This document shows positions 1 to 64,000 of a stretch of 64,000 nt of DNA, piece after piece. This DNA is from a virus, in IMG/VR virus record IMGVR_UViG_3300045988_174402. One strand, written 5' to 3'. Position numbers and translations under genes: made by a program. How positions within the stretch are numbered: position 1 is the first letter of the stretch; each line of letters starts with the position of its first letter. The notes under the pieces were generated by a model. The model was not told the origin of the DNA. It ran no database searches and saw only the letters and a program-made list of their open reading frames with translations.

Positions 1-636
1 TGTTTCATAAAATGGATCTCCTTCACTATTAAATTTTAGATCTCCTGCTTTATGTGAAACAGTTCTTCCATTTACTTCATGAGTTCCATCTTCATCTCAT
101 TGAGCTAATACAAGTGTAGGACGAGCTATAGCACCTAACCCACCTCATTCATTAGGTGTTCAATCCTCAAACTTACCAGTATCATAATTAAATATCTTAT
201 TTGTTTGTGCTACTTCACGTATCGACATAGTTGGATCAGAAGTTTCATATAGATTAACTATACCTCGACTTCTTCTTTCAGGATTAGAGAATTTAACTAA
301 TCTTGAACTAACATCCAGTACATCGCCGCCGAGAGGTGCAAAATAATCTGCAGGATCATATGTAAATGAATCCATAGCAGTACTTGCTAAATTAGCTTCA
401 TCTGCACGATTATATAAGTCTAAAACGTCTTTATAATATGTATCGAATTTTTGATTATCAAATTCTCCTCTATCGTTTTTAAACGCCTCTTGTATTTCTG
501 GTATACCTTTATAATATTCTCTATCTTTAACATTAGAGTTATCAGGAGTTATTCCTAAATTAACTAACTCTTGAACACTTTTGTCTGGCTGAAAAAATAA
601 TGCCGCCAGCCAATCATTTTTCTTCTGATCCATCAT
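1..636 (-). CDS. hypothetical virion-module protein, 3' end runs off the window
   Basis: ATG at 634-636 is preceded by in-frame TAA at 640-642. Track ORF 160..636 stops at TGA 160-162, but the same frame stays free of TAA/TAG down to position 1 (GKFED-W-TPNE-W-GGLGAIARPTLVLAQ-W-DEDG). Confidence 0.6.
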
Positions 637-639
637 ACT

Positions 640-2535
640 TTAAAAATTAGCTTTTATGCTTTGTTGTTGTTTTTTCAGATTTGCCTGATTATATATATCT
701 CTATATTCACTAGCACTTCCAATTTCATGATTAGATGCAACAGTTGCAAGTTTAGAATCATGCATAGGCATAAATATCATTCCTTTATACATTGAATTTT
801 TATTGCCATGAAATATTTTTCCAAAGAAGCCTGGCTTAAAGTTATCAACCTTTTTGTCTGATTTCTTTACTACATCTCCTCCATAATTTACATAAGTTGA
901 ATAGATATCAAATATTCTATCTTTATCTGGTCCATCAACATGTCATAACCAAGGAGAATTACTATCAAAGTCAATAGCTTTATCACTAGCATAACCTGAT
1001 AATCCAAAAAATACCATCATATCTTCAGGTCTGAATTTTCATCTATTAGTTTCAGTATCAAACTCTAAGTCTAGATCATATTCATGTAATTTTTCTATCA
1101 TTCTTTGTCTAGATACATTAGGATTATCTTCAATTCATTCCTCAAATTTTGTATATCGATCATATGCATCTAAGTCAGGCTTATAAACTCCCATTTGTTC
1201 TGCATCTCGATCTTTTGGAAGTCACATTCTACTAAGTGAACTAGAGCCATCTCACACAAGTCTATTTAAATCAATATCTGATATTCTTTGATCTCCAAAG
1301 AAAATAGAATTTTTATCAACAATATTACCTATTTCAGCCTTATCCAATACATTTTTTAATGTATTTTGAGTTACTTGTGTGCCATTCTTATCTTGTAATG
1401 GATAATCCCTAGTTACAATTTCTAACCCTCCTTTGGCATCAGATGTTGATAAAACTGCAATTTTAGGATCTACAACTCTACCTGCAGCAATAGTTTCTAG
1501 AGAGCTTCTATTAACATCTTTATCAGTTCCTCCAGAACTTCCACTGCCTGCTTTAGATGCAGTTGAATCATAATCTAAAGCTTGTGTATTTTCTACACTA
1601 TGATTTGTATGTTCAACTACAGCAATTTGTAGTAATCGTTTTACATCTTCAGGATTACTTGGATTAAAACCTTCAGCAGCTGCTTGAGCTCTTAAAACGT
1701 TTTTCATATTTTGTGGAAGAGTCTTATATAAATAATTAATAGCTAAATCAAGACTTTCTTTATCATGATATCCCTGATTAGATGTACTATTTGATTCTGT
1801 AACTTTATATATTCCATCTGGTCCATTAAATCCTAATAATTGTTCAAATCCTTTTTCAATTTTATTCTGATATTTAGAAGTATATCTATCAAACTGATTT
1901 GAGGATTTATTAGTTCCAAACGCTCCAATAGTAGCTTTTACATAATCTACTATAGATTTCATTCCAACTGTATTAGATAAATCTGTAAGGATACTATTAT
2001 TATATGCTAGTTCTGGACGTTCTTCTCGAAGATGAATTAATTGAGAATTAGTTAATGCTTGATATTTTTGTGGATTTTTATAATAAGTATCTGCAGATAT
2101 AGTCTTAATACTGCCGTCTTTATTATACACATATAAGCTACCTTCATTACTAATTGCAACTTCAGACCCAGATCCTTCTTTAATAATTTGTTCTGATGCA
2201 GTTTCATGTAATTCATTATTATGTTTAATTCTATTAGCTAAAGATTGTAATCTAATTAAATCAGACATATCATATTGATTACTCTGCCCAGATACAAATA
2301 ATTCACCTAAGTTTTGAGATTTTCTTAAAAAACTATTAGCTCTATCTAAGAAGTAATCTACATCATTAGGTAACCCATTCTCTTTAAGAACATTAATAAT
2401 TTCTTTTTGAATAAGTTGTTCTTCTTTATTTTCACTTGTTTTAGAGGTCTGAGTAGCAACTTGTGTAGGCTCTGCAGCATCTCTAAAAAAGGGGGTATAA
2501 CTAATACCCCCGTTTTGATATCTCTTTATCTTCAT
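640..2535 (-). CDS. hypothetical virion protein (631 aa) with N-terminal MKIKRYQNGG tag
   Basis: Track ORF 1252..2535 ends at TGA. The same frame continues to TAA at 640-642, and the 1896-nt length is divisible by 3. Confidence 0.65.
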
Positions 2536-2537
2536 AT

Positions 2538-5500
2538 TTATGACATCATTTTTAGAAATAACTTAATAATGTTATTATTTAGTTCTCCAACAGCCTTATT
2601 GATAGCTTTTTGCTGGTCTAGATATTGTTGCTCATCTGTTTTACGTAAATATCTACCGCCAGATTTATAACTATAAGGTATAAATCTTTGAATAGGAATT
2701 TGCTCAGGATTAGTATAATTAATTAAATATGGTTTTGTATCTAATTTGTTTCCTCCAAGCCAAAATCTTCTTTGAGATTGCTGATAAGGATTAACTAAAG
2801 CCTCAATTCCATATTTACTACTATTAGTAGCAATATCTCCAGAATATTTGTAATTTAAATAATCATCGATTTTCCAACCACTATATTCTGGATTTTTACC
2901 CTCATTCTGTTGCCAATTATAGAACTCATTAATTTTACTATTTCTAAAATTAGTAAACCAATTACTGAAATCTCCAGCAGCCTTTTGTTGTGCTAATTGA
3001 GCTTGTAAAGCTTGTTTTTCATTTAGATCCTTGGCATAGTCTCCTCTTAACTGATAAATAAGATTCTTAACATTTTGAGTTTGTTGCGTAATCTTATTAG
3101 CATCAGCCATATCTAACTGAGCTAAACCTTGTGCTCAACGGTTTCTATTCTCATTAGTTATCTGAGTTCTAATATTAGCGTATTGTTGTTTTTGAGCAAG
3201 TAACTTATCATTATATTGATCTATCATTTGAGAAAATTTAGCATCTCTTTCTCCTTCTAATTGATCAACATTCATATCTCTCATAAGTCTTTCTGCTAAT
3301 ACTTTATTTGGATCACTAGTCGATGTCTTATATTGACGCATACTTTTAATGCGATCATTATACATTTTATGCAACCCATTATCACTAAATCTAGAGTAAA
3401 ACTCAGTAGGCATTTGTTGTTGAGAACCTATCATTCCTTTACGAATGGCATCTTTCATTTTTTGGGTAGTACGATTGATACCTATTGTAGAAGTAATAAA
3501 GTCTCCTATTCCCATTACCATATCAGGATTAATATTAAATCCTTTTCCTTTGCCATGTCCAAAAGCTGTATAATCAGAGTTATCTGTATTATATGAGGAT
3601 CTGTTTAAATTAGACAAAGTTCTACTAGTAGAATCATTAAGTAATTCTTCTTTTGAATCTAACCTTCCTTTAAACCCAAGATTATTATTAATTTGAGCCA
3701 TTTTAGCATCATTTAAAATTGAATTATACTGATTCCTCACTACAGTATTTTGAGGTGATTGAACAGCTTTATTTAAGCTTGTAGAAGCACGTTTAATAGG
3801 AGTTCCAACAACAGCAACTGGATCTACTTGTACATTAATCGGATTATGATTTTTATCTAGCATATAATCAGCTACACTAGTTCAATTTTGATCTATTGGA
3901 GTACTAAATGTAGGATACTTAGTACCAGGTTGTGCTTTTATAATTTTACCGCCTTTTTTATAAAATACTGGATTATTCTCTGGTTTATAATACCAGAGAT
4001 GTTGTGGTTGATTACTAAATATTCCTAAGTTAGGAGCTAAGTTAGAATAGATTGGCATTGTAATAGGTCTCCGTTTTAGAGCTGTAACAGATGTAAACAT
4101 TTCAGGTCCTCCGAAAAATCTTTGAACTTGAGAAGTTTGTTTATCTGCATAGTTCTTAAAATAAGGATTGCTTCTATTAGTTTTTGCATCTCTAGTAGCA
4201 GCAGTCTTATTCCAATTTCACCAACCCATATCATCTGGATTCCTGTAAGTACTAGGAAGTTCATCATATTTAAATTGTCCTGTATTAAGTCCTTTACTCA
4301 TTGAAGACTTCCAAGGTTTTTTCCAATTGAAATTTACATTAGAGGAACGTTTAATACCATATTCAGAAAGTAAGTCAGTAATATTATCTGTTTTAGCTTT
4401 ACCTAACTTTCCAATAATTATTTCTTCTAACTTTTCAGTTTTTTGATTTTTTGGAAGTGAATTGACCGACTCAATCTCAGAACGACCTAATTTAATAGTA
4501 GGAAGATTTTTGTTATTAGTTGGTTTTAAGGTAACCATATCAGAGTTTCCTCCTTTTAATTTTGCACTTCCTGTGTTACGTTTTAAATTAGCAAAACCTC
4601 TAACTCCATTTAATACAGTACGAACATCTTTAATAGTTCATTTACCATCTTGAATATTTTCTCATGCAGTTGCTAATCCAGATGCAGCACTTCCAAAACT
4701 AACTCCTCTAGTTGCTCACTTAACAGCATTTGCGACAGCCTTAGATTTCTTTAAAGCTTTAGCTATTTTTGCTGCCTTAGCTCCTGAGCCAATCCCAGGA
4801 AGTAAAGTAGCTGCATCTAATCCTAGATTAAGTGCTAAATTACTAACATCGCCTCAATCTAATCCATCTCTAGCAATATCTGCTCCAAAACCAGTTAATG
4901 AACCTACTGCACCAACTCCAGCTCCAGCAACATTGCCAAATCCTGGTACAAAAGTAGCACCTAAAGAAGCAGCATCTGCAACTAAAGCTGCAATTTCAGC
5001 TTTGTCAGCAGCAGTTAATTGTGTACCATCTCCAATAGTTTTTTCTTCTCCAGCAGCGCGAAGTTTTTTATCTGATTGTTGAATTGCTTGTTTACTAGCT
5101 TTTGCACTATTAACTCTATTTGCAGCAACTCCTCCAATTTGATATTTAATAACTCCTCCGTTTTTATTACTTGGAACTCTATAAGCTAAACCTAATTGTT
5201 CTAAGCCTTCAGGAGTAGTAATACTTCTTAGAGCAGAATTACCTCCTGTTCCTGAATATTGCTGTTGATACTTACCAAGCGTTTGAGTTTTAATTAAATC
5301 CTGAAATAATTGATATAAATCAGGATATTTTTGTCCAATAATTGGATTAAACTTAGCATGACGAGTACTAATTGTAGCTATATATGGATTTCTAATAATA
5401 TCACTAATATATCCCTTAACTTCTGGATCTCTTAAGATTTCAGGATGTTGCTCAATATATTGTCCTAAACGAGAATCAATATTCCAATAATAATTTCTCA

Positions 5501-7151
5501 TACTATCTTCAGATCCAGGTAAACGACTATTTAATGTATAGTTATCATTTCCTGGGTTTTCGTCATGAAAATAGTATAATTGAGTTTGAGGATTATAATA
5601 CAATGTAGCTCTTGTTTGAGGATTTGAAGCATCTCCAGTACTTGCTACTTCTTTATATCCTCCAGTATTTCCTATAGTATAGTAACTATTAAAAGCAGTT
5701 GTAGGATTATTTTCATAGTAAGAATTAACTATATTTGGATCTAATTGCTCTTGTAAAGTATTATTATAATTAATTCTTTGTTTAGTTAAAGGATCAATAT
5801 ATACTCTTTCTGCTAAAGTTCTTAAAGGGTGTCCATAGGGATCAAACTGAGAAGAATCTTCAGGATTGTAATTAGGAAAATAATCATAAACTAAAGGATC
5901 ACCTGCTTGTCTAACATAGTTACCAGTTAGATCTGCAGCATATCGATTTGGTTGAAAATACGGGGACCACATTGGATTACCTTCTGAATCAACAGAAGTA
6001 CTAAACCATGGAGATCTAGAACGATTTTCATCCCAATATTGTTTAATAATTGAAGAATTACCAGCAGTTCTCTTATTATCTGCTACAAAATCTAAATACT
6101 TTTGAATTTTAGATAAACTATCTTGGTCATCACCCCTATATACTTTTCCATTAATAACAAATAAACCAGAGTCATCTGGAATATAATCCGCATAACTTCC
6201 ATATTTTCTTTTAAATTCATTATTAAGTCATGCATCTCCAGTTCCAATATATGATAATAATTCTGGATTATTTATAGTTACATTCCCATTTGAATCAACG
6301 TTAAATAGGTTATGGTACTTATCATAATCTCATCCTGCTTTACTTCAGTTTTCTTTTGTTTTCTTAAGTTCTTCTTGTGCAGGATCTACTTCTTTTTGAG
6401 CTTGAACAGGTTTACTTCCTCCTAAAAAGATACCAATATCATCTAATGCCATAGCATCTTCATCCGTCCAATTTCCTTGTTCAAGCCTAGATATAATATC
6501 TTCTATGCCTTGCTCACCATATTTATTGTAAAAGTCTATATAAGCTTGCTTATCTAAATCATTATAGCCTTTAAATTGATCATTATCCCCATAACCTGCA
6601 ATATCTTTTAGACTACGAAGTCTTCTAGTTGCTTTTAGATTATTAGCTCCATTTATATAAACTCTATTTCCATTTACTAATTCAAAATCTCCAGTATCTT
6701 TATTACGCTTATATTCCATAGTAATATCACTAGACCAATCTCTAATATTAATTGGATCTAATGCTTCTACTGGCTTTTTATATTGAAAATCCTTTAAAGC
6801 ATGAACTGCATTTCTTGCAGTATTTTCTTTTCCCCTTCATAGATTTCCAAAACTTCTGCCAAGTCTACTTCGACGTTTACCTAAACGTTCTGCTTGATTA
6901 TTAGTAACATCAAACTGTACTCCTTCTAATCTATCGGCACTAGAATCATATGATAAATTAGCACCTGATCTTAGAGCATCAGTTATTTTACTAAATTGAT
7001 ATGCAGTATCTTGATCTAATGTTTTTCCATAAGAAGACATCTGATTTAGAAAATCATCATCAACCTGATATTGATTACCATCTATAGTAAAAGTGCCGTA
7101 TTTTTGAGTAGGAGTAGAACCGCCTTGTTGATATTTAATTACTTGTGCCAT
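2538..7151 (-). CDS. giant protein (1537 aa), putative tape-measure/ejection-type protein, N-terminal MAQVIKYQQGG tag
   Basis: Track ORFs 6837..7151, 6345..6719, 4854..5972, 4218..4538, 3882..4100, 3135..3863 and 2538..3110 share one frame and are separated only by TGA codons. I hand-translated the junctions, and the true stop is TAA at 2538-2540. A Gly/Ala-rich hydrophobic segment (AALVADAASLGATFVPGFGNVAGAGVGAVGSLTGFGA) is typical of tape-measure or ejection proteins. Confidence 0.55.
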
Positions 7152-7174
7152 TTTATCACACTTACTTTATATAT

Positions 7175-7206
7175 AAAAAGGGAGATTGATCATGTCAAAT
7201 CTCCCT
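7175..7206 (-). terminator. intrinsic terminator after gene 7227..7556
   Basis: Stem agggagatt/aatctccct, followed on the minus strand by a T-run (plus-strand aaaaa at 7175-7179). Confidence 0.6.
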
Positions 7207-7226
7207 TTTATCTAATGATCATTAAA

Positions 7227-7556
7227 TTACTTTTTGCCGAAAAACTTATTTTTCATTTCTCCGCCATTTTCTTTTTTAGCGCATTTCTTACGACCTACTA
7301 TTTTTCCACCCTTTTTGAAAACTGGTTCTCCTTCAGGAGCTTGACCTACAGGACCCTGCGGGCCTTCACTCATAGCTTGCTGTAAAAGTGCTAAAAAGCC
7401 TTCACATACTTGCATTGCTGCCTGGCAATCTTGTGCCTGTAATGCTTGAGCTGCCATCTCTGCTAACATTTGTAGTGGATCTTGTCCACCTTGTGGACCA
7501 GCAGGTGCTACAGGAGCAGGAGCGGGACCGCCTTCTTGATACTTTTTAACTTTCAT
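7227..7556 (-). CDS. small Ala/Gln/Pro-rich protein (109 aa), N-terminal MKVKKYQEGG tag
   Basis: Intact ORF ending in TAA with no in-frame TGA. It looks more G+C-rich than its surroundings, and a TAnnTTTG motif lies upstream. Confidence 0.7.
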   Translation of the reverse strand: MKVKKYQEGGPAPAPVAPAGPQGGQDPLQMLAEMAAQALQAQDCQAAMQVCEGFLALLQQAMSEGPQGPVGQAPEGEPVFKKGGKIVGRKKCAKKENGGEMKNKFFGKK

Positions 7557-7624
7557 AATTTAAATTATTTTAATTTTTATAGATATCTCATAACTCTATG
7601 ATTGTCATATATTCATTTAATGCC

Positions 7625-7632
7625 CAAAGATA
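7625..7632 (-). promoter_or_regulatory. Bacteroidota-type -7 box (TATCTTTG)
   Basis: Plus-strand caaagata is TATCTTTG on the minus strand, about 69 nt upstream of the ATG at 7556. Confidence 0.45.
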
Positions 7633-7725
7633 ATACTTTAGTTATTAATATCCAAATAAAATTACTAAAATTTTCATTTACACTAAATTTTTATGAAAAC
7701 ACTTGCCACATTAGCAATAATATAT

Positions 7726-7733
7726 TATCTTTG
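7726..7733 (+). promoter_or_regulatory. orphan plus-strand -7 box (TATCTTTG)
   Basis: TATCTTTG on the plus strand within the 317-bp intergenic gap, with a CTTG about 21 nt upstream. No plus-strand gene follows it. Confidence 0.35.
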
Positions 7734-7837
7734 TCCTACAACCCAAGAGTATAAAATGAGTCTATTTCATTCTCTTTGGAGATGCTAGATTAAACATGAG
7801 GCAATATAGGGTTATAAAAGATAGTTAATATCTTTTA

Positions 7838-7865
7838 AGGAGAGTAAGAAATTACTCTCCTTTTT
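7838..7865 (+). terminator. plus-strand intrinsic terminator
   Basis: 10-bp stem aggagagtaa/ttactctcct with a gaaa loop, followed by ttttt on the plus strand only. Confidence 0.55.
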
Positions 7866-7873
7866 CATTTTAT

Positions 7874-8488
7874 CTATTTTGGCGATTCAACGTATTCTGG
7901 ATCACGATTATCTTGTTTTTCTAGTATTTTAAACATGTATTTACCTAATTTTTTGTAGGCATTTTCAGTTTTTTCTCTGTTAGCTTTTTTAGCTTTCTTT
8001 ATTAATTGCTTAGTTTCCAGGCGACTAATAATGCGTTCACCTCCTACAAGATCCATTTGAGGTTTGCCATCAGATCCAAGAATGTACATTTTATCTACTT
8101 CTTCTTCGCTAATATCATCTTTATCATCCTCAAAATCTAACTCATCTCCTATTTGAATTCCAGAATTAGCATTAACTTCAAGTACATATTTAGTGGTGTC
8201 TTCAGAATCAGAAGGTTCAGAAACTATAACTTCTGAACTATGAGCTTTACCTAATACAACATTATAAACTTCATCGTCTTGATCTATGAAGATTAGATCA
8301 ATATCAAATTCCATTTCCTCTGTATTAAATACAACCTGACCCTGATCTTCAGGCATAACAAATAGCATACCTTCATCATCATCCATAGATTCTACATTAG
8401 AGAGACCTTGAGTTCTTTCCTCTTCTGTTTCTGCAACTAAGACTTTATATTTCTTATCTGCTATTTCAATTATCGTTTCTTTCATCAT
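7874..8488 (-). CDS. DUF192-like protein
   Basis: Track ORF 7874..8515 ends in TAG. The sequence pattern (AETEEERTQGLSNVESMDDDEGMLFVMPE...FDIDLIFID...KYVLEVNANSG..IGDEL) resembles the DUF192/COG1430 family. The likely start is one of the MMKE ATGs at 8483-8488. Confidence 0.55.
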   Translation of the reverse strand: MMKETIIEIADKKYKVLVAETEEERTQGLSNVESMDDDEGMLFVMPEDQGQVVFNTEEMEFDIDLIFIDQDDEVYNVVLGKAHSSEVIVSEPSDSEDTTKYVLEVNANSGIQIGDELDFEDDKDDISEEEVDKMYILGSDGKPQMDLVGGERIISRLETKQLIKKAKKANREKTENAYKKLGKYMFKILEKQDNRDPEYVESPK

Positions 8489-9986
8489 TAAAATTATTAT
8501 ATAATCCAAAACCAAGCATTACTGGTATATTTCCTATTGCATATTTCATTTTAGAATCTCAGTATTTAGAAGGTTCTTTTGAAACTCCTAGATTTTTTCA
8601 AAAACTTATATCTTCTAATTCTTCATTACGTAAGTCTCCGATACGATCTAAATAATCATTAAGGTACCGTGTTCGTAAATAAGGTCTTTTAATTATCTCC
8701 TCAAATTCCTTCTCTGGCATTTTTTCTAGAAACTCAAATAGCTCGTTTCTATCAGAATTAATTTCAGGATATCGTCCGTTTCTTTTATAAAATTCATTTA
8801 CAAACTCTTCACGGAGTTGTTCATTAACAGCTCTACGTTCTATTGTAGTATTACTTCCAGGAATAGTCTCTATTCTAGTTGGATATGCCTCCGTGATTAA
8901 TTTTTCCTGTTTTGAAGTTAATTCAGTTGGCAATATCTGACCGTCATATACGTATTTATGATTTAATTCATGAGTCATAGTAGATCTATTAAACCCAGTA
9001 TTATTTAAGAATACATAATTTGTTAAGTCTCTTTCATTAGATCGTTTAGGAAAGAAATATCCATGAGCTAATTGATTTCCTTTAGTAGAATTATAAATCG
9101 CTACTCTAGGATTAGTTGAAACAATATTTGATACCTTATATCCCTCTCGTTTAGCTATATTATATGGTATAGATTCAAAGTATTTAGTTTTTTCTGAAGG
9201 TACTGGAAGATCTTCAATAATATCTAATTCTTCATTTTTAAGTTTTATTTTTGATAAATCGTCTCCAGTTTTAGGATGTTTTTTAGTAAAAGTATTTGGA
9301 GTTTTATCTTTAACTACTTCTGCATATTTTCTAAGTTTATCTAAATATCGTTTTCTTAACTCAGAATTAGTTGAATTTTGTGTATTTGTAGGAATAGAAG
9401 GAAACGTATATGGTTGAACTCCTTGGTTAAGAAATCTATTTCTAGTAAAATTTATTCCTCTTTTTAATAATCCTAGACTACCTCCAATATCTAATATATC
9501 TCCAATTCCAGATAAAACAGCTTTTCCATAATTTCCTGCTTTAGCTTCTCTATAAGTTTTTTGTACTCCATTATCACTAAGAAAATTTCTAGCTCCATCA
9601 ACAGTTAATCCTATGTCAATTCCTGTTTTAATTCACTTTGGTAATTGACTATATATTCAAGATGCGCTTGGCGCCGCCAAAGCTCCTGCTCCAATTATTG
9701 CTGAAGCATACATAGCTGTATTTAATCCTTCATACCCTCTTCTCTGTTTAGCAGCATCCTCTCCTATCTTTCCTAACAACTCTCTAGCTTCTTCATTTCC
9801 ACTATTTGCAGAAGATGTTAATGTAGAAATGTGTTCTCTATATTTACTAGGATTAGTTTCTTTTAAATCGTTAATTCTTGTCTCTAAAGATGTAGTTGGC
9901 TTTAGAGGAGTATACAGCTCTGGATTTTTATTGATATTATCCAGAGCTGTAACAACTTGTGATCTTATATCTAATGGTATATTACT
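8454..9986 (-). CDS. HExxH (HELNH) metallopeptidase-motif protein, start codon unclear
   Basis: Track ORF 8598..8978 extends past its TGA to TAA at 8454-8456. Upstream the frame stays open to 9986 (TAG at 9987-9989), but the first ATG lies about 90 codons in. Confidence 0.45.
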
Positions 9987-11172
9987 CTATACTTTTAATT
10001 AAACCACTTCTATCATCTGTGTTTTTTAGTAATTCGTAGCAGATAAGTTTACCAGCTTCTATAGCTATATCATCAGATGAATCATCTTGATATTGCTTAT
10101 ATAATCTCTCTAATTCATCAGTAAACTCTTTACGAAAGATAACTTCTTCTTTTTCAATTTCTGCTTGCTGAATTACTCCTCCTTCTCCCTGAGCAACAAC
10201 TGGAATACCTTTACTAGTAATTTGTCCTTCTAATTCAGGATTTATTTTTTCTAAATTGTGCTTTCTAGCATGTAAAGCACCTTCTGGTATTAGATTCATT
10301 TTTCCTCCAAGTTGAAACTTTTTAGGTTCTGTGGAGTTGGTTGATCACCTACTTATAATTACTCTTGCTTCATCTAATTCTGGAAATTTCATTCCGTGTT
10401 TAGCTAATGAGTATAATTGTTGACCTCCTGAAAATCTTAATTGATTTTGAGTATTAAGAGACATTGCAGCATCACTATCAAGTCTTTTTTTGTTAAAGTC
10501 AGTTATATCTGCCTTCTTATTATACATAGATCAAGCGTTAGCTATTTGTTTTTCTTTCTTTCCTTTTCCAAATAATATACTTTTCCCACCTAGATCAGAC
10601 GCAGCTTGTTCTTTATTAAAAGAATAATCAGACGCCACACTACTTCTATCAAAATTGTGTTTAGTTAACTTACTACTAAATAAACTTGCAGCGTTTCCAA
10701 TAACAGGAATACTACTAATAACTTTATCTCCTGTAGATACTCCATCAAGCTTTTTACCTGCCATGCCTGCTATGCCTCCTAATAAATCATCAGCAGCACC
10801 TATAGCCATTCCTATTGGTCCTAACTTATCAGTAACTGACCTAATTCCAGATTTAATTGCAGCTGCTTGTTCTCCTCCATTTGGACCTCCAATATTTCCA
10901 ATAGCTCCTAATGCTTGAGAAGCTATATTCATACCTGTAGAACCCATAAAGTTTCCAAAACCACTTGTTGGTTTTGTTAAGTTTAATGACGATGCTGAGC
11001 TTTTAAACTTTGGCATATCCTGTTGGATTGTAGTTGAAGATTTTTTCATGAAACTAGATTGAGGCATGCTAGGCATAAGATTTTTATTTACCTTACTAAG
11101 CATATCTACATCCATAATTCCTGCTACTTCTCCTCCAGTAATTAACTTATTTATTTTTCTATATTTATACAT
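9982..11172 (-). CDS. hypothetical virion protein (396 aa), Gly-rich
   Basis: Track ORFs 10531..11172, 10345..10527 and 9982..10299 share one frame and are joined through TGA codons at 10531 and 10345. The stop is TAA at 9982-9984. Confidence 0.6.
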
Positions 11173-14100
11173 ATCCTTGAGTCATTATTGTATGTAAAGC
11201 AGAGATGGTAGCTAATTGAGTTCCATTATATCTAACTCTAATAATCGCATATTTATCTCTTACTCTTGTAGATTTAAGAGTCTCATTTTCATAATATATT
11301 GGCTGAATAACTGTATACCACATATCATGATTATAATATATATTTCCTAACCTTCTGCCATACTCTTTAATATTTAAACAATCCTGATGTACTAATAACG
11401 AATATTCATTACGCATATTATCTCATGTAACAGTTGTATAATATTCCTTTTTTGTATTTTTATCATCGTCTTTATCTAATAAAATCTTAGGAAAAATATT
11501 TGTAATACTTTCTCCCTTTTTAATTGAAGAATAAATATTTTCTTTATCAAAATCGTATACATCTCCAACAATTTCTATTTCGAGAGATTCTGGTTCTACA
11601 TTATTAGAAACAATAACTAAATTATCAAATATTTTATGTAGTCCAGCTGGAGTATTAACAACAAATTCAAATTCGAATGGTTCTTGTTTATCATACCATT
11701 TAGTTGGGAATATTCTTCTCTTTGAATCTGGATTATTATAATCTACTTCATCAATATTTCCAGCTCTACCGTGTAAATATATATTGTTTAATAAAGCTTT
11801 TCTTCATTTATTTTTTTCCTCTGCGGATTTTAATTGATTTTCAGGAATAAGTAAACCTATATCATAAGATCTAGTTGCAGCAAATACTAAATAATCATTA
11901 TTACTTACTTTAGAACTATTATATATTCCTTTATATTTAGATAAAAGATATGGAGTATATTCTATATTTATAATATAATATAGATATTTACTATTAGTAT
12001 TCTTTTTAAATTTAATTACAGTTTTATCCTCTTTATTATAAACATAAGATATATAATATACATATAATGCATATTGTTGAGAAGCTTCGTTATTATCCTT
12101 TGTTTGAATTCTAACTCCATCTAAAGTTAAATATTCTTCTCCTACCTTTCAAAAATATAATCCTGTTTCTTCATCTTTTTCAGATTTAGGAATTATTACG
12201 TTGTTAGCTTCAATTATAAAATTATCATTATCAACCTTTGCTAAACTATAATCATTTTCTGCATGTTTGTCTATTAGTACCTCTGATTTAACTCTTTCAT
12301 CTCAATAATAACCTGTAATTTTTACAGATTGAATATTGAAATTTGCATATTCTGAATTAGAAATAAATCTTAAATCTTTATCAATATTTATATCATCTCA
12401 TAACCCATTTCATGGATTCATTGGAGCAATTATTGATTCTGATTGTTTCCTAAGATTATTATTTAAAATTCCATAGATATTTGTTTTAGAAAGATCAAAG
12501 CTAAAATAACTGTTATATAGATTACCTGAAAAGAATGGAGTTCATGAGTATCTAGTTACTCACATTTTTCGTACCTCATTATAACAGATATTCCAAATTT
12601 TATCTTTATTATAAAAAGTGAACATCACATCATTTTTATACGAGTTAAAATGAGTCTTTACATTTCTAACTCCTAGAATAACAGATTTTTCGAGTTTCTT
12701 TAAATTGATATTATCATTTAAATATCTCTGAATATTAAATTCTGATATTAACTCAAATCCTTCTTCTGACAGTTTTCAAATTTTCTTAGCATATGTATCT
12801 ACTCCATACAAAGCTCTTGGAGTTCTAATAATTGAATCTTTCCAACTTGATCCATACATATCAGAGATCATTGTCATTTGCTTTTGAAGAACTCCAGAAC
12901 CATACATATGAATGTTTTGTCCTTGAGTAGTTTGAATTAGTGCTTTTTCATTTACAGGAACTATAGCAATAGCATGTTCAAAGACACAAAGAATATTATT
13001 TTGTCAAGGAAGTATTTTAACAATTCCTCCATACTGCCTGTCCATGTCTTCGTATGACAATCCTTGAAATACTTTATATGAGTTTTTAAACGAACCGTCT
13101 ACTTGAACATTACTAAACATTATTCTAGTATCAAATATATCTTTAATATATGGTACTATTTCAAAAGCGTAATTTCTTTTTACTCCTACTGTAGTATTAT
13201 ACCCAAAGTTTAATAATGCAGATTCAGGAATCTTTGCAGATGATTTTACTGAAATATCATTTACAGGATAAAAGTTTCTATAGTTTCCCATTAATGCGTA
13301 TTCATCTGTATTGAATGGATCTAAAGACCGTAATCCAATATTTGAATTAGATAAACACTTATATACAAACCATGTTCCAATTGGAACTGCGTCTACATCA
13401 GCTTTATTGATTGCATCTCAATCTGTAGTACTTCTAGCTCCTTTAAAATTGTCTTTCCAGCAATTAGGATCAACAATTGTATCGTTAATAGGTACAGAGG
13501 TTGAAGTAAAATTACGATGCATTCTTGTACATACTGTTCCTGTAAAGCAGTCTCCTCTAAATACAATAGGAACTGTATTTAAATTAATATTAGTTTTATA
13601 TGTAAAAGATATTGGAATTAACTTTTTGTTAGTTGAATTATCTATAGCTAAATAGTCTTTACGCAGTTGCGTAAATGTAAATTCTGCAAAGTTAGGATTA
13701 TCAGTAATGTACTTTTTAATTGCTATATTATCATCAGTACTATCATCTATACTATCCTTATATTCTAATGCGGTATTTAGATAATCAATCAAATCCTTCT
13801 CAAATTCATAATCTGAAACCGAAGTTTCTCATAATGGACAATTTTTAGTAACAATTTGATCTTTTTCTATATCGTTAACTACTTCTTCATCAGATAAGCT
13901 ATATCTATCACTAACTGCAAAAAATGGAGAATTATCTCTCATTCTAATTGTAAAATATTCTTCAAGAAAGGCTTCACTGTAATTCTTTATATAAATATCA
14001 TATAAACAATTATCCTCAACATCTCCTTTAACTCCAATAAAAGATGTAAATATACCTCTGATATAATCAGTTGAAGTTGCGTTATCTGTAACAGTGTGCC

Positions 14101-15940
14101 CAAAAGAAACTACTTGTTTTAAATCCTCTTGCATACCTGCTTTTGTACTAAAAGCATAATCGTCAAGAATTCTTTGAGGTACTTCAGAATCAACATAAAT
14201 TAATCCTTTTACTTGTTCAGAATCTGTTCCACTTTGAGTTTTATAATTTGGATAATAAATTCTAGTCTTAATATTCTTTAAACTATCTTCAAATTCAGTT
14301 TTTCTTATTAAGTTAAACTCAGACCCATTAAATAAAGATTGCAGTTGCTTATCTACATAAGAATCAATACACAATAACCCAGAACTAGATTTCATATTAC
14401 TAACAATCTTTCTAGAATTATATTCTGTATTTAATACCCGAGATGTATTTATGAATGATTCTGCTATATACTTAGGACTTCCATTTTCTGTACCATCTCT
14501 AAGTGTAGGAACACTACTAGCTTCATCAACTCCAATACTAAAACCTTGTGCTAAAAAATTAGGTATTCTTTTTTGGCGAACAAAAAAGTACCCTTTAATA
14601 TTATATTCTTTAAGCTTATCTATTACAATTTCTGGAATTTGAAATTGGATTCCAAGTGGAACTACTCTCTGATTACTGTAATCAATTATGTCTATATCTT
14701 TACTAAATCTAAATATTCCATTAGTATTTTCAAGTTTAGTCTTATCTAGAAAATCAGTAAACTCAATATCTTCAATTTTATTTTCAAACTTAAAGTTTAT
14801 TTTACCTTCTTTCTCTATTGTATAGTTAAAGTCTATTCCTCTTAAGTTATATACTGGAGATAAATGATCATCATTAAAGATATAAACTATTCCAAATCGA
14901 TATAGTTCTTTTGGAAAATATCCTAATCTATAATATAGATTTTGTGGAGAGTAGTATTCTATTTGAGAATCGTCAAGATTTTCTTTAGTTACAAAAGTAT
15001 CAGGATGAATATATCCTATATTATAATTTTCATCCTGAACTTCTTTAGCTACTATATGTAAAGATAAATTTCTTAGGCCAGTGTTTTCATCTTCATTTTT
15101 CTCTACATTAGCAAAAAATAACATATTTTGTACTTGTGTTTGAGTTTTCACACTCTCAACATAATTGTACTGAATATTTAAATCTTCAACCGTTACTTGT
15201 GAAGTTTCTTCATATCCAGTAATAGTTATTAGTTGTGAACCAGAAACAATTTCATAATTAACATCAATTTTATATGTTTCTTGAACTAGTACTCCATTTT
15301 GATCACAAGTATTTCGTAAGCAGTATAGATTAAAGTATTTAAAAGAAGTGTCTATATTATAAAAGTTAAGTAATATTGACTTATCTGTTCTTTCATCCAT
15401 AAAAGCACCACTACATGTTTTTGGATTATTAATAGTTCCTTTAAATACAGAAATTATACCAGTTTCAGCAACTATATCTGTTTCGTTAAAATCCTCATCG
15501 AGATATTTTAAATAGAAAATATAGTTACCTCCTTTTAATTGCCCAAAAGTTGAAACTTTGTTAAGCTTCAACTTTGGGATCTTTTGTACATTTCTAAACA
15601 ATCTAGTTTCTTGATCAAGAAAACTTTCATCATATAGATTAGATTGTTTATTTTGATTTCGATTAATAACTTTGTATCTATCTCCTTCTAATAAGGTAAC
15701 TCGGCTATTAATTATACGTGGAGGATTTATATCATCATTTAATATTAAGTTTACAGATCCATCATAACTTTGTTGACATTCAATATCAATTGGATTTTCT
15801 AAACTAATATTAAGTTGATCATTATCTACTTGAAAGTTAGTAATACTACCATCATCAGCCTTAATATTTCTTAGTGGATGATATTCTCAAGCGACATCTC
15901 CCTCTGTTTTATATTTTTTAACTTTTAAAGTTACATCCAT
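11165..15940 (-). CDS. very large structural protein (1591 aa), baseplate/tail-associated by position
   Basis: ATG at 15938-15940 lies directly after the upstream TAA. Track ORFs 13829..15601, 13418..13792, 13004..13291 and 11165..11416 are in the same frame. I checked 11417-12181 codon by codon and found only TGA interruptions. The remainder is inferred from frame identity. Confidence 0.5.
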
Positions 15941-15941
15941 A

Positions 15942-18900
15942 TTACCTATCACATGTTATTGTACTACATTGTGCTATATCGACCCATCCTCCATAAGTTT
16001 GAGACATTGCTAAGTCTCCTTTACTTAAGTTTGAATCATCATCAATATATACTCTTCCCTCCTCATATCTAAGATATTTAACAAGTGTAGATAACTTAAT
16101 CATGTTATCTTCCTCTTTGTAAGATTCATGTAAGTATACTTGTTTATTACTTAAATTTTCAAGTTGATTAAAAGAATCTCTTAATTTATTATATTTATTG
16201 TTAACATTTTCTACAAAACTTGCTAATGCTATTTGTATATTATTATCACTTGTAAAATAAAATGTTTTAGATACAGGAATTCTAGAAGTAATTTCATTAT
16301 CTATTTGAAGTTTATCCTTAATTTTATCTATTGAATCTTTTAAATTACTTGAACCGTTATATGTATAACCGTAATTAAATTTAACAATAGCATTTAAAGC
16401 CTTAGTCTTAAATGAATCAAATTCTTCTTTAGATAAAGATATAGTATAAAAATAATAAGATATCTCCATAACCGTATCTGCAATTCTAACATAAGCCATT
16501 ATTGCTGTATATAGTAGCATTGCTTGCAATTGCATAGTATCTCGCTGATTATTATCAATCGGCATTCCTTGTACAGGCGGAAACGAATAAAATATAGCTC
16601 AAGCTCTATCAGACCTTTTACTGGGAATTAATAAACCAAATAACCAATACTCATAATTTGGATACTCTGTAGTTGCACGAATTTTTTTATGATCTTTTCC
16701 ATTTCTATTATCTGCTGCAAACATCATCGGTCCTTTTATAGCAGAAGTTACACTTCTCATTTGACTTGATTTTAAGTGCCCACTACTAGAGGTCATAGAA
16801 TCTCTAGATAATCCTCATTTATCATATTTAGAATCTTCATTACTATAATCTCAACGTTGACCACTATCAGGATTTAATACATTAATATCTGTTAAAGTAA
16901 TTGGAATAGATTGAGTAGAATTCGCCTTAAAATAACGGTTACCTATAACTTCTCATTTATCTACTCATGATTTATGTTTTCTTCACTCAGTAGACATATT
17001 ATTTTTACTTCAAACACAATAAGTTACAAACGATTTTAAAGATATTTGATTTTTATTATAATCATAAGTATTATTTCAATTAGAATCAAGAGTACTAAGA
17101 TTATTTAAGTTTTTTTCATTTTTAGCTCTAGTTTTTCTAATTGGAGAATTACTTGCAACAGATAATGCATATTGATCATATATATCAAAATAAATCTCCA
17201 CATTTTTATCAATATATTTTTTATTAGAATCTTTATTAGATCTAATATTAACTTTGTGCGATTTATTTAAAGTATCTATAAAATAACAATTGCTTCCTAT
17301 TTGGCTTAATATTAAATCTTTTCAAAGTCTTCCAATAGAATTATCATATTGATTTTTTGGAAGAATTATTTCAAATAAATCCCCTTTACCTTCTTCCTGA
17401 AGTATATATCTTTGTGCAGATCGAACATTTGCGCTTCCGACTTTATTAGTTGTTTTATTTTCCGCTACAAACGCGTCTCCATAATATTTTTTAATATTAT
17501 TATCGTTTTCAAAAGTATCTTCTATATTTAATGTAGATATTTCAGTATAATCATTACTATCAATATTCTTAATAAGAATAACATCTGTTGGAACTTGATC
17601 TAACATCTTATCAAAATTATTTATTGTAACAGTTAACTGATGAGATATATTACTAGCTCATAATTCTGCAGTTATACTTTTGTAATCATCTCAAGCATAA
17701 AAATAATTAGTAAGCTCAGATATATATAATATTTGTTCCTTTTTGTCTCCTAATATTATATTAGAATCAGTTTTAATAAAATAGTATACTTCTAAAGTAT
17801 AAATATCTTCTTTATCAAAATGATTTATATTTGGATTATAATCTTCTGAATAGTAAGGAATATCAACAATATTTATTCCATTATAATCTAATTCATTTCA
17901 TGAATATACTTTTGTACCATTATTTAATGTTATTTCATCTCCTACTCCTTCTATAATACATTTTTTATATTCGTAAGGAAGTTCAGGAGAATAACGATAT
18001 AGGTTATATCCAATATTTATACCTGGAGCTGCTTTAAAGTCAAAGTATAAAGTTGTAGAGTTTTGATCTACATAATACTTAAAATAATCTTCTCCAAATG
18101 TTATTTTATTTGCATCAATTGTTTGAGATTCAGTACTGATTACTGTTGTAAACTGATCATATATTATATAGTTATCTCCAACTTTTAAAGCAGGAGTAAC
18201 GTAGTTGTATTCTATATCTGTTTTTTGATATGTTGTATGTAAAATAGATTGAACATCATTATACTCTAAAATAGAAATTTCACTCTGCTCAATTTTATAA
18301 CGTTTTTCATTAATATCAGATTTGATATCCGATGTATCGTGAAATATAAAACATAAATTATCTTTAATGTAATTTAAACGAATATTATCATACGTTTCTT
18401 TACTTCAAATAGTTTTTAGTTTTAGATTTCCAGTAGGAGTTACAACATATTTATTATCAGTAGTTTGGTTTACTGTTACATTTGATTGTTCAAAATATAC
18501 TCCAAATTCTTCTGGAGTATTAATTTCAAATCTTGCAGCTAACCAACCAGGTATTTCTCAAGAAATTGGTTTATAATCTGTACTAGTTTCAACATCTTGT
18601 TCAGTTCTAAAATTAATATAATTATTTATTCTATATAACTTATTTTCATCAGTTAAAACATATAGATTTAAATGTTGCCAATTTAATTTTTCTGTAGATG
18701 AAGAAAGTAAATCTTCTGATTCTCCTTTGTCATTTTTATAATATAATAAATATTCGTCTCCTGGAGATAAATAAAAATTAACATCCTTATCTTTACTTAA
18801 TAAAGTAACAGATTGATTATTTATATTAGAATAAAAACTATATATGTCGTCTTCTAGCTCAATAAAATTTAAACTATTATTTGTATTATCTCCTTCAATA

Positions 18901-19205
18901 TTATTAAAAATAGTTTGAGGTGCAGGAAATGTACCAATTTCTGCTTTATTTTCTATAGGATTATAAGATATTATATATAATAATCCTCCATGTTCTTTTA
19001 GTCCAACTGGAACGTAGTTTGGAGTTAAACTTCCTTGTTGAAAGGCATAATTACCCATATCATTTTGAAGAATAAATTCGTCTCCATTATATGTAATTAA
19101 AGTTCCATTTAGACAGTCTGTCATAACAGTATTTGGAGTTACTAAAGGATGAAGGTCCTTAATCATTCCTCCATTAAACTGACTAGTTTGTGTTAATCTT
19201 TCCAT
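15942..19205 (-). CDS. large structural protein (1087 aa)
   Basis: Track ORFs 18558..19205, 17322..17606, 16599..16796 and 15942..16565 share one frame. I checked the 16566-16601 junction, and the stop is TAA at 15942-15944. Confidence 0.5.
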
Positions 19206-19206
19206 A

Positions 19207-20946
19207 TTAAATTAATTTCAATATACCGTCTTCATCAACTTGCAAAGTTCCAGATTTATCTCCAATTGTTACAGTTCCATCTGAATTTATTACTATTGCT
19301 TTTGTCTCAAAATCTCCATCTACTGATATAGTAAATGCTTTTGTTTCTAAGGACCCATCCACATTAAATGTAGCAGATTTTGTTTTAATTAATCCTGTTG
19401 AATCAATTAAATAAGATTCTGTTTCAATTTTACCTAAATCTCTATTAATTGTAATTCACAATTGATCCTGAACTTTAACTTCCGCTAAAGTATTACTGAT
19501 TTTTAAAAAAGGCCATGCTATATTTGGATTTATCAAAGTACAATTCTCAGGGCAATAAATTCCATTTCCAGTTAATTCTCCAAATATAGAATCAGTAATT
19601 CCACTTAAGTTTCCAATAGCTCCAATACTATTTCCTATTACATCTAGGTTAATATAATAATCAGGAATACAAGATAAATCTTCATTTACTGTATAGTCAC
19701 TTAAATTATAAGTTCCTATTACTTCTTCATTATTATTAATAATACTATAATCTTCAGAAGTTTCTATATGAGAATTTTTAAAAGAATAAGTTTGTAAATC
19801 TGTAACTATAGATATAGTTGATTCACTAACAGAAGTTACTATTGCGTTAACTACTACTGTATTTGACTCTTCTGTTTCATACTCAGAAGTACAAATATTA
19901 TTAACAATATTTCCATTCTTATCTTTGTAAATAATATTTTCAGCTGAAAAAGTAAATTCTGTTCCAATTTCTAATGTACCTGAAGAGAATTCTATTGTAT
20001 ATCCAGTACCATTATACTTAGCAGGAATTGTTTCTAAATATATAATTTTAGATAATATATCATATAATGAACCCTGAGACTTAGTTTGAATTGTTTTTCA
20101 AGTATCTAAATTTTTTGGTTTAAATACGATTCCAGAATTATCCATATATTCTACAGTTTCTGGAGTTCAGTTATAATTACTGTTTATAATTTCAAATAAA
20201 TTAGAAGCTAGTGTATAAAAATCATCTTCAGTAATAATTTCGCTTTGATTAAAAAGATTATGAATAATAGTAAATATATCTACATTATAACTAATAAGTT
20301 TTGAATTTAAAAACTCAGAAAAATTAATAACTTTAACACTAGATCCAATTTGTATATTGCCTATTAAATTTTGAAATGATAAATTTTCTATATTACCGTT
20401 AGTAACTGAGATAGATCTAGCTATGATATTACCATCCTCTACTTTAAAGTTTCCATCAGATGTACCAATAGATTCAAATTCTAGTTTATCTGTCTTTTTT
20501 ATAAAATCAGATGCAAAATAACCATCGAGATATTCAGCATTTAAGTTATTTATTCTAGTATTATCTCCATTAATAACAAATGCAGGATTTCCATTAAAAA
20601 TAACTGTATCATTAAAAGTATTAGTTGTAGAAATTGACGGTCCTTCTGTATCTTCCTCTTTATCAAATGGAAGGTACATTTCATTATCCGTATAATATAT
20701 ATTATCTCCAGGTGCAAAAATAATTTTTGAATCTCCAGGATATTCTAATTCTCCAGAAAGATAAGGCCCCATTCCTTCTTCTGCAATTATAAAATTAGAC
20801 TCTGCAGCATTAGAGCTTTTATCATCTGCATTTTCTGTATCGTATTTCAAAGTATAATACTTATCTCCAACTAGCACTCTAATATTTCCTGAGGTTCTAA
20901 AAACTAAGTTTTTGTAAGGATTACCTATTCTTTCTTCTTTTGCCAT
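19207..20946 (-). CDS. structural protein (579 aa)
   Basis: Track ORF 20167..20946 continues through TGA to TAA at 19207-19209. I hand-translated the extension, and the length is divisible by 3. Confidence 0.6.
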
Positions 20947-20947
20947 A

Positions 20948-21484
20948 TTAAATCATTATTATTTTGTTCTTTGCATCTCTATACGCAATGTATTCGAAAT
21001 TTCTTGTTGTAATTTCATTTTTTAAAAACGTTCATCCTACATCAATAGGATAATATAGTTTAAAGAAGTGTGTTCTAGATTTATCTAAAAAACACTCTTC
21101 TTGTATTTTATATAACTTCAAATCTCTAAATTTTATTTTAGCTCTTCGTTTTGAAGTTATCTGAGTTTGATAAAATTCTCACTCAGCTTCTGTTAGACCG
21201 AAATAGTACGCCCCGTTATATATTTCTTGGGCGTACTTATATTTCAGTCTTAGTTTAATTCTAGATTTAATGTTATTATAACGAGCTCTTTTATAGTCGT
21301 CAAAAAACATCTTTCCACAAAAAGCAGTATACTTATGATTTCCCATAACTATATCTGCTCCACTTTTAGTTAATAAATGAAAACTACTAAAACCGTGTTC
21401 TATAACTCTTTTTAACTCATCTTTTGAGATCTTTGGATATTTTTCTTGTATAATACCTAAATAATCGTCTAATTCTTTAATCAT
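20948..21484 (-). CDS. hypothetical protein (178 aa)
   Basis: Track ORF 21179..21484 reads through TGA to TAA at 20948-20950. Confidence 0.6.
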
Positions 21485-21486
21485 AA

Positions 21487-21924
21487 TTAATAGTACACTT
21501 TTGCTTCTTCAGTATATTGATCTATGAGTTTTTTAAGATATTTATCAACATAGATTGGTTTTTCCATAGTTTCTTTATTATGCTTCATATATCTATATAC
21601 TAGCTGGTTTCCTGTAAATTGAGATAATACAAAATCAATATTATTAAATTTACCTCTTCTATATGCTTGTTTAAAGTCTTCATCTGCAATTTGTTTCATA
21701 GAAATTTCTCCATAATTCCCAAAACGCAGAGGTAGTACAAAGGTAACATTATTATTTATAATATCCAATAAGATCTCATAAAAACAGTCATCAAAAATCT
21801 TAGCAGCTAGATTCTTACGATCTTTATATCTATTTTTTACTCATCTTCCTTTTAATAACTTAGGATTTAACCCATTATATAGTTCCCTAGAGTTAAAACC
21901 ATGAGGAAACATTTTTTTATTCAT
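21487..21924 (-). CDS. hypothetical protein (145 aa)
   Basis: The track ORF starts at a TTG. The frame is open upstream to the ATG at 21922-21924 (MNKKMFPHGF), with one internal TGA. Confidence 0.55.
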
Positions 21925-22613
21925 TAGTTAACAGGTTTAAATGATTTCTTATATTGCTTTCTATCCCAACGTGTACGAGCATCAAGAATCTCATTCATTT
22001 CATTTTGCGAGATATGTTCAGGAACTCTAGCATCACTACAAGCTCTTAACCATTCTTGTTTAACTGCTTGAGCCATTTGAAAAGAATTACTATCTCTTAA
22101 TACAAGACTCTTTTTATATAAATCAATATATGCAGCATATGCAGCTAACGCAGTTAATTCTTTATCTGTTATAAGTGGAAGTCCATCATCATCTACAATT
22201 ACACCATGATATAGTACAGATACATTCGAATAATCTCTATCAAACTCTAATGCATTATTTATCTCATTATAATTTAATAGTTTTCCTGATTGGTATAATG
22301 GATCTTTATTCCATTTTCAAGCTTCATTATATCTTTCATAATAAGCATTTTGAACTAATGGGAAGATACTAGTGTCTGAAGTAGATTGAAAGTCTTCAAA
22401 TGGAATTGTTACAGATTCTATAAAAGATAAATTGCAAGGTAATTCTAGTATTCTATTTGTAGTATCTCCTACATATCTATACATTCTAGAATGTTTATTA
22501 CCTATTAACTGTAAACCATTTAAAACTATATCCTCAAAATTATCAGGATTTATTGTAACCCCATATAATATATTGGCAAGAGAATATACAGAATTTATAT
22601 TATTTAACTTCAT
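21924..22613 (-). CDS. hypothetical protein (229 aa)
   Basis: Track ORF 22317..22613 continues through TGA to TAA at 21924-21926, which overlaps the next ATG. Confidence 0.6.
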
Positions 22614-22615
22614 AA

Positions 22616-23287
22616 TTATTTAGGAGTTTGATCGTTAGGCGTAACAGGAGTTGCAAGTTGACGATACCAGCGAATATATTTCTCAGTCATTCTTTTAATA
22701 ATTTCATCAGATAAAATTCCACAATCTAGATATACCTCAGGGTTTTCAGAACAACAATCTCATTCTAAAAGCTTTCTTGGATCTAAGAATAGTGCAATTA
22801 CAGATATATATTTTACAAAAGGAACATTAAAAATATATCCGTCCATATTACCATTAGAATTAATTGCAGTATCTATATAGACATATGGACTTCCTGGTTT
22901 ATTTTTTCTATACTTATGAAATCTATAAGTTTCATCTGTATAAATATTATAACGAGTATGTCTATCTATACTGCCAACAAATCTTATTGTATCAATTCCG
23001 TTTATATAAATAATCGGTGGAATTTCAAAATGTAATGCTTTTTCTCCAACTTGTAAATCACAACATTTTGACATATAATCACAATCAACTCCAATACAAT
23101 TAATTGCTAAAAATAATTCATCTAAAGTTAAAATTCCTTTTAAAAGAAATTCTCTCATTATCTGATTACGTTCAGCTACTACTTCATCCTGAAGTTGTTC
23201 TACAGATATTTTGGGATTTGAAGTAATTCCAGCTAATCCAGTTACTGTATTATTATATACAGCACTTGCTATTTGTTCTATTGTCAT
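22616..23287 (-). CDS. hypothetical protein (223 aa)
   Basis: Track ORF 22760..23287 continues through TGA to TAA at 22616-22618. Confidence 0.6.
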
Positions 23288-23299
23288 AAACTTCAGTTT

Positions 23300-23340
23300 A
23301 AAAAATTAAAGGCAGGACAGGGAAATACCCCGCCCTGCCT
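23300..23340 (-). terminator. intrinsic terminator after gene 23369..24547
   Basis: GC-rich imperfect hairpin ggcaggacaggg/ccccgccctgcc, followed by a T-run on the minus strand. Confidence 0.6.
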
Positions 23341-23368
23341 TCTCTAAACACTTTTATATATTGAAGAA

Positions 23369-24547
23369 TTACGCGATTACCTTGAATTCTTTCGAGGCTT
23401 CTGAGCCATAATAAGAAACAGTAACTTTAAGTACATCACCTACTTCTGCAGTTTTTTCTGAAACAACAGATAATAGACCTGATGTTTTACCAATTTCGTA
23501 TTTACCATCAGCGTTTTCTACAGCATACGTAACATCTTTTGTAACATCGCCACTAATTGCAGGACCTGAAATAGTTTGCTTAATAGAAACTTTTCCAGCA
23601 TTAATGTCTGCAACAGTTAGATCAGCATCATTTAGAATTGTAATTTTGAAAAGTGCATCAGGAATGTCTACAATAACTTCTGAACCAAATGCTTCTTTGA
23701 TTGCTGTTTCAAACTCATCAGCAATAGAACTCAATACATAGAAAGTATGAGTAGTAATTGACTTCAGAGCCTGACCAACAGTACCTTGTCCATGAAGACC
23801 TCTACGAGGTGAGCAATATCCAAAAGAATATTGAACATAGAGACCACCCTTAACAGGATACTCCTCTTCATTTAAAGCATCATACCGAAGATTAGGATAA
23901 CTTGGGAATCGAAGATTCTCCTGAATCCATGCGGCTGTACCAACTTCCATTTCATTAGGAACATAGCTATCTTTGCGGTTAGCTTTAGAAAGTGCATCAA
24001 ATACTGTAACATACGTCCATTCGTTGCAAGCATCTGCAGGACATCCGTTGTTATCTGCAAGTTGTAATTCAGCTACTTTAATAGTCTGATGTGAATCAAT
24101 TCCACTAATTTTTACTTTATTAGTATCAACTTTTGTAACACGTGCAAATCTATAATTTTCAGGAATCGCCATTTCGATAGCTTTAATCATAATTTCCTGA
24201 GCATCAGCAAGATTGCTAGCATCAAGTTCGAATTCAGCCATAATTGGCTTACCAAACTTATACCAGGGATAAGCATAGTCTGAAAGATATTTTCCATCTA
24301 AACTAAAACCTACAATTACACGATAAATACCAGCGTCTGTTGGAACATTAAGTATAACTGAAGGAGCAACTCCTTTGTTGTACATTGTTTTATAAATAAC
24401 TCCATCAATTAGACCTTCTTTTCTATAATCTGCACAACGAAGTACACGAAATAGATTTACAGCTCCAGTCATTGCCTTGAAACGAGGAGTTACACCATCT
24501 TCAAGTACATTTGAATTGATTATTACTTCTTTTTGAAAATCAAACAT
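23369..24547 (-). CDS. putative major tail (tube/sheath-like) protein with C-terminal Ig-like domain
   Basis: Intact 392-aa ORF with no TGA, followed by a strong terminator. The C-terminal ~90 aa look like an Ig-like (Big_2-type) beta domain. The functional call rests on position only. Confidence 0.45.
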   Translation of the reverse strand: MFDFQKEVIINSNVLEDGVTPRFKAMTGAVNLFRVLRCADYRKEGLIDGVIYKTMYNKGVAPSVILNVPTDAGIYRVIVGFSLDGKYLSDYAYPWYKFGKPIMAEFELDASNLADAQEIMIKAIEMAIPENYRFARVTKVDTNKVKISGIDSHQTIKVAELQLADNNGCPADACNEWTYVTVFDALSKANRKDSYVPNEMEVGTAAWIQENLRFPSYPNLRYDALNEEEYPVKGGLYVQYSFGYCSPRRGLHGQGTVGQALKSITTHTFYVLSSIADEFETAIKEAFGSEVIVDIPDALFKITILNDADLTVADINAGKVSIKQTISGPAISGDVTKDVTYAVENADGKYEIGKTSGLLSVVSEKTAEVGDVLKVTVSYYGSEASKEFKVIA

Positions 24548-24574
24548 AGTTTTCTAATTTTTAAGTTAATAAAT

Positions 24575-25447
24575 TTATTTATTTCCAGGTACGGCTATAG
24601 TCTGATTAATAGGAACGTTTGTTTGTAATCTTGGATCACCTGCATTCTCTAATAATAGTCTAGTTACGATATTAATAATCTCGTAACAAACATAGTCTGG
24701 AAATTCCAGGGTTTGAGTATTATCTTCTGGTAATAATACATCATCCTGAGTCATGGAAACATACATAGGAGCTTTTACATAAGTAATATATACATTATTT
24801 AAACTTCAATTCGAATCGCCACTATGTATTTCCAAATTTACAGAAGATTGATTTACAATCCTTTTATATGGTTCTTTTAATGCATAAAATCGATATTTTC
24901 CATCCTCTGTTTTAATATAATTAGGACGATAACTACCTTCTTTAATTTCATTATCCATAACAGGATTTGTTACTGGTTGATCTTTTTCATTTCTATTAAT
25001 AATATAATAATATGGCTTCTTATGTGAAGGTTTCATATAATAATTATTAATAATACCTGCATAAAGATCTGCAGTTAATCTTTGACATGTTGAAGTAATA
25101 GTTCTTTGCACTCCATTTCCACATCTAGATTTATTTGAATCACTACCTGTAAATTCTGCAATACAATTCAACATATGTAAGTAATCTTTAGGAAGTTGTA
25201 GCTCTCAAACAGTATCATTAAATTCCTGTCTTGGAGCAATTTTACCTACTTTAATTACTGATGTAGTTTGTAAAAATCCTAAGTCATCTGAACTTTGTTG
25301 ATTGTACTCACTTCTATTATATACACTATTTATATATTGTTGAATTGCTTTATTAAACAAGTATATGAAGTCCTCAAGTAAAACTTGAGGAGCTTTCACC
25401 TTGTTGCATTCAACTAAAATGTATTCATATGCTTGTCTAATAGTCAT
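24575..25447 (-). CDS. hypothetical head/tail-joining region protein (290 aa)
   Basis: Track ORFs 25205..25447, 24806..25174 and 24575..24766 share one frame and are joined through two TGA codons. Confidence 0.6.
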
Positions 25448-25456
25448 TATATATTG

Positions 25457-26338
25457 TTATTTATTGCTTTTCTTCTTTTCCGTCTTTTCAACTTTTTCCT
25501 CAGCTTTATCTTCAGCCTTTTCCTCTACTGTTTCTTTTAAACTTAGTTTCTGAAGATCAGGGTATGTCTCTAATGTAATACCCTCGTAGATAGTTTTATT
25601 TGCAGGAATCTTCAAGAAGAGTAAGATAGATTCGTCAGTTGTACCTAGACGAACATCCCCATACATCCAAACTCCACTTTGAAGGTTAATAACACGTTGT
25701 TCTTTTGCATCAATAAGCAGCAGTTTAAGTGCTGTATCTGATCCTGTATAAAGGTCAATAACAACCATTGGATCTTTTTCCGCTCTTTGATATAAATAGT
25801 CCTGAACATCTGAGTCAGGAGCATTTCTCATTGATTTGCCAAGTAACCTTGTTTTGGTAAGTCTTCCTTTAGCAGAATCTTGTTCAATATAAGTGAACGC
25901 TTTTGTTACAAGCTTCATACGTTCGATACGTTTTTCAGATTCAACTCCAGGTCTTTCTACATAGAATTCAGCTTGACCATAACGTTTTGGACCTCCGTCA
26001 ATTAAAAGATTACCTTTTGAATCTTTAGAATCTCTTTCAGGTGCAATTAAGAATGAATCTTTAATGCAAGTCCAAATATTTCTTTCTAGAGGATTATCTA
26101 AATCAAACGTTTTACCATCATAAATCTCTATTCGTTCATCTTCCTTAATAAAGTAATTACTATCAGGACTATTAATTTCTGCTTCACTTAAGATCATTTC
26201 TGTATCTCCACTAGCGTCTACCTGACGAACTCTTTTTACAAAAGGATAGTTTGAACCATTTGCTTGTTTTAAAGGATTAATAAAGCAATGTGCTTTTTCC
26301 TTACCATATACATTTCTTAAAGTTACTATATTATTCAT
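25457..26338 (-). CDS. hypothetical capsid-associated protein (293 aa)
   Basis: Intact TGA-free ORF immediately downstream of the putative capsid gene. Confidence 0.7.
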   Translation of the reverse strand: MNNIVTLRNVYGKEKAHCFINPLKQANGSNYPFVKRVRQVDASGDTEMILSEAEINSPDSNYFIKEDERIEIYDGKTFDLDNPLERNIWTCIKDSFLIAPERDSKDSKGNLLIDGGPKRYGQAEFYVERPGVESEKRIERMKLVTKAFTYIEQDSAKGRLTKTRLLGKSMRNAPDSDVQDYLYQRAEKDPMVVIDLYTGSDTALKLLLIDAKEQRVINLQSGVWMYGDVRLGTTDESILLFLKIPANKTIYEGITLETYPDLQKLSLKETVEEKAEDKAEEKVEKTEKKKSNK

Positions 26339-26401
26339 ATTTATTCTTATTAAATTTATCTATACCAAATAATGATATCTAAGTTTTAAATATTTTGTAG
26401 A

Positions 26402-26419
26402 CTTCTCCCGAAGGAGAAG
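26402..26419 (-). other. stem-loop downstream of putative capsid gene
   Basis: Hairpin cttctcc-cgaa-ggagaag. It lacks a clean U-tract, so I do not call it a canonical terminator. Confidence 0.4.
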
Positions 26420-26449
26420 CCTACTAATATTCTATTCTATCTTTTTATA

Positions 26450-27859
26450 TTACTTTTCACTAACTAAGATAAAGCTACGATATGGGTTGAATACACCAAC
26501 ACCAGCATAACCCCAGTCAATAAGTTTAGTTGCAGCTACTGGGCTTGCAACAGGACCACTTTCACGTCCACTTCTACGACCAACACCCTCTAACCAGTTA
26601 TGGCAGAACTCATTGTTCTTGAATGTGAACATTGCAATAGCGGGTTTTCCACTAGCAGCATCAGCAGTCAGATCAAGGAAGATACCATATTTCTTCTCAG
26701 GGAATTCGATATCAAGAGCACGGTCAACTTTGAAAGTTACAGTATTACCTGCATACTCGTATGAGTTATAGGTTGCACCAACTTTGATATAATCATTAGC
26801 ACCCTTAGAGAACATGAATGTACCAACAGTCTTCCAGTCACGAAGATATCCTGACAGACTATCTTGAATTTCAGCCCACATAGGAGTATTGCAAATAAAG
26901 ATATATTTATTGCCAGTAGGATTATTTGATTTAGCGATCATGGCAAGGATAGCGGTATTCATAACTTTATTAGTCATCTTTGAATACACATATTTACCTG
27001 CGAAACGCTCAATCTGAGGAATAATACCATCGCCAGAGATAATAGGCTCACCTGTTTCAGGATCAAAGATCTTAGGTTTACCATTCTTATCTACGTTAGT
27101 CTTACCCCAAAGCAGTGCATTTGCACGAGCAGCCATGAAGTTATCAAGACAATCTTTTTCTGCAGCATTCATTTTGTAAACAGGATCACTTTCTGTTCCT
27201 TTACCAATCTGAATGAAAACGTCCTCCATTGCACGATACTTAGCAGTGTAGTCTACATCTGCACGGTGTGTTGCAATAAATGTACGATGCTTTTCAACAT
27301 TTGACTGATACTTAACGTATCCTTCCTCATGCATTTCAGGCTGATAGTTCGTTAAGAAACGAGTCTTCATACCTGGCTGGCAGAATTCAACATCAAGAGT
27401 AGCATTGTAATCTGAATCTTGTAGTTTACCTACAATCTCCCAGTCTCTATCTGATCTACGAACAGGACGTGACAGGAAGATAACTTGCTGACGTGATCCT
27501 TCGATGATCATTACGTCATTTCTCTGATAATAATTTTCAGGGAAGTGGAAGATGATATCAGTACCCTGAGCACCATCGCCATCAGGAACCTGTAGGAAAG
27601 GAATTCTCTTAATAAATCCTACATTAATGTCCCACTCTACCATAAATGAATTAATACTTTGGAAACTATTTTTCTTGTCTTTTTCCATTGTATATATATT
27701 CATCAGAGATTCAGTAAGGTACGATGCGGTATACTGCTCATAAAGTGATGATACAATACCAAGACGTGCAGGTTTTTCACCTAAAAATTTGTAAAAATCC
27801 TCATATGTACGAGTTGAACTCATCTGAGGACGTACTGTACTAAAACTAGAAATTCTCAT
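26450..27859 (-). CDS. putative major capsid protein (469 aa)
   Basis: Large intact ORF preceded by an acidic scaffold-like gene. All 7 Trp codons are TGG, and the region looks more G+C-rich. The call rests on position and size, not on a database search. Confidence 0.6.
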   Translation of the reverse strand: MRISSFSTVRPQMSSTRTYEDFYKFLGEKPARLGIVSSLYEQYTASYLTESLMNIYTMEKDKKNSFQSINSFMVEWDINVGFIKRIPFLQVPDGDGAQGTDIIFHFPENYYQRNDVMIIEGSRQQVIFLSRPVRRSDRDWEIVGKLQDSDYNATLDVEFCQPGMKTRFLTNYQPEMHEEGYVKYQSNVEKHRTFIATHRADVDYTAKYRAMEDVFIQIGKGTESDPVYKMNAAEKDCLDNFMAARANALLWGKTNVDKNGKPKIFDPETGEPIISGDGIIPQIERFAGKYVYSKMTNKVMNTAILAMIAKSNNPTGNKYIFICNTPMWAEIQDSLSGYLRDWKTVGTFMFSKGANDYIKVGATYNSYEYAGNTVTFKVDRALDIEFPEKKYGIFLDLTADAASGKPAIAMFTFKNNEFCHNWLEGVGRRSGRESGPVASPVAATKLIDWGYAGVGVFNPYRSFILVSEK

Positions 27860-27881
27860 ATTGTTTAATTTAATTGTTTAT

Positions 27882-28949
27882 TTATAATTCGTCATCTCAT
27901 AATGACGCGATTGATTTATCTGGATTTGATTTATTTTTCTCTTCATTAGTAGGTATTACAGTTGAAGGTTTAGGAGGCTCATTCTTAGGAGCTGCGGGCT
28001 TCCTAGTTTCCTTAATTAAACTCTTATAATACTGAGAAATACCTGAAATAGCATCTTTACCAAAGAGACGATACCAAGCAAGCTCTACAAGAACTTGTGG
28101 ATCATTTAAATCTTTAAAGAACTGGCTAGCTCCATTTTCATCTTGATCTAGAATATAACTAAAGATCTCTTGTTTATCGTGATCTTCAATTTGTAAACTA
28201 TCAGATTTTTCATCTTGATAGTCAAGAGAGATTTCATTGAAATTTACTAACTGTTCCTCAAGTGTTGATTTAAATGCGTTATACTGTTCCTCTTGAGCTC
28301 TTTGTGCATCTTCTACTGCTTTATCTTCTTGTGCTTTATATTGGTTTCGAATTGTCTCTACCTTTTTCTTAAATAAGTCTTCATTACTCTTTGCTAAGTC
28401 TAAATCTGCTTGAATTTCCTCTTCAGTCATACCTTCAAACTTAGATTTAAGATCGGCAATATACAATTCTTCATCAGAGTAATCATCTACAGAATAAGCT
28501 TTATTTACAGGACCATTTTGATTAATATAGTCTTGCACTGCTTTCTGAGAATAATATTCAATAACGTCCTGAATAGTTGCGTTATTATTTCTTAAATATT
28601 CAATTGTTTTAACTTCATCATCAGATAAATCAGGCTTAGCTAATTCATTTAGAATATTTAATTGTTCATCTCTATCCAACGAACTAAAGTCTACTTCTTG
28701 TTCATTACCTTCTTCATCTTGATAAAGTAAAGTTTTTCCATCTCTTAGTCCTCTACTTTTCAAGAACTCACTAAACACGTCTAAACCCTCGCCAGTATTT
28801 AGGTCAGGGTTTTCAGGAGGTTCTTGGTTAGTAGGACTAGGTTCAGGTTCTGGCTCACTATTAGTATTTTGATCTGTAATAGGAGTTTTGTCTGTTGGTT
28901 CTGGATCTTCTAATAGAAAATCCATGTGATTTTGTCCATCGATAATCAT
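27882..28949 (-). CDS. putative scaffolding protein, acidic (355 aa)
   Basis: Asp/Glu/Pro/Gln-rich and coiled-coil-like, located directly upstream of the capsid gene. The track ORF ends at TGA 27897, and the true stop is TAA at 27882-27884 (SIASL-W-DDEL). Confidence 0.55.
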
Positions 28950-29001
28950 AATTCTTATTTTTCCTTATTAATTGATTATTAATATGTTTATATATTCGCA
29001 G

Positions 29002-29009
29002 CAAATATA
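29002..29009 (-). promoter_or_regulatory. -7 box TATATTTG
   Basis: Minus-strand TATATTTG, 53 nt upstream of the ATG at 28949. Confidence 0.45.
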
Positions 29010-29049
29010 ATGTATTAATTTTTAATTTCCAAATAAAAAAGAATATTTT

Positions 29050-29352
29050 TTACTTTTTCTCTGAAAATAGATTAAATTTTCAATTAATTGCTTCTTTTCG
29101 AATATCTTTAACATATATTTCATCTATTGGTAGGTAGTTTGATATATTATCTACAATTCCATTAATATCATAATATACATTTTTAATTTTAGTAATAACA
29201 TGATCACAATTATAATATGCTTCTGCTTCTGGAAATATGTATTTTAATATTAAATATAATTGATAACAACTACCTTGAGTATAAACTTTTTCAGAGCCAA
29301 TAAAAGACTCTCTTATTAGTTGTATAACTTTTATTGGCTCTAGACTATACAT
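29050..29352 (-). CDS. hypothetical protein (100 aa)
   Basis: Track ORF 29080..29352 reads through TGA to TAA at 29050-29052. Confidence 0.6.
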
Positions 29353-29374
29353 AATTTACAAATATTTCTATTTA

Positions 29375-29701
29375 TTAACTTTGTATTGCCTCAACAAAGT
29401 CTAGAATATTATCAGTAATAGATCCAGCTTTATCAAGCTTATCAATAAGTGACTTTAAGAAATCAACTTCACTATCTGTAAATTCAACTGTTAAAAGTTC
29501 CTTTTCTGGTAACCAAACAATTTTGTTATCTTTATTCTCAATTTTCAATGCTTCTACTTCTTCACTTGAAAAATCAATCTTTTTTCTAACATTACGCTTT
29601 GAGATCATTTCAGTTACTGAACCTTGTTCAGGTAAATTCATAAGTAACATTAATCGTGTAGCTACATTTAAATCAATTTTTTTCATTTTAGTTTTATTCA
29701 T
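29375..29701 (-). CDS. hypothetical protein (108 aa)
   Basis: Intact ORF ending in TAA, with a promoter motif 28 nt upstream. Confidence 0.65.
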   Translation of the reverse strand: MNKTKMKKIDLNVATRLMLLMNLPEQGSVTEMISKRNVRKKIDFSSEEVEALKIENKDNKIVWLPEKELLTVEFTDSEVDFLKSLIDKLDKAGSITDNILDFVEAIQS

Positions 29702-29728
29702 ATTAGTTCATATTTTAGTTAATAATCG

Positions 29729-29736
29729 CAAAGTTA
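29729..29736 (-). promoter_or_regulatory. -7 box TAACTTTG
   Basis: Minus-strand TAACTTTG between the terminator at 29786-29815 and the ATG at 29701. Confidence 0.45.
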
Positions 29737-29785
29737 AAGATTATTTAATAAATAAACAAATTTTTATACAAATTATTGTATATAA

Positions 29786-29815
29786 ACAGAAAAGGAGTGA
29801 CATTTCTGCCACTCC
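29786..29815 (-). terminator. intrinsic terminator after gene 29823..30200
   Basis: Stem ggagtgaca/tgccactcc with one mismatch, followed by a T-run on the minus strand. Confidence 0.55.
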
Positions 29816-29822
29816 TCTCTAT

Positions 29823-30200
29823 CTATTCATTTAACATATCTTTTAGTTCAATTAAATCTTGATGACTTAAAACTAAGGCTCGATTTACCAAAGGTAAATT
29901 CATCTTTATTTTTCCGCTCTCGATTTCAAGTTCTCCTAGAAATCCACTATTGACTTTGAAAGGTTTAGTGTTAATTACATTATCAATCATTTCAGATAAT
30001 ATACCATTAACGTCAACCATACCATCTTTGTCAGCGATTTGTTTTAACATTCCTTCAACTTTATAAGCATTGTTGTCAATTACTCTAGTTATCAAAGGCT
30101 TAGCAAATGCCATCATTGGATTGCTTTGCGACAATGAAGTTAATTGTTTATCAACAAAATTATTAAGTCTAGTCATTATTACATCTACGTGCTGCGCCAT
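29823..30200 (-). CDS. hypothetical protein (125 aa)
   Basis: Intact ORF ending in TAG. Confidence 0.65.
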   Translation of the reverse strand: MAQHVDVIMTRLNNFVDKQLTSLSQSNPMMAFAKPLITRVIDNNAYKVEGMLKQIADKDGMVDVNGILSEMIDNVINTKPFKVNSGFLGELEIESGKIKMNLPLVNRALVLSHQDLIELKDMLNE

Positions 30201-30658
30201 TGTTTAATAAATTCTTCATAAGTTAAACCTGGGTTATCTTTAGAGAATTCGCGGAACTTTTTAAAGATAGCCATCTCATTATCTGTCTCTTCTACTATCT
30301 TGTTCTTTAACTTCTTAACTAATTTTAGCTGTCTTTGTAATAAGTCCTTACCCTCTGAATTACTTTCAATTTTGGCTTTTACTAAATTGAGTAATTCTAC
30401 TTGCACCATTTGTTGTAATGAAGCTGTAATTTCTGAATATTCTTGATCTTCAAAAAATCTAGCTTTTTGACTTTCTGTTAAAGAACTCATCTCTTTATCT
30501 ATATCATCTCATATTAAATCAGTCTGGAGAGTTCCCTTCTTCTGCAGTTGTGCTAGTTGGGCTTCATATTGTTTTAATATTTGCATCTGACTTGTAATAT
30601 CAGATTGAGATAATAGAGGGTCTGAATTACCTAGGAAAACTTGATTCACAGGATACAT
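30185..30658 (-). CDS. hypothetical coiled-coil protein (157 aa)
   Basis: Track ORF 30185..30490 extends upstream through one TGA to the ATG at 30656-30658 (MYPVNQVFLG), which is preceded by TAA. Confidence 0.55.
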
Positions 30659-30679
30659 CTTTTATTTTACTTTAAATTA

Positions 30680-31678
30680 CTAGGCCGCTGGTGTTGTAGT
30701 TGGCTCAAACAGAATACTGTTTGAATAACCTGCACAAGGACAAAGTGGATTATAAAGTGAACGTTGTACTGTATCAGTTCCTACTTCTACAGCAGCTACA
30801 CGGATAGGATAGAAAGTGTTATTAGCATAGTTAACAATCTTGTTGTCAGCACACATTCTACGTTCTGCTTCAAGACCTACCATACCAGCTACACTAGCAA
30901 TCTCCATCTTAGTAACTTTGCTTCTCCAAGGCTCTACAGCAGCATTAACAGCAGCTGCAGTTTCAAGTTTACCAATCCGATCAGCTAATACATCGAATTG
31001 ATCTCTTTGATTTTTATACAGCCCGAAGTCAGCGTCGATCTGGCTCTTGTAAAGTCCAAACATTTCACCATTAATAGTCTGACGATCGTTAAAACGAGCG
31101 TTTGCAGACAGTAAAGCAAAATCATAAAGAGCTTTCTGATTAGCTAACTCAGCATTGCAAGAGTGTTGCCAAGCTTGGAATGTCGTTGGACCACCAGTAA
31201 TAGCTTCAGCAGCTAAAGCACCAGCAGCTGCACTACCTGTATTTCCAAGTCCGAATAAACCTCTTCCGCTAAGAGCTAAAAGTCCTAATGCGGTTCCAGC
31301 AATACCTACAATATTTTCACATAAGGTCGTTAATCTTATGCAGTTCTCTTATGAACTTCTACATCTTTATATATACATGTAGTTAAGACTATATCTTCAT
31401 CCAATTTGGATGCTCCCCATTTCGCACTACTTAGTGCTACTCTCTTCCGAGATAGTCGTTGAACTTTCAAAGATATTTCTATCTAAGCTTAGCTGCTGAT
31501 TGTCCATTTCTGGAGTTTCCAGCAATTAAGGGAGTTTTGCATATAATATTACTATTATAAGGACCTAGTATATTAAGCCTAATCCAGTACCAGCTACACC
31601 TTTTGAAGCATATTCTTTTTCACCACAATTTTCGTATACATCTTTATGTACCATTTCTTTCTTTTCTACTACTTCCAT
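30680..31678 (-). CDS. intron-interrupted structural gene: exon 1 31581..31678, exon 2 30680..31319 (about 245 aa spliced)
   Basis: Exon 1 reads MEVVEKKEMVHKDVYENCGEKEYASKGVAGTG and then hits TAG just past the predicted splice site. The exon 2 frame is open from 31348 to TAG at 30680. The predicted junction GTG-F-ENIVGIAGTALGLL keeps the frame (98 nt + 640 nt). Confidence 0.6.
31320..31580 (-). ncRNA. group I intron (261 nt, no ORF)
   Basis: Minus-strand matches to the classical P/Q/R/S elements: aattgctggaaa (31516-31527), aatcagcagc (31492-31501), gttcaacgacta (31453-31464) and aagatatagtc (31387-31397). A U-G pair is possible at the 5' splice site (ctggatt/ggtcc), and the terminal nucleotide is G. 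The 54 nt at 31451-31504 are identical to 47749-47802. Confidence 0.75.
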
Positions 31679-31730
31679 AGTTCTATTATTTTTTAAATTA
31701 ATTAAATCTATTTATTGTAAGCTTACAGTA

Positions 31731-31738
31731 CAAAGATA
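31731..31738 (-). promoter_or_regulatory. -7 box TATCTTTG
   Basis: Minus-strand TATCTTTG, 53 nt upstream of the ATG at 31678. Confidence 0.45.
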
Positions 31739-31774
31739 TAGCCTAAATAATCTAAAACATAACGTTGCTATAAA

Positions 31775-31810
31775 ATAAAAAAATCCCCTTAAGTCTTTCA
31801 ACCTAAGAGG
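31775..31810 (-). terminator. intrinsic terminator after HTH gene
   Basis: 9-bp stem (cctcttagg/cttaagggg with two G-U pairs), followed by TTTTTTTATTTT on the minus strand. Confidence 0.55.
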
Positions 31811-31841
31811 ATTACAATTGTGAATAATTAGTAACTTGTTA

Positions 31842-32150
31842 CTAATTATTCTCTATAAATTTATCTAGATCTTTCTTATATCAAAACAATTCCTTAAATC
31901 CTATTTGTTTACGTCCTTTGGGAATCTTATTTGCTCTAACATAATTGTCAAAAGTAGCTCTACTAACTTTTAAGTACTTACAAGCTTGATATTTACTGAG
32001 TTTCTCGTTCTTATTAGTTATTTCAGAAAGATACTCAATTACTTCCTCACACTCTTCGGTACTAAGATTAGAATTACCAGTATCAATATCGTTAACAATC
32101 TTTAATAAAAGTTCCTTAATTAGTCGCATCATATCCGTATACTGCTCCAT
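31842..32150 (-). CDS. small helix-turn-helix DNA-binding protein (excisionase/AlpA-like HTH)
   Basis: The segment LSKYQACKYLKVSRATFDNYVRANKIPKGRK is HTH-like. The track ORF ends at TGA 31881, and the true stop is TAG at 31842-31844. The start overlaps the fibre gene end by 35 nt. Confidence 0.5.
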
Positions 32151-34218
32151 TAACTAATACTATACTAGAATTAATATAAGTTATACAATAACATTTATAA
32201 GTTCCACCTGTTAGACTTCCTAAATCTTTCATTTCAGTATAAATTGTATTGTTAAAAGAAATACTTGATGAAGCTGGAATAACAATAATTGCATCAGGAT
32301 TATTCTCTGAAACATATAAACTACTAACTTCATAAGAAGCTGCAGTTCCAACAAATATACCAGGTTGTCCTGGAGTAGTTACTGTTGCTAATTTCTTAGA
32401 AAAGACCTTATCTAAATTTAAATTAGCAGTTGCAGAACCAGTATAATTTGTAGACGACCCTCCTGCTGTAATGTTTAATGCGTAAGGGTTTGGAAGAGCG
32501 ATAGGAATGTCATTAACATTTGCTGGAGTGAACCCCAAAGCTGTCTTAACTGCAGTATCTCGTAAAAGAGTATAAGCAGTACCATCCTCTAGAGTATATA
32601 TAGCCATTTCAGCACCTCCAGATTCCGTATATCCTGTCTTAATTCCTCCTAAGATATTATCTTTGGCTACTGGTAATGTATATGAAGATCCAGGAGCACT
32701 ATTAGTAATAGTTAAAGTTCCATTAGCAAGTGTTAATCCTATACCAGTGCCATTTGCAATAGTTAGAGTTGTAGAACTATCACTTAAAGTTGTACTTCCG
32801 ACTTTAACTGGCCTCCAAGTATTTTCTGTAGAATAACCTTGATTAGTAACCCAACTTTCAGTTGCATATCCATTTAAAGAAGGTATTTTATCGTCAACTT
32901 GCTTTTTTGTATACACTTCTGTTGTAGTATAGTAGTTTCCTAAAGTTGTATTTAAATCAACAGTTTTGACATAACTACTTAAAGTAGCATTATTGACTTT
33001 ATTATTTAACTGAGTTGTAATAACTTTATTTTGTACAGGGTTTTCTGAAGTAGTACTTAAAGCTGAATCAACTGTAATAGCTTCTGGAATTTCTGGAAAA
33101 TCAGTAATTTGTGATACTGTATGTGTATGATTCTTAACTGCAAAAGATCCAACATTATAATTAGAATCTTTAATAGTTTTTCCATTAGTGCCACTAAATA
33201 ACACAATATTTGAATCAATTGAACTTGAAGGCCCTGTTATATCTCCCATGCCTGCTTGCGCTGCATCTGCAGGTCTATATCCTAAAGCATCAATAATATC
33301 TTGTTCGGTAGGATTTAGCTCAGATAGAGAAGTAGGAACTACAATATTTGCAACTCCCTCTTTTGAACCATTTCATGGATCAAGGAGATCGACCCCATTC
33401 TTTTGAATCTTCAAAACTTCAGGAGTTATAGAACCATTTGTTGTAATATTATTAATACGTAAAGTATTATTAGAAATCTTATTATCTAAACCATTTGTAA
33501 TAGTATCTACTTGTGATTTAGTATAATAATCAGATAAGTCAATATCTGTTGTTCCTATCTTTTCTCAAGCTCCTTCAACATAGATGTATTCATCATGTAC
33601 ATCAGTTCCTGTTCCAGACTTTTTTACTAAATAGATAATATTACTTTCTCCTACACTAGGAAGACTATTAACAATTGTAATCTGTAAATTAGCTAAGCTA
33701 TCAATAAGATCTTTTAATACTTTACCTTGTTTGGCAGATAAAGACTTTTCTGTTTCAGAACTTGTAAGATTATCAACAATAGAAGATTTAATTTGATTAC
33801 TAATTTCTGTATTTACGATATTAGTAATATTATTATTAATAGTAGTAATGCTATTATTAATAGTTTCTAAATCTGCATCTATACTTGTATTTAATGAATC
33901 AATGGCATCTTTTACTCCTCCAGATAATACTAAATTTACACTATCTTTAGTAGGAACTAAATCTGCATTGTTAATTTTATCTACAGCAATTGGTGCAGTT
34001 GTAAGTGAATTATTAAATTCTTCTTCAGTTCCTTTATAACCTCCTTCAACAGCTATTGTATAAGCATCTTTACCTTTTAAGGATAAAAGTCACTCATCAA
34101 GAGTTCCCTTATAACCTTGTTGTACAGCTAACTCATATGCAGATCTACCAGGAGCTCCAATTGAACCAGGGAATATAACCCACTTATTTTGCGTTTTATC
34201 AAAATATTTTACACTCAT
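32116..34218 (-). CDS. tail fibre protein (700 aa)
   Basis: ATG at 34216-34218. The N-terminal GAPGRSAYELAVQQGYKGTLDEWLLSLKGKDAYTIAVEGGYKGTEEEF repeat is typical of phage fibres. Internal TGA codons include 33565-33567. The C-terminal ~150 aa are paralogous to the next gene. Confidence 0.7.
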
Positions 34219-34236
34219 AATTATATATTTTTAAGA

Positions 34237-36381
34237 TTATGCATATACTGCACCGTTAACGGCAACCTTACCATTTGCCATATAACTCAAACAATAGATA
34301 TAATAAGTTCCACCAGCTAAATCTCCAAGACCATCCATCTTAATTGCATTAGAAGCATTAAAAAATATTTTGTTAGTACTTATAATAACAGCATCAGGGT
34401 TACTCTCAGAGAAACCATTTAAACTAGTAACTGTTCTAGTTAACGTATTACTGTAACTATATCCAGCGTTTATTGTAGTTGAGAGCTGAGTTCCAGTAAA
34501 ACTAGTAGTCGTTATTAAAGGTTTTGGTGTAGTTATTGAAACTGCAGATGAGCCTGTGTATGAAGTACCATTAATTGTTAATGCATAAGGATTAGGTAAT
34601 GCAATGGGAATTTCAGGTATATCACTAGTCTTTGCGGGTGTAAATCCTAAAGCAGATGTTACATTAGCTGAGGTTAATGAAATAGTTCCAGAAGATACTG
34701 AAATATTACTTCCAATTTTCACTCCACCAAGCACAGAAGCAGTAGCTGCAGGAATACTTGTTAAATATCCGTGACTAGTTACTCAATTTTGAGTAGCATA
34801 CCCTGATAAGGATGGGATAGTTGGTTTATTAGTTAAGTCATTATAAGATCCACTTGTAGCTACAGTAGCGAATGTTGGTTTACCTGTTACTCCAGACCAA
34901 GGTACACTAGTTGCACTTCCTGCTGTGAATTCTTTAAATTTAGTAGCAAAAGTAGATGCAGATTCGGATACGCAGAAGTACATAGGACCTCCTGAACCAA
35001 TCTGAACAACATCTCCTTCTTGTATAGTTAAACTCATTGCGGCAGATTGAGAATCTACTACAAACAGCCTTTCTAATGCAGCTGCAGGAATTTTTTCAAT
35101 AGGAATTTCTGGCAACCTATTAGCATCAATAGTTCCAGTAAGTTTTTCAGCATTAATAGTACTTATTGTTGTGTTTATAGTCACATTTTTAGATCCATTA
35201 AATGATTCTGTAGTAGAACCAGTGACATCTCCGTTTAAAAATATCTTTCTACCATACATTAATGTTTCTGCAGCTGATGTTTTAGAAGCATATGGTACAG
35301 TAAAGTCATCAGAGATTTTATTTCCAACAGTTACCTGTATATAATTCTCATTCCTACTAAGTATAGGTTTTGTTGCAAGATTTGTAGCTGTAGTAGCTGT
35401 AGTAGCTGTAGCTGCATTACCAGTTATATCAACTTGAGCAGGATGTACGTGATCAGAGCGTGAATAAGCATTATCTGTTCCAGGAGATGCTTGCCCTAAA
35501 GGTTTTGGATCCGTATTTGATGGCATAATAGCTGCAAAGCTTGATGTTTTTTCTCCCGTAGGTTTAATTATTCCAACATATCCAATCGTATTGAAAGTAT
35601 TAGCATCATTTATACCTGTGAATGAAAAATATATGTTAATATTATTAGTAGTGGCTTCTTTTTCTATTACATTAGCTGTAAATCTGGAAGTTGGATCCGT
35701 AGAATCAAATATTGTTAATGGTTTTTTAGAATTAAATGCCTCTAAAGCAGTATTATAATCCTCAACTGTTTGGGAATTAAGATCTATAGTAAGAGGCAGT
35801 ACATCGTTTTTATTTGCAGCATCAATATTTTCACGAGCTAGAGTTTTATTAGAATCAGAGAGTGTTTGCGTTCTATCATATCTTATTGTGCCAGTATCTA
35901 CAAATTGTGAATTTGTGCTATATATAATTCCTGTAGTAATACTTATTCTAATCAACTCTAATTGAGAACTAGAATTTATTTTAAAGAAATAATGGTTACT
36001 GGAATCATCATTACCTCTTACATATATAAGGCTAGTTTCTTTAACTAATAAAGCTGTAGCTTTTAAACGTTTAGTTTTTTCAGCAGCATCAGGAGAAGTA
36101 GTTGCATTAATATCTGATTGAGAAATAACATGGACGTTTCACCCCAAATTTTTAAATACTTGATCTTGTTTTTCAGTAGTTACTTCTTGAGGAAGTAAAG
36201 AAAGCGAATTAGCATCACATTGATATTCTTTCCCTCAAGTACAAATAGTTGGTCCTTCATCAATAAATGAGATATAAGCATCGAAAACCTTACGCTCTTC
36301 ACTACCTTCAGTAGTTTTTGCTCTCTCAGCTTCGTATGATGCTTTAGTTTTAAAATGTAAAAATTTTGTTTTATATGCCAT
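34237..36381 (-). CDS. tail fibre protein (714 aa)
   Basis: ATG at 36379-36381. Track ORFs 34783..35955 and 34237..34734 share a frame and are joined through TGA. The C-terminal module (IALPNPYAL...NPDAVII...GGTYYIYC...VNGAVY) is shared with gene 32116..34218. Confidence 0.7.
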
Positions 36382-36421
36382 AGCGTCTATATTTTATATA
36401 GCACCTATAATATTATAGGTT

Positions 36422-36456
36422 AAAAATAAAGGGAATAGGGAAATCCCTATCCCCTT
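36422..36456 (-). terminator. intrinsic terminator after fibre gene 36468..38069
   Basis: 13-bp stem aagggaataggga/tccctatcccctt, followed by a T-run on the minus strand. Confidence 0.7.
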
Positions 36457-36467
36457 ATTATCTTAAT

Positions 36468-38069
36468 TTATTCGAATTCAACTCAAGTCATTAAACTATC
36501 AGCATAAGCCTTCACATCGCTAGCTTCAGCAAGACCTTTAGCACTTGAACTTGCACTAGCTACAGGTTGTAGCATAGAAGTAACTGTTACTGTAGTTCCA
36601 CTTTTACTAGTTGCGATATAAGTAGCAGCAGTGCCATTAACTGCCTGAATTGCAGAATCAGCTTTAGCACCTTGAGCAGCTTTAGCATAAGTACTTGATT
36701 CGGTATAAGCCGCACTCTTAAGACCATTAACCGTACCTTTAAGCTGCTTTCCCGACATGCTAAACTTAACCTGCCCATTAGTAACATTAGTAGTATCTAC
36801 AGTAATAGCCCCAGTTTGTCCACTAAATGATATAACTCTACTCTCAGTAAGGTCAGTTATTCTATCATCCATCGATTCAAGTACACTTTGAATTGGATTT
36901 TGCCCAAAATGCTCTCCTCCCGCTTCAATATCTGCACCAGTAAGTACTACATCAGCTGATAATGGTTTACTATTAACGGTTCTTGTAGTTGGAACTTTAC
37001 CAGCTAATGCAGTATCGAGTCCAGATATTTTAGAAGTAGGTAAAGTAGGAATATCAGAATCAGTAAGACCTGTTCCAGCAGTTACTAAACCTTTGGCATC
37101 ATAGGTAATCTTACACGCTGTACCTGCTGTAATACTTGCATTTGCAGTTATTTTTCCATTAACAGTTGTTGTTAAATTATTAAATGCAGTTAAAGTAGGT
37201 ACTTCATCTTTCTTAGCGTAAGTAGATAGATCAATTGTTCCACCTAACTTATCCCACATTTCTGTTTGATTACCTGCACCAGCCTTAATTGCTACAAAGT
37301 TTGAACCAGCTTCAAAAGCTTCTCCATTTAGAGTACCTGCAGTAGCTACATTATAAACATCACCGATAACAACTCCTGTAAGGGCAGTAAGAGCTGCAGC
37401 ATTATCTACAGAACCCTTCATCTTGTACACACTACCAACAGCAGAGGCCACTTTATTGTCAACTTCTGTTTTAGTGTATGTAGTAGCTTGAGGAGCTGCT
37501 GCTTCAGCCGTAGCTTTAACTGCATTAAGAGCAGTTGTAGTAGCTTTAGCGGCTAGATCTGTAGTCAGGCTAGTTACTTTACTTTGAGGAATTTCTCCTA
37601 CAGCAAATGTAACAGTACTAGTTCCAGACTGAGTAACTGTTTTGCCATCTCCCTTATAAACAATAGCGGCAGGAATTTTGCCAATCATAGTATCTGTATA
37701 TGATTTAGCGGAACTAATTGCAGACGATTTTGCTTCATCTGTATATTTCTTCAGTCCATAATAACTCTGTATAGTTGAGGCATCTCCAGATGCTCCAATA
37801 TTTAACTTCTTTGCAAGTTCTGTAGTTACCGAAGATGCCGATGCTACATCTGATAGATTTAGAGAAATCTCTTCTCCGCTTTCATTAATAATTTTAAGGG
37901 TTTTAGCACTCTCATCCCAGCTTGCAGATTTGACGCCATCACCAAATTTATCAACAGCAGTAGCACTTGTTGCTACTTTAATCATACCTGTTGATGTTTC
38001 AAAATATATTCTACCTGCTACAAGACCACTTTCTGGAACTGTAGCAATTTTTTGAAAACTTAATTGCAT
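36468..38069 (-). CDS. tail fibre protein (533 aa)
   Basis: Track ORF 36483..38069 ends at TGA, and the true stop is TAA at 36468-36470 (LMT-W-VEFE). It carries the fibre motif MWDKLGGTIDLSTYAKK. Confidence 0.7.
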
Positions 38070-38129
38070 TCTTTTTTAAATTTTAATCTCCTCCCCTTCA
38101 CTAAATGTGAGGAAGGGAGAAATTATTAT

Positions 38130-39290
38130 TTATTCAATTTCTGATCAAAATATATCAAGCTTACCGTCTGTTCCAACTTGGATAGATGAACTTGTTGATA
38201 CTAATTTAGACATATCTACAGCTAAACCTCTAGAAGTACCTTCACCAGTTACCTTAATAGTATTATCTGGACTAGTAATAGATGTAATGCCACCTGCAAC
38301 AGCAGTTTTAATACTATCACTAAGAGCTTTCATACCTTCAGCAACTGTTTGATCTGCACCAATTTCAGCACCGCCAGTAATTGCTACTCCTACTTTTATA
38401 TTGTTACCAGCAACCCTTGCCCTGTTTACTCTAAGTCCACTTTCAGATTTTGCTAATATATTATCAGAAACAGGATCAATTTTAACATCAATAACATTCG
38501 CTTCTGAAATCTCAACAGCATCACCAGCTGTAAGAGCTTCTTGCTTATCTCCAACAGATGTTTGTAAATTCGCAATATCAGCCTTATTCGTTCTAATCTG
38601 ATTTAAATCTGTATCTGAAATTAGACCTGAGCCTTCAACCTTATCAACTTTATTTGCAAGTTGATTAGTAACAGTAGTAATCTGTCCTTCTAAAGCTGTA
38701 TCAGCTGCTTCAAGTTCTGTTTTTGCTGCAGAAATAGCGCCATCTACTTGTGATTTAGTATAGTAGCCTGAAAGATCAATTGTACCTCCCAGAGGGTCCC
38801 AAGCTGCACCATCCCAGGCATAATTTGTACCTGCAGGAGTAGTACCATGAGCAGCAACTACATTCCAAACATCACCTTTCTTATTTCCTTTAGTAGGAAG
38901 TTCTTCGTAAGTATCTTTAGTACCTTTGTAGTCAAGAGCTGCAGCTACAGAAGCTTTTAGTTCATCTACAAGAGTTTTTAAAGCTTTACCTTGTGCTGCA
39001 GAAAGAGCAGCATCAGTTCTATCACTTTCAAGTGAGTTAATAATCTCTACAACTGTGCCAGTTGCAAGAGGTTCCCAAACTCGGTTAGAACCATCAGCAT
39101 CAAAGCCTTTTAATACATAAGTGGTTTTATTTTCCTTTACATATACTAAAAGGCCTTCTACTAACTGAATAGTAGGCATTGAATCACGTTCAGCAATTGT
39201 AGCCTGAACTGTTCTATTATCTAATGGTAGATTCGCACCTAAGTCAAAACCAGAACCTACCGAAATACCTTTACCAAAAAATTCTGCCAT
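38130..39290 (-). CDS. tail fibre protein (386 aa)
   Basis: Track ORF 38145..39290 ends at TGA, and the true stop is TAA at 38130-38132 (DIF-W-SEIE). It carries the motif AWDPLGGTIDLSGYYTKSQVD. Confidence 0.7.
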
Positions 39291-39292
39291 AA

Positions 39293-40408
39293 TTAGTTAA
39301 AGTTTACATAGTAAGTACTAGGTTGCGTCATCTTACCAGATAAATATACTGTGTAATTAACAGCTTGACCATCTAAACCAGTAACCGAAACTGTACTAGT
39401 AGTATATGAACTAGTTACATCAAAGTTATTACTGTCTTTAATATTTGAAACCGATCAACCTGCAGGAGCAGCAAAACAAATATATTGTTCTGAAATTGGT
39501 CCAGCTACTTTAATTGTTTTCTTTGCAGAAGTAGTTTTAGTTAATCCTTTAATTACATCTTCTGTAATTGAAGCTGTAGAAACTAAACCTGAATAAGCAG
39601 GAATATATCCTGTTACTGTAACTGCACTTGAATCTACTGATCCTGCAGCTAAAGGAGTACCATAGTCGTTACCTTTAGAATCTTTAGGTTGAGGACCTTG
39701 TGCATGAGCAGCGTGATACTTATATGACATTGAGCCTTTAACTACCTTTGCGGGAAGTTCTTGAGATGAGCCATATAAAATATACGAATTCTCTGGATCT
39801 AAAGCTCCTGCGCGTTTTGCCTGCTCTTTTCCTGCGACTAAAATCTGGCCTTGATTAAATCCAGTATTAAAATTTGCAGCGGTTGGAGCATTTGCTCCTA
39901 CTTCCTGAGTATTTGAATAGCCCTTTAAAGAAATAGTTGCAGTTGGAGCTACAAATGTGGGATTAACTGTTGGGAAGATAAGAGTATCAAAAATTTCATC
40001 ATAACTCTTACCTGTAAGTTGTGCTACAGTTGTACCTGCGTTAATGCCCCCAAGTTTCTCTACTGTTGCTACACTAGGATCTAACGAAGATTCATAAGAA
40101 CCACTTGCTGTAGGATCTAAACTATCAAGTTTAGCTTTATCTTCTTTAGACATAAGACCATCTGCAGTAACCGTAGCTTTACCTAGTAACAAAGTTGTAG
40201 ATGAGGAATCTGTATATGTAATTACAATCCCATTAGCATTGGCATTTAATGCTACATTTGATACTTTCTTATTAGAATCGCCACCATATTCAGTGCCATT
40301 CATAATAATTTTCTTAGTATCTGTGGCAAAATAAATACCATCAGCATGCGTAGTGGAATTATAAGAAGCTTGTGGACCTCTATAAAATTTTACAACACTA
40401 TTAGCCAT
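39293..40408 (-). CDS. fibre-associated protein (371 aa)
   Basis: Track ORF 39455..40408 continues through TGA for 53 more codons to TAA at 39293-39295. Confidence 0.6.
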
Positions 40409-40419
40409 GTTTTAAAAAA

Positions 40420-42393
40420 TTAATTATTAACATCATTTCAAACCGTTGAGGTTAACTCTTCGATTTTATCTTCTAAATTTTGTATCTGTTGATCCATTTC
40501 TGCTTTAGTATAATAGTTATTCAAATCTACAGTAATTTGTCCACTTCCTCATTTTTCCCACATATAAACTTCTTCTGTAGTACTTGGAGAATGAACAACA
40601 ATATATTCTTCAAATAAGTCATGTAGAACTGTAGATTGAGCAGGAATCATATATAATTTTCCTAATTTATCTGCAGTAGGATCACCTAACTCTTCAAAGC
40701 TATTTGCAAATTTAATTTCAAATCCTGCTGTATTAGGAAATGATTTTCAAGCAGCTTCGAATTGTTCTTGATTGAGAGTACCACCAACAGCAATATAAGA
40801 ATGATATAAAAAGTCTTGGACTGAATATTGATCCATAGCTTCATCACATGGATCATACCAAATCTTATCATGCTCTGGCTCGTTATTTGGAAAATCAGAT
40901 TGGCATCCGATTGCTATATTTTCATCGCCAGGATCTCCTTTTTCTCCTTGAGGAATTCCAAATTTAAGATTTGCATCACTAATATCTGGATTTAAATCAG
41001 TTACATAAGGTTGTGCATCTGGTGCTAATTTTTCTACTTCAGAAACTACAGTTACTGTAGCAGGTTTTCCTTTAGGAACTTTTACATTTAAAGCTCATTC
41101 TCTAGGAGCATTAGTTTTATCAATTACTAATGACGGATTTTGATCTCACTCAACAGTTTCAATAGTTCCTGCATTAAATCTTGGAAGTACAGAACCAGTA
41201 GCAGTAATAACTTTACTTGATTCCATTGTAAGTTCTAAACTACCTTCTGCATCTGTAATATTAACAGACTTAATAGAATCTCCTTTTAGCTCATTTAAGT
41301 AACATAATACTGTCCATTCACTAACAGGAACTCCATCATAACCTCAAAGAATGCGATCATCTAAAAGAGTAGCAGGATCTCCAAAAACTCTAATAAGTTT
41401 AGGCGTTTTACCAGGTTCTCCTTGATCTCCAATAGATCTTCCTAGTACCTGCCAAGTAGCACCATCATTATATGATACATATCATTTATTATCCGTGATT
41501 TTAAGTATAGGACTAATTCCATCCTCTCCATCTTTACCATCACGTCCATTTCGACCATCGATTCCAGGACGACCTTCTGGGCCTCTTGCTCCAGTAGCTT
41601 GACCAATATCTTTTCATGAAGATTGGTTATCCATTGAAAGCATCCAACGGCCATTTTCTATTCGAAGATAAGGAGTTATTCCATCCTTTCCATTCTTCCC
41701 ATCTTTACCATTTACACCATCCTCACCTACAGCTTTACCTAGGTTTTCTCATTTATTATTATCATAGGAAAGCATCCAGTTACCATTTTCTATTTTGAAT
41801 ACTGGTGTTTTTCCATCAACTCCCTTTGGACCAGTGTTTCCTGTATCTCCTTTAGGTCCTTGTACAGGTACGTTTTCTTCAGTTTCTGGATCTTTTAAAG
41901 GTTCTCCGTTTACAGTTAAATAGTATAAATCACCTTTTTTTAGTAATCCAAGAATTGGAGTTTTTCCTTCTGGACCCTGAGGACCAATAATATTTGTTGA
42001 AGGAATTGAAGTAGGAGTTTCATCATCTAGTTTCCAAGAAATTATTCCATTTTTAACTTCAGGAACTCATACTTTGCCAGCAGGTCCTTCAACTCCTGCC
42101 ATTACAAAAGCTCAGAAAAGATTTGGTTTAATACCAATGATTTTATCGTTTTCTCGAACTAATTCAGGCATATTTAACGAAGATGATGTATGACTTCTAA
42201 TGCAAGACAATAAAGCTCCTTCAAATGATACAAAATCTACAATATATTCGTCATTAAAATAGTGAGTATTTGTTATTCATTCTCCCGCCATCTTAAAGGA
42301 AGTTCCCTTATAGAAATCTCTTGAATTATAAGCTCCAGAATACTCTCTTGAATTTTGTAGATCTATAGTAGGTAATATATTATTTTTTTTCAT
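40420..42393 (-). CDS. collagen-like repeat tail fibre protein (657 aa)
   Basis: ATG at 42391-42393 and TAA at 40420-42422. The whole gene was hand-translated: G-X-Y runs alternate with three ENGxWMLSxDxxxWxxxG-type units, and there are many TGA Trp codons. This explains why the track shows no real ORF here. Confidence 0.65.
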
Positions 42394-42398
42394 ATAGT

Positions 42399-45300
42399 TT
42401 ATATAACTTCGATAACTTTTTGCAAAATTACATTCTTAGTTGAAGAAAACAGTCATCCTTTATATTCTTTACCAGCAGTTACTACTACAGGATTATTTAC
42501 TAATATTTCATAGTTTGCATATCAAGTAGCAGGTTTTCCAGGAATTACTGCATTAGGTAATAATCAGATTTTTAAAGTTATACTTTGTCTTGGTAATACT
42601 GCTACATAGCTATAAGACTCTAACATATCAAATCCTGGTCGATAAAATCCTGTAGAATCAAATAGTAATGGGATATTACCGTTATTAAATATATCAATTG
42701 TATATTTTGATTTAGAACTCATATTATCAAATACAGACGCATCAATATTTAATAGTTGCACTTTTGATTTTGTAATATTAGATTCATTCATATAAACAGT
42801 AATATTCTTTAACCCAGTAAGAGTAACTGTTTGAGTAGTAGAGCTATATGTTAAGTCCAATACATCCTCATCTGAGCCGCTCATATTGCCATTTACAGAA
42901 ATATTTTTCGCATATATATTTCCGTCTGAGTCAAAAGAAATATTTCCTGTAGACATATGCCCTGTACCAGTTTCAAAATTGAACATAATATTTGGAATAA
43001 ATGTTCTAACTCCAGGTTTTTCTGGATTTGTACTATTTGCGGGTTCTCCAGGAGTAATTGGATTGAAATTTTCATAGTGGGTTGAAATCTCTCCATTTTC
43101 ATCTACACCTTGTTGACTAAACATATAAGCATCATTAAATACAGCAGAACCAATAAGAGCGTTAGGAATAATTCCAATTTTGGCATAGAGTGCTTCAAAT
43201 GCTTCTAACTTAACCCAACTGTTACTTGTATCAGTACTTGGAGATTCATTACTATGTAATGTTCCTTGCCATGTTCCCACTATATTTAAAACATAATAGT
43301 TAGCATCATTAGAATCATATACATAAGGAGTTTTATCTACAGTTCCTTGATATACAGTATTAACATTATAAATACCTTCAGGATAAATTATTTGTCCTTT
43401 AGAACCGTTCTCTCCATTTAACCCATTAGTTCCACTTAATTTAGTGGGAGTACTCCAGCTACCTTCAATTGTGCCAACTTTATCAGTATTACTTGTATAA
43501 TTTACTCTGGCTTGAATAAACCAAATATAAGGAGCCTCTTCAGTAGGAGTTGGAACCGCTAAATTCCAACCTGTCGGTTGTCTTGTCGTTCCAGGAGTAC
43601 TTGTTCCTCCATAAATTGTTGTAGTTCCTAAACAGTAACGAACTTCGATGCCAATTCCAGGTAATCCATCAACTCCGTCTTTACCTGCAGGACCAGGATC
43701 ACCAGTAACTCCAGGTTCTCCTTTTATTTTAGTCCATTTATAGTCAGATGGATCGTCACTATCATTTATATTAAAATCTACATATACTCCAATTCAAGCG
43801 CCTGGATCTTCTCCATTATTGCTTGTAAAAGTTGTACCTCCATCATTAGAGTATTTAATATGTAGATAACTTGTTTTTCCGTCTTCTCCATTAGTACCAG
43901 GAATTCCTTGATCGCCCTTTTCTCCTTGAATACCTTCAAATCTTGCCCAAGTATAGTCAGAAGGATCTGTACTATCTGCTTGAGTAAAATCTACATAAGT
44001 TCCAATATATGTACTTGGAGTTTCAGTCATTTGACTTGAAGAAGTTGGATTAGCAACAGAAGAATATTTAATATGGAAATATGTGGTTCTTCCGTCTGCT
44101 CCTGGAGTTCCAGGAATTCCATCTGTGCCATTTGTTCCATTTTCTCCACTTATAACAACTGGAGTAGTCCAGTTTGTATTTAGAGTATCATCAGGATTAA
44201 TAGTTGCTGTAGTCATCCAAAGATATCCATCTTTAGATTTTTCAGGAGGAACTATAGACCATCCTGAAGGAGTTCTTATTGTTGCATTTAATGTAGGAGG
44301 ATTTGAATTGCTTGTATTCACTGCAAATCTAAATTCTGTAAATTTACCATCTTGAGCTTGGCCATCTCTACCATTAACTGGTATTACTTCTGACCATTCA
44401 GTTACAAGCCCTGTCTCCCCATTAACCGTTCCAATACACTGCCACCAATTGCCACTAGTTGTAGGATAATCTTCCCATCCAGATGGACTAGGACTATTTC
44501 CTGTAGGTTTTGATGGTTTACTATCACTTAATTTATAAACGTATGTTTTCCAATTTGGTATTACTGCATCCTGTCCCTTTTCTCCTGTCATTTGAACAGG
44601 ATCTGACCATTCTCCAACAAGAGTAGAATCTCTAAAAGATGCTGTAATTGACCATATAATTTCAGAGGATGTGTGAATTGGAACAACTGTACTTCATACA
44701 GAACCAGGATTTGCATTAGTTTTATTTACAACAGGAGGAGTATTGACACTTCCACTCTTTGCATACATTAACTTAATACCTAATCCATCCTCTCCATTAG
44801 AACCATCAGTCCCATTTGTTCCGTCCTTGCCATTCTCTCCATCTTTACCATCAGCTCCTTTAGGTAATCCAAAACTAAATTTAAATATATCTCCTTCTAA
44901 AACTACATTAGCATTAGCTTCAGTTGTTGAAGAAACACTAGCTACTTCTGCATCAAAATTAGGAATTTCTCCGCCTTCAGAAATAGTTTTTCATTCTGTA
45001 TCATAATCTGCATCAGATTTTTTAACTAATGCTTGACCAGTAGTTCCTCCAGGAATTACTCCAATTCCATCAGAGCCATTCTTTCCATCAGTTCCATTTT
45101 GCCCAGGATCACCTGTAGCTTGGCCTATATCTTGTCAAGTTTGACCTTTATCCATTGAAAGTAGTCAACGACCGTCTTCAATTTTTAATTGTGGAGTAAT
45201 ACCATCAGTTCCACTTGGTCCGATAGGACCAATATCGCCTTTATCTCCTTTTTGACCTTTACCACTATTTCCCATAATAAAAGCTCAATACGGATTAGAT

Positions 45301-45569
45301 TCTACACCAACAATTATATCGTCTTTATAAATTAGATTCGGCTTATTTCATTCTGATGATAAATGACCTCTTAGACAATACAATAAAGCTCCTTCACAAG
45401 ATATAAAATCAATAATATGTTCATCGTTGAAATAATGAGTGTCTGGAGTTCAGGCTCCTGCCATCTTAAAAGATGTTCCTCTATAAAAATCTCTAGAACT
45501 ATACATTCTATAATAGTCTTGAGAATTTATTGCATTATCTATGATTACATTAGCATTAGATCTCTTCAT
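42399..45569 (-). CDS. large collagen-like tail fibre / host-specificity protein (1056 aa)
   Basis: ATG at 45567-45569 and TAA at 42399-42401, hand-translated. The N-terminal ~100 aa are paralogous to gene 40420..42393. It contains G-X-Y runs and two tandem Y-x-H-I-K-Y-S...YVDF...DPSDY-x-W modules. Confidence 0.65.
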
Positions 45570-45753
45570 AATATTGAATTATTTTGATTATTTCATTATT
45601 AGTTGGATTACCGTGTTCAATATAATCAATTGCATTAATTAATTCGTTCATTGTAAATAATGCTTTTTTATCAGGTAAATGCCCAATATTAATATTAATT
45701 AATTCTTGAACAAATATTTTATATAATTCATTATATAGAATTTCCACAACCAC
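45556..45753 (-). CDS. small hypothetical protein, start uncertain (GTG)
   Basis: The track ORF begins at GTG and ends at TAA 45556-45558. Confidence 0.35.
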   Translation of the reverse strand: MVVEILYNELYKIFVQELININIGHLPDKKALFTMNELINAIDYIEHGNPTNNEIIKIIQYYEEI

Positions 45754-46504
45754 AACTATTATTTATATTACCTAATTCCTCTCCACATAAAGAATTACAT
45801 GAAGATAAATTATCTAATATTCTTTGCGCTTCTGTAAAGTTCCCCATATCTTTTAGATAATCAAACACATACATAGCACTTAATAAGAAATCTCTGCGAT
45901 TCCTTAAATTTTCATCTGTTTTACATTTATCATAACTACATATTTTACTGTTATTCAACAGTAATTGCCGTTGCAAATATACTAAACATCTTTGTAATTT
46001 GCAAACACTAAAGACATTTTTTATTGGACAATAGAAAGTTTGTGAAGCCTTATTTTCTTGCACAAATTCATATGCTTCTTTATAACCAATAATTTCAGAA
46101 CTTTCAATTACTTCGTCTAATGTATATCCTTCCTGGTCTGTAATATTAGATTTATAAAGATCCCCATTTAAAAAAAATAATTCATCTATTAAATTAATAT
46201 ATTTATCAGGCTCTTTATCGTCTTGAAAATGCATTAATTGTGGAACTACTAATTTATAATAATAATAAGTTCCGTCAACATTTAATGTAAATTCAGATGC
46301 AAATCTACTTAAATAGTGTCCCCGATTATGTAATTCCTTTCTTATTTTTACTGATTCTGGAAGCAAATTTTCGTCAGTATTATAAGATAGAAATTCTAAC
46401 ATTATATACTGACTTAAATCTACACCTAAATAATCACTATTATCTACAGCAATTAATTTACAATCAGATCTAACAATTACATCAATATTTATTTTTTTAT
46501 TCAT
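45731..46504 (-). CDS. Cys-rich hypothetical protein
   Basis: Intact TGA-free ORF. The first true ATG is at 46502-46504 (MNKKINIDV), since the track start at 46513 is a TTG. Confidence 0.6.
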   Translation of the reverse strand: MNKKINIDVIVRSDCKLIAVDNSDYLGVDLSQYIMLEFLSYNTDENLLPESVKIRKELHNRGHYLSRFASEFTLNVDGTYYYYKLVVPQLMHFQDDKEPDKYINLIDELFFLNGDLYKSNITDQEGYTLDEVIESSEIIGYKEAYEFVQENKASQTFYCPIKNVFSVCKLQRCLVYLQRQLLLNNSKICSYDKCKTDENLRNRRDFLLSAMYVFDYLKDMGNFTEAQRILDNLSSCNSLCGEELGNINNSCGCGNSI

Positions 46505-46505
46505 A

Positions 46506-49050
46506 TTATACAACTTGTTTTATTTTATCATTATAAGGATTAGTATCAACTGTTTCTGCAGCTTGAATTTGAACTTGTTGCTGTTTTGTTTCAATAAGTT
46601 TATCGTTATAATCCTTATCGTTTTTAACTTTTTCTCTTTCAATAGCTACTTTTTCAGCTTCAAGTTGTAGTCTAGCTTGACTATTTTGTTCAAGTTGATT
46701 TTGTGATTGACCTAATTCCCTTTGTAATTGTTCATTTTGTTTCTGTAACTGTTGCAGATTTTGTTCATATTGCTGAAGTTGTTGCTGCAACTGAGAAACA
46801 CTATTATTTTCTTCCTTCTTAACAGCAGTAGCTTTAGCTACATAACGTTTAAGTTCGGACATACTATTGGCAGTTGCAATACTTACTGCCATATCGGGAT
46901 CTGACATTCCAGCTTTAATTAATTCAATATTAAGAGCCTTTACAGTTTCCATATCTTTAAAAGACTTAGAACTATCCTCAATATGTAAATCAAAATCTGT
47001 AAGTGTATAATGTTCAGGAAGTGCAGTAAATATTCTTGAATATTTATTACCTAACACAATAGTACCAGTAATACCATTTGGATATACTAATTTAGCTAAA
47101 TTAAGCATATCATAATTAGCTTCTTTATAAATGATATCCATGGTCTCAAAATATTGTTTAGTTAATAAACCTGACATTTTAACTCCAAGTTGAACATTAG
47201 AAACTGCATCTCTCTGTTCATATTGAGCTAATCTTTCAGGTAACACTCCTGTAATTGAAGAAGCTTGTTGTTCTACAGCTTGAATAGCTAATTGAATACC
47301 TTGAATAGCCTGAGCTTTAACAGTATCATCAAATCCATTAAAAATCGTATTAGGCATACCTTCATTACCTTCTTCCTTACTATTTATTAATGCTAAGCCA
47401 TTCTTTTTATATGCTTGCCAAGCTTTAACTCTATCAACTAATTTTTCACCTAAAAACGAAGGAATAAAAGAAATATCCATTCAATCTCCAACTCCTCCTG
47501 AAGAAGCAATAAGATTATCTCTAAAATATATAAGTAAATCATATTTCATTGTTTATTCGATATAGGTCGTTAATCTATATCCGTCTTTTTGACTGCTGCA
47601 TGTCACCATGCAGATTAGACTATATCATACAAATTTGATTTAAAATTAATTCAAATAAATTCTGTTTCATTATATTTCATAACTACTTATAATTAATTTT
47701 AAATTAAACTTGTCCCCGCGCTTCCACTTACTTAAGTGTACTCCTTTCGGATAGTCGTTGAACTTTCAAAGATATTTCTATCTAAGCTTAGCTGCTGATT
47801 GTCTTAAATTTACTATTATTCAATTTAAGGTTTTCCAGCAATTCACGGGGTTTATACAGGACTCATATAATTTAATCCTGTAGGTCCATAGTATGAGCTA
47901 TTAATGAATATGGATCTCCATTTTTATCTAAGAAAAACATTCCGTTAACAGATAATCTACATCTACTAGGACAATCTGCACTTCTTACAATATACTTTGA
48001 TTCTCCACGAGTAATATATACTTCTGAACCAATTTTTACTCCTTCATGTCTTGTTAATTCTCCAGTTTTATAATCTGCTTCAATTCATTCAACTTCATAT
48101 ACAGGAATAAGATGATTCTTTATAGGTTCTATTGAATCATAATCTCCAGGCCATCCTGGATGTGCTTCAAGTCCTGCAAGAATACCTGTATGTAAATTAT
48201 CAGCTCGTAAATTAGGCTCAGCAGGTTTACCAACATATCTAACCAAATAAGTAGGAGATGTTGAATCTGCAGTTTGTTGCATATCTCTAATTTTCTTAGC
48301 TGCTTCTGTAGTTAATTCTGATCTGAATGTATTTAAGATATCCTCTCTTGACATTCATTTTCTAATAACAACTCTCTTAGAATCTGCAAGATAAGGAGAA
48401 TTTGGATTACGTTCTATAAATGTATTAACGGGATTTAAAATTTCAATATTGACATTTGAATTACTTTCTGTAGGTTTTACTCTATAGTAACAAGTACCTG
48501 TAACAAGTAAATCTGTAAGTAATTCTGCCATTTTACGTTTTAAATCGATGTTTCTTGATTGTCTTAAATAATCAAGAATATTTTGTGCAGCAATTTCATA
48601 TTCCGAAACAAAAGATTGATCAATATCTTGTTGAATTGAGTTGATTTCTTTTTCAATAAAAGGATCATTTACAATTTCTTTATTTTCAATAATAGCTGCA
48701 ATAATGTTATTCTTTAAATACTGTTGCAAATAATTAAATACTTCTGCACTAATTTTAAGTTGCTTTTCTCTCATTATATTTGAAACAGTCTTTTCATCTT
48801 TGCAAGATACTTTTAAATCTTGATTTAAACCTAGATATTCTCCAACTAATACATCAATATGTTTCTTAATTAATGGTGTAAAACTAACTGATGTAGGAGT
48901 CCCAATTCCGTAATTTTCTTCTAGGTGTTTGAATTGATCTGCATCTCTACGACAATGATAATATCCATAAGCTTTTCTTATAGCAACTTTATCATATACA
49001 AGATTACCTATCGCATCATTAATCTTCTTTACTTCATTCTCTATCACCAT
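46506..49050 (-). CDS. putative portal protein, intron-interrupted: exon 1 47875..49050, exon 2 46506..47546 (738 aa spliced)
   Basis: Track ORFs 48355..49050 and 48085..48354, plus the open frame down to 47875, share one frame. Exon 2 contains track ORF 46506..47480. The predicted junction HTMDLQD|KYDLLIYF is in phase 0. The portal call rests on size and position beside the terminase. Confidence 0.55.
47547..47874 (-). ncRNA. group I intron (328 nt, no ORF)
   Basis: P1 helix tacaggaU|taaattatatga-Gtcctgta with a U-G pair at the splice site. P element gaattgctggaaaa lies at 47831-47844, Q and R lie within the 54-nt block 47749-47802, and S element gatatagtct lies at 47627-47636. The terminal nucleotide is G at 47547, and TAA codons block the exon frame inside the insert. 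Confidence 0.75.
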
Positions 49051-49327
49051 ATTCTAATACTATATATTGATTTCCTTCACCTGGAGTAGTCATTTCTCCA
49101 GAATAATATTTTGTTCTATCTAGTTGTCTGTTTCTAAGTTCTTTTTCAAGAAATTCGAAAAAACCTTCTTCATCACCTTCATAGACTAAAACTAATGGAG
49201 CTTTTCATTGATTCAAATCTAAACTTAATTTCCATTGATTACCATCTATAGTTAATGTAAAGTCTCCAGTGTAATATGCACACATAGCCTTTTCAATTAT
49301 TTCATATACTTTATCAACGAGTTCCAT
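49019..49327 (-). CDS. small hypothetical protein (102 aa) between terminase and portal
   Basis: ATG at 49325-49327 (MELVDKVYEII), two internal TGA codons, TAA at 49019-49021. It overlaps both neighbouring genes. Confidence 0.45.
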
Positions 49328-51620
49328 TCTTTTGCGGTATTACTCCATATTCTTTATAGCCTTTTTCATTAGTGAACCATCCAATATTTTCTCATTCTTT
49401 CGCTAATTTATCTTGAGCAGCAGGTCGTATATTCATTAATTCTTCATCTGCAATTTCTGCCATTTCCATAGCTGCGATAATATCGAACTTTCGTTTATTT
49501 TCTCAAGAATATTTTAACAATTGCTCAAGCATTTCATCAATATCAATTGAATAACAGTAATCATTAACAAAATTATTAATTAATTCAAGACCGTGCTTGA
49601 TAATAGCTTCTGTAGCTGGTACACCAATCATTTGTGAGTTGCCTCTTTTCATATCTCCAAGAGTTGAAGCAGGACGTTTCATAAATAGACTATCTTTCTT
49701 TTTTTCTTTAAAATATGTAACAATACTAATCTTAGTATGTTCTAGTAGTGCTTTACAATTATATCATACTAATAATTTCATTGCTACATCATATGCTTCT
49801 CGAATATCTCGAGGACGATCTTTATAGATCGCAACATATTTCGCTTCTTGTAATCCATATATACGTTTCTTAATAACTATACAGAAATCAGATACATCTG
49901 TTGAGGTAGAAGAATCTCCAGAACCTTGGTCAATAGAGTCTATTCCTGCAACATATAGATTTTTTAATACAAGACCGTCTTCATCTCGAAGTGGTCTTTC
50001 GTATATAGTAATTTTACTATTTGGATTACTTACAACTTTTACTTTTGTTAAATCAGGAGTATCTCCAGAACGATCTCATAATAATGATACGTATTCTGGT
50101 TTTAATCCTGCTTTAAATATCCTAATTTGGGTTAATCTATCTGCAATTGCAATTGAATCAAAGATATTTTCACCCTGTTTATACAACGCTTCATTTGGAA
50201 TAAAACAGTGCTCTGCACAATAATCAAGTAGATCTTTACCACTTAGCTTTTTACGTTCTTCCTCATAAAACTTTTTAAATTCTTCAGATTGTGTAACTCC
50301 TCTTGTATCTAAAAATTCTTCTCGTAAACTAAACTTATGAGCTGGAATAAAGAAAGCTGTTAATTGTGGCTTTCTATCTTCTGTATCATAATTTTTATAT
50401 GGAAGTACATTATACCCTTCTGGTTTTGCAAAAATGTTTGATAAACCTTCAAGTGCCATATCATCACCACCTGTACCTAAAGCAATACGTGTTCCAAAAT
50501 GATAACCACCAAGCTCAACAAGGGCATTACCTTGAATCCAACTTTTAGTTAAATATTTATTAGATCCTGCTTCTTCATAGATTAATCTATCGACACGATC
50601 ACCACGAATCTTATCAGATGTATCAGCAATTACTGAATCAATTTCTGACATTCAACCATATTCAACTCCATCAGGAGTAACTTGAGATGCACGTTTAGTA
50701 TCTGCATTATTAACTTTTTGCCGTAAATGGCGCATACCTCCATTAGTATTCATGTCTAATCAGTTTAACTGCTTTCAACATTTAGTTTTTAAAGGAGTAA
50801 GTTTACCTTCTGCAGCACAAGTTAATAAAGAACGATAACCTCTATTAGTTATATAAGGTCTTACTGCTAAACAAGCAACAATCTCAGATAGTCCAATACC
50901 ACGAGCTTTTAATATAGCTACATCTTTATGTAGTCTTTCAGCCATTTCAACATAATGAAAGAATTCATATTGTTTAGCTAGAAATGTAGGAAACTTTTCA
51001 TTACGACCAGCTCCACCTCTAGCTCCTTCAGAAATAACTTCCATTCTATAGAAATTTAAAAAGAAATAATGATCTCCTGTAATTCTATATTTACCAACTG
51101 TATAACCTTCAGTACAACGTTTATATTGTTCTCTTCAGAAATCATTATAAGGCTTTGAATCTGCAGGATATTCAGTATATGATCCAGTTCTATCATAAAT
51201 TTGAGCTAGTTCATTAAAAGGAGTAGGATCAAAATCTAAACCTTGAGTTTCATTAATTGGGCGGTATCCAGTTAATTCATATGATAATTCTGGATCAAAG
51301 TAAAGTACGTCTTCGGTGACCGCCACATCTCACAAACCATCTCTCTTTTTATAAAAATCAGTTGCAGTATACTCAAATTGTTCTGTAGTATCTTCTTTCT
51401 GATCTCCAAGCATTTCTTGTAATTGCTTTTTTAATTCTTCTTCAAATTTATCTGAAAAAGATTGAGGAGTTGGTTCAGGACCTTTTATTGATTCTCTAAG
51501 CTCTTTATATTTCTCTTTAGTTGTTTTCTTTCTTTTGACTTCTGATTCTTCTTTATTTTTTATCTGTTCAAGCATTTTTTTACGTGCTTGAGACATTGAA
51601 GATTTAATTGTCTTTACCAT
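49311..51620 (-). CDS. terL: terminase large subunit with N-terminal Lys/Glu-rich extension (769 aa)
   Basis: Track ORFs 51330..51620, 51135..51326, 50775..51044 and 50076..50651 share one frame and are joined by TGA. The stop is TAA at 49311-49313. T4-type terminase-like segments are present (ILKARGIGLSE, DRLIYEEAGS, TAFFIPAHK, AGIDSIDQGSGDS). Confidence 0.7.
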
Positions 51621-51622
51621 AC

Positions 51623-52204
51623 TTAACTATCCATAAATCCAGGTTTTACATCACCTCTATTTTTAGCATTGGATTGCATTTGATCTTTTTTATAATTAAG
51701 CTCAAGTTCTTTTAATTTATCTGCCATAACTCCAATACTAGCAATATCAGCTAATACATCTTTTGCCTTAAAGATAGGTTTACTATTATTATCTCTCTCT
51801 TCAAGGTCTATATTATCTAAAGATACTCTCATTTTTTCAAGAGTTCGATACGCTGTTTTTATAAGGCTAAGTATTCTAGAAGAATCTTTGATTTCCATGT
51901 ATTTTCTAACTGCTGCATGGAAGACTGGATCGTCTCATTCTTCTTGAGTTAATCCAGAATCTTCCATAGCTGCATCATGCTTTTGTCTCTCTAAGTATTG
52001 TTGATATGGACTTTTCCAGTCACAAAACAACCATATATATTTAAATTCTCTTCAAGCTCTTAACCTCTTTGTTCCTTTTGGATCTTCTTTACATTTATTT
52101 CTTTCTGTATCTCACAGCGCTGCAAACTCCTTTATTAATAGTATTTCGTATTCGTTAATCTTTAGATTACATGTTACATTATCATAAAGGAATAAATCTA
52201 GCAT
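51623..52204 (-). CDS. hypothetical protein (193 aa), possible small terminase by position
   Basis: ATG at 52202-52204. The frame joins track ORF 51623..51898 through several TGA codons. Confidence 0.5.
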
Positions 52205-52207
52205 TAC

Positions 52208-53728
52208 TTATTTTAGATTAAAACGTTTATTAAATGCTTTGTCTCGTTTATCATATTCTTGTCTTTCAACTTTTTTATCTCTAAATTTTCACCACTTAGG
52301 ATTATTAGAACGTGACATGCTACTTAAATCGTTTGTATATGTTGTATCTCTTTTATCTGCACTTATATCTCTATATGAACGCTTTCCTTTTGGATTTGTT
52401 ACAATTTCTCTTATAGATCCATCTGAATTAATTATTCTTTCAGATTTATATCCATTAGATTTAGCTTGTTCAGTATCAGCTGTACCATTTGCCCAGTAAG
52501 GAATACCTGTCGGATGTAAGAATTTTAATAGATTCTGTTGTCTAGGTGTATATTGTTCTGGAGCAAACTCATCTAATTTTCTTTCTGCATTAGAAATAAT
52601 AGGATTTGCAATTCTATTAACCATAACAGGATTATAACCTATTTTAATTAAAGAATCTCTAACTAATCCTGTAGTATTAAATACATCATGTACATTGTGA
52701 TCTCCTGTCCTATTGTTTAGCGCCTTAGTAACAGCTACACTATCATTTGGATTAACCTTTACTTTAGTTGTAGTTTTACCCCCTTCTTGGAAAAATGAAC
52801 CAAGGTTTCTTGGATTGATGCGGTGTTCAACAGGAATAGATCCTAAAGTAGCATTATTTCCATAATTGACCGACATACTTCTAGGTCCTACATATCTACT
52901 ATCAAACCTATTAGGATTACCTAAATTAGATGCCACTATGTAATCACTATATGAAGGATTAGTTATAACTAATTCTTCATTCATGTTTGTAGGTCTAATT
53001 CCTTTAGCTGCAGACATTCCAGCTTCTTCTGCTCCAGAAATATTTCTTGATCCAAGATTAGATTGTGGAAGTTTTGGTTTCTTAGGAGCAGGTCTTGTTG
53101 GAGCTAATTGAGTTCCATATAATTTTCCATTTCAAGTAAAGCTAGTAAGTCCTGCACTTCTAGCTGCTGCAAAAGCTTGATTGAAATTACCTTGAGATAA
53201 ATCAGGAGTAACATTAGTTTGTACATTTACTTTAGGAGTAATTCCAGTTTTCATAGATACTCCAAAAGATAAAGGTTGAGAAACAATTGAACCTTCAGTT
53301 TTTGTTACTTTAGGTTTAGAATTATCTCCTACAATATTTTTCATTGCAGCTGCTTTAACTTCTCTTCTACTTAATCCAAGATCTTGATCCTTAATAGCAG
53401 ATTTCATATTTCTATATACAGTACGATTGAATTTAGAAGATTTCTTACCTTCTTTTACAACCTTCTTATTTTCTTTACGTTCATTCTTTGCAGATCCTCC
53501 ATCCTTAAATTTATTAACAAGATAAGCAAGTTTACCTCCTTGTTTAAACATTCCTGCAGATTGTTCTTGTTTAAATTGATTAATCAATCCAGAAATAGTA
53601 TTCATACCATCTTCTGTTTGTGCTAACTCATTTAATTTTCCTACAATTTCTTCAGGTGTTTTATTTTGGAATTCTTCTACTTTAGATGGAAGTCATTGAA
53701 CAAATTGCATTAATTCTTCTTGTTCCAT
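52208..53728 (-). CDS. hypothetical protein (506 aa) with FKQGGK/FKDGGS/FQEGGK motifs
   Basis: ATG at 53726-53728. Track ORFs 53132..53605 and 52289..53017 share a frame and are joined by TGA. The stop is TAA at 52208-52210. Confidence 0.6.
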
Positions 53729-53740
53729 GATGATATTGTT

Positions 53741-53935
53741 TTAATTATTAATATCTGTTGTAGAGCAAGTAATTTCAAATTTATTATATTTAGGATCTAA
53801 AGGTTGTGAAGGATAAAACCAAACAGGAGTAGTATTTGGAGTAGTTGTAATTGTATAATGCTGTCCTTCCAAAAACTCTTTAATTTCAGCTACAGTACCT
53901 TCTATTGTTATACCATTATTTAAATAAGCTTTCAT
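53741..53935 (-). CDS. small hypothetical protein (64 aa)
   Basis: Intact ORF ending in TAA. Confidence 0.6.
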   Translation of the reverse strand: MKAYLNNGITIEGTVAEIKEFLEGQHYTITTTPNTTPVWFYPSQPLDPKYNKFEITCSTTDINN

Positions 53936-53937
53936 AA

Positions 53938-54195
53938 TTACTTGTTCTTATAAAATTTTAAATCTTTTGTTGAGAATACTGCTTCACGTAAAACCATATT
54001 CTTATCAAATCATCTACATTTAATACCTTTAAAGATATTAGTTATTTCATTACCATGTTTGTATGATTGTGTAATTTTTTCTACTACATACATAACAGGA
54101 GATGTAAGTTCACCATGTTTTAAAGTGACTACATCTCCTGGGTTAAAAAACGTTTTTTCAATTTCGTTTATCATATTATTCTTTGTCCTTTTCAA
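53938..54195 (-). CDS. small DUF2158 (YodC)-like protein (85 aa)
   Basis: The pattern FNPGDVVTLKHGELTSPVMYVV...GIKCRW-F resembles YodC/DUF2158. TGA at 54010 is read through to TAA at 53938-53940. Confidence 0.45.
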
Positions 54196-54712
54196 TTACT
54201 CGACATATAATGTTTTGTTCACTGATAGCGTAATAACCCATATTATTGAATGGAACAGGTACTACAGAATTTCTGTAATATATATCCTCTCCAGGTTTTA
54301 CGTATTTACATTCGGGTCCTGCAGAAATAACAGTACCACATGCAATAAATTGTTCAGCTCTCTCCATCTCACCAGTATCATCAGACTTATATGTATCTGC
54401 AAAAAGATCTCCTGGAAGAATTAAACCTGAAGCACTTGTCTTAATTTCTCTATAAGGATTTTTTTCAAATGGTTTTATAATAACAGTATATCCTGTTGCA
54501 GCTACCCTCATTTTAGATGCATCTTTTGTGCCTTTGTTTAATTCAAGTAATCTATTTGCTGTTAAAAGCTGTTCTTCTTCCATTTTTTTATTGAGAGCAG
54601 CAATTTCTTCAGGAGTTAATTCCTTTGTTTCATGTTTAACGTTTGCTCCCATAAGATGAACTCCCATTTCTTGCATGTGTGCATTTCCTAAAAGATTTTT
54701 TCCCATAATCAT
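54176..54712 (-). CDS. GroES/gp31-like co-chaperonin
   Basis: The C-terminal ~95 aa follow the Cpn10 pattern (GYTVIIKPFE...KTSASGLILPG...ACGTVISAGP...VKPGEDIYY). The ORF is TGA-free. Confidence 0.5.
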   Translation of the reverse strand: MIMGKNLLGNAHMQEMGVHLMGANVKHETKELTPEEIAALNKKMEEEQLLTANRLLELNKGTKDASKMRVAATGYTVIIKPFEKNPYREIKTSASGLILPGDLFADTYKSDDTGEMERAEQFIACGTVISAGPECKYVKPGEDIYYRNSVVPVPFNNMGYYAISEQNIICRVIEKDKE

Positions 54713-54734
54713 TTACATTTTTAAATTTAACTTA

Positions 54735-55007
54735 TTACCATTTATTTATTAAGCATCTTGCGTATGCAAGTCTTGTTTTTGCAGATAATCTACATCCGCA
54801 TCCTTTTCTATATCCAATTTTTGGTCTATCTGAATAGTCTGTTTTATTATTTTCATTAATATATAATCTAGGATTACATATCGGACCCATTGGTGTTTCT
54901 TTGTATAATGGACATTCTTTACAAATTGCTAATCTTTTTTCAGATAAGTCTTCATTTTTATTAATTGCTTCATTAACATGTCCACTAATAATATCTATTA
55001 GTCCCAT
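54735..55007 (-). CDS. small Cys-rich (zinc-binding type) protein
   Basis: Intact ORF with CKECP...C...CGCR...C spacing. Confidence 0.55.
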   Translation of the reverse strand: MGLIDIISGHVNEAINKNEDLSEKRLAICKECPLYKETPMGPICNPRLYINENNKTDYSDRPKIGYRKGCGCRLSAKTRLAYARCLINKW

Positions 55008-55009
55008 AA

Positions 55010-56938
55010 TTAAAATACTATAGGTTTATCTAAATCTAATTCAGATTTAATCTTAACGTCTCTTTTATAATGTTTAAGCATTCTTTCAACATCTGATTTT
55101 AAATAATCACATTCATGTTCTGAAATATGATTGTTGTGATCAATATGAATTAATACTAATTTTTTAATATTAAAGTTTGGATTAATTTTTTGTAGTAAGT
55201 AAGCATATAATGATAACTGCAACGAATAATGATAAAAATTACAATCCATAATATTATCCATTGGGAATTTCATCATAGTTCTACTTTTAGTAAATTTATT
55301 ATAAAATGATTCTTTTTCTAATTTCTTATTAGTATTATGTGTAACTATCATTGAATCACCGAATAAAAACGTGTGTGATGGACTGTCAACTTCTAAGCAT
55401 TGCGTTGCTACTGTATCAACTCTTTCTACAGATATAATATTTCTAAATGTATTCTTATTTTTAGATGGGAAGTCGATATCTTGATTTCTTACTAAAAAGG
55501 GATTTAATCCATCAGTTGAAAAACATACATCTCATCCTTTAAATATCTTTCCATTACATTTTTTATCTACTTCAAAAACAGTAGCTTTTATGCCTAATGT
55601 ACTTACTAACCTTAATAAATCTTCAGCTTGTCATTTCTGAGTAGTTCCCATTACAAATCTTTTTCTAGATTCATGATAGTAACCATCAGTATCCATTAAC
55701 CCTCTAAGCAAATCAAGTCTTTGTTGATAAGAGGCTCGCATATATAAATCAGGTATAAACTTATTATTTAGTATTCCTAGATCGTTAAGTTTTTTTCTAA
55801 TATTATATATAGTTCGCATTTCCGCAGATTTTCCGTCAGAAAGATCTCCTCCAAAAGTATATCCTCTATTTTCTATTTCTTCCCATACTTTAGAGTTTAT
55901 ATTAGTGATAATTCCACATGACTTAGAGCCATCTCCTAGTCAACATCCCAGTACATAAGGATCTATAGGAAGTTCTATTTCTGGAAGATTTAGAGGATTT
56001 GCGTTCATTATTTTTGGGATATTGTACGAGGTTCTTGGTTTATCAATTAACCACTTTGCAATATCTTCTGTGGTCATAACTACTTCCCTAAATGTTTTAT
56101 CTATATTCCTAAAAGAAATAAGTCATCTATGTTCATGGTCTGCCACAATCGACTCTCCGTTATCAAAAGTTATTTTAAAACATGGATTGTAATGGATATC
56201 TGATTTATGTAACACTTTAGTTATATTTCCTTCTTTATCAAATATCTCTTCTCCCTCCTTTATATCCTTAATAGTTGTCCATCCGTTTTTAGTTGGAATT
56301 TTTGTATCTAGAGGGAGTCCTTTATAATCGTATATATAAATATCATTACCGTCTTTAATGAGTAAGTCTAACTGTCCTGCAATTCTTAGTATTCCATCAT
56401 CTGATTTATAACTAATCATAAATTCAGGATATACTCCTTTTTCTAAATCTAACTGATAGTATCCTTTTTTGCAAGTAAACTTTCCTCCAAGTCCAAACTT
56501 TTTTAGATCTTGTTCTTCAGATTGATAATACATGTTTTCAAATTGAGCATGTATTTTTGTACCTCTTTCACAAGATTTATTTCTTTCTACTTCATACGAT
56601 TGAAGTATTTCTGCCCGTTTATTTTCAAACTCTTCTTCGTTGATATTTAACTTTTCAAGTAAAGTTGGATTTCAACGTTTTGTATTTAGTAATGTAGTTT
56701 TAACAACTTTAAAAATTTCTGGTTCTACTAAAGCTTCGCAAGCTTTATATGCAGATCAGAATGCTGAATCAAACTCATTAACATATTTATGTATCAATGT
56801 TGTTACAGATACATAAGGCTTATTATCATATTTATCTAAGTACAGATGTTTTGCATCTGAATAAATAACATCTTCTGTTTCTTTGTCTACTTGATATCCA
56901 TTAACATATTTTTCCTTTACATTACTTAATTTTGGCAT
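55010..56938 (-). CDS. PD-(D/E)XK (RecB/Cas4-type) nuclease interrupted by an intein (642-aa precursor)
   Basis: Track ORFs 56756..56938, 56123..56533, 55631..55819 and 55010..55351 share one frame and are joined by TGA. Extein motifs are GTKIHAQFE, GQLDLL...IYIYDYK upstream of the insert and YSLQLSLYAYLL (QxxxY) downstream. Confidence 0.7.
55334..56320 (-). mobile_element. intein (about 329 aa) with LAGLIDADG homing endonuclease, class-3-like
   Basis: Block A GLPLDTKIPT, block B GESIVADHEHR-W, LAGLIDADG motifs YVLGCWLGDGS and LLRGLMDTDGYY, blocks F/G TQCLEVDSPSHTFLFGDSMIVTHN, followed by Thr as the +1 residue. Confidence 0.75.
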
Positions 56939-57623
56939 TGTTTATTATATTTGGTTTTATATATTGTTCTATTATTGCTCCGTATCTAATTAAATTCTCT
57001 TTAATAGTACTATCTTCATATCCTACTTCGTTTTCTTTTTCTCAAGTGAATCCTAAAATTCCTGTTGGAGTTCCAGTATCATCTTTTAGTAGAGTACATG
57101 CTAAATATTCTACATTATTTTTTCCAAATCGATCATACATTACATGATCTATTTGTTCTAAAGTAGTTAAGTTACCGATAAACTGATTATGTGTTTTTAA
57201 ATAATCAGGAAGATTTAATCAACTAAGATGAAAATTATCATATTGTTCTTTGATTGAGTGTGCGTTTTCTCCACATAACTCAAATCGCATAGAACCATAT
57301 AATCAATCAGAAATACCATTGTGATATTGTATTACTCATACTCTATCTGCACCTGACATATATAATAGTCTTGGAAGTAGATCTTTAACTTTCTTATCAT
57401 CATCAATCCTATTTAACAATTCTTGTGAATGTTTCTGATTCATATATTCTGAATACTTATCAAATAAAAATGTTGGATCATAACATATTCTCAAAGTAAT
57501 ACTTAACATAAACATGATGATTAAGGCTTTAAAGATACTACATACTCCATAATCTCTAATATACTGTAGGATAGTCCCCAGTCATGAGAGTCCTGAGCTT
57601 AAATCGGGTTGTTTCTTAGCCAT
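56922..57623 (-). CDS. hypothetical protein with N-terminal TM segment (233 aa)
   Basis: ATG at 57621-57623 and TAA at 56922-56924, hand-translated. It has several TGA Trp codons, so it is absent from the track. Confidence 0.55.
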
Positions 57624-57666
57624 ATCTATTTCTTTAAATTATTTGTATAATTTTATTTGGATGATG

Positions 57667-57674
57667 CAAATATA
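57667..57674 (-). promoter_or_regulatory. -7 box TATATTTG (leftward)
   Basis: Lies 44 nt upstream of the ATG at 57623. Confidence 0.45.
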
Positions 57675-57737
57675 TAATAATTTTTTTGTATATCCAAATA
57701 AATCAGTAAAATGTTTGTATTTAAATAAATAAATAAC

Positions 57738-57745
57738 TATATTTG
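57738..57745 (+). promoter_or_regulatory. -7 box TATATTTG (rightward)
   Basis: Lies 40 nt upstream of the ATG at 57785, and forms a divergent pair with 57667-57674. Confidence 0.45.
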
Positions 57746-57784
57746 CACAAATAATGTGCATATTCAATTATTAATATTATAATT

Positions 57785-58063
57785 ATGAAATATAACGATG
57801 AAATTTTAAACAAAATTGCGCAGGCATATAGTAAACCTGCAGATGAAAAAGGTAATCTAGATAATATTATGTTAGGTTATCTTGAAATGATGAAGAATGG
57901 TAGTAAAATCCATATTAAACCAGAAAATAGAGGTAAATTTAATGCTACTAAAAAGAAAACTGGCAAAACTACTGAGGAATTAACTCATAGTAAAAATCCA
58001 GTAACCAGAAAACGTGCTATTTTTGCTCAGAATGCTGCTAAGTGAAATAAGGGTAAAAAATAA
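57785..58063 (+). CDS. small basic protein (92 aa)
   Basis: The track ORF ends at TGA 58043-58045, and the true stop is TAA at 58061-58063 (NAAK-W-NKGKK). Confidence 0.6.
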
Positions 58064-58067
58064 AGGT

Positions 58068-58974
58068 ATGATAAAACAATTTATCTTTCAAAACAGGGGG
58101 GGGGGTAAAAAAAATAAATAAGTCTTATTTTTATTTTTATGGCCCAGATTATACAGTTCCAAAAATTACAGATTCAAATATTGAACCCTTACGCACGGCT
58201 AATTACTTATTTGGGGTTTCATTTGATTATCCTTTAGATTATGATGATCAAGAACAATATTTTAAAATAACTGTAAATTTAACATTTACTTATTTGGGAG
58301 TTGATACTCCACTACCTGTAAACTATACTGTATCTGTGGGAACAATAGAAGATACAGGTATTGGTTTCGATCATAAGAATTTTGCTATACCTGTAAACTT
58401 ATTGTTTCCAATATCTTCATTAGAACGTATGACGTTTAATTCTGCAACTATTGAAATATGTAACCCTAATCCAAAATACGATTATATAGCTCCCACAGGG
58501 TTTTCTACATCAGGAGAATATATTGCAGTAAACACTAATCTTTATATGGATAATAGTCAGTTTGGAAGTTATCAAGGAATGTTTAAAGCAGATTTATATA
58601 ATTCAAGTGCAGGAATATTAGTAGTAAACAATCCTATGACTTTAGAATTTAGTGCAAATAGCAATCCATATATAAGTAAACTACAAACTAATTGAGCTAA
58701 ACGTGCAGATTTAGTTTCTAGTATGACAAGACCTCAACTTGATTTAAGATGTGTAGATAAAGATGGAATGGCTTCTAATATGTATATGGGAGTAAGTTAT
58801 GCAGTACTTTCTTATTATTTTGCAGGGGAAATAGATACTATACTTAGTGCAGTTGAACAGATAAGAATACCTATTATAACTGGACAAACTGCAGTAAATG
58901 GAGATTCAAATTATATAGACGAAAGTCTGGTAGGAGATTATCTCATATATAATATTAACACATACCTTCAATAA
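58068..58974 (+). CDS. FISQN-tag family member A, out of frame at a G10 tract
   Basis: The ATG at 58068 gives MIKQFIFQNRGGGKKNK and then a stop at 58119-58121. The long ORF (frame +1, open 58072-58974, includes track ORFs 58294..58695 and 58723..58974 joined by TGA) has no ATG of its own. A G9 tract would fuse the two. Confidence 0.5.
58096..58105 (+). repeat. poly-G tract (G10) followed by A8
   Basis: Read directly: aacaggggggggggtaaaaaaaat. Confidence 0.9.
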
Positions 58975-59535
58975 TGATAAATAATTTAGAGATATTAAAA
59001 CCTATTCTTCACTTTGAAAAAGATTATTATGTAAGAGTAATAATTCTTTCAAGATTGAAAGATGGTCATTCTACTCAAAAAAGAATCTGTAAAGATTTAT
59101 TTTTTGGTTCATTTGAATCATTAAAAGAAACTATGCCAGATATAATCAAAGTTGCAGAAGAATACTACGCTAGAGTATATATTGATACTGTTTCAAAAAG
59201 ATTGTCCTCTGGATTTTTATCTCAGATAGAGTGAGAGCGGTTTAAAGTTTTTTGGAATTAAACCTCAGCTAAAAGATATTATTATAAATGAAGATTTTTA
59301 TGGTTTATATGATGCTGATGAATATTCTGAGAATGCAAACAAAATAGTGGCCTCTATATCTAAAGAACTTAACTTTACTCCTTTAATTATAAAATCTTCA
59401 AATAAAGGAGAGCATTGATTATATAAAATTTCAGAGCTTTATACAATGTTAGATAAAATTGAAGATAATTATATTAGAAATAAGATTTTTATAGGACATG
59501 CATGAGCATGCTTATATAATCCATGTACTAATTAA
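58974..59535 (+). CDS. hypothetical protein, apparently split by a +1 frame change near a T6 run
   Basis: The frame from the ATG at 58974 ends at TAA 59256-59258. The +1 frame is open from 59230 to TAA at 59533-59535 without any ATG near its start. The run gttttttgg sits at about 59245-59253. Confidence 0.4.
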
Positions 59536-59536
59536 T

Positions 59537-59968
59537 ATGCAAGCAAATAAATATTTTCAAGTAAAAGAATTAGTATCATCTAAAATATATAATCAATATG
59601 GTGATGATGCTATAAAATTTCTAGATCCAAAAGCTCTTGAAGCTTTAGAGAATGTTAGAGAAATTCTAAATGTTCCTCTTATATGCAATAATTGATATGC
59701 AGGAGGATCTAGAAATTATAGTGGTTATAGAGAACCTGGATGTGGAGTTGGTACTCCTACAGGCTATCATTATAAAGGTCAAGCGTTTGATTTAATATCA
59801 ACTAAATTAACTGCTAAAGAGATGAGAGAAATTCTCGAAAATAATCAAGATAAACTTAGATATCCTATACGAGTAGAAAAATGAGACAATAAAGGTGAAA
59901 TCTCTTGATTACACATTGATATTTCTCCAAATACACATGGGAAAAAACTATACTTTTTTAAAGCATAA
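59537..59968 (+). CDS. endolysin, peptidase M15 (zinc D-Ala-D-Ala carboxypeptidase fold) type
   Basis: The HYKGQAFD (H-x-x-G-x-A-x-D) and W-L-H-I-D motifs are present, with three in-frame TGA Trp codons. ATG at 59537 and TAA at 59966-59968. Confidence 0.65.
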
Positions 59969-59971
59969 CAT

Positions 59972-64000: not shown

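What the first reader, a model, noticed from the sequence alone, without database searches (positions are those of the whole stretch)
640..7556. Three consecutive virion genes start with the same K-[KR]-Y-Q-x-G-G tag
The three N-termini are MKVKKYQEGGPAP (7227..7556), MAQVIKYQQGGSTP (2538..7151) and MKIKRYQNGGISYTP (640..2535). The giant middle protein repeats the motif internally: VIKYQIGGV, VFYKKGGKI, SYKSGGRY and RFFGGP. The small first protein repeats it near its C-terminus (VFKKGGKIV). A short shared N-terminal peptide ending in Gly-Gly on adjacent structural or ejection-type proteins suggests a common processing site or a common targeting/docking signal. Double-glycine cleavage by a maturation protease is one possibility. 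I cannot name a described family for this motif.
Basis: partly seen in the sequence, partly recalled or inferred. Interest (0 to 1): 0.7.

Follow-up and report, generated by a model that had tools for sequence, protein, structure and literature searches.

The report
Shared peptide tag on crassvirus cargo proteins
Several proteins that a gut crAss-like phage carries in its particle and probably injects into the host share a short, conserved peptide (basic start, aromatic residue, two residues, Gly-Gly) that seems undescribed, recurs across the crassvirus cargo protein 1 family, and most likely acts as a docking or loading signal.

Summary
The window is a crAss-like phage that reads TGA as a sense codon; two of the three genes are open only under that reading. 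The three genes lie between the muzzle gene and the giant virion-RNA-polymerase block, where PhicrAss001 encodes cargo proteins gp45 and gp46.

- **Enrichment:** [FY][KQ]xGG occurs 11 times in 5 of 52 proteins, against 0.77 expected. It lies within the first 12 residues of three proteins, against 0.015 expected.
- **Conservation:** the tag is conserved in more than 100 homologues, down to about 30% identity, and in a standard-code relative.
- **Context:** it sits on arms or linkers that AlphaFold2 predicts to be disordered. It forms islands of conservation in variable sequence, at module junctions where homology blocks and strain-level domain swaps begin or end.
- **Wider family:** the PhicrAss001 gp45 family carries the same kind of motif (N-x-[FY]-[AD]-x-G-G-x-[LI]). 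I counted 456 copies in 150 representatives, against 97 in shuffles.
- **Absent from:** the giant polymerase-block proteins.

The mechanism is unresolved. I favour a docking or loading peptide (0.4) over a maturation cleavage site (0.2) or a role after ejection (0.2). A C39-type double-glycine leader is not supported. I found no description in the papers searched.

The parts
640..2535 (-). P1, a 631-aa predicted cargo protein. It lies in the position of PhicrAss001 gp46 and has 5 in-frame TGA codons.
   Evidence: It has 106 homologues. The AlphaFold2 model (pLDDT 71) has a disordered N-terminal 40 residues. There are no Pfam, PHROG or PDB fold matches.
2485..2535 (-). P1 N-terminal tag, MKIKRYQNGGISYTPFF.
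   Evidence: M1 is invariant; G9, G10, Y13 and P15 are conserved in at least 90% of 35 diverse homologues. Residues 18-36 are variable and rich in indels.
2538..7151 (-). P2, a 1537-aa giant predicted cargo protein. It is a modular mosaic with a conserved glycine-zipper, membrane-type segment at about residues 720-800, and has 11 in-frame TGA codons.
   Evidence: The glycine-zipper segment is the only part found in MT835470. It is also the only part that aligns, weakly, with the gp45 family.
7119..7151 (-). P2 N-terminal tag, MAQVIKYQQGG.
   Evidence: All 43 homologues begin MAQ, followed by K-[YFLH]-x-x-G-G with small spacing variants; 32 of 43 fit [FYW]xxGG.
5127..5153 (-). P2 internal motif 1, VIKYQIGGV (residues 667-675).
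   Evidence: It lies at the start of the region with pLDDT below 50, directly after a folded domain. BLASTP homology blocks start at residues 653-667 in 12 homologues.
3939..3968 (-). P2 internal motif 2, VFYKKGGKII (residues 1062-1071).
   Evidence: It is a conservation island scoring 5-9 within a region scoring 1-3 that has 113 insert columns. It is nearly universal in homologues. Homology blocks end or start at residues 1055-1079.
2649..2675 (-). P2 internal motif 3, YSYKSGGRY (residues 1493-1501). It precedes the conserved C-terminal helix.
7227..7556 (-). P3, a 109-aa protein with a tag at each end. In order: N-terminal tag, Pro/Ala-rich linker, a conserved core with two Cys that looks helical by eye (not predicted), Pro/Gly-rich linker, second motif, basic tail.
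   Evidence: There are 28 distinct orthologues with the same layout.
7527..7556 (-). P3 N-terminal tag, MKVKKYQEGG.
   Evidence: Relatives show one-residue spacing variants (KFLQEGG, KFMQEGG).
7296..7322 (-). P3 C-terminal motif, VFKKGGKIV.
   Evidence: PVF[KA]KGGK[ILM][IV] is conserved in all 28 orthologues.
9982..11172 (-). P4, a 396-aa protein immediately after the muzzle gene. It has a basic N-terminus with a LITGG variant, a glycine-rich hydrophobic segment, the motif, and then a conserved C-terminal domain.
   Evidence: The layout resembles the N-terminal half of gp45, but only the glycine-rich segment aligns (hhalign probability 24%).
10297..10323 (-). P4 internal motif, KKFQLGGKM (residues 284-292).
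   Evidence: It is conserved as KFQLGGKMN, KFQKGG or MFKDGG in all relatives. In some lineages (L025, L050) the protein also has an N-terminal copy.
52208..53728 (-). P5, a 506-aa lysine-rich protein just upstream of the terminase gene cluster. It has three motif copies and an exchangeable C-terminal module.
   Evidence: Its analogue in MT835470 begins MATKFQQGG.
53492..53551 (-). P5 motifs a and b, MFKQGGKL...KFKDGGS (residues 60-79).
52775..52795 (-). P5 motif c, FFQEGGK (residues 312-318), at a module junction.
   Evidence: In 24 of 31 close relatives, identity of 95-98% stops at residue 319-322, and a different C-terminal module follows. A second junction falls at KFAEG(G).
11165..15940 (-). 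Muzzle protein gene. It is context only and marks the start of the cargo block.
   Evidence: Pfam crAss_MUZ 1.7e-30 and crAss_MUZ_C. BLASTP gives 2.8e-8 to PhicrAss001 gp44.
7874..8488 (-). DUF192 gene, conserved inside the cargo block. It is context only and its role is unknown.
   Evidence: Pfam DUF192 3.4e-18. It is syntenic in relatives.

Best explanation
The three genes are cargo (ejection) protein genes of a TGA-recoded crAss-like phage. Their shared start is this lineage's version of a short linear motif: a basic leader, an aromatic residue, two residues, Gly-Gly, then often Lys and an aliphatic residue.

The motif marks the muzzle-proximal cargo proteins across these crAss-like phages and the gp45 family. 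It sits on flexible N-terminal arms and in flexible linkers between modules.

My preferred mechanism is a docking peptide. Each copy would bind the same conserved site inside the particle, either on the portal-tail conduit or on the assembly scaffold. The bound proteins would be loaded and held with their N-termini leading. Several copies per chain would add avidity, and any module fused behind a copy would be carried along.

Shown: the motif is real, under selection, predicted to be disordered, placed at module junctions, and restricted to this class of proteins.

Inferred: that it binds something, what it binds, and when.
For: (1) Identity of the proteins. The window's own muzzle, ring-1 and capsid proteins hit the crassvirus Pfam models. 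The gene order is muzzle, P4, P3, P2, P1, then a 2500-3200-aa giant protein. This mirrors PhicrAss001 gp44, gp45, gp46 and gp47-50. In PhicrAss001, gp45 and gp46 are cargo proteins found in virions by mass spectrometry, and gp45 is seen bound to both portal and tail barrel (PMC10172136).

(2) Non-random occurrence: 11 against 0.77 expected, and 3 N-terminal against 0.015 expected.

(3) Selection. The tags are kept in 106 P1 homologues and 43 P2 homologues at 25-60% identity, while the adjoining linkers vary. The internal copies are conservation islands. The tags are also kept in a standard-code 117-kb relative.

(4) Disorder. AlphaFold2 gives pLDDT below 50 for P1 residues 1-40 and for P2 from residue 662 onward.

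(5) Module junctions. Homology-block boundaries in P2 cluster on the motifs. Strain-level C-terminal swaps in P5 begin right after a motif. The Pfam CARG1 domain of gp45 homologues is flanked by motifs.

(6) Generality. The gp45 family has 456 aromatic-xx-GG sites in 150 representatives, against 96.9 +/- 9.9 in shuffles. In 95 of 150 a copy lies in the first 35 residues after a basic leader. The logo is N-x-[FY]-[AD]-x-G-G-x-[LI].

(7) The motif persists although P1-P5 have no detectable homology to gp45 or gp46. That is expected if the constraint comes from a conserved partner rather than from the fold of the carrier.
Against: No partner was identified, and nothing here shows binding.

The giant polymerase-block proteins are also thought to be stored in the capsid, yet they lack the motif. 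It therefore cannot be a universal packaging signal.

In the PhicrAss001 cryo-EM work the resolved gp45 pieces are residues 214-245 and 425-552. The clear motif copies lie at 17-21, 260-264 and 559-563, just outside those pieces. If they were docked on symmetric sites in the mature virion they might have been seen. Any docking may therefore be transient, asymmetric or of low occupancy.

Three or four different proteins with the same N-terminal tag would compete for a small number of portal or muzzle sites.
Confidence: 0.4

Rival explanations
1. The motif is a maturation cleavage site. A phage or host protease cuts after Gly-Gly. This removes a roughly 10-residue targeting propeptide from P1, P2 and P3, and cuts the giant P2 and gp45-type proteins into separate mature pieces.
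For: The conserved residues lie mainly upstream of and at the Gly-Gly, as in many protease sites. Internal copies lie in linkers predicted to be disordered, at module boundaries.

Precedents from my own knowledge: T4 internal proteins share an N-terminal capsid-targeting sequence that the prohead protease removes, and phiKZ/SPN3US-type phages cleave many packaged proteins.

The phage encodes a ClpP-family protein 27-31% identical to siphophage head-maturation proteases, about 8 kb beyond the window end. ORF 8454-9980 in the cargo block carries HELNH.

Cleavage at gp45 residue 264/265 would explain without threading why residues 214-245 sit in the tail and 425-552 in the capsid. This is my inference.
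Against: The ClpP-like gene is absent from the whole MT835470 record and from the whole PhicrAss001 genome, and both carry the motif. It lies outside the head module, among genes on the opposite strand.

No protease domain was found among the window proteins scanned against Pfam or PHROGs (the cargo block, muzzle, ring, capsid, portal and terminase genes) or in the Pfam hits on record for relatives' loci.

The HELNH-bearing half of ORF 8454-9980 appears to be missing in some relatives, whose ORFs at that position are only 277-297 aa.

The PhicrAss001 atlas paper mentions no protease, no cleavage and no scaffold.
Confidence: 0.2
2. The motif acts after ejection. It would be a turn or hairpin element (aromatic residue, Gly-Gly turn, aliphatic residue). 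It might help the extruded, partly unfolded chains refold or associate into the trans-envelope conduit, or it might bind a host envelope component.
For: The motif is concentrated in proteins that also carry glycine-rich hydrophobic segments of membrane type: P2, P4 and gp45. The atlas paper expects gp45 and gp46 to form the channel and gp45 to leave first.

The motif is absent from the polymerase-block giant proteins.

A motif-like element, FINEGG (residues 443-448), lies inside the solved portal-bound domain of gp45. This suggests, but does not show, that such elements can be ordinary structural turns.
Against: AlphaFold2 predicts no secondary structure at the copies. This reading does not explain the exact N-terminal placement in three or four proteins. 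P1, P3 and P5 have no obvious membrane segment. The motif is kept across lineages likely to have different hosts, so a host partner would itself have to be conserved.
Confidence: 0.2
3. The motif has no specific function. It would be a flexible hinge favoured by composition, or a junction kept because recombination between modules happens there.
For: The motifs coincide with recombination and module boundaries. These proteins are rich in Gly.
Against: Shuffles that keep composition give 0.77 against 11 observed, and 97 against 456 observed. The aromatic residue at -3 and the K/Q or A/D positions are conserved, not only the Gly-Gly. The Gly codons vary, so nucleotide homology at the junction is weak. 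A hinge does not need to sit at residues 5-10 of three proteins.
Confidence: 0.08
4. The tags are bacteriocin-type double-glycine leaders, cut by a C39 peptidase or ABC exporter.
For: The only support is that the tag ends in Gly-Gly near the N-terminus.
Against: The leader is about 10 residues, not 15-30. Positions -4 and -7 are Q/K and K/R rather than hydrophobic (the leader consensus is from my own knowledge). No C39 domain is on record in or near the window. The carriers are proteins of 100-1500 aa, and copies also occur internally and at the C-terminus.
Confidence: 0.02

Closest known systems
PhicrAss001 cargo protein 1 (gp45; Pfam crAss_CARG1, PF25725; PDB 7qog and related entries)
   Same: The gene lies directly after the muzzle gene. 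The protein has a basic N-terminus followed by aromatic-xx-GG, a glycine-rich hydrophobic segment, further motif copies between modules, and a basic tail (KKAKGGKVRTKKKK, compare FKKGGKIVGRKKC in P3).
   Different: No window protein hits the CARG1 domain. Profile-profile comparison aligns only the low-complexity glycine segment. The local consensus is K-[FY]-[QK]-x-G-G rather than N-x-[FY]-[AD]-x-G-G. In this lineage the motif is spread over five proteins, whereas in PhicrAss001 it is concentrated in one.
Capsid targeting sequence of phage T4 internal proteins (IPI-III, Alt); recalled from my own knowledge, not tested here
   Same: A peptide of about 10 residues at the very N-terminus is shared by several unrelated proteins that are packaged in the head and injected with the DNA.
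   Different: The T4 signal is N-terminal only and is removed by the prohead protease at a defined site. Here copies are also internal and C-terminal. Cleavage is unknown, and no prohead protease sits in the head module. The sequences are unrelated.
Double-glycine leader peptides cut by C39 peptidases
   Same: An N-terminal segment that ends in Gly-Gly.
   Different: Length, the hydrophobic pattern, carrier size, the presence of internal copies and the absence of a C39 peptidase all differ (see the membership test).
Junction motifs of polymorphic toxins (VENN in CdiA, DPxGL in Rhs); recalled from my own knowledge
   Same: A short conserved motif marks the border between a constant delivery region and exchangeable C-terminal modules. 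P5 shows this pattern at FFQEGGK and KFAEGG.
   Different: The sequences and the delivery machinery are unrelated. Here the motif is also an N-terminal tag. No toxin or effector domain was recognised in the variable modules.
Ejection proteins of podoviruses (T7 gp14-16, P22 gp7/16/20, N4 gp51/52)
   Same: They have the same general role as that inferred from position and architecture: stored in the particle and leaving before the DNA (PMC10172136; PMC13434306).
   Different: I know of no shared tag described for those systems, and there is no sequence similarity.

Membership tests
Crassvirales-type virion gene module (phage identity) | Crassvirus muzzle, ring and major capsid proteins | tested here: met
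   The window's proteins hit crAss_MUZ at 1.7e-30, CrAss_Ring_1 at 2.2e-7 and Crass_capsid at 9.9e-9, all above the Pfam cut-offs.
Crassvirus cargo protein 1 (gp45 family) | CARG1 portal-binding domain (PF25725) | tested here: not met
   P1-P4 have no hit at E <= 0.01, and P5 has none at E <= 0.1. hhalign of the P2 and P4 families against the gp45 family aligns only a glycine-rich segment, with probabilities of 1.7% and 24%.
Crassvirus cargo protein 1 (gp45 family) | Gene lies immediately downstream of the muzzle gene and upstream of the polymerase-block giant genes | tested here: met
Crassvirus cargo protein 1 (gp45 family) | Presence in purified virions | not testable with these tools
   This needs proteomics of virions of this uncultured phage.
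Crassvirus cargo protein 2 (gp46 family) | crAss_CARGO2 domain (PF25712) | tested here: not met
   gp46 itself scores 6.4e-219. P1 has no hit, and BLASTP or phmmer of P1 against gp46 is not significant.
T4-type capsid targeting sequence | Short N-terminal peptide shared by several packaged proteins | tested here: met
   P1, P2 and P3 carry it here. P4 and the P5 analogue carry it in relatives.
T4-type capsid targeting sequence | Removal by a prohead protease encoded in the head module | tested here: inconclusive
   No protease was found in the head module. A ClpP-family gene lies elsewhere in the genome but is not co-conserved with the motif. Cleavage itself cannot be tested here.
T4-type capsid targeting sequence | Necessary and sufficient for packaging | not testable with these tools
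   This needs reporter fusions in a cultured crassvirus.
Double-glycine leader / C39 peptidase system | Leader of 15-30 residues with hydrophobic residues at -4, -7 and -12 | tested here: not met
   The leader has about 10 residues. Position -4 is Q or K and -7 is K or R.
Double-glycine leader / C39 peptidase system | C39 peptidase or peptidase-containing ABC transporter encoded nearby | tested here: not met
   None appears in the Pfam results for the window proteins I scanned or in the Pfam hits on record for relatives' loci, which together cover most of the window and about 8 kb beyond its end.
Type IV pilin-like signal | Short basic leader ending in Gly, followed by a hydrophobic helix of about 20 residues | tested here: not met
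   The residues after Gly-Gly are ISYTPFFRDAAEPTQ, STPTQKYGTF and PAPAPVAP, none of which is hydrophobic.

The most novel reading that the evidence does not exclude
The aromatic-xx-Gly-Gly peptide is the general 'cargo tag' of crassviruses: a portable signal that is necessary and sufficient to load a protein into the portal-tail conduit or capsid cargo zone, and so to have it injected into Bacteroidales cells ahead of the DNA. This would explain why unrelated cargo proteins in distant crassvirus lineages keep it, and why strain-variable modules sit behind it. It would also give a way to load chosen proteins into gut phage particles.
Probability: 0.2. Interest if true: 0.85.

Novelty: new variant of a known kind. 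Interest (0 to 1): 0.62.

Why it matters
[quoted passage not shown] The structural atlas (PMC10172136) gives no account of how that cargo is selected, loaded and ordered for ejection.

A short, conserved, portable peptide is a concrete handle on that question. It marks the muzzle-proximal cargo proteins even where the proteins themselves are not recognisably related.

It can be mutated, fused to reporters and searched for in existing cryo-EM maps and mass-spectrometry data of PhicrAss001. It could also be used to recognise cargo proteins in crAss-like lineages that have no detectable gp45 or gp46 homologue.

If the motif proves to be a cleavage site instead, the published picture of one gp45 chain threaded from capsid to tail would need revisiting.

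Tried and rejected
- **Family and structure searches.** PHROGs and Pfam scans of P1-P4 and neighbours gave nothing for the motif carriers. Sequence searches of P2 and P4 against the PDB gave nothing. Foldseek of both AlphaFold2 models against the PDB gave nothing below E = 0.3.
- **DNA similarity.** A blastn search of the region against phage records found no match.
- **Homology to PhicrAss001 cargo proteins.** BLASTP and phmmer and hhalign of family profiles (the first attempt failed on input format) found only a low-complexity glycine segment.
- **Nucleotide-level explanation.** I considered an internal Shine-Dalgarno-like GGAGG or an RNA element at the gene starts. I rejected it because the Gly codons differ between copies and the motif also lies deep inside ORFs.
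- **ClpP-family protease as the shared processing enzyme.** It is absent from two motif-bearing genomes.
- **DUF192 as a partner.** The literature search was uninformative, and the PhicrAss001 annotation lists no DUF192 protein.
- **Poorly spent search.** The word-index homologue search with gp45 returned only sequences at least 96% identical. The representative-library search replaced it.
- **Refused AlphaFold2 job.** The P2 segment 600-1537 contains recoded TGA codons, so it is not an exact translation of the window. I used the TGA-free segment 309-765 instead.
- **Gel evidence.** The PhicrAss001 paper and its supplements do not say which band is gp45.
- **RFFGGP.** I rejected it as a motif instance.

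Full report
**What is in the sequence**

Nearly all genes of the window are on the minus strand, and G+C is about 30%. Under the standard code the two larger ORFs of the finding are fragmented. Translation shows 5 in-frame stops in 640-2535 and 11 in 2538-7151. Every one is TGA, and each gene ends in TAA.

Reading TGA as sense gives a compact map of long, abutting genes. At four of the five TGA positions of the 631-aa protein, homologues mostly have W, Y or F. The protein databases hold full-length homologues. This fits the TGA-to-Trp recoding reported for structural genes of zeta crAss-like phages (PMC12386605). No tRNA gene lies in the window.

The quoted N-termini and internal peptides are all present, and I verified their coordinates.

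**Is it more than chance?**

[FY][KQ]xGG occurs 11 times in 19,459 residues of 52 non-overlapping ORFs, all in five proteins. Shuffling each protein gives 0.77 +/- 0.85, with a maximum of 4 in 1000 trials. Three proteins have the motif in their first 12 residues, against 0.015 expected.

- the 396-aa protein next to the muzzle gene (9982-11172), with KKFQLGGKM;
- a 506-aa lysine-rich protein near the terminase (52208-53728), with MFKQGGKL, KFKDGGS and FFQEGGK.

The Gly codons differ from copy to copy, so the constraint acts on the peptide.

**Independent test by conservation**

- **P1.** Its 106 homologues almost all begin MKIK[KR][YFH]QxGG[IV]xYTPF, even at about 30% overall identity. In a diverse subset, G9, G10, Y13 and P15 are conserved in at least 90%, while residues 18-36 are a variable Ser/Thr/Gln-rich linker with indels.
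- **P2.** All 43 homologues begin MAQ, followed by K-[YFLH]-x-x-G-G with small spacing variants; 32 of 43 fit [FYW]xxGG. Most of them keep [FY]YKKGGK near residue 1050.
- **Syntenic loci.** Forty-nine loci from IMG/VR show the small protein always carrying both the N-terminal tag and PVF[KA]KGGK[ILM][IV] near its C-terminus. The giant protein's copies fall in four conserved alignment columns.
- **Standard-code relative.** A 117-kb relative, MT835470, whose capsid protein is 53% identical, has MSQAIRKYQTGG on its giant protein and PKKFAEGGKV on its P4 analogue. A 275-aa protein next to its terminase begins MATKFQQGG.
- **Not an instance.** RFFGGP is not conserved.

**What the proteins are**

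The window's own proteins hit Pfam crAss_MUZ (11165-15940, 1.7e-30), CrAss_Ring_1 and Crass_capsid. The terminase and a split portal match PHROG families.

The order is muzzle, P4, a variable ORF, DUF192, P3, P2, P1, and then a 2500-3200-aa protein seen in relatives' loci. In PhicrAss001 the order is muzzle gp44, cargo protein 1 gp45, cargo protein 2 gp46, and the polymerase-associated giants gp47, gp49 and gp50. There, gp45 and gp46 are virion proteins. Pieces of gp45 are seen bound to the portal (residues 425-552) and to the tail barrel (214-245), and gp45 is proposed to leave first and form a channel (PMC10172136).

P1-P5 have no detectable homology to gp45 or gp46 and no structural neighbours. 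P2 and P4 do share with gp45 a conserved glycine-rich hydrophobic segment of membrane type. I therefore call them cargo or ejection proteins by position and architecture, not by homology.

**The same kind of motif marks the gp45 family**

PhicrAss001 gp45 has IFDTGG at residue 17 after MAKKKIKRRGK, AFAEGG at 260 and MFAYGG at 559, plus looser copies.

In 150 representatives of its family (clusters at 50% identity), aromatic-xx-GG occurs 456 times in 122,819 residues, against 96.9 +/- 9.9 in shuffles. In 95 of the 150 a copy lies in the first 35 residues. The logo is N-x-[FY]-[AD]-x-G-G-x-[LI].

The only Pfam-defined part of gp45, the portal-binding CARG1 domain, is bracketed by copies in long homologues. 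Within the 80 kb of PhicrAss001 that I scanned, gp45 (3 copies in 842 aa) has by far the highest density; gp47 has 3 in 2341 aa and the other six hits are single (12 hits in 25,113 aa).

**Structural context**

AlphaFold2 models have mean pLDDT of about 71. They place the P1 tag on a disordered 40-residue arm. They place P2's first internal copy, residues 667-675, at the start of a disordered stretch directly after a well-predicted domain.

The copy at residues 1062-1071 is an island of conservation in a region full of insertions. BLASTP blocks between P2 and its homologues start or end at residues 653-667 and 1055-1079, that is, on the motifs.

In P5, 24 of 31 close relatives are 95-98% identical up to residue 319-322, just after FFQEGGK. 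They then continue with a different C-terminal module, and a further switch falls at KFAEG(G). The motif therefore behaves as a short linear motif in flexible linkers at module junctions.

**Mechanism**

I could not establish what the motif does. My ranking follows.

1. **Docking or loading peptide (0.4).** This best fits four observations: the strict N-terminal placement on several unrelated proteins, the multiplicity, the predicted disorder, and persistence across carriers with no detectable homology. Against it, the polymerase-block giants lack the motif. The motif-bearing stretches of gp45 lie just outside the parts resolved by cryo-EM. No partner is known.

2. **Maturation cleavage site (0.2).** This is attractive by analogy with T4 and giant phages (from my own knowledge). 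It would also explain simply why gp45 pieces sit on both sides of the portal. The only clear protease homologue is a ClpP-family gene about 8 kb beyond the window. That gene is absent from MT835470 and PhicrAss001. No protease was found in the head module. The published gel data do not settle whether gp45 is intact.

3. **A role after ejection (0.2).** The motif could act in refolding, in assembly of the conduit, or in binding the host envelope. This fits its restriction to proteins resembling channel formers, but it does not explain the N-terminal placement.

4. **Hinge or recombination junction with no specific function (0.08).** The conservation of the aromatic and neighbouring positions argues against this.

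5. **C39-type double-glycine leader (0.02).** Leader length, residue pattern and the absence of the peptidase all fail.

**Novelty**

The atlas paper does not mention any such motif, protease or scaffold. Full-text searches for crassvirus cargo motifs, packaging signals and ejectosomes found nothing relevant.

Shared N-terminal targeting peptides on packaged phage proteins are a known idea. This motif, its spread through crassvirus cargo proteins and its position at module junctions appear to be undescribed. I rate it a new variant of a known kind, and it is testable in the cultured PhicrAss001 system.

Noticed in passing
whole window; for example 640-7151, 11165-19205, 40420-45569: TGA is used as a sense codon, most likely Trp, in many late or structural genes, with up to 14 per gene. 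Several genes, including the small P3, the capsid gene and DUF192, have none. No tRNA gene lies in the window, so any suppressor tRNA must lie elsewhere in the roughly 176-kb genome.
   Followed up: partly
46506-47549 and 47872-49050 (minus strand): The portal gene is in two ORFs. They match PHROG portal profile positions 441-784 and 52-325. A gap of about 320 nt (47550-47871) lies between them. This could be an intron or another intervening element, or a genuinely split gene.
   Followed up: no
55010-56938 (minus strand): This 642-aa protein looks like a PD-(D/E)XK-type nuclease interrupted by a LAGLIDADG-type, intein-like insert. A close relative, locus L089, has a 313-aa PDDEXK_1 protein at the same position without the insert.
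   Followed up: partly
8454-9980 (minus strand): An intact 508-aa ORF in the cargo block begins with ATA where a 99%-identical relative has ATG. It carries an HExxH-type motif (HELNH) in a C-terminal half that appears to be missing in some relatives, whose ORFs here are only 277-297 aa, and a membrane-like N-terminal part.
   Followed up: partly
L090:443-970, about 8.3 kb beyond window position 64000: A 175-aa ClpP-family protein is 27-31% identical to head-maturation proteases of siphophages. It lies outside the head module, among genes on the opposite strand. It is absent from MT835470 and PhicrAss001.
   Followed up: yes
52208-53728 and loci L057-L087: Close relatives (95-99% identical) carry at least three different C-terminal modules on this protein. 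The switches fall exactly after motif copies. The pattern recalls the constant-region, variable-module layout of polymorphic toxins.
   Followed up: partly
7874-8488 (minus strand): A DUF192 protein (Pfam 3.4e-18) is kept inside the cargo gene block in nearly all relatives examined. Its role in a phage particle or in assembly is unknown.
   Followed up: partly
7227-7556 (minus strand): The small tagged protein keeps three cysteines (QDC, VCE and RKKC) in nearly all 28 orthologues; two distant ones lack the third. They might form a metal site or a disulfide.
   Followed up: no
63148-64000, running off the window end: The last ORF is the C-terminal part of a 669-aa protein with a Glucosaminidase (PF01832) domain in a near-identical contig. 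It is a probable peptidoglycan hydrolase.
   Followed up: no
10297-9982 (C-terminal third of P4): The segment after the motif, GKMNLIPEGALHARKHNLE...KGIPV...AEIE...IEAGKL.C.ELL.NT.D, is highly conserved down to the most distant relatives. It matches no known family.
   Followed up: partly

What the first reader, a model, noticed from the sequence alone, without database searches (positions are those of the whole stretch)
23369..40408. Strongly uneven TGA use: head, tail and some fibre genes are TGA-free or carry one TGA a few codons from the end
The putative capsid gene (7 Trp, all TGG), 25457..26338, 23369..24547, 29375..29701, 29823..30200, 7227..7556, the GroES-like gene and several others have no TGA. 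In other genes the only TGA sits 4-16 codons before the real stop: scaffold SL-W-DDEL, fibres LMT-W-VEFE and DIF-W-SEIE, 29050..29352, and the HTH gene. These genes would yield nearly complete proteins under either code. In contrast the 1537-, 1591-, 1087- and 1056-aa genes, terminase, portal, nuclease and lysin are unusable without suppression. This split suggests either staged expression tied to a code switch or different evolutionary origins. The TGA-free genes also look more G+C-rich by eye.
Basis: partly seen in the sequence, partly recalled or inferred. Interest (0 to 1): 0.65.

Follow-up and report, generated by a model that had tools for sequence, protein, structure and literature searches.

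The report
Capsid genes avoid the recoded stop codon
In this gut crAss-like phage, which reads the stop codon TGA as tryptophan, the capsid, scaffold and some fibre genes almost never use TGA except near their ends, most likely because TGA is costly to translate; this refines a known phenomenon.

Summary
The window is the late (virion and lysis) half of a crAss-like phage of about 170 kb, probably Zeta group, that reads TGA as Trp.

**In the window**
- 56 genes hold 154 TGA and 104 TGG.
- The TGA:TGG ratio differs among genes (p=0.0005).
- The number of TGA-free genes (13) matches what gene length alone predicts (11.8).

**Across diverged relatives the split is conserved (TGA/TGG)**
- Avoiding TGA: capsid 0/30, 23369..24547 0/31, 25457..26338 0/9, scaffold 2/11, two fibres 4/19 and 6/24.
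- Background is 58% TGA; terminase is 116/41.
- A TAG-recoded relative depletes TAG in the capsid gene and 23369..24547, with the same trend in 25457..26338.

**Terminal TGAs**
- They encode conserved Trp residues, written TGG in other lineages. They are not relic or working stops.
- TGA is tolerated more near C-termini (stratified odds ratio 2.9, p=0.009).

**Interpretation**
- Best reading: selection against a costly recoded codon, strongest in what are probably high-copy virion proteins.
- A different evolutionary origin for these genes is rejected. Staged expression is weakened, because sibling strains carry one TGA in the capsid gene.
- No tRNA(UCA) was found in about 135 kb.
- This is an extension of known gene-family bias in recoded phages.

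The parts
26450..27859 (-). Major capsid protein gene. It has 0 TGA and 7 TGG.
   Evidence: Pfam PF23898 Crass_capsid, 34.5 bits against a cut-off of 27. Across representatives below 85% identity the count is 0/30. Across all 58 loci it is 13 TGA against 388 TGG.
25457..26338 (-). Conserved crAss-like structural-block protein of unknown role. It has 0 TGA and 2 TGG.
   Evidence: The count is 0/9 in representatives and 0/99 in 55 loci. The predicted fold matches uncharacterised proteins of Cellulophaga phi14:2, Azobacteroides phage and crAss-like viruses.
23369..24547 (-). Protein with Ig-like beta-sandwich domains. It is the last gene of the head unit and has 0 TGA and 3 TGG.
   Evidence: The count is 0/31 in 12 representatives and 1/128 in 54 loci. 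The structure model is low-confidence and matches only Ig/cadherin-like folds.
27882..28949 (-). Scaffold-like acidic protein. Its only TGA is at 27897..27899, five codons before TAA.
   Evidence: Position. The C-terminal Trp is TGG in lineages B and C (SKWDELL) and Tyr in MT835470 (SIYDLD*). The family count is 2/11.
24575..25447 (-). TGA-using gene inside the head unit. It is the counter-example to a block-wise code.
   Evidence: The window has 2 TGA and 0 TGG. Seven representatives give 8/0.
29050..29352 (-). Small gene with a single TGA at 29080..29082, ten codons before the stop.
   Evidence: It matches PHROG 4814, of unknown function.
31842..32150 (-). HTH DNA-binding protein gene with a single TGA at 31881..31883, thirteen codons before TAG.
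   Evidence: PHROG 668 HTH. The same Trp is TGG in lineage D (LFWLKRDL).
36468..38069 (-). Fibre gene with a single TGA at 36483..36485, in the tail W-V-E-F-E.
   Evidence: Position. The same Trp is TGG in L015 and L035 and TGA in L034. The family count is 4/19.
38130..39290 (-). Fibre gene with a single TGA at 38145..38147, in the tail W-S-E-I-E.
   Evidence: Position. The standard-code relative ends AMAWHEVTE*. The family count is 6/24, and 4 of the 6 TGA are at this terminal Trp.
39293..40408 (-). First gene of the TGA-poor fibre unit. It has 1 TGA and 0 TGG.
   Evidence: The family count is 1/2.
23308..23342 (-). Strong terminator-like hairpin (15-bp stem, T run) directly after 23369..24547. 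It marks the end of the head unit.
29790..29819 (-). Terminator-like hairpin after 29823..30200. It marks the upstream limit of the head unit.
36429..36456 (-). Terminator-like hairpin after fibre gene 36468..38069. It marks the end of the fibre unit.
49311..51620 (-). Large terminase gene, a TGA-rich contrast with 10 TGA and 2 TGG.
   Evidence: Fifteen representatives give 116/41 (p=4.6e-5). Its closest annotated relatives are crAss-like terminases.
40420..45569 (-). Two collagen-like repeat fibre genes, TGA-rich contrasts with 12/7 and 11/17.
   Evidence: The terminal tail W-N-D-V-N-N of 40420..42393 is conserved, with TGA in 7 of 10 representative relatives; one more has a terminal TGA in a different tail and two have diverged C-termini.
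57785..63774 (.). Lysis-proximal region, where 85% of Trp codons are TGA in the 60-65 kb bin.
   Evidence: The lysin is a 669-aa Glucosaminidase-domain protein in L066. 59498..59968 has 3/0 and 63148..63774 has 5/0.

Best explanation
The phage reads TGA as tryptophan, but TGA remains a costly codon. Most likely a fraction of ribosomes terminate at it, or are delayed, in a host that keeps the standard code.

AT-biased mutation keeps turning TGG into TGA. Purifying selection removes these changes with a strength that depends on two things: how much of the protein is made, and how harmful a truncated copy would be.

This gives three expected outcomes:
- Genes for proteins that are probably made in high copy number for assembly (major capsid, two neighbouring head-unit proteins, scaffold, some fibres) stay at or near zero TGA.
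- Probable low-copy genes (terminase, portal, giant proteins, lysis genes) drift to 60-90% TGA.
- A TGA a few codons from the stop is nearly harmless, so conserved C-terminal Trp residues are the places where TGA survives even in the avoiding genes.

What is shown and what is inferred:
- Shown: the conserved, gene-specific and position-specific codon pattern, and that TGA encodes Trp.
- Inferred: that the cost comes from competition with termination, and that the avoiding genes are the most highly expressed.
For: (1) TGA encodes Trp. Forty-five window TGA positions align in the standard-code relative with W (18), Y (11), F (6) and L (3).

(2) Family-level counts over representatives below 85% amino-acid identity, as TGA/TGG:
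- capsid 0/30
- 23369..24547 0/31
- 25457..26338 0/9
- scaffold 2/11
- fibres 4/19 and 6/24
- background 58% TGA
- terminase 116/41
- 19207..20946 45/10

(3) Synonymous sites are close to random between these representatives. In the capsid gene, Lys/Glu/Gln A-versus-G identity is 0.54 against 0.51 expected, and four-fold site identity is 0.53 against 0.42. The unchanged TGG codons are therefore not mainly shared ancestry.

(4) Convergence. In the TAG-recoded relative, TAG makes up 51% of Gln codons overall. It makes up only 4/23 in the capsid gene (p=0.0013), 2/15 in 23369..24547 (p=0.004) and 0/4 in 25457..26338.

(5) Single TGAs segregate in the capsid gene of sibling strains at two different Trp positions, and in lineages D and E. 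There is never more than one per gene. This is the pattern of slightly deleterious mutations.

(6) Position effect. In the avoiding families 7 of 13 TGA lie in the last 13 codons, against 17 of 129 TGG (p=0.0015). Stratified over all families by Mantel-Haenszel, the odds ratio is 2.9 (p=0.009).

(7) TGA is under-used genome-wide. It makes up 60% of Trp codons, whereas other NNA/NNG codon pairs are 77-93% A-ending.

(8) TGA fraction falls as G-ending Lys/Glu/Gln codons rise (Spearman -0.53, p=0.0016). The capsid gene is the most biased gene.

(9) Early and tRNA-region genes are TGA-poor (9-24% in the bins from about 85 kb outward; 21-43% at 75-85 kb). This is expected if the host reads TGA as stop.
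Against: - No expression or virion copy-number data exist for this phage. The roles of 23369..24547 and 25457..26338 are unknown.
- These two genes show at most moderate general codon bias, the first more than the second.
- The expected avoidance of a strong termination context (T after TGA) appeared in the window (p=0.0003) but was not replicated in 17 relatives.
- No tRNA(UCA) was found in about 135 kb of this lineage. How TGA is decoded, and so why it would be costly, is not established.
- Representatives within a family are not fully independent. This applies most to fibre 36468..38069 and to 23369..24547.
- The set of 'avoiding families' used in one position test was chosen after seeing the data.
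Confidence: 0.55

Rival explanations
1. Translational staging. The head unit and the fibre unit are kept readable by the unmodified host machinery, so their products accumulate before, or independently of, the switch to TGA = Trp. Packaging, tail, cargo and lysis proteins wait for suppression.
For: - TGA-poor genes cluster in two co-directional units that end at strong terminators (head 29.7-23.3 kb, fibres 40.4-36.4 kb).
- These units have 2.0-2.3 TGA per 1000 codons, against 8-10 elsewhere.
- Their TGA fraction resembles that of the early region.
- The few TGAs they hold are mostly so close to the stop that termination there gives a near-complete protein.
- Borges et al. propose recoding as a timer for late and lysis genes.
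Against: - Nine sibling strains with a 99-100% identical capsid carry an internal TGA at Trp251 or Trp328.
- The TAG-recoded relative has 4 TAG in its capsid gene and 19 in its scaffold gene.
- 24575..25447 inside the head unit is 8/0 TGA across lineages.
- The portal, which is needed to start procapsid assembly in tailed phages (established knowledge), has 2+1 TGA.
- 39293..40408 has a TGA 54 codons from the end.
Confidence: 0.17
2. The terminal TGAs are relics of ancestral TGA stop codons that are now read through to the next TAA/TAG, or they still work as stops. The short W-x-E-x-E tails would then be accidental.
For: - TGA is enriched in the last 10 codons (12 genes against 4 expected) while TGG is not.
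- The standard-code relative ends 22% of its genes with TGA.
- In AT-rich DNA the next in-frame TAA is expected within about 15 codons (inference).
Against: Wherever a comparison was possible, the terminal Trp is a conserved residue followed by a conserved tail:
- HTH-like 57785..58063: NAAKWNK against NAASWSK* in the standard-code relative.
- Fibre: FWSEIE against AWHEVTE*.
- Scaffold: LWDDEL against KWDELL, where the Trp is TGG.
- HTH 31842..32150: TGG in lineage D.
- 40420..42393: WNDVNN conserved in seven of ten representative relatives.

Confidence: 0.05
3. Composition only. The TGA-free genes are more GC-rich, so TGG is favoured by the same neutral or general bias that acts on all A/G-ending codons.
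For: - GC content correlates with TGA fraction at -0.30.
- G-ending Lys/Glu/Gln usage correlates at -0.53.
- The capsid gene has GC3 of 0.29, against about 0.12 elsewhere.
Against: - In the window, 23369..24547 and 25457..26338 use 76% A-ending Lys/Glu/Gln codons. Across representatives the figures are about 66% and 78%. Yet their TGA/TGG counts are 0/31 and 0/9.
- Even the capsid gene uses 50-58% A-ending Lys/Glu/Gln codons but has 0/30 TGA.
- The effect on TGA is far larger than on any other codon pair.
Confidence: 0.05
4. Different evolutionary origin. The head and fibre genes were acquired from a standard-code phage.
For: The GC content of these genes is slightly higher.
Against: - Gene order is conserved, and identity levels are comparable with neighbouring genes, across standard, TAG and TGA relatives.
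- The pattern persists at synonymous saturation.
- The same families are depleted in TAG in the TAG-recoded relative.
Confidence: 0.03

Closest known systems
Stop-codon-recoded gut phages with gene-family bias in recoded-codon use (Borges et al. 2022; preprint 10.1101/2021.08.26.457843)
   Same: - The phage reads a stop codon as an amino acid.
- Early genes are compatible with the standard code, while late and lysis genes are recoded.
- Gene families differ significantly in their use of the recoded codon against its synonymous standard codon. The lysis-proximal genes here are the most TGA-rich.
   Different: In the parts of that work I read, the reported biases are families that prefer the recoded codon (lysis genes, a tail tube gene) and integrases that avoid it. 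Structural genes are treated as recoded as a class.

Here the capsid gene, two head-unit genes, the scaffold gene and two fibre genes, all inside the recoded module, avoid it. A C-terminal tolerance effect is also seen. I found no report of either in the papers read.
Zeta-group crAss-like phages (Yutin et al. 2021, PMC7886860; Lera phage, PMC12386605)
   Same: - Genomes of 145-192 kb.
- Many group I introns and inteins.
- Close branches use TGA, TAG or the standard code.
- A tRNA block is present.
- TGA occurs mostly in structural, terminase and lysis genes.
- Some recoded genomes have no detectable suppressor tRNA.

   Different: - Membership in the Zeta group was not tested by phylogeny.
- Lera carries tRNA(UCA) and tRNA(CUA). 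Neither was found in about 135 kb of this lineage.
- In the passages I searched, those papers do not describe a capsid-specific absence of TGA.
Translational selection on codon usage in highly expressed genes (established knowledge)
   Same: The strongest avoidance falls on the capsid gene, which also has the strongest general codon bias. TGA fraction correlates with G-ending Lys/Glu/Gln use.
   Different: The disfavoured codon is a recoded stop, and the effect is near all-or-none. It is also relaxed in the last few codons. That fits a cost of truncation rather than a cost of slow decoding.
Native code 4 organisms and their phages (Mollicutes; established knowledge)
   Same: TGA = Trp, low GC content, and TGA is the majority Trp codon.
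   Different: - Early genes here avoid TGA.
- Close relatives use the standard code or read TAG as an amino acid.
- TGA is under-used relative to other A-ending codons.

These points indicate a host with the standard code, not a code 4 host.

Membership tests
Crassvirales (crAss-like phages) | Crassvirus-type major capsid protein | tested here: met
   Pfam PF23898 Crass_capsid, 34.5 bits against a cut-off of 27. There is also a weak match to the PHROG major head protein family.
Crassvirales (crAss-like phages) | Large terminase related to those of crAss-like phages | tested here: met
   After its own relatives, the best annotated tblastn hits are uncultured crAss-like phages cr60_1, cr52_1, cr55_1 and others, plus Bacteroides, Flavobacterium and Azobacteroides phages, at 25-30% identity.
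Crassvirales (crAss-like phages) | PD-(D/E)XK nuclease inside the structural block (Yutin 2021) | tested here: met
   The intein-less orthologue of 55010..56938 in L067 carries PF12705 PDDEXK_1, a weak hit.
Crassvirales (crAss-like phages) | Giant multidomain RNA polymerase (transcription) block and IHF in the structural block | not tested
   Giant ORFs (2628 aa and more than 705 aa) lie left of the window. No DxDxD or IHF analysis was done.
Zeta group of crAss-like phages | Genome of 145-192 kb | tested here: met
   Related contigs measure 168-178 kb.
Zeta group of crAss-like phages | [quoted passage not shown] | tested here: met
   Group I introns at 31366..31585 and 47596..47905. An intein-like insertion lies in the nuclease gene.
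Zeta group of crAss-like phages | Phylogenetic placement with Zeta reference genomes | not tested
   No Zeta reference sequence was at hand. The only close GenBank records are unannotated (MT835470, MT835492, MT835539).
TGA-to-Trp recoded phage (code 4 in late genes) | In-frame TGA in conserved genes, with long ORFs restored by code 4 | tested here: met
   The longest ORF is 686 aa under the standard code and 1597 aa under code 4. Genes are tightly packed under code 4.
TGA-to-Trp recoded phage (code 4 in late genes) | TGA aligns with Trp in standard-code homologues | tested here: met
   Of 45 aligned positions, 18 are W, 11 Y and 6 F.
TGA-to-Trp recoded phage (code 4 in late genes) | Phage-encoded suppressor tRNA(UCA) | tested here: inconclusive
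   None was found in the window or in about 135 kb of the same lineage. About 35 kb was not examined. Lineage D and two other relatives carry one.
TGA-to-Trp recoded phage (code 4 in late genes) | Early genes compatible with the standard code | tested here: met
   The TGA fraction is 9-24% in the tRNA/early region beyond about 85 kb (21-43% at 75-85 kb), against 50-85% in most late bins.
TGA-to-Trp recoded phage (code 4 in late genes) | Host uses the standard code | not testable with these tools
   The host is unknown. This is inferred from the early-gene pattern and from the relatives' codes.

The most novel reading that the evidence does not exclude
In this lineage TGA may be decoded without a dedicated tRNA(UCA). 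No such tRNA was found in about 135 of about 170 kb.

The phage does carry a tRNA-Trp(CCA) whose D-stem has a U11-A24 pair. From memory, that is the pair created by the Hirsh UGA-suppressor mutation of E. coli tRNA-Trp.

Decoding would then be intrinsically partial. The TGA map would work as a built-in attenuator that sets protein stoichiometry:
- high-copy head and fibre proteins carry no internal TGA;
- low-copy enzymes, portal, giant proteins and lysis proteins carry many;
- conserved C-terminal Trp-TGA sites yield two protein forms.
Probability: 0.1. Interest if true: 0.7.

Novelty: new member of a known kind. Interest (0 to 1): 0.38.

Why it matters
Current models treat recoded stop codons in phages as a lock on late genes as a class. 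Here the archetypal late gene, the capsid gene, and several neighbours are kept almost free of the recoded codon. This holds in both TGA- and TAG-recoded branches of one family, and TGA is tolerated near gene ends.

This suggests that the recoded codon carries a measurable cost. If so, the per-gene and per-position distribution of TGA would be a readout of that cost. This has three practical consequences:
- Suppression efficiency and its fitness effect become testable from sequence data alone.
- Annotators should know that capsid genes can look standard-code in a recoded phage, so capsid genes are poor markers for detecting recoding.
- The pattern makes a specific prediction about which virion proteins are made in the highest amounts.

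Tried and rejected
1. Relic or working TGA stops as the source of the terminal TGAs. Rejected for nine genes: the Trp and the tail after it are conserved, and the Trp is written TGG in other lineages.

2. A protein-level excess of C-terminal Trp. The standard-code relative shows no significant excess (18 against 15.2 expected; late region 9 against 6.0).

3. Avoidance of T after sense TGA, which would be a sign of competition with release factor. It was significant in the window but not replicated in 17 relatives. I treat it as chance.

4. Gradient of TGA along genes by decile. No clear trend.

5. Function of 23369..24547 and 25457..26338.
   - No PHROG, Pfam or PDB sequence hits.
   - The AlphaFold models gave only Ig-like folds for the first, or uncharacterised crAss-like proteins for the second.

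6. Search for the suppressor tRNA.
   - I walked from the window's right end through the tRNA block and on for more than 60 kb, and about 9.4 kb to the left.
   - I used ARAGORN at default and relaxed settings, Rfam, and a brute-force search for TCA anticodon loops.
   - No credible tRNA(UCA) was found in this lineage.

7. TAG stops followed closely by TAA. This is not unusual compared with what follows TAA stops.

8. Sigma-70 promoter scan. It was uninformative (85 sites against 83 expected), and the consensus is probably wrong for a Bacteroidota host.

Full report
**What the window is**

- The window has 31% GC, and nearly all its genes lie on the minus strand.
- With TGA as a stop the longest ORF is 686 aa. 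With TGA as sense it is 1597 aa, and the genes become tightly packed.
- The 469-aa gene at 26450..27859 matches Pfam Crass_capsid above its cut-off.
- The terminase is most similar to crAss-like phage terminases.
- Related contigs are 168-178 kb long.
- The window holds two group I introns and an intein-like insertion.
- The nearest GenBank relatives use other codes. MT835470 uses the standard code and MT835492 reads TAG as sense.
- All of this fits the Zeta group of crAss-like phages as described by Yutin et al. 2021 and Babkin et al. 2025. I did not place it by phylogeny.
- TGA encodes Trp. Window TGA positions align mostly with W, Y and F in the standard-code relative.

**Check of the observation**

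- On 56 curated genes there are 154 TGA and 104 TGG.
- The TGA:TGG ratio is heterogeneous (p=0.0005), mainly because of the capsid gene (0/7).
- The number of TGA-free genes (13) equals what length alone predicts (11.8). 'TGA-free' by itself is therefore not remarkable for the short genes.
- The excess of TGA in the last 10 codons is significant: 12 genes observed against 4.05 expected. TGG shows 3 against 2.7.

**Comparison with relatives**

I fetched about 150 loci around the capsid and terminase genes of relatives. For each gene family I counted Trp codons in representatives that share less than 85% amino-acid identity.

| Family | TGA/TGG |
|---|---|
| capsid 26450..27859 | 0/30 |
| 23369..24547 | 0/31 |
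| 25457..26338 | 0/9 |
| scaffold-like 27882..28949 | 2/11 |
| fibre 36468..38069 | 4/19 |
| fibre 38130..39290 | 6/24 |
| terminase | 116/41 |
| 19207..20946 | 45/10 |
| 49019..49327 | 17/2 |
| 24575..25447 (between two TGA-free genes) | 8/0 |
| all families (background) | 766/554, 58% TGA |

- Between these representatives the synonymous sites are close to random. In the capsid gene, Lys/Glu/Gln third-base identity is 0.54 against 0.51 expected. The persistence of TGG is therefore not mainly inheritance.
- In the TAG-recoded relative, TAG supplies 51% of Gln codons overall. It supplies only 4/23 in the capsid gene, 2/15 in the orthologue of 23369..24547 and 0/4 in the orthologue of 25457..26338.
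- The avoidance is not absolute. Nine sibling strains with a 99-100% identical capsid carry one TGA, at Trp251 or Trp328. Lineages D and E each have one. The total over 58 loci is 13 TGA against 388 TGG.

**The terminal TGAs**

- I first suspected relic TGA stops that are now read through. The evidence is against this.
- The Trp and the tail after it are conserved in the standard-code relative:
  - NAAKWNK against NAASWSK*
  - FWSEIE against AWHEVTE*
  - LWDDEL against IYDLD*
- In other TGA-recoded lineages the same Trp is written TGG in some and TGA in others.
- Position does matter. In the avoiding families 7 of 13 TGA lie in the last 13 codons, against 17 of 129 TGG (p=0.0015). Stratified over all families, the odds ratio is 2.9 (p=0.009).

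**Genomic context**

- A composite of about 125 kb of the same lineage was built.
- It shows 50-85% TGA among Trp codons in most of the late region.
- The head-gene bin (25-30 kb) has 15%.
- The tRNA/early region has 9-24% in the bins from about 85 kb outward, and 21-43% at 75-85 kb.
- The TGA-poor genes lie in two units that end at strong terminator-like hairpins: 29.7-23.3 kb and 40.4-36.4 kb.
- TGA is under-used overall. It makes up 60% of Trp codons, against 77-93% A-ending for other A/G codon pairs.
- The TGA fraction falls as G-ending Lys/Glu/Gln use rises (rho -0.53).

**Explanation**

- The best-supported reading is abundance- and position-dependent purifying selection against a costly recoded codon.
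- Shown:
  - the conserved gene-specific pattern
  - its convergence in a TAG branch
  - low-frequency segregating TGAs in the capsid gene
  - the C-terminal relaxation
- Inferred:
  - that the cost is partial termination
  - that the avoiding genes are the most highly expressed
- The staging idea is not excluded. It is weakened, and by the TGAs in the portal gene.
- Separate origin and pure composition are rejected.

**What remains open**

- No tRNA(UCA) was found in about 135 kb of this lineage, although lineage D and two other relatives have one. About 35 kb was not examined.
- The roles of 23369..24547 and 25457..26338 are unknown.
- A depletion of T after sense TGA in the window was not replicated in relatives.

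**Relation to what is known**

- Uneven use of recoded stops between early and late genes, and family-level tests of preference and avoidance, are published.
- The capsid/head/fibre avoidance within the recoded module and the C-terminal tolerance were not mentioned in the papers I read.
- This is a refinement of a known phenomenon, not a new kind of system.

Noticed in passing
window 31366..31585 (-), gene about 31676..30680: A group I intron (Rfam, 92 bits) interrupts a GC-rich gene. Its second exon is 97-98% identical in protein to lineages whose neighbouring genes are only about 70% identical.
   Followed up: partly
window 47596..47905 (-): A second group I intron (62 bits, seen only with permissive filters) splits the portal gene into 47872..49050 and 46506..47549. 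The two parts are contiguous in MT835470.
   Followed up: partly
window 55010..56938 (-): The PD-(D/E)XK nuclease gene carries an insertion of about 320 aa with LAGLIDADG motifs, which looks like an intein. The insertion is absent in MT835470 and in the 313-aa orthologue in L067.
   Followed up: partly
window 640..2535, 2538..7151, 7227..7556, 52208..53728 (-): A repeated motif K-(R/K)-Y-Q-x-G-G sits at the N-termini of three consecutive proteins. Similar (Y/F)-(K/Q)-x-G-G copies occur inside the 1537-aa and 506-aa proteins. It may be a shared targeting or processing signal.
   Followed up: no
L087 12936..13007 (15 loci of this lineage); L173 6203..6276: A conserved tRNA-like gene has intact acceptor, D and T arms, but its anticodon loop is about 3 nt short, so it has no usable anticodon. 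A different odd tRNA-like gene is found in lineage B2.
   Followed up: partly
L165 13375..13753; L187 1713..2071 and 2056..2283: The phage encodes a tmRNA within its tRNA block. In one contig a group I intron match overlaps the tmRNA's 3' end.
   Followed up: no
L187 13603..13675; L170 15205..15285; L190 20577..20648: The tRNA block of about 25 genes includes tRNA-Trp(CCA) with a U11-A24 pair. Lineage B2 carries a tRNA(CUA) although it uses TGA. Lineage D carries a tRNA(UCA).
   Followed up: partly
window 29823..32150: Four of the window's five TAG stop codons lie in this 2.3-kb stretch. Two of them are followed directly by TAA.
   Followed up: partly
L057, L058, L060, L062-L065 (capsid loci of lineages D and E): The capsid gene match is split over about 2 kb in these lineages. 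This suggests introns or other insertions inside the capsid gene.
   Followed up: no
composite, window-equivalent about 64-75 kb (L066-L069): Just right of the window lie a 669-694-aa glucosaminidase-domain lysin, whose C-terminal part is 63148..63774, an HTH protein and a ClpP-like protease gene.
   Followed up: no

What the first reader, a model, noticed from the sequence alone, without database searches (positions are those of the whole stretch)
31320..31580. Second group I intron, sharing an identical 54-nt core with the portal intron
Gene 30680..31678 has a 98-nt first exon and a 640-nt second exon, separated by 261 nt carrying the same P/Q/R/S elements. Positions 31451-31504 are identical over 54 nt to 47749-47802 (gatagtcgttgaactttcaaagatatttctatctaagcttagctgctgattgtc), while the peripheral parts differ. 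The predicted splice keeps the frame (GTG-F-ENIVG). The U-G pair and terminal-G rules are both satisfied. Two sibling ORF-less introns in one late-gene region imply recent intragenomic spread or gene conversion. The host gene is probably a conserved structural gene whose function I could not assign.
Basis: partly seen in the sequence, partly recalled or inferred. Interest (0 to 1): 0.7.

Follow-up and report, generated by a model that had tools for sequence, protein, structure and literature searches.

The report
ORF-less group I intron in crAss-like phage

Summary
A group I intron is confirmed on the minus strand (Rfam RF00028, 92 bits, E 2e-22). Its fold is supported by strong covariation across 97 distinct related viral sequences. 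An intron-less allele that is ~99% identical downstream of the site, plus more than 3000 homologs, place the intron at 31575..31309 (267 nt). Exon 1 is 31678..31576 and exon 2 is 31308..30680, giving ...GTGLG|LGIAG..., not GTGF|ENIVG.

About 28 of those nt are invariant in the whole intron family. Only the central P6a hairpin is peculiar to these two introns: 29 IMG/VR occurrences, all orthologs of one or the other.

The two introns are not copies of each other. The nearest relative of this intron sits at the same site in a related phage. It is 250/251 nt identical, but carries a 218-aa GIY-YIG homing endonuclease gene where the window has 16 nt. The portal intron keeps the first 25 nt of a deleted endonuclease ORF in P8. 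Each intron is independently present or absent among near-identical genomes.

My best reading is two endonuclease-less mobile introns at different stages of the homing cycle, with a P6 module exchanged between them. This is a new member of a known kind.

The parts
31576..31678 (-). Exon 1 of the host gene (103 nt; ATG at 31678). It ends ...GGAUUAGGCU, and the last U forms the U.G wobble of P1.
   Evidence: Alignment with the intron-less allele and with homologs; P1 in the Rfam alignment.
31309..31575 (-). Group I intron I1 (267 nt, IA2-like, no ORF). It starts UAAUAUAC and ends ...GAAAAUAUUG, with the terminal G at 31309.
   Evidence: RF00028 at 92.3 bits; own model R1 at 209 bits; exact excision against the intron-less allele; no ORF.
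30680..31308 (-). Exon 2 of the host gene (629 nt including the stop). It starts UAGGUAUUGCU, and its first three bases (UAG) can pair with CUA next to the guide sequence to form P10.
   Evidence: sequence reading.
31562..31567 (-). Internal guide sequence UAGGUC (intron positions 9-14). It pairs with exon GGCU plus intron UA to form P1.
31542..31559 (-). P2: a 7-bp all-A/U helix with a GUAA loop. It is present in I1, L141, L144 and L180 and absent from the portal intron, L164 and L159. It does not vary among the introns that have it, so it is predicted only.
31387..31534 (-). Catalytic core P3-P4-P5-P6-P7-P7.1-P7.2-P8, with the P3/P7 pseudoknot.
   Evidence: Covariation on 97 distinct sequences: 94% of cells paired against 33-44% in slid controls, and 37 of 41 pairs show changes on both sides.
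31451..31504 (-). 54-nt block identical to 47750-47803. It covers the end of the P5 3' strand, the P4 3' strand, P6/P6a, J6/7 and the P7 5' strand.
31469..31484 (-). P6a hairpin segment AGAUAGAAAUAUCUUU (16 nt). This is the only stretch that separates I1 from the endonuclease-carrying intron of L141, which has 687 nt here.
31320..31382 (-). 3' peripheral domain: P9, P9.1 and P9.2. The P9.2 loop AUUAACGAC is conserved.
   Evidence: Compensatory changes in P9 and P9.2 among I1, L144, L164, L170 and L159.
47547..47874 (-). Sibling intron I2 in the portal gene (328 nt; no P2; long A/T-rich P8). Portal exon 1 is 49050..47875 and exon 2 is 47546..46506.
   Evidence: RF00028 at 62 bits; R1 at 101 bits; portal homologs read ...SLVINTMDLQDKYDLL... 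across the junction; intron-less portal alleles are exactly 328 nt shorter.
47656..47680 (-). Remnant of a deleted homing-endonuclease ORF inside P8 of I2: ATGAAATATAATGAAACAGAATTTA, the first 8 codons of the 263-aa ORF that is intact in L263.
47750..47803 (-). The 54-nt block in I2.

Best explanation
Window 31575..31309 (minus strand) is a 267-nt subgroup-IA2-like group I self-splicing intron. It interrupts codon 35 of a Crassvirales-conserved virion-module gene, inside the invariant motif GTGLG|LGIAG. The host is an uncultured ~165-178-kb crAss-like phage of the intron-rich 'Zeta' type.

Inferred splicing mechanism, from the family:
- The guide sequence UAGGUC pairs with exon GGCU, with a U.G wobble at the splice site.
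- Exogenous G attacks after that U.
- The 3' exon UAG then docks on the same guide (P10).
- The terminal G at 31309 is released, giving an mRNA for a 243-aa protein collinear with intron-less homologs.
- Unspliced RNA stops 4 codons into the intron.

The intron has no endonuclease gene of its own, but it is the endonuclease-less form of a mobile intron. In a related phage (L141) the same site holds an intron identical at 250 of 251 shared positions, with a GIY-YIG/NUMOD1 homing endonuclease gene in the P6 loop. That is the same layout as T4 td/I-TevI.

In the window that 687-nt segment is replaced by a 16-nt hairpin. With its family-invariant flanks, the hairpin is identical to P6 of the portal-gene intron 16 kb away. 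The most likely origin is ectopic recombination (gene conversion) templated by the portal intron, which removed the endonuclease gene.

What is shown: the intron identity, the boundaries, the fold, the ORF-containing siblings, and the presence/absence polymorphism. What is inferred: self-splicing activity, the direction of the endonuclease loss, and the conversion event.
For: Identity and fold:
- RF00028 matches at 92.3 bits.
- Model R1, built from the I1 core, finds 112 relatives in 99 viral loci. There, 94.1% of cells are paired against 33-44% in slid controls, and 37 of 41 pairs change on both sides. This includes P7.1 and P7.2, and also P7, which was not in the model.
- P9 and P9.2 show compensatory changes among same-site relatives.

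Boundaries:
- The intron-less alleles L001-L004 and L124 differ by exact absence of the 267 nt.
- Homologs are collinear across the junction.
- U at -1 pairs with G of the guide sequence, and the intron ends in G.

Endonuclease-less derivative:
- L141's intron is 90/91 plus 160/160 nt identical to I1. Its extra segment holds a 218-aa ORF: phrog_314 homing endonuclease at 7e-24, phrog_5123 (GIY-YIG motif) at 1e-7, NUMOD1 at 5.6e-5.
- Homologous ORFs with the same 3' junction sit in P6 at the same gene site in phages whose host protein is only 45-77% identical (L180, L170-172, L159). The ORF-in-P6 state is therefore old.
- Other ORF-less same-site introns (L144, L164) have different short P6 sequences, which points to independent losses.

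P6 exchange:
- At least 70 different P6 sequences occur among 119 family members that share identical P4/P7 flanks.
- A complete IMG/VR scan for the P6a-specific 26-mer finds 29 loci: 6 I1 orthologs and 23 I2 orthologs, including the ORF-containing I2 of L263/L086. There is no third type.

Mobility:
- All four combinations of I1 and I2 presence/absence exist among closely related contigs.
- Six synonymous differences lie within 14 nt around the insertion site, against 9 in the next ~1000 nt downstream.
Against: - No RNA data, so splicing has not been observed.
- P1 is short (4 exon pairs, two of them wobbles) and P10 is only 3 bp.
- The covariation alignment was fitted to the model's structure, which inflates the paired percentages. 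The slid controls and the unmodelled P7 partly answer this.
- The direction of the P6 event is inferred from distribution only. No genome was found that carries both an ORF-containing I1 and I2.
- L141's own portal is intron-less and only 67% identical.
- A 7-nt similarity (GAAATAT) between the end of the endonuclease ORF and the hairpin leaves room for an internal-deletion origin.
- Upstream of the insertion site the two alleles are generally more diverged. The cluster of differences at the junction is therefore suggestive of co-conversion, not proof.
Confidence: 0.8

Rival explanations
1. I1 is a recent intragenomic copy of the portal intron, or the reverse: one intron transposed to a second gene.
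For: 54 nt are identical, including a P6a hairpin found nowhere else in IMG/VR. The L9.2 loop AUUAACGAC is shared. In the window, I2 is the best non-self hit of the I1 model (101 bits).
Against: - Outside the block, identity is low and the architecture differs in P2, P5, P8 and P9.
- P3 differs by two compensatory pairs, read from the sequences.
- I1 has much closer relatives at its own site in other phages: L144 at 159 bits and 88% identity, and L141 at 250/251.
- The two introns derive from forms with unrelated endonuclease ORFs in different loops.
- I1 occurs in genomes without I2, and I2 in genomes without I1.
Confidence: 0.05
2. The 54-nt identity is only purifying selection on the catalytic core. 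There was no exchange, and the shared P6a is retained from a common ancestor.
For: AATCAGCAGCTAAG and AAGTTCAACGACTA are exact in at least 119 viral loci. More than half of the block is therefore family-invariant.
Against: The 21 nt between those motifs are the most variable part of the family, with 70 or more variants of 15-25 nt. Yet they are identical in I1 and I2, while constrained helices such as P3, P7.1 and P7.2 have diverged. I1's closest same-site relatives (L141, L144, L180) do not have this hairpin.
Confidence: 0.1
3. The direction is reversed. The ORF-less I1 with the hairpin is the older form, and the GIY-YIG gene invaded its P6 loop to give the L141 form.
For: Endonuclease genes are known to invade intron loops (review PMC3984707). 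I1 and the L141 ribozyme parts are almost identical, so a single event separates them in either direction.
Against: Homologous endonuclease ORFs with the same 3' junction (…GFKWKYKE overlapping J6/7-P7) occur at the same site in phages whose host protein is 45-77% identical. The ORF-in-P6 arrangement therefore predates the I1/L141 split. This reading also would not explain why the hairpin equals that of I2.
Confidence: 0.12
4. 31320-31580 is an intergenic spacer between two independent genes.
For: the ORF listing shows a 37-aa ORF (31565..31678) and separate downstream ORFs.
Against: More than 3000 homologs are single proteins spanning both parts. An allele ~99% identical downstream of the site lacks exactly these 267 nt and is one ORF. 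The spacer is a full-length RF00028 match.
Confidence: 0.01

Closest known systems
Phage T4 td intron with I-TevI (group IA2; GIY-YIG endonuclease ORF in the P6 loop)
   Same: The IA2-type core has P7.1 and P7.2. The ORF-containing sibling (L141) carries a GIY-YIG plus NUMOD1-type endonuclease gene looped out of P6, with its 3' end overlapping core sequence. The intron sits in a highly conserved stretch of a phage protein gene. The comparison with td rests on my own knowledge of that system and on the general statement in PMC3984707 that ORFs sit in peripheral loops.
   Different: The window's copy has lost the ORF. The host gene is a virion-module gene of a Bacteroidota-type crAss-like phage rather than a nucleotide-metabolism gene. 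The endonuclease reaches only E 0.011 against Pfam GIY-YIG, below the curated cut-off.
T4 nrdB intron versus RB3 nrdB intron (I-TevIII): a deletion derivative of a mobile intron
   Same: T4's nrdB intron keeps a truncated, inactive endonuclease ORF and is not mobile. RB3 has the longer, active version (PMC1865063). The window's portal intron likewise keeps only the first 8 codons of the ORF that is intact in L263, and I1 has lost its ORF entirely. The defunct nrdB intron can still be mobilised in trans by a free-standing endonuclease (PMC2790892). That is a model for how I1 could still spread.
   Different: Here the ORF of I1 appears to have been replaced by a hairpin identical to that of a non-allelic intron in the same genome, not simply truncated. 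No free-standing endonuclease was found in the window.
Staphylococcus phage Twort introns (several small ORF-less IA2 introns with similar cores in one genome)
   Same: Multiple short ORF-less group I introns with closely related cores occur in structural or late genes of one phage. The Twort ribozyme is the solved IA2 reference structure (cited in PMC3984707). The rest of this comparison is from my own knowledge.
   Different: The host clade differs, the two window introns sit in different genes 16 kb apart, and ORF-containing versions of both are still circulating.
Group I introns of 'Zeta' and 'Delta' crAss-like phages (Yutin et al. 2021, PMC7886860)
   Same: [quoted passage not shown] The window shows TGA-as-sense in the portal gene and an intein.
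   Different: That study found introns through their endonuclease domains, so ORF-less copies like this one were not what it searched for. [quoted passage not shown] The host gene here is not among them.

Membership tests
Group I intron (Rfam RF00028) | Conserved core helices P3-P8 with the P/Q/R/S sequence elements | tested here: met
   92.3 bits against a gathering score of 50, over the full model. All ten core helices are 92-98% paired across 97 distinct relatives, with changes on both sides in 37 of 41 pairs.
Group I intron (Rfam RF00028) | 5' splice site after a U that forms a U.G wobble with the internal guide sequence in P1 | tested here: met
   The exon ends GGCU. The guide UAGGUC gives G-C, G.U, C-G, U.G, then U-A and A-U with the intron. 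The same position is fixed independently by the intron-less allele.
Group I intron (Rfam RF00028) | Terminal G at the 3' end of the intron, and P10 pairing of the 3' exon with the guide | tested here: met
   The intron ends ...AUAUUG at 31309. Exon UAG can pair with CUA (intron positions 8-10), but this is only 3 bp.
Group I intron (Rfam RF00028) | Excision restores an uninterrupted, conserved reading frame | tested here: met
   The spliced product is 243 aa, 99% identical to the intron-less P0001, and collinear with 57 homologs.
Group I intron (Rfam RF00028) | Guanosine-dependent self-splicing activity | not testable with these tools
   This needs in vitro transcription and a splicing assay, or RNA-seq.
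Subgroup IA (IA2-like) | Extra helices P7.1 and P7.2 between the P7 5' strand and the P3 3' strand | tested here: met
   Helices 8 and 9 are 94.5% and 96.2% paired, and all 9 pairs change on both sides. I did not compare against curated IA1/IA2/IA3 models, so the exact subgroup label is provisional.
Mobile (homing) group I intron | An intron-encoded homing endonuclease | tested here: not met
   The window's copy has no ORF. The window has no homolog of either sibling endonuclease. An intact GIY-YIG-type ORF is present in the otherwise identical intron of L141.
Mobile (homing) group I intron | Presence/absence polymorphism at one site among close relatives, with flanking marker co-conversion | tested here: inconclusive
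   The polymorphism is clear. Six synonymous differences lie within 14 nt of the site, but the upstream flank is generally more diverged, so co-conversion is not proven.

The most novel reading that the evidence does not exclude
Non-allelic sibling introns in one phage genome exchange structural modules by ectopic gene conversion through their invariant core sequences. In this case the exchange deleted a homing-endonuclease gene by overwriting the ORF-bearing P6 of one intron with the plain P6 hairpin of the other. If this is general, the very high intron load of Zeta-type crAss-like phages would behave as a concertedly evolving intron family. Recombination between introns would then be a route out of the endonuclease phase of the homing cycle, alongside decay by point mutation and simple deletion.
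Probability: 0.5. Interest if true: 0.5.

Novelty: new member of a known kind. Interest (0 to 1): 0.35.

Why it matters
Practically, the gene is split, so gene callers report a 37-aa stub and an N-terminally truncated protein. Many database entries for this family and for the portal do start at exon 2. ORF-less introns are missed by surveys that rely on endonuclease domains and, as shown here for the portal copy, by filtered covariance-model scans of long sequences.

Biologically, this phage lineage holds several stages of the homing cycle side by side in public metagenomes: empty site, endonuclease-carrying intron, deletion remnant, and clean ORF-less intron, at two sites. That makes it a convenient natural system for studying how phage introns gain and lose mobility, and whether introns in one genome recombine with each other.

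It does not reveal a new kind of element.

Tried and rejected
- Whole-window Rfam scan at gathering threshold, and a 2.5-kb scan at E<=1: both missed the portal intron. Only a 600-nt scan found it. Negative Rfam results on long stretches are therefore unreliable here.
- Motif searches for further copies. TTTCCAGCAATT has a third exact hit at 13454, but it lies in ordinary coding sequence.
- A filters-off scan of the window with my own model found only I1 and I2. The next hit, 37928-38055, scores 16 bits at E 0.02, lies inside a tail-fibre ORF, and was treated as noise.
- Host-protein function: no PHROG hit, no meaningful Pfam hit, no PDB sequence hit, and no Foldseek hit. The AlphaFold model is poor (pLDDT 58; one Gly/Ala-rich hydrophobic helix and one very long helix). 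The only lead is 38% identity over ~100 aa to p-crAssphage KP06_gp61 'putative tail protein'.
- Nearest named phage: megablast found nothing except a 48-nt intron-core match to Bacillus phage BpSp. The MCP is only 53% identical to two unannotated faecal phage records.
- Free-standing endonuclease: tblastn with both sibling endonucleases and a PHROG scan of 27 of the window's other ORFs found none, apart from an intein.
- tRNA scan for a UGA suppressor: none in the window.
- The ORF-poor stretch 57.6-59.8 kb holds plus-strand small genes, not an intron.
- I looked by eye for a pairing partner of the conserved L9.2 loop (L7.2, J3/4, guide sequence) and found nothing convincing.

Full report
**Observation**

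The window is A/T-rich (31% G+C). In this region all genes run on the minus strand. Rfam's group I intron model matches 31585..31366 (minus) end to end at 92.3 bits, E 2.2e-22.

The 54-nt repeat is exact.

The portal-region copy gave no Rfam hit in the whole-window scan or in a 2.5-kb scan. It scores 62 bits, above the gathering score of 50, when only 600 nt are searched. The earlier misses were caused by the speed filters.

**Boundaries**

A database search returned more than 3000 homologs, none named by their sources. Full-length homologs read ...ASKGVAGTGLGLGIAGTALG... with no room for FENIV.

One cluster, P0001, is 97-99% identical and uninterrupted. Its DNA (L001-L004) is ~99% identical to the window downstream of the site. 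It aligns as GGACT|TGGCATT against the window's GGCT|[267 nt]|TAGGTATT.

Only one placement of the break puts a U before the intron and a G at its end. That gives:
- exon 1 at 31678..31576
- the intron at 31575..31309
- exon 2 at 31308..30680

The product is 243 aa.

The same U is the U.G wobble in the P1 helix that Rfam aligned. The guide UAGGUC (31567..31562) pairs with GGCU|UA. The first three exon-2 bases, UAG, can replace the intron bases on the guide to form P10. Unspliced RNA meets a stop after four codons.

**Fold**

I drew P1-P9.2 by hand on the sequence. I then built a covariance model of intron positions 36-193, leaving out the pseudoknotted P7.

With filters off, the model finds only two matches in the window: I1 at 209 bits and the portal intron at 101 bits. 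The next hit scores 16 bits.

In 99 of those loci the model found 112 matches.

On that alignment:
- 94.1% of cells form standard pairs, against 33-44% when partners are slid by 1-3 columns.
- 37 of 41 pairs show changes on both sides.
- The covariation score is 0.50, against 0.04-0.07 for the slid controls.
- P7, which was not modelled, is 92% paired.
- P7.1 and P7.2, the subgroup-IA hallmark, are fully covarying.

The alignment is fitted to the model, so the absolute percentages lean high. The contrast with the controls is still large.

P9 and P9.2 show compensatory changes among introns at the same gene site. P9.2, for example, is CAUAAG/CUUAUG in one set and CAUAGA/UCUAUG in another. P2 never varies among the introns that have it, so it remains a prediction.

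**What phage this is**

The window encodes a Crass_capsid major capsid protein (26450-27859) and a P22-like portal. The portal contains two in-frame TGA codons at conserved Trp-like positions. Near-identical IMG/VR contigs are 164-178 kb long.

[quoted passage not shown] That study identified introns through endonuclease domains (PMC7886860).

No close relative exists among GenBank phage records. The best capsid match is 53% identical.

**The host gene**

Relatives occur in 547 IMG/VR stretches. They are weakly similar (38% over about 100 aa) to p-crAssphage KP06_gp61, annotated 'putative tail protein'.

PHROGs, PDB sequences and Foldseek gave no hit, and Pfam gave only one weak sub-threshold match. 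The model has low confidence: a Gly/Ala-rich hydrophobic helix, one very long helix and a Cys-containing tail.

The intron sits in the most conserved stretch of the protein. That stretch is identical at the amino-acid level from 40% to 100% overall identity.

**Relatives of this intron**

Scanning 79 host-gene loci with the model shows that the same codon is occupied by related introns in many diverged phages.

- L144/L145 (host protein 69% identical) carry an ORF-less intron 88% identical to I1 along its whole length. Their P6 is different and shorter.
- L164/L166 (47%) carry another ORF-less version with yet another P6.
- L141 (95%), L180 (77%), L170-172 (45%) and L159 (48%) carry a version with an ORF in P6. 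Their C-termini are homologous (...GFKWKYKE) and run into J6/7-P7.

L141's intron is 938 nt long. Its first 91 nt match I1 at 90 positions and its last 160 nt match at 160.

Between those ends L141 has 687 nt holding a 218-aa ORF, where I1 has AGATAGAAATATCTTT. The ORF begins GIIYKYTSPSGKVYIGQT. It matches:
- PHROG homing-endonuclease families (7e-24)
- a GIY-YIG-motif family (1e-7)
- Pfam NUMOD1
- Pfam GIY-YIG only at E 0.011

So I1 is the endonuclease-less form of a td/I-TevI-style mobile intron. Because the ORF-in-P6 state is shared by deeply diverged hosts, loss is the more likely direction.

**The portal intron**

Portal homologs read ...SLVINTMDLQDKYDLL... across the break. This fixes the intron at 47874..47547 (328 nt). 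The exon ends CAGGAU and pairs with the guide GUCCUG. Rfam's own P1 assignment for this copy was wrong, and this intron has no P2.

Intron-less portal alleles are exactly 328 nt shorter.

One contig (L263/L086) has the same intron with about 800 extra nt in P8. These encode a 263-aa endonuclease-like protein (phrog_681 at 2e-14; phrog_559 'HNH endonuclease' at 4e-8). The window's copy keeps the first 25 nt of that ORF (47680..47656) joined directly to the sequence that follows the ORF. That is a plain deletion scar.

**The 54-nt identity**

The block consists of family-invariant core on both sides and a central hairpin. AATCAGCAGCTAAG and AAGTTCAACGACTA are exact in every one of the 119 or more loci. 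The central part is the most variable region of the family: at least 70 different sequences of 15-25 nt.

A complete IMG/VR scan for the hairpin-specific 26-mer gives 29 loci. Six are I1 orthologs and 23 are I2 orthologs, including the ORF-containing I2. There is nothing else.

I1's closest same-site relatives lack the hairpin, whereas I2 has it in both its forms. Outside the block the two introns differ in P2, P5, P7.1, P7.2, P8 and P9, and by two compensatory pairs in P3 (sequences).

The simplest account is that I2's P6 overwrote the ORF-bearing P6 of an L141-like I1, by recombination through the invariant flanks. I put this at roughly 0.5-0.6. The alternatives are retention from a common ancestor, endonuclease gain rather than loss, and internal deletion helped by a GAAATAT similarity. 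They are listed with their evidence under the rival explanations.

**Mobility**

Among contigs 91-100% identical in these genes:
- I1 and I2 occur together in the window, in 3300045988_165948 and in 3300030343_000036.
- I1 occurs alone in _166963, _167243 and 3300014793_000001.
- I2 occurs alone in _159133 and, apparently, in the source of L001.

Between the I1-plus and I1-minus alleles, six synonymous differences fall at -8, -7, -4, -2, +2 and +5. Only nine differences fall in the next ~1000 nt downstream. The upstream flank is more diverged overall, so this is compatible with co-conversion but does not prove it.

The window contains no homolog of either sibling endonuclease, and the ORFs tested showed no other free-standing endonuclease. 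Any present-day spread of I1 would need an enzyme supplied in trans, as shown for the defunct T4 nrdB intron (PMC2790892), or ordinary recombination.

**Verdict**

This is a genuine group I intron, with its boundaries now corrected. It belongs to a kind already reported for this phage group. The added value is the reconstruction of its history, and of its sibling's history, from public metagenomes.

Noticed in passing
window 55013-56941 (minus strand): The ORF has an N-terminal exonuclease match (phrog_298, 4.5e-18). It is interrupted by an intein-like insert with two LAGLIDADG-type motifs (LGCWLGDGS, GLMDTDGY) that ends ...VTHN|T. The middle part matches intein-bearing terminase and primase PHROGs.
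   Followed up: partly
window 48355-48357 and 48085-48087 (minus strand, portal exon 1): Two in-frame TGA codons sit inside the portal gene at positions where homologs align through (…VIRKWMSRE…, …YEVEWIEAD…). This implies that UGA is read as sense in late genes. No tRNA gene is in the window.
   Followed up: partly
L108 435-7004 and L098 7448-8921 (IMG/VR loci): There are about 12 and 6 group I core matches within 7 kb and 1.5 kb respectively, all on one strand. This is an extreme intron density in other viral contigs.
   Followed up: no
window 31320-31340 and 47559-47581 (minus strand): The terminal hairpin P9.2 has different, compensating stems in the two introns but an identical 9-nt loop, AUUAACGAC. 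The loop is also kept in same-site relatives (L164, L159) and resembles the J6/7-P7 strand UCAACGACUA. No pairing partner was found.
   Followed up: partly
L034 11104-11585, L046, L029, L041 (contigs of the same phage lineage, outside the window): A third related intron has P6 CTAATTAGTAATAATTAGA. It is preceded by the end of an endonuclease-like ORF (...GGYKWKYKI, with TGA read as W) and followed by an ATPase-like exon. The genome therefore holds at least three sibling introns.
   Followed up: partly
window 31512-31559: 48 nt of the intron (P2 to the P4 5' strand) are 94% identical to an unannotated stretch of Bacillus pumilus jumbo phage vB_BpuM-BpSp (KT895374.1, 191753-191799). This suggests a related intron in a phage of a different bacterial phylum.
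   Followed up: no
window 41500-45120 (minus strand): Long collagen-like Gly-X-Y repeats lie in two large paralogous ORFs (~45578-42402 and ~42435-40423) that share a 257-nt segment at 72% identity.
   Followed up: no
window 57785-59695 (plus strand): A small island of five plus-strand ORFs sits in a window that is otherwise entirely minus-strand. None of them was characterised.
   Followed up: no
protein database hits P0009, P0121, P0131 and many others: Many database entries for the host protein and the portal begin at exon 2 or are chimeric. Gene callers evidently truncate these genes at the introns or at TGA codons.
   Followed up: no

What the first reader, a model, noticed from the sequence alone, without database searches (positions are those of the whole stretch)
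55334..56320. Class-3-type intein at the catalytic DYK motif of a PD-(D/E)XK nuclease, with its signature Trp encoded by TGA
The nuclease reads ...GQLDLLIKDGNDIYIYDYK, then a 329-aa insert, then TNKKLEKE...YSLQLSLYAYLL. The insert has intein blocks A, B, F and G and two LAGLIDADG motifs. It lacks an N-terminal Cys/Ser/Thr (it starts GLPLDT). It has Trp at block B position 12 (GESIVADHEHR-W), Cys at block F position 4 (TQ-C-LEV) and Thr at block G position 5 (IV-T-HN). This is the W-C-T triplet described for class 3 inteins. The B:12 Trp is the TGA at 56123-56125, so both precursor translation and splicing competence depend on the recoded codon. Splicing would restore a canonical D-Y-K-(G)-T active-site segment.
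Basis: partly seen in the sequence, partly recalled or inferred. Interest (0 to 1): 0.8.

Follow-up and report, generated by a model that had tools for sequence, protein, structure and literature searches.

The report
Class 3 intein in phage nuclease
A gut phage that reads TGA as tryptophan has a self-splicing, mobile protein insert (a class 3 intein with its own homing endonuclease) in the active-site motif of a RecB-like nuclease; the call is correct, but this kind of insert at this site is already known from other phages.

Summary
Window 55010..56938 (minus strand, TGA read as Trp) encodes a 642-aa precursor. It is a 313-aa RecB-like PD-(D/E)XK nuclease interrupted between Lys206 of the D-Y-K motif and Thr by a 329-aa insert at 55334..56320.

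An intein-free allele in sister phages fixes the boundaries. It is identical at 919 of 942 nt, and all 23 differences lie in the 79 nt just 5' of the insertion point.

The insert aligns best to solved class 3 DnaB1 inteins (6bs8, E 6e-18). Trp66, Cys308 and Thr327 fall on Trp67, Cys118 and Thr137. Residue 1 is Gly and residue +1 is Thr. About 100 relatives keep all of these residues and the same D-x-K|T site. Both LAGLIDADG motifs are intact and dN/dS is about 0.06.

The B:12 Trp codon is indeed TGA. This is ordinary here: 64% of Trp codons in the window's ORFs are TGA, and a standard-code relative has TGG at the same positions.

Class 3 inteins at this nuclease motif are published for actinobacteriophages. 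Inteins inside recoded genes are published for crAss-like phages. This is a new member of a known kind, with clean evidence of ongoing homing. No splicing or cleavage was tested.

The parts
55010..56938 (-). Precursor gene: 642 codons plus TAA, with 6 in-frame TGA read as Trp. It encodes a RecB-like PD-(D/E)XK nuclease carrying an intein.
   Evidence: Pfam PDDEXK_1 and LAGLIDADG_3. PHROG 298 exonuclease, E 6e-26, for the spliced product.
56321..56938 (-). N-extein, aa 1-206. It holds the GTKIHAQFE motif, AGQLDLL (Asp191) and D204-Y-K206 at its very end (56321..56329).
   Evidence: D191, D204 and K206 are invariant in 94 aligned homologs. Coordinates.
56321..56399 (-). A 79-nt stretch just 5' of the insertion point. 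It holds all 23 nucleotide differences from the intein-free allele and is read as a one-sided co-conversion tract.
   Evidence: L001 and L003 differ from our spliced CDS only at CDS nt 540-618, with no differences in nt 1-539 or in the 324-nt C-extein. Other intein-bearing alleles carry a similar KDGNDIYIxDYK flank.
55334..56320 (-). Intein, 329 aa: Gly1 ... His328-Asn329. A HINT splicing domain is split by a LAGLIDADG homing endonuclease domain.
   Evidence: A model of the 81%-identical relative matches PI-SceI, class 3 DnaB1 inteins and I-DmoI.
56282..56320 (-). Block A, GLPLDTKIPTKNG. Residue 1 is Gly, which is not a nucleophile.
   Evidence: It aligns to ALALDTPLPTPSG of 6bs8. G1 is present in 96 of 96 relatives that cover the junction.
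56123..56158 (-). Block B, GESIVADHEHRW: Asp B:7, His B:10 and Trp B:12. The Trp codon is the TGA at 56123..56125.
   Evidence: It aligns to Asp62, His65 and Trp67 of Msm DnaBi1. D, H and W are present in 104 of 104 relatives. The codon is TGG in standard-code relatives L006 and L007.
56180..56182 (-). Cys47 of the intein (NPCFK), between blocks A and B. It is the counterpart of Msm DnaBi1 Cys48.
   Evidence: Aligned and conserved in 58 of 61 family members. In DnaBi1, Cys48 is needed for splicing and forms a redox disulfide with Cys118 (PMC6195587). Whether it plays this role here is inferred only.
55925..55960 (-). LAGLIDADG motif 1 (block C), PYVLGCWLGDGS, with the acidic residue Asp130.
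   Evidence: Asp130 is conserved in 57 of 61 members.
55679..55717 (-). LAGLIDADG motif 2 (block E), LDLLRGLMDTDGY, with the acidic residue Asp212.
   Evidence: Pfam LAGLIDADG_3, E 8e-7. Asp212 is conserved in 57 of 61 members. dN/dS for the endonuclease domain is 0.059.
55361..55408 (-). Block F, ATQCLEVDSPSHTFLF. Cys F:4 is Cys308 (55397..55399), the predicted initiating nucleophile.
   Evidence: It aligns to Cys118 of 6bs8 (RCVEVD). The Cys is present in 112 of 112 relatives.
55331..55354 (-). [quoted passage not shown]
   Evidence: It aligns to PTHN of 6bs8. T, H and N are present in 111 of 111 relatives; +1 is Thr in 108 and Ser in 3.
55010..55333 (-). C-extein, aa 536-642 plus the stop codon. 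It starts TNKK and holds the QLSLY (Q-x-x-x-Y) nuclease motif at 55205..55219.
   Evidence: It is 100% identical at the nucleotide level to the intein-free allele. Q574 is nearly invariant.

Best explanation
The gene encodes a RecB-like PD-(D/E)XK exonuclease of a TGA-recoded, divergent crAss-like gut phage. A full-length class 3 intein interrupts it exactly between the catalytic Lys of motif III (D-Y-K) and the conserved Thr that follows.

Proposed mechanism, inferred from the class 3 pathway established for other inteins:
1. The ribosome reads all six TGA codons as Trp and makes a 642-aa precursor. The nuclease should be inactive in this form because motif III is split.
2. Cys308 (block F:4) attacks the Lys206-Gly207 peptide bond, because Gly1 cannot do so. 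This gives a block F thioester branch.
3. The N-extein is passed to the side chain of Thr+1, giving the block G branch.
4. Asn329 cyclises and releases the intein.
5. An O-to-N acyl shift gives the 313-aa nuclease with ...IYDYK-TNKK... restored.
6. The freed 329-aa intein is a LAGLIDADG homing endonuclease. It cuts intein-free alleles at the DYK|TNK coding site during co-infection, and repair copies the intein in together with some flanking extein sequence.

The B:12 Trp being TGA-encoded is a consequence of the phage's code. It is not a special control point.
For: Shown here:
- Boundaries. The intein-free allele P0001 (loci L001 to L004) is 313 aa and matches our spliced CDS at 919 of 942 nt. 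All 33 intein-free homologs show no residue in the insert columns.
- Class 3 signature. The best PDB matches are class 3 DnaB1 inteins: 6bs8 at E 6e-18, then 6rix and 6riy. W66, C308 and T327 align to W67, C118 and T137; D61 and H64 align to D62 and H65.
- Conservation. G1, D, H, W, C, T, HN and +1 T/S are invariant in the 96 to 112 relatives that cover each position, and every junction follows D-x-K.
- Fold. An AlphaFold model of the 81%-identical relative has pLDDT 89.4. Foldseek returns PI-SceI (E 5e-18), class 3 DnaB1 inteins (TM 0.77-0.81) and I-DmoI.
- Selection. dN/dS is 0.063 for the whole intein and 0.059 for the endonuclease domain.
- Mobility. All 23 differences from the empty allele lie in the 79 nt 5' of the site. 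The identical intein (0 of 987 differences) sits in different extein backgrounds in IMG/VR contigs L012 and L013.
- TGA is Trp. All four TGA codons in the intein are TGG in standard-code L007. In L006, TGG sits at three of those four positions and at extein Trp61. Codon 469 is TGA or TGG among close alleles.
- Host protein. PDDEXK_1 rises from 21 to 31.5 bits when the insert is removed. PHROG 298 exonuclease matches at E 6e-26.

From the literature:
- Class 3 definition and mechanism: PMC2807308.
- The same kind of intein at the PD-(D/E)XK motif of mycobacteriophage RecB-like nucleases: PMC5050341. Astraea gp208 aligns as ELK|SLACST..EHLW..RCITV..PTHN|T.
Against: - No biochemistry was done. 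Splicing, the block F branched intermediate and endonuclease cleavage are all inferred from sequence.
- Standard intein splicing-domain profiles (Pfam Intein_splicing and Hint, NCBIfam intein N- and C-terminal models) gave no hit at E up to 1. Support for the splicing domain therefore rests on pairwise and family alignments and on the fold.
- The donor of the 79-nt tract was not found. The tract matches the nearest intein-bearing relative L007 only partly: 23 of 30 nt next to the site.
- No suppressor tRNA or host is known for this window, so how TGA is decoded is not shown.
Confidence: 0.85

Rival explanations
1. The intein is as described, but the TGA at B:12, together with the other five TGA codons, acts as a regulatory gate. 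In a host that uses the standard code, the precursor would be made, and could fold into a splicing-competent form, only once a phage suppressor tRNA is expressed. That would time nuclease activation.
For: The window is recoded and its TerL is crAss-like. Published work proposes that recoding times late-gene expression in crAss-like and other gut phages (PMC7886860; PMC12386605). The gene lies on the same strand as the packaging and structural genes TerL, portal and MCP.
Against: TGA use in this gene (6 of 9 Trp codons) equals the window average of 64%, so nothing singles out this gene or codon B:12. Two TGA codons lie upstream in the N-extein, so B:12 adds no extra gate. Close alleles swap TGA and TGG freely at codon 469. 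The same intein family works with TGG in standard-code phages. No suppressor tRNA was found in the DNA held.
Confidence: 0.1
2. The insert is a decayed intein that no longer splices or homes. It would be a remnant that leaves the nuclease dead or only partly functional.
For: No splicing assay exists. Pfam and NCBIfam splicing-domain models do not detect it. Degraded inteins are known, for example the Arthrobacter Arth_1007 pseudogene (PMC3196547, listed).
Against: Every catalytic position is intact and invariant across roughly 100 relatives. dN/dS is 0.06 in both the splicing and endonuclease parts. Four close alleles read in full have a 642-aa frame with no internal stop. The identical intein appears in different extein backgrounds, and the sharp one-sided tract indicates recent movement.
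Confidence: 0.05
3. The intein splices by a class 1 or class 2 route: either a nucleophile at the true N-terminus, or direct attack by Thr+1 on the N-terminal junction as in KlbA inteins. Cys F:4 would not be the nucleophile.
For: Class is assigned here from sequence signatures only. Some WCT inteins begin with Ser or Cys (PMC2807308), and Astraea gp208 has Ser at position 1.
Against: The empty-site alignment leaves Gly as residue 1, with no ambiguity in the junction. Class 2 inteins lack the WCT triplet by definition (PMC2807308), whereas here it is invariant. The closest solved relative uses Cys118 as the initiating nucleophile, and a C118A mutant does not splice (PMC6195587).
Confidence: 0.05

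Closest known systems
Class 3 inteins in RecB-like / Cas4-family exonucleases of actinobacteriophages (MP-Catera gp206 type; for example Mycobacterium phage Astraea gp208, cluster C1). Sources: Kelley et al. 2016, PMC5050341, and bioRxiv 10.1101/2025.01.02.630785.
   Same: The host protein family and the insertion point are the same: after the Lys of nuclease motif III, (D/E)-x-K|T (ELK|..|T in Astraea; EFK|T in ScoobyDoobyDoo). Both have the WCT triplet, D-x-x-H in block B, terminal His-Asn, Thr+1, and a canonical LAGLIDADG endonuclease of about 330 aa. tblastn gives 33% identity over the whole intein at E 2e-44.
   Different: The host is an AT-rich (31% GC), TGA-recoded crAss-like gut phage, not a high-GC actinophage. 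Residue 1 is an invariant Gly, against Ser in Astraea gp208. Four of the seven Trp codons in the intein are TGA. The exteins share only the nuclease motifs.
Mycobacterium smegmatis DnaB intein 1 (DnaBi1; PDB 6bs8) and M. chimaera DnaB-1 intein (6rix, 6riy). These are solved class 3 mini-inteins.
   Same: They are the best sequence matches among solved structures (E 6e-18). The splicing domain is about 45% identical. W67, C118, T137, D62, H65, H138, N139 and Cys48 all have aligned counterparts here. The fold match has TM 0.77-0.81.
   Different: They are mini-inteins with no endonuclease domain. They sit in the DnaB helicase, start with Ala1, and DnaBi1 was spliced with Ser as +1 in the reporter. 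They are bacterial, not phage.
Mycobacteriophage Bethlehem DnaB intein, the class 3 prototype (Tori et al. 2010, PMC2807308).
   Same: It shares the defining signature: a non-nucleophilic residue 1, the WCT triplet, Thr+1, and an obligate block F Cys.
   Different: The extein is different (a helicase P-loop). It was not aligned directly here. Its block B:7 is Ser, against Asp here.
Inteins within recoded genes of crAss-like phages (Yutin et al. 2021, PMC7886860).
   Same: An intein and reassigned stop codons are combined in one gene of a gut crAss-like phage. The Zeta group has genomes of 145-192 kb, TGA or TAG recoding, and many introns and inteins. This fits the 174-kb IMG/VR contig that carries this allele and the group I intron in the window.
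   Different: The published example is a TerL with Hint-Hop inteins and TAG recoding. The passages read do not mention a class 3 intein in the nuclease. Assignment of this window to the Zeta group is inferred, not tested by phylogeny.

Membership tests
Class 3 intein | HINT splicing domain with blocks A, B, F and G | tested here: met
   phmmer to 6bs8 covers blocks A-B (residues 2-67) and F-G (295-329), E 6e-18. The model of the 81% relative matches class 3 DnaB1 inteins at TM 0.77-0.81.
Class 3 intein | No Cys/Ser/Thr nucleophile at intein position 1 | tested here: met
   Residue 1 is Gly. The boundary is fixed by a 98%-identical empty allele and by 33 of 33 intein-free homologs. G1 is present in 96 of 96 relatives.
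Class 3 intein | Trp at block B:12 | tested here: met
   W66 aligns to Trp67 of Msm DnaBi1 and is present in 104 of 104 relatives. The TGA codon is TGG in L006 and L007.
Class 3 intein | Cys at block F:4 | tested here: met
   C308 aligns to the catalytic Cys118 and is present in 112 of 112 relatives.
Class 3 intein | Thr at block G:5, followed by His-Asn | tested here: met
   T327-H328-N329 align to T137-H138-N139 and are present in 111 of 111 relatives.
Class 3 intein | [quoted passage not shown] | tested here: met
   Thr536. Relatives have Thr in 108 cases and Ser in 3. Intein-free homologs also have Thr or Ser there.
Class 3 intein | Splicing that starts with attack by the block F Cys and passes through a block F branched intermediate | not testable with these tools
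   This needs expression of the precursor with C308A, T+1A and N329A mutants, followed by gels or mass spectrometry.
LAGLIDADG homing endonuclease (intein-borne) | Two LAGLIDADG motifs with acidic catalytic residues, in a double alpha-beta-beta-alpha-beta-beta-alpha fold | tested here: met
   The motifs lie at intein residues 121-132 and 202-214, with Asp130 and Asp212. Pfam LAGLIDADG_3 matches at E 8e-7. Fold matches to PI-SceI and I-DmoI.
LAGLIDADG homing endonuclease (intein-borne) | Site-specific cleavage of the intein-free allele | not testable with these tools
   There is only indirect support: a one-sided 79-nt tract of differences, the identical intein in different extein backgrounds, and dN/dS of 0.059.
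RecB-like PD-(D/E)XK nuclease (Pfam PDDEXK_1) | Motif II Asp, motif III (D/E)-x-K and the Q-x-x-x-Y motif, with a profile match above the curated cut-off | tested here: met
   The spliced product scores 31.5 bits against a cut-off of 22. PHROG 298 exonuclease matches at E 6e-26. D191, D204 and K206 are invariant and Q574 nearly so.
Cas4 (CRISPR-associated, Fe-S cluster nuclease) | Four conserved Cys that bind an Fe-S cluster (one N-terminal, three C-terminal) | not tested
   Only a weak PHROG 1706 'CRISPR/Cas system associated' hit was found (E 9e-6). No Cys pattern analysis was run, so the protein is filed as RecB-like, not as Cas4.

The most novel reading that the evidence does not exclude
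Splicing of this nuclease intein might be conditional. The family keeps a second Cys (Cys47, in 58 of 61 members) at the position of Msm DnaBi1 Cys48. In DnaBi1 that residue forms a reversible disulfide with the catalytic block F Cys and blocks splicing under oxidative stress. If the same redox switch works here, a gut phage would hold its recombination or exonuclease enzyme inactive until it is in a reducing, actively growing anaerobic host. This would sit on top of the need for TGA suppression to make the precursor at all, giving two layers of post-transcriptional control on one enzyme.
Probability: 0.08. Interest if true: 0.6.

Novelty: new member of a known kind. Interest (0 to 1): 0.3.

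Why it matters
The finding extends a known intein allele (class 3, at nuclease motif III) from high-GC actinophages to abundant AT-rich, TGA-recoded crAss-like phages of the human gut. The same intein family occurs on both sides of a genetic-code boundary: all four of its TGA Trp codons are TGG in the 81%-identical relative.

It also gives an unusually clean natural pair of filled and empty alleles, identical except for a 79-nt one-sided tract. That pair, plus the identical intein in different extein backgrounds, is useful for studying homing and co-conversion in uncultured phage populations.

There is a practical point for annotation. Standard-code gene calling breaks this gene into fragments, and Pfam and NCBIfam intein splicing models miss it. 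Such genes will often be annotated as fragments or as 'homing endonuclease'.

It does not change what is known about intein mechanisms.

Tried and rejected
I modelled P0121, whose intein is 81% identical, instead.
- Pfam and NCBIfam scans for intein splicing-domain models gave nothing at E up to 1. Only LAGLIDADG_3, Hom_end and an intein-containing Tes model over the endonuclease region matched.
- blastn of the gene against the phage collection found a single unannotated record, MT835539.1. It then proved useful as a standard-code comparator.
- I looked for a suppressor tRNA in the window and in 10 related loci and found none. The decoding mechanism stays open.
- I tried to identify the donor of the 79-nt tract among intein-bearing relatives. 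L007 and L006 match it only partly, so the donor is not in hand.
- A paper search on the term 'PD-(D/E)XK' was rejected by the tool's syntax.
- I considered TGA as Gly (code 25) and rejected it. TGA positions align with TGG/Trp in standard-code relatives and with Trp in actinobacterial homologs.
- I considered a shifted boundary that would reveal Cys1/Ser1 and rejected it. The intein starts with G and ends with N, while the extein junction is K|T, so no cyclic shift is possible.
Full report
**What is in the sequence**

Window 55010..56938 on the minus strand is a single 642-codon reading frame if TGA is read as Trp. Under the standard code it breaks into seven pieces at six in-frame TGA codons. 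The whole window behaves this way. ORFs of at least 100 aa sum to 20,563 aa when TGA is read through, against 10,354 aa under the standard code. They tile the minus strand tightly and contain 177 TGA against 100 TGG.

The protein reads ...AGQLDLLIKDGNDIYIYDYK | GLPLDTKIPTKNG ... MIVTHN | TNKKLEKE ... YSLQLSLYAYLL. The 329-aa middle part maps to 55334..56320, exactly the coordinates in the finding. The TGA at 56123..56125 is codon 272, which is intein residue 66, the Trp that ends GESIVADHEHRW.

**Boundaries of the insert**

A search with the hypothetical spliced product found 2,759 homologs. The best, P0001, is 313 aa, the same length as the spliced product, and 98% identical. P0001 is encoded in sister phages with the same gene order (loci L001 to L004).

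At the DNA level the L001 and L003 alleles match our joined exteins at 919 of 942 positions. All 23 differences lie at CDS positions 540-618, the 79 nt immediately 5' of the insertion point. There are no differences in the 539 nt before that or in the 324-nt C-extein.

In a 94-sequence alignment, all 33 intein-free homologs have no residue in the insert columns. The flanking residues D204, K206 and T/S536 are conserved in both filled and empty alleles. The insert starts with G and ends with N, and the extein junction is K|T, so the boundary cannot be shifted. Residue 1 is therefore Gly, and no hidden Cys1, Ser1 or Thr1 exists.

**What the insert is**

phmmer against all PDB sequences gives class 3 inteins as its three best hits: M. 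smegmatis DnaBi1 (6bs8, E 6e-18) and M. chimaera DnaB-1 (6rix, 6riy). The alignment places HEHRW on AQHQW, TQCLEVD on VRCVEVD and IVTHN on VPTHN.

The DnaBi1 paper names Trp67, Cys118 and Thr137 as the WCT triplet. It names Asp62 and His65 as the block B D-x-x-H motif, and His138-Asn139 as the C-terminus (PMC6195587). Our Trp66, Cys308, Thr327, Asp61, His64, His328 and Asn329 are their aligned counterparts.

The published definition of class 3 is a non-nucleophilic residue 1 that co-varies with the WCT triplet, plus Thr or Ser at +1 (PMC2807308). All of these criteria are met.

A search with the insert alone found 383 relatives. In the best 120, each position was scored in the sequences that cover it. 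G1 (96 of 96), Asp B:7, His B:10 and Trp B:12 (104 of 104), Cys F:4 (112 of 112), and Thr-His-Asn (111 of 111) are invariant. The +1 residue is Thr in 108 and Ser in 3. Every N-junction follows D-x-K.

The middle of the insert holds two LAGLIDADG motifs with their acidic residues (Pfam LAGLIDADG_3, E 8e-7).

I modelled P0121, whose intein is 81% identical, using a 93-sequence alignment. Mean pLDDT was 89.4. Foldseek against the PDB returns PI-SceI (E 5e-18), the class 3 DnaB1 inteins (target TM 0.77-0.81) and I-DmoI. This is the architecture of a HINT domain split by a homing endonuclease.

**The host protein**

With the insert removed, the Pfam PDDEXK_1 score rises from 21.4 to 31.5 bits against a cut-off of 22. 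PHROG 298 'exonuclease' matches at E 6e-26. D191 (AGQLDLL), D204 and K206 (DYK) are invariant, and Q574 (QLSLY) is nearly so. These are the RecB-type motifs II, III and Q-x-x-x-Y, an assignment that rests on general knowledge of the family. The intein thus splits motif III from the conserved Thr that follows it, which should leave the precursor inactive. That last point is an inference.

**Is it alive and mobile?**

Compared with the 81%-identical intein in L007, dN/dS is 0.063 overall and 0.059 for the endonuclease domain, with synonymous sites near saturation. Both activities therefore appear to be under purifying selection.

The sharp one-sided tract of differences next to the insertion site is what co-conversion during homing would leave. 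Other intein-bearing alleles carry a similar KDGNDIYIxDYK flank, although the actual donor was not found.

Seven IMG/VR contigs, up to 174,492 bp, carry the exact N-junction. Among them the identical intein (0 of 987 differences) sits next to an N-extein with 17 differences (L012), or next to a C-extein with 30 differences (L013). The same intein in different extein backgrounds is a sign of horizontal spread within the phage population.

**The TGA point**

The B:12 Trp is indeed TGA, and TGA does mean Trp here.
- In L007, which uses the standard code in this gene (0 TGA, 10 TGG), all seven intein Trp residues are conserved. Our four TGA codons are TGG there.
- In MT835539.1, another standard-code faecal phage with the same nuclease and intein, TGG sits at B:12, at block C, at FKGW and at the extein FWS position.
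- Actinobacterial homologs also have Trp at B:12 and in block C.
- Close alleles swap TGA and TGG at codon 469.

This is not a special feature, however. Six of the nine Trp codons in this gene are TGA, matching the window average of 64%. Two TGA codons already lie upstream in the N-extein, so B:12 adds no extra gate.

**Comparison with what is known**

Kelley et al. 2016 reported 40 inteins in RecB-like nucleases of cluster C1 mycobacteriophages, at a single site in the PD-(D/E)XK motif, and grouped them with class 3 inteins (PMC5050341). A 2025 preprint counts 138 Cas4-exonuclease inteins in actinophages. They are class 3 with canonical LAGLIDADG domains and are inserted at EFK|T, RecB motif III (10.1101/2025.01.02.630785).

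I checked one directly. Astraea gp208 aligns as ELK|SLACST...EHLW...RCITV...PTHN|T, with 33% identity over the full intein at E 2e-44.

The window's TerL finds crAss-like phages at 28-30% identity. Yutin et al. 2021 describe crAss-like phages, especially the 145-192 kb Zeta group, with TGA or TAG recoding, many introns and inteins, and an explicit case of an intein and recoding in one gene (PMC7886860).

Both halves of the finding therefore have precedent. What is new is this particular combination and host lineage, plus the invariant Gly1.

**Verdict**

The emphasis on the recoded codon is not warranted. I rate this a new member of a known kind, with interest about 0.3. Its main value is as a clean natural example of intein homing in uncultured, recoded gut phages, and as a warning for annotation. 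The splicing route, the endonuclease activity and the decoding mechanism remain inferred.

Noticed in passing
window 49311..51620 (minus strand), junction near 50475; L001:10710-12942: The window's large terminase (769 aa, phrog_6681) has no intein. In the sister phages L001 and L002, whose nuclease lacks the intein, TerL carries one starting with Cys (IALG|CVCAGTKV...FITHN|TGGD) at the position that reads IALG|TGGD here. Intein presence is therefore reciprocal between closely related (about 96-99% identical) genomes.
   Followed up: partly
window 31366..31585 (minus strand): A group I catalytic intron (Rfam RF00028, 92 bits against a gathering score of 50, full-length model match) lies between ORFs 30680..31063 and 31842..32150. 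This suggests a split gene.
   Followed up: no
window 46506..47549 and 47872..49050 (minus strand): The portal protein appears split into two ORFs. The 392-aa ORF matches phrog_6547 profile positions 52-325, and the 347-aa ORF matches positions 441-784. About 320 nt lie between them, and no Rfam intron hit was found there at the gathering threshold.
   Followed up: no
window 23369..27859 (minus strand): Trp codon use is uneven. The major-head-like gene 26450..27859 has 0 TGA and 7 TGG. Its neighbours 25457..26338 and 23369..24547 have 0/2 and 0/3. The window's ORFs overall have 177 TGA to 100 TGG. These presumably highly expressed structural genes seem to avoid the recoded codon.
   Followed up: no
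window 56180..56182 (minus strand; intein Cys47): A Cys between blocks A and B is conserved in 58 of 61 family members and aligns with Cys48 of Msm DnaBi1. There, that residue is required for splicing and forms a redox-sensitive disulfide with the catalytic block F Cys (PMC6195587). That paper calls the residue non-conserved, but in this nuclease-intein family it is conserved.
   Followed up: partly
L002:7211-8110 and L004:2625-3539; window about 54783..54792: Sister phages L002 and L004 carry an extra free-standing NUMOD1/I-HmuI-like homing endonuclease gene just downstream of the 90-aa zinc-ribbon-like gene that follows the nuclease. L001 has an 87-aa ORF there and the window has neither. 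This neighbourhood is a hotspot for mobile endonucleases.
   Followed up: no
L007:9776-11722: The closest intein relative outside the window's own allele (P0121, 81% identity) lies in a phage whose nuclease gene has 0 TGA and 10 TGG. Its gene call seems to start too late: an in-frame MRIDKRNKE... extension upstream adds about 62 aa of N-extein. The same intein family therefore occurs in both standard-code and TGA-recoded phages.
   Followed up: partly
window 54176..54712 (minus strand): A 178-aa protein with a weak match to GroES co-chaperonin (phrog_3188, E 5.6e-6) lies two genes downstream of the nuclease.
   Followed up: no
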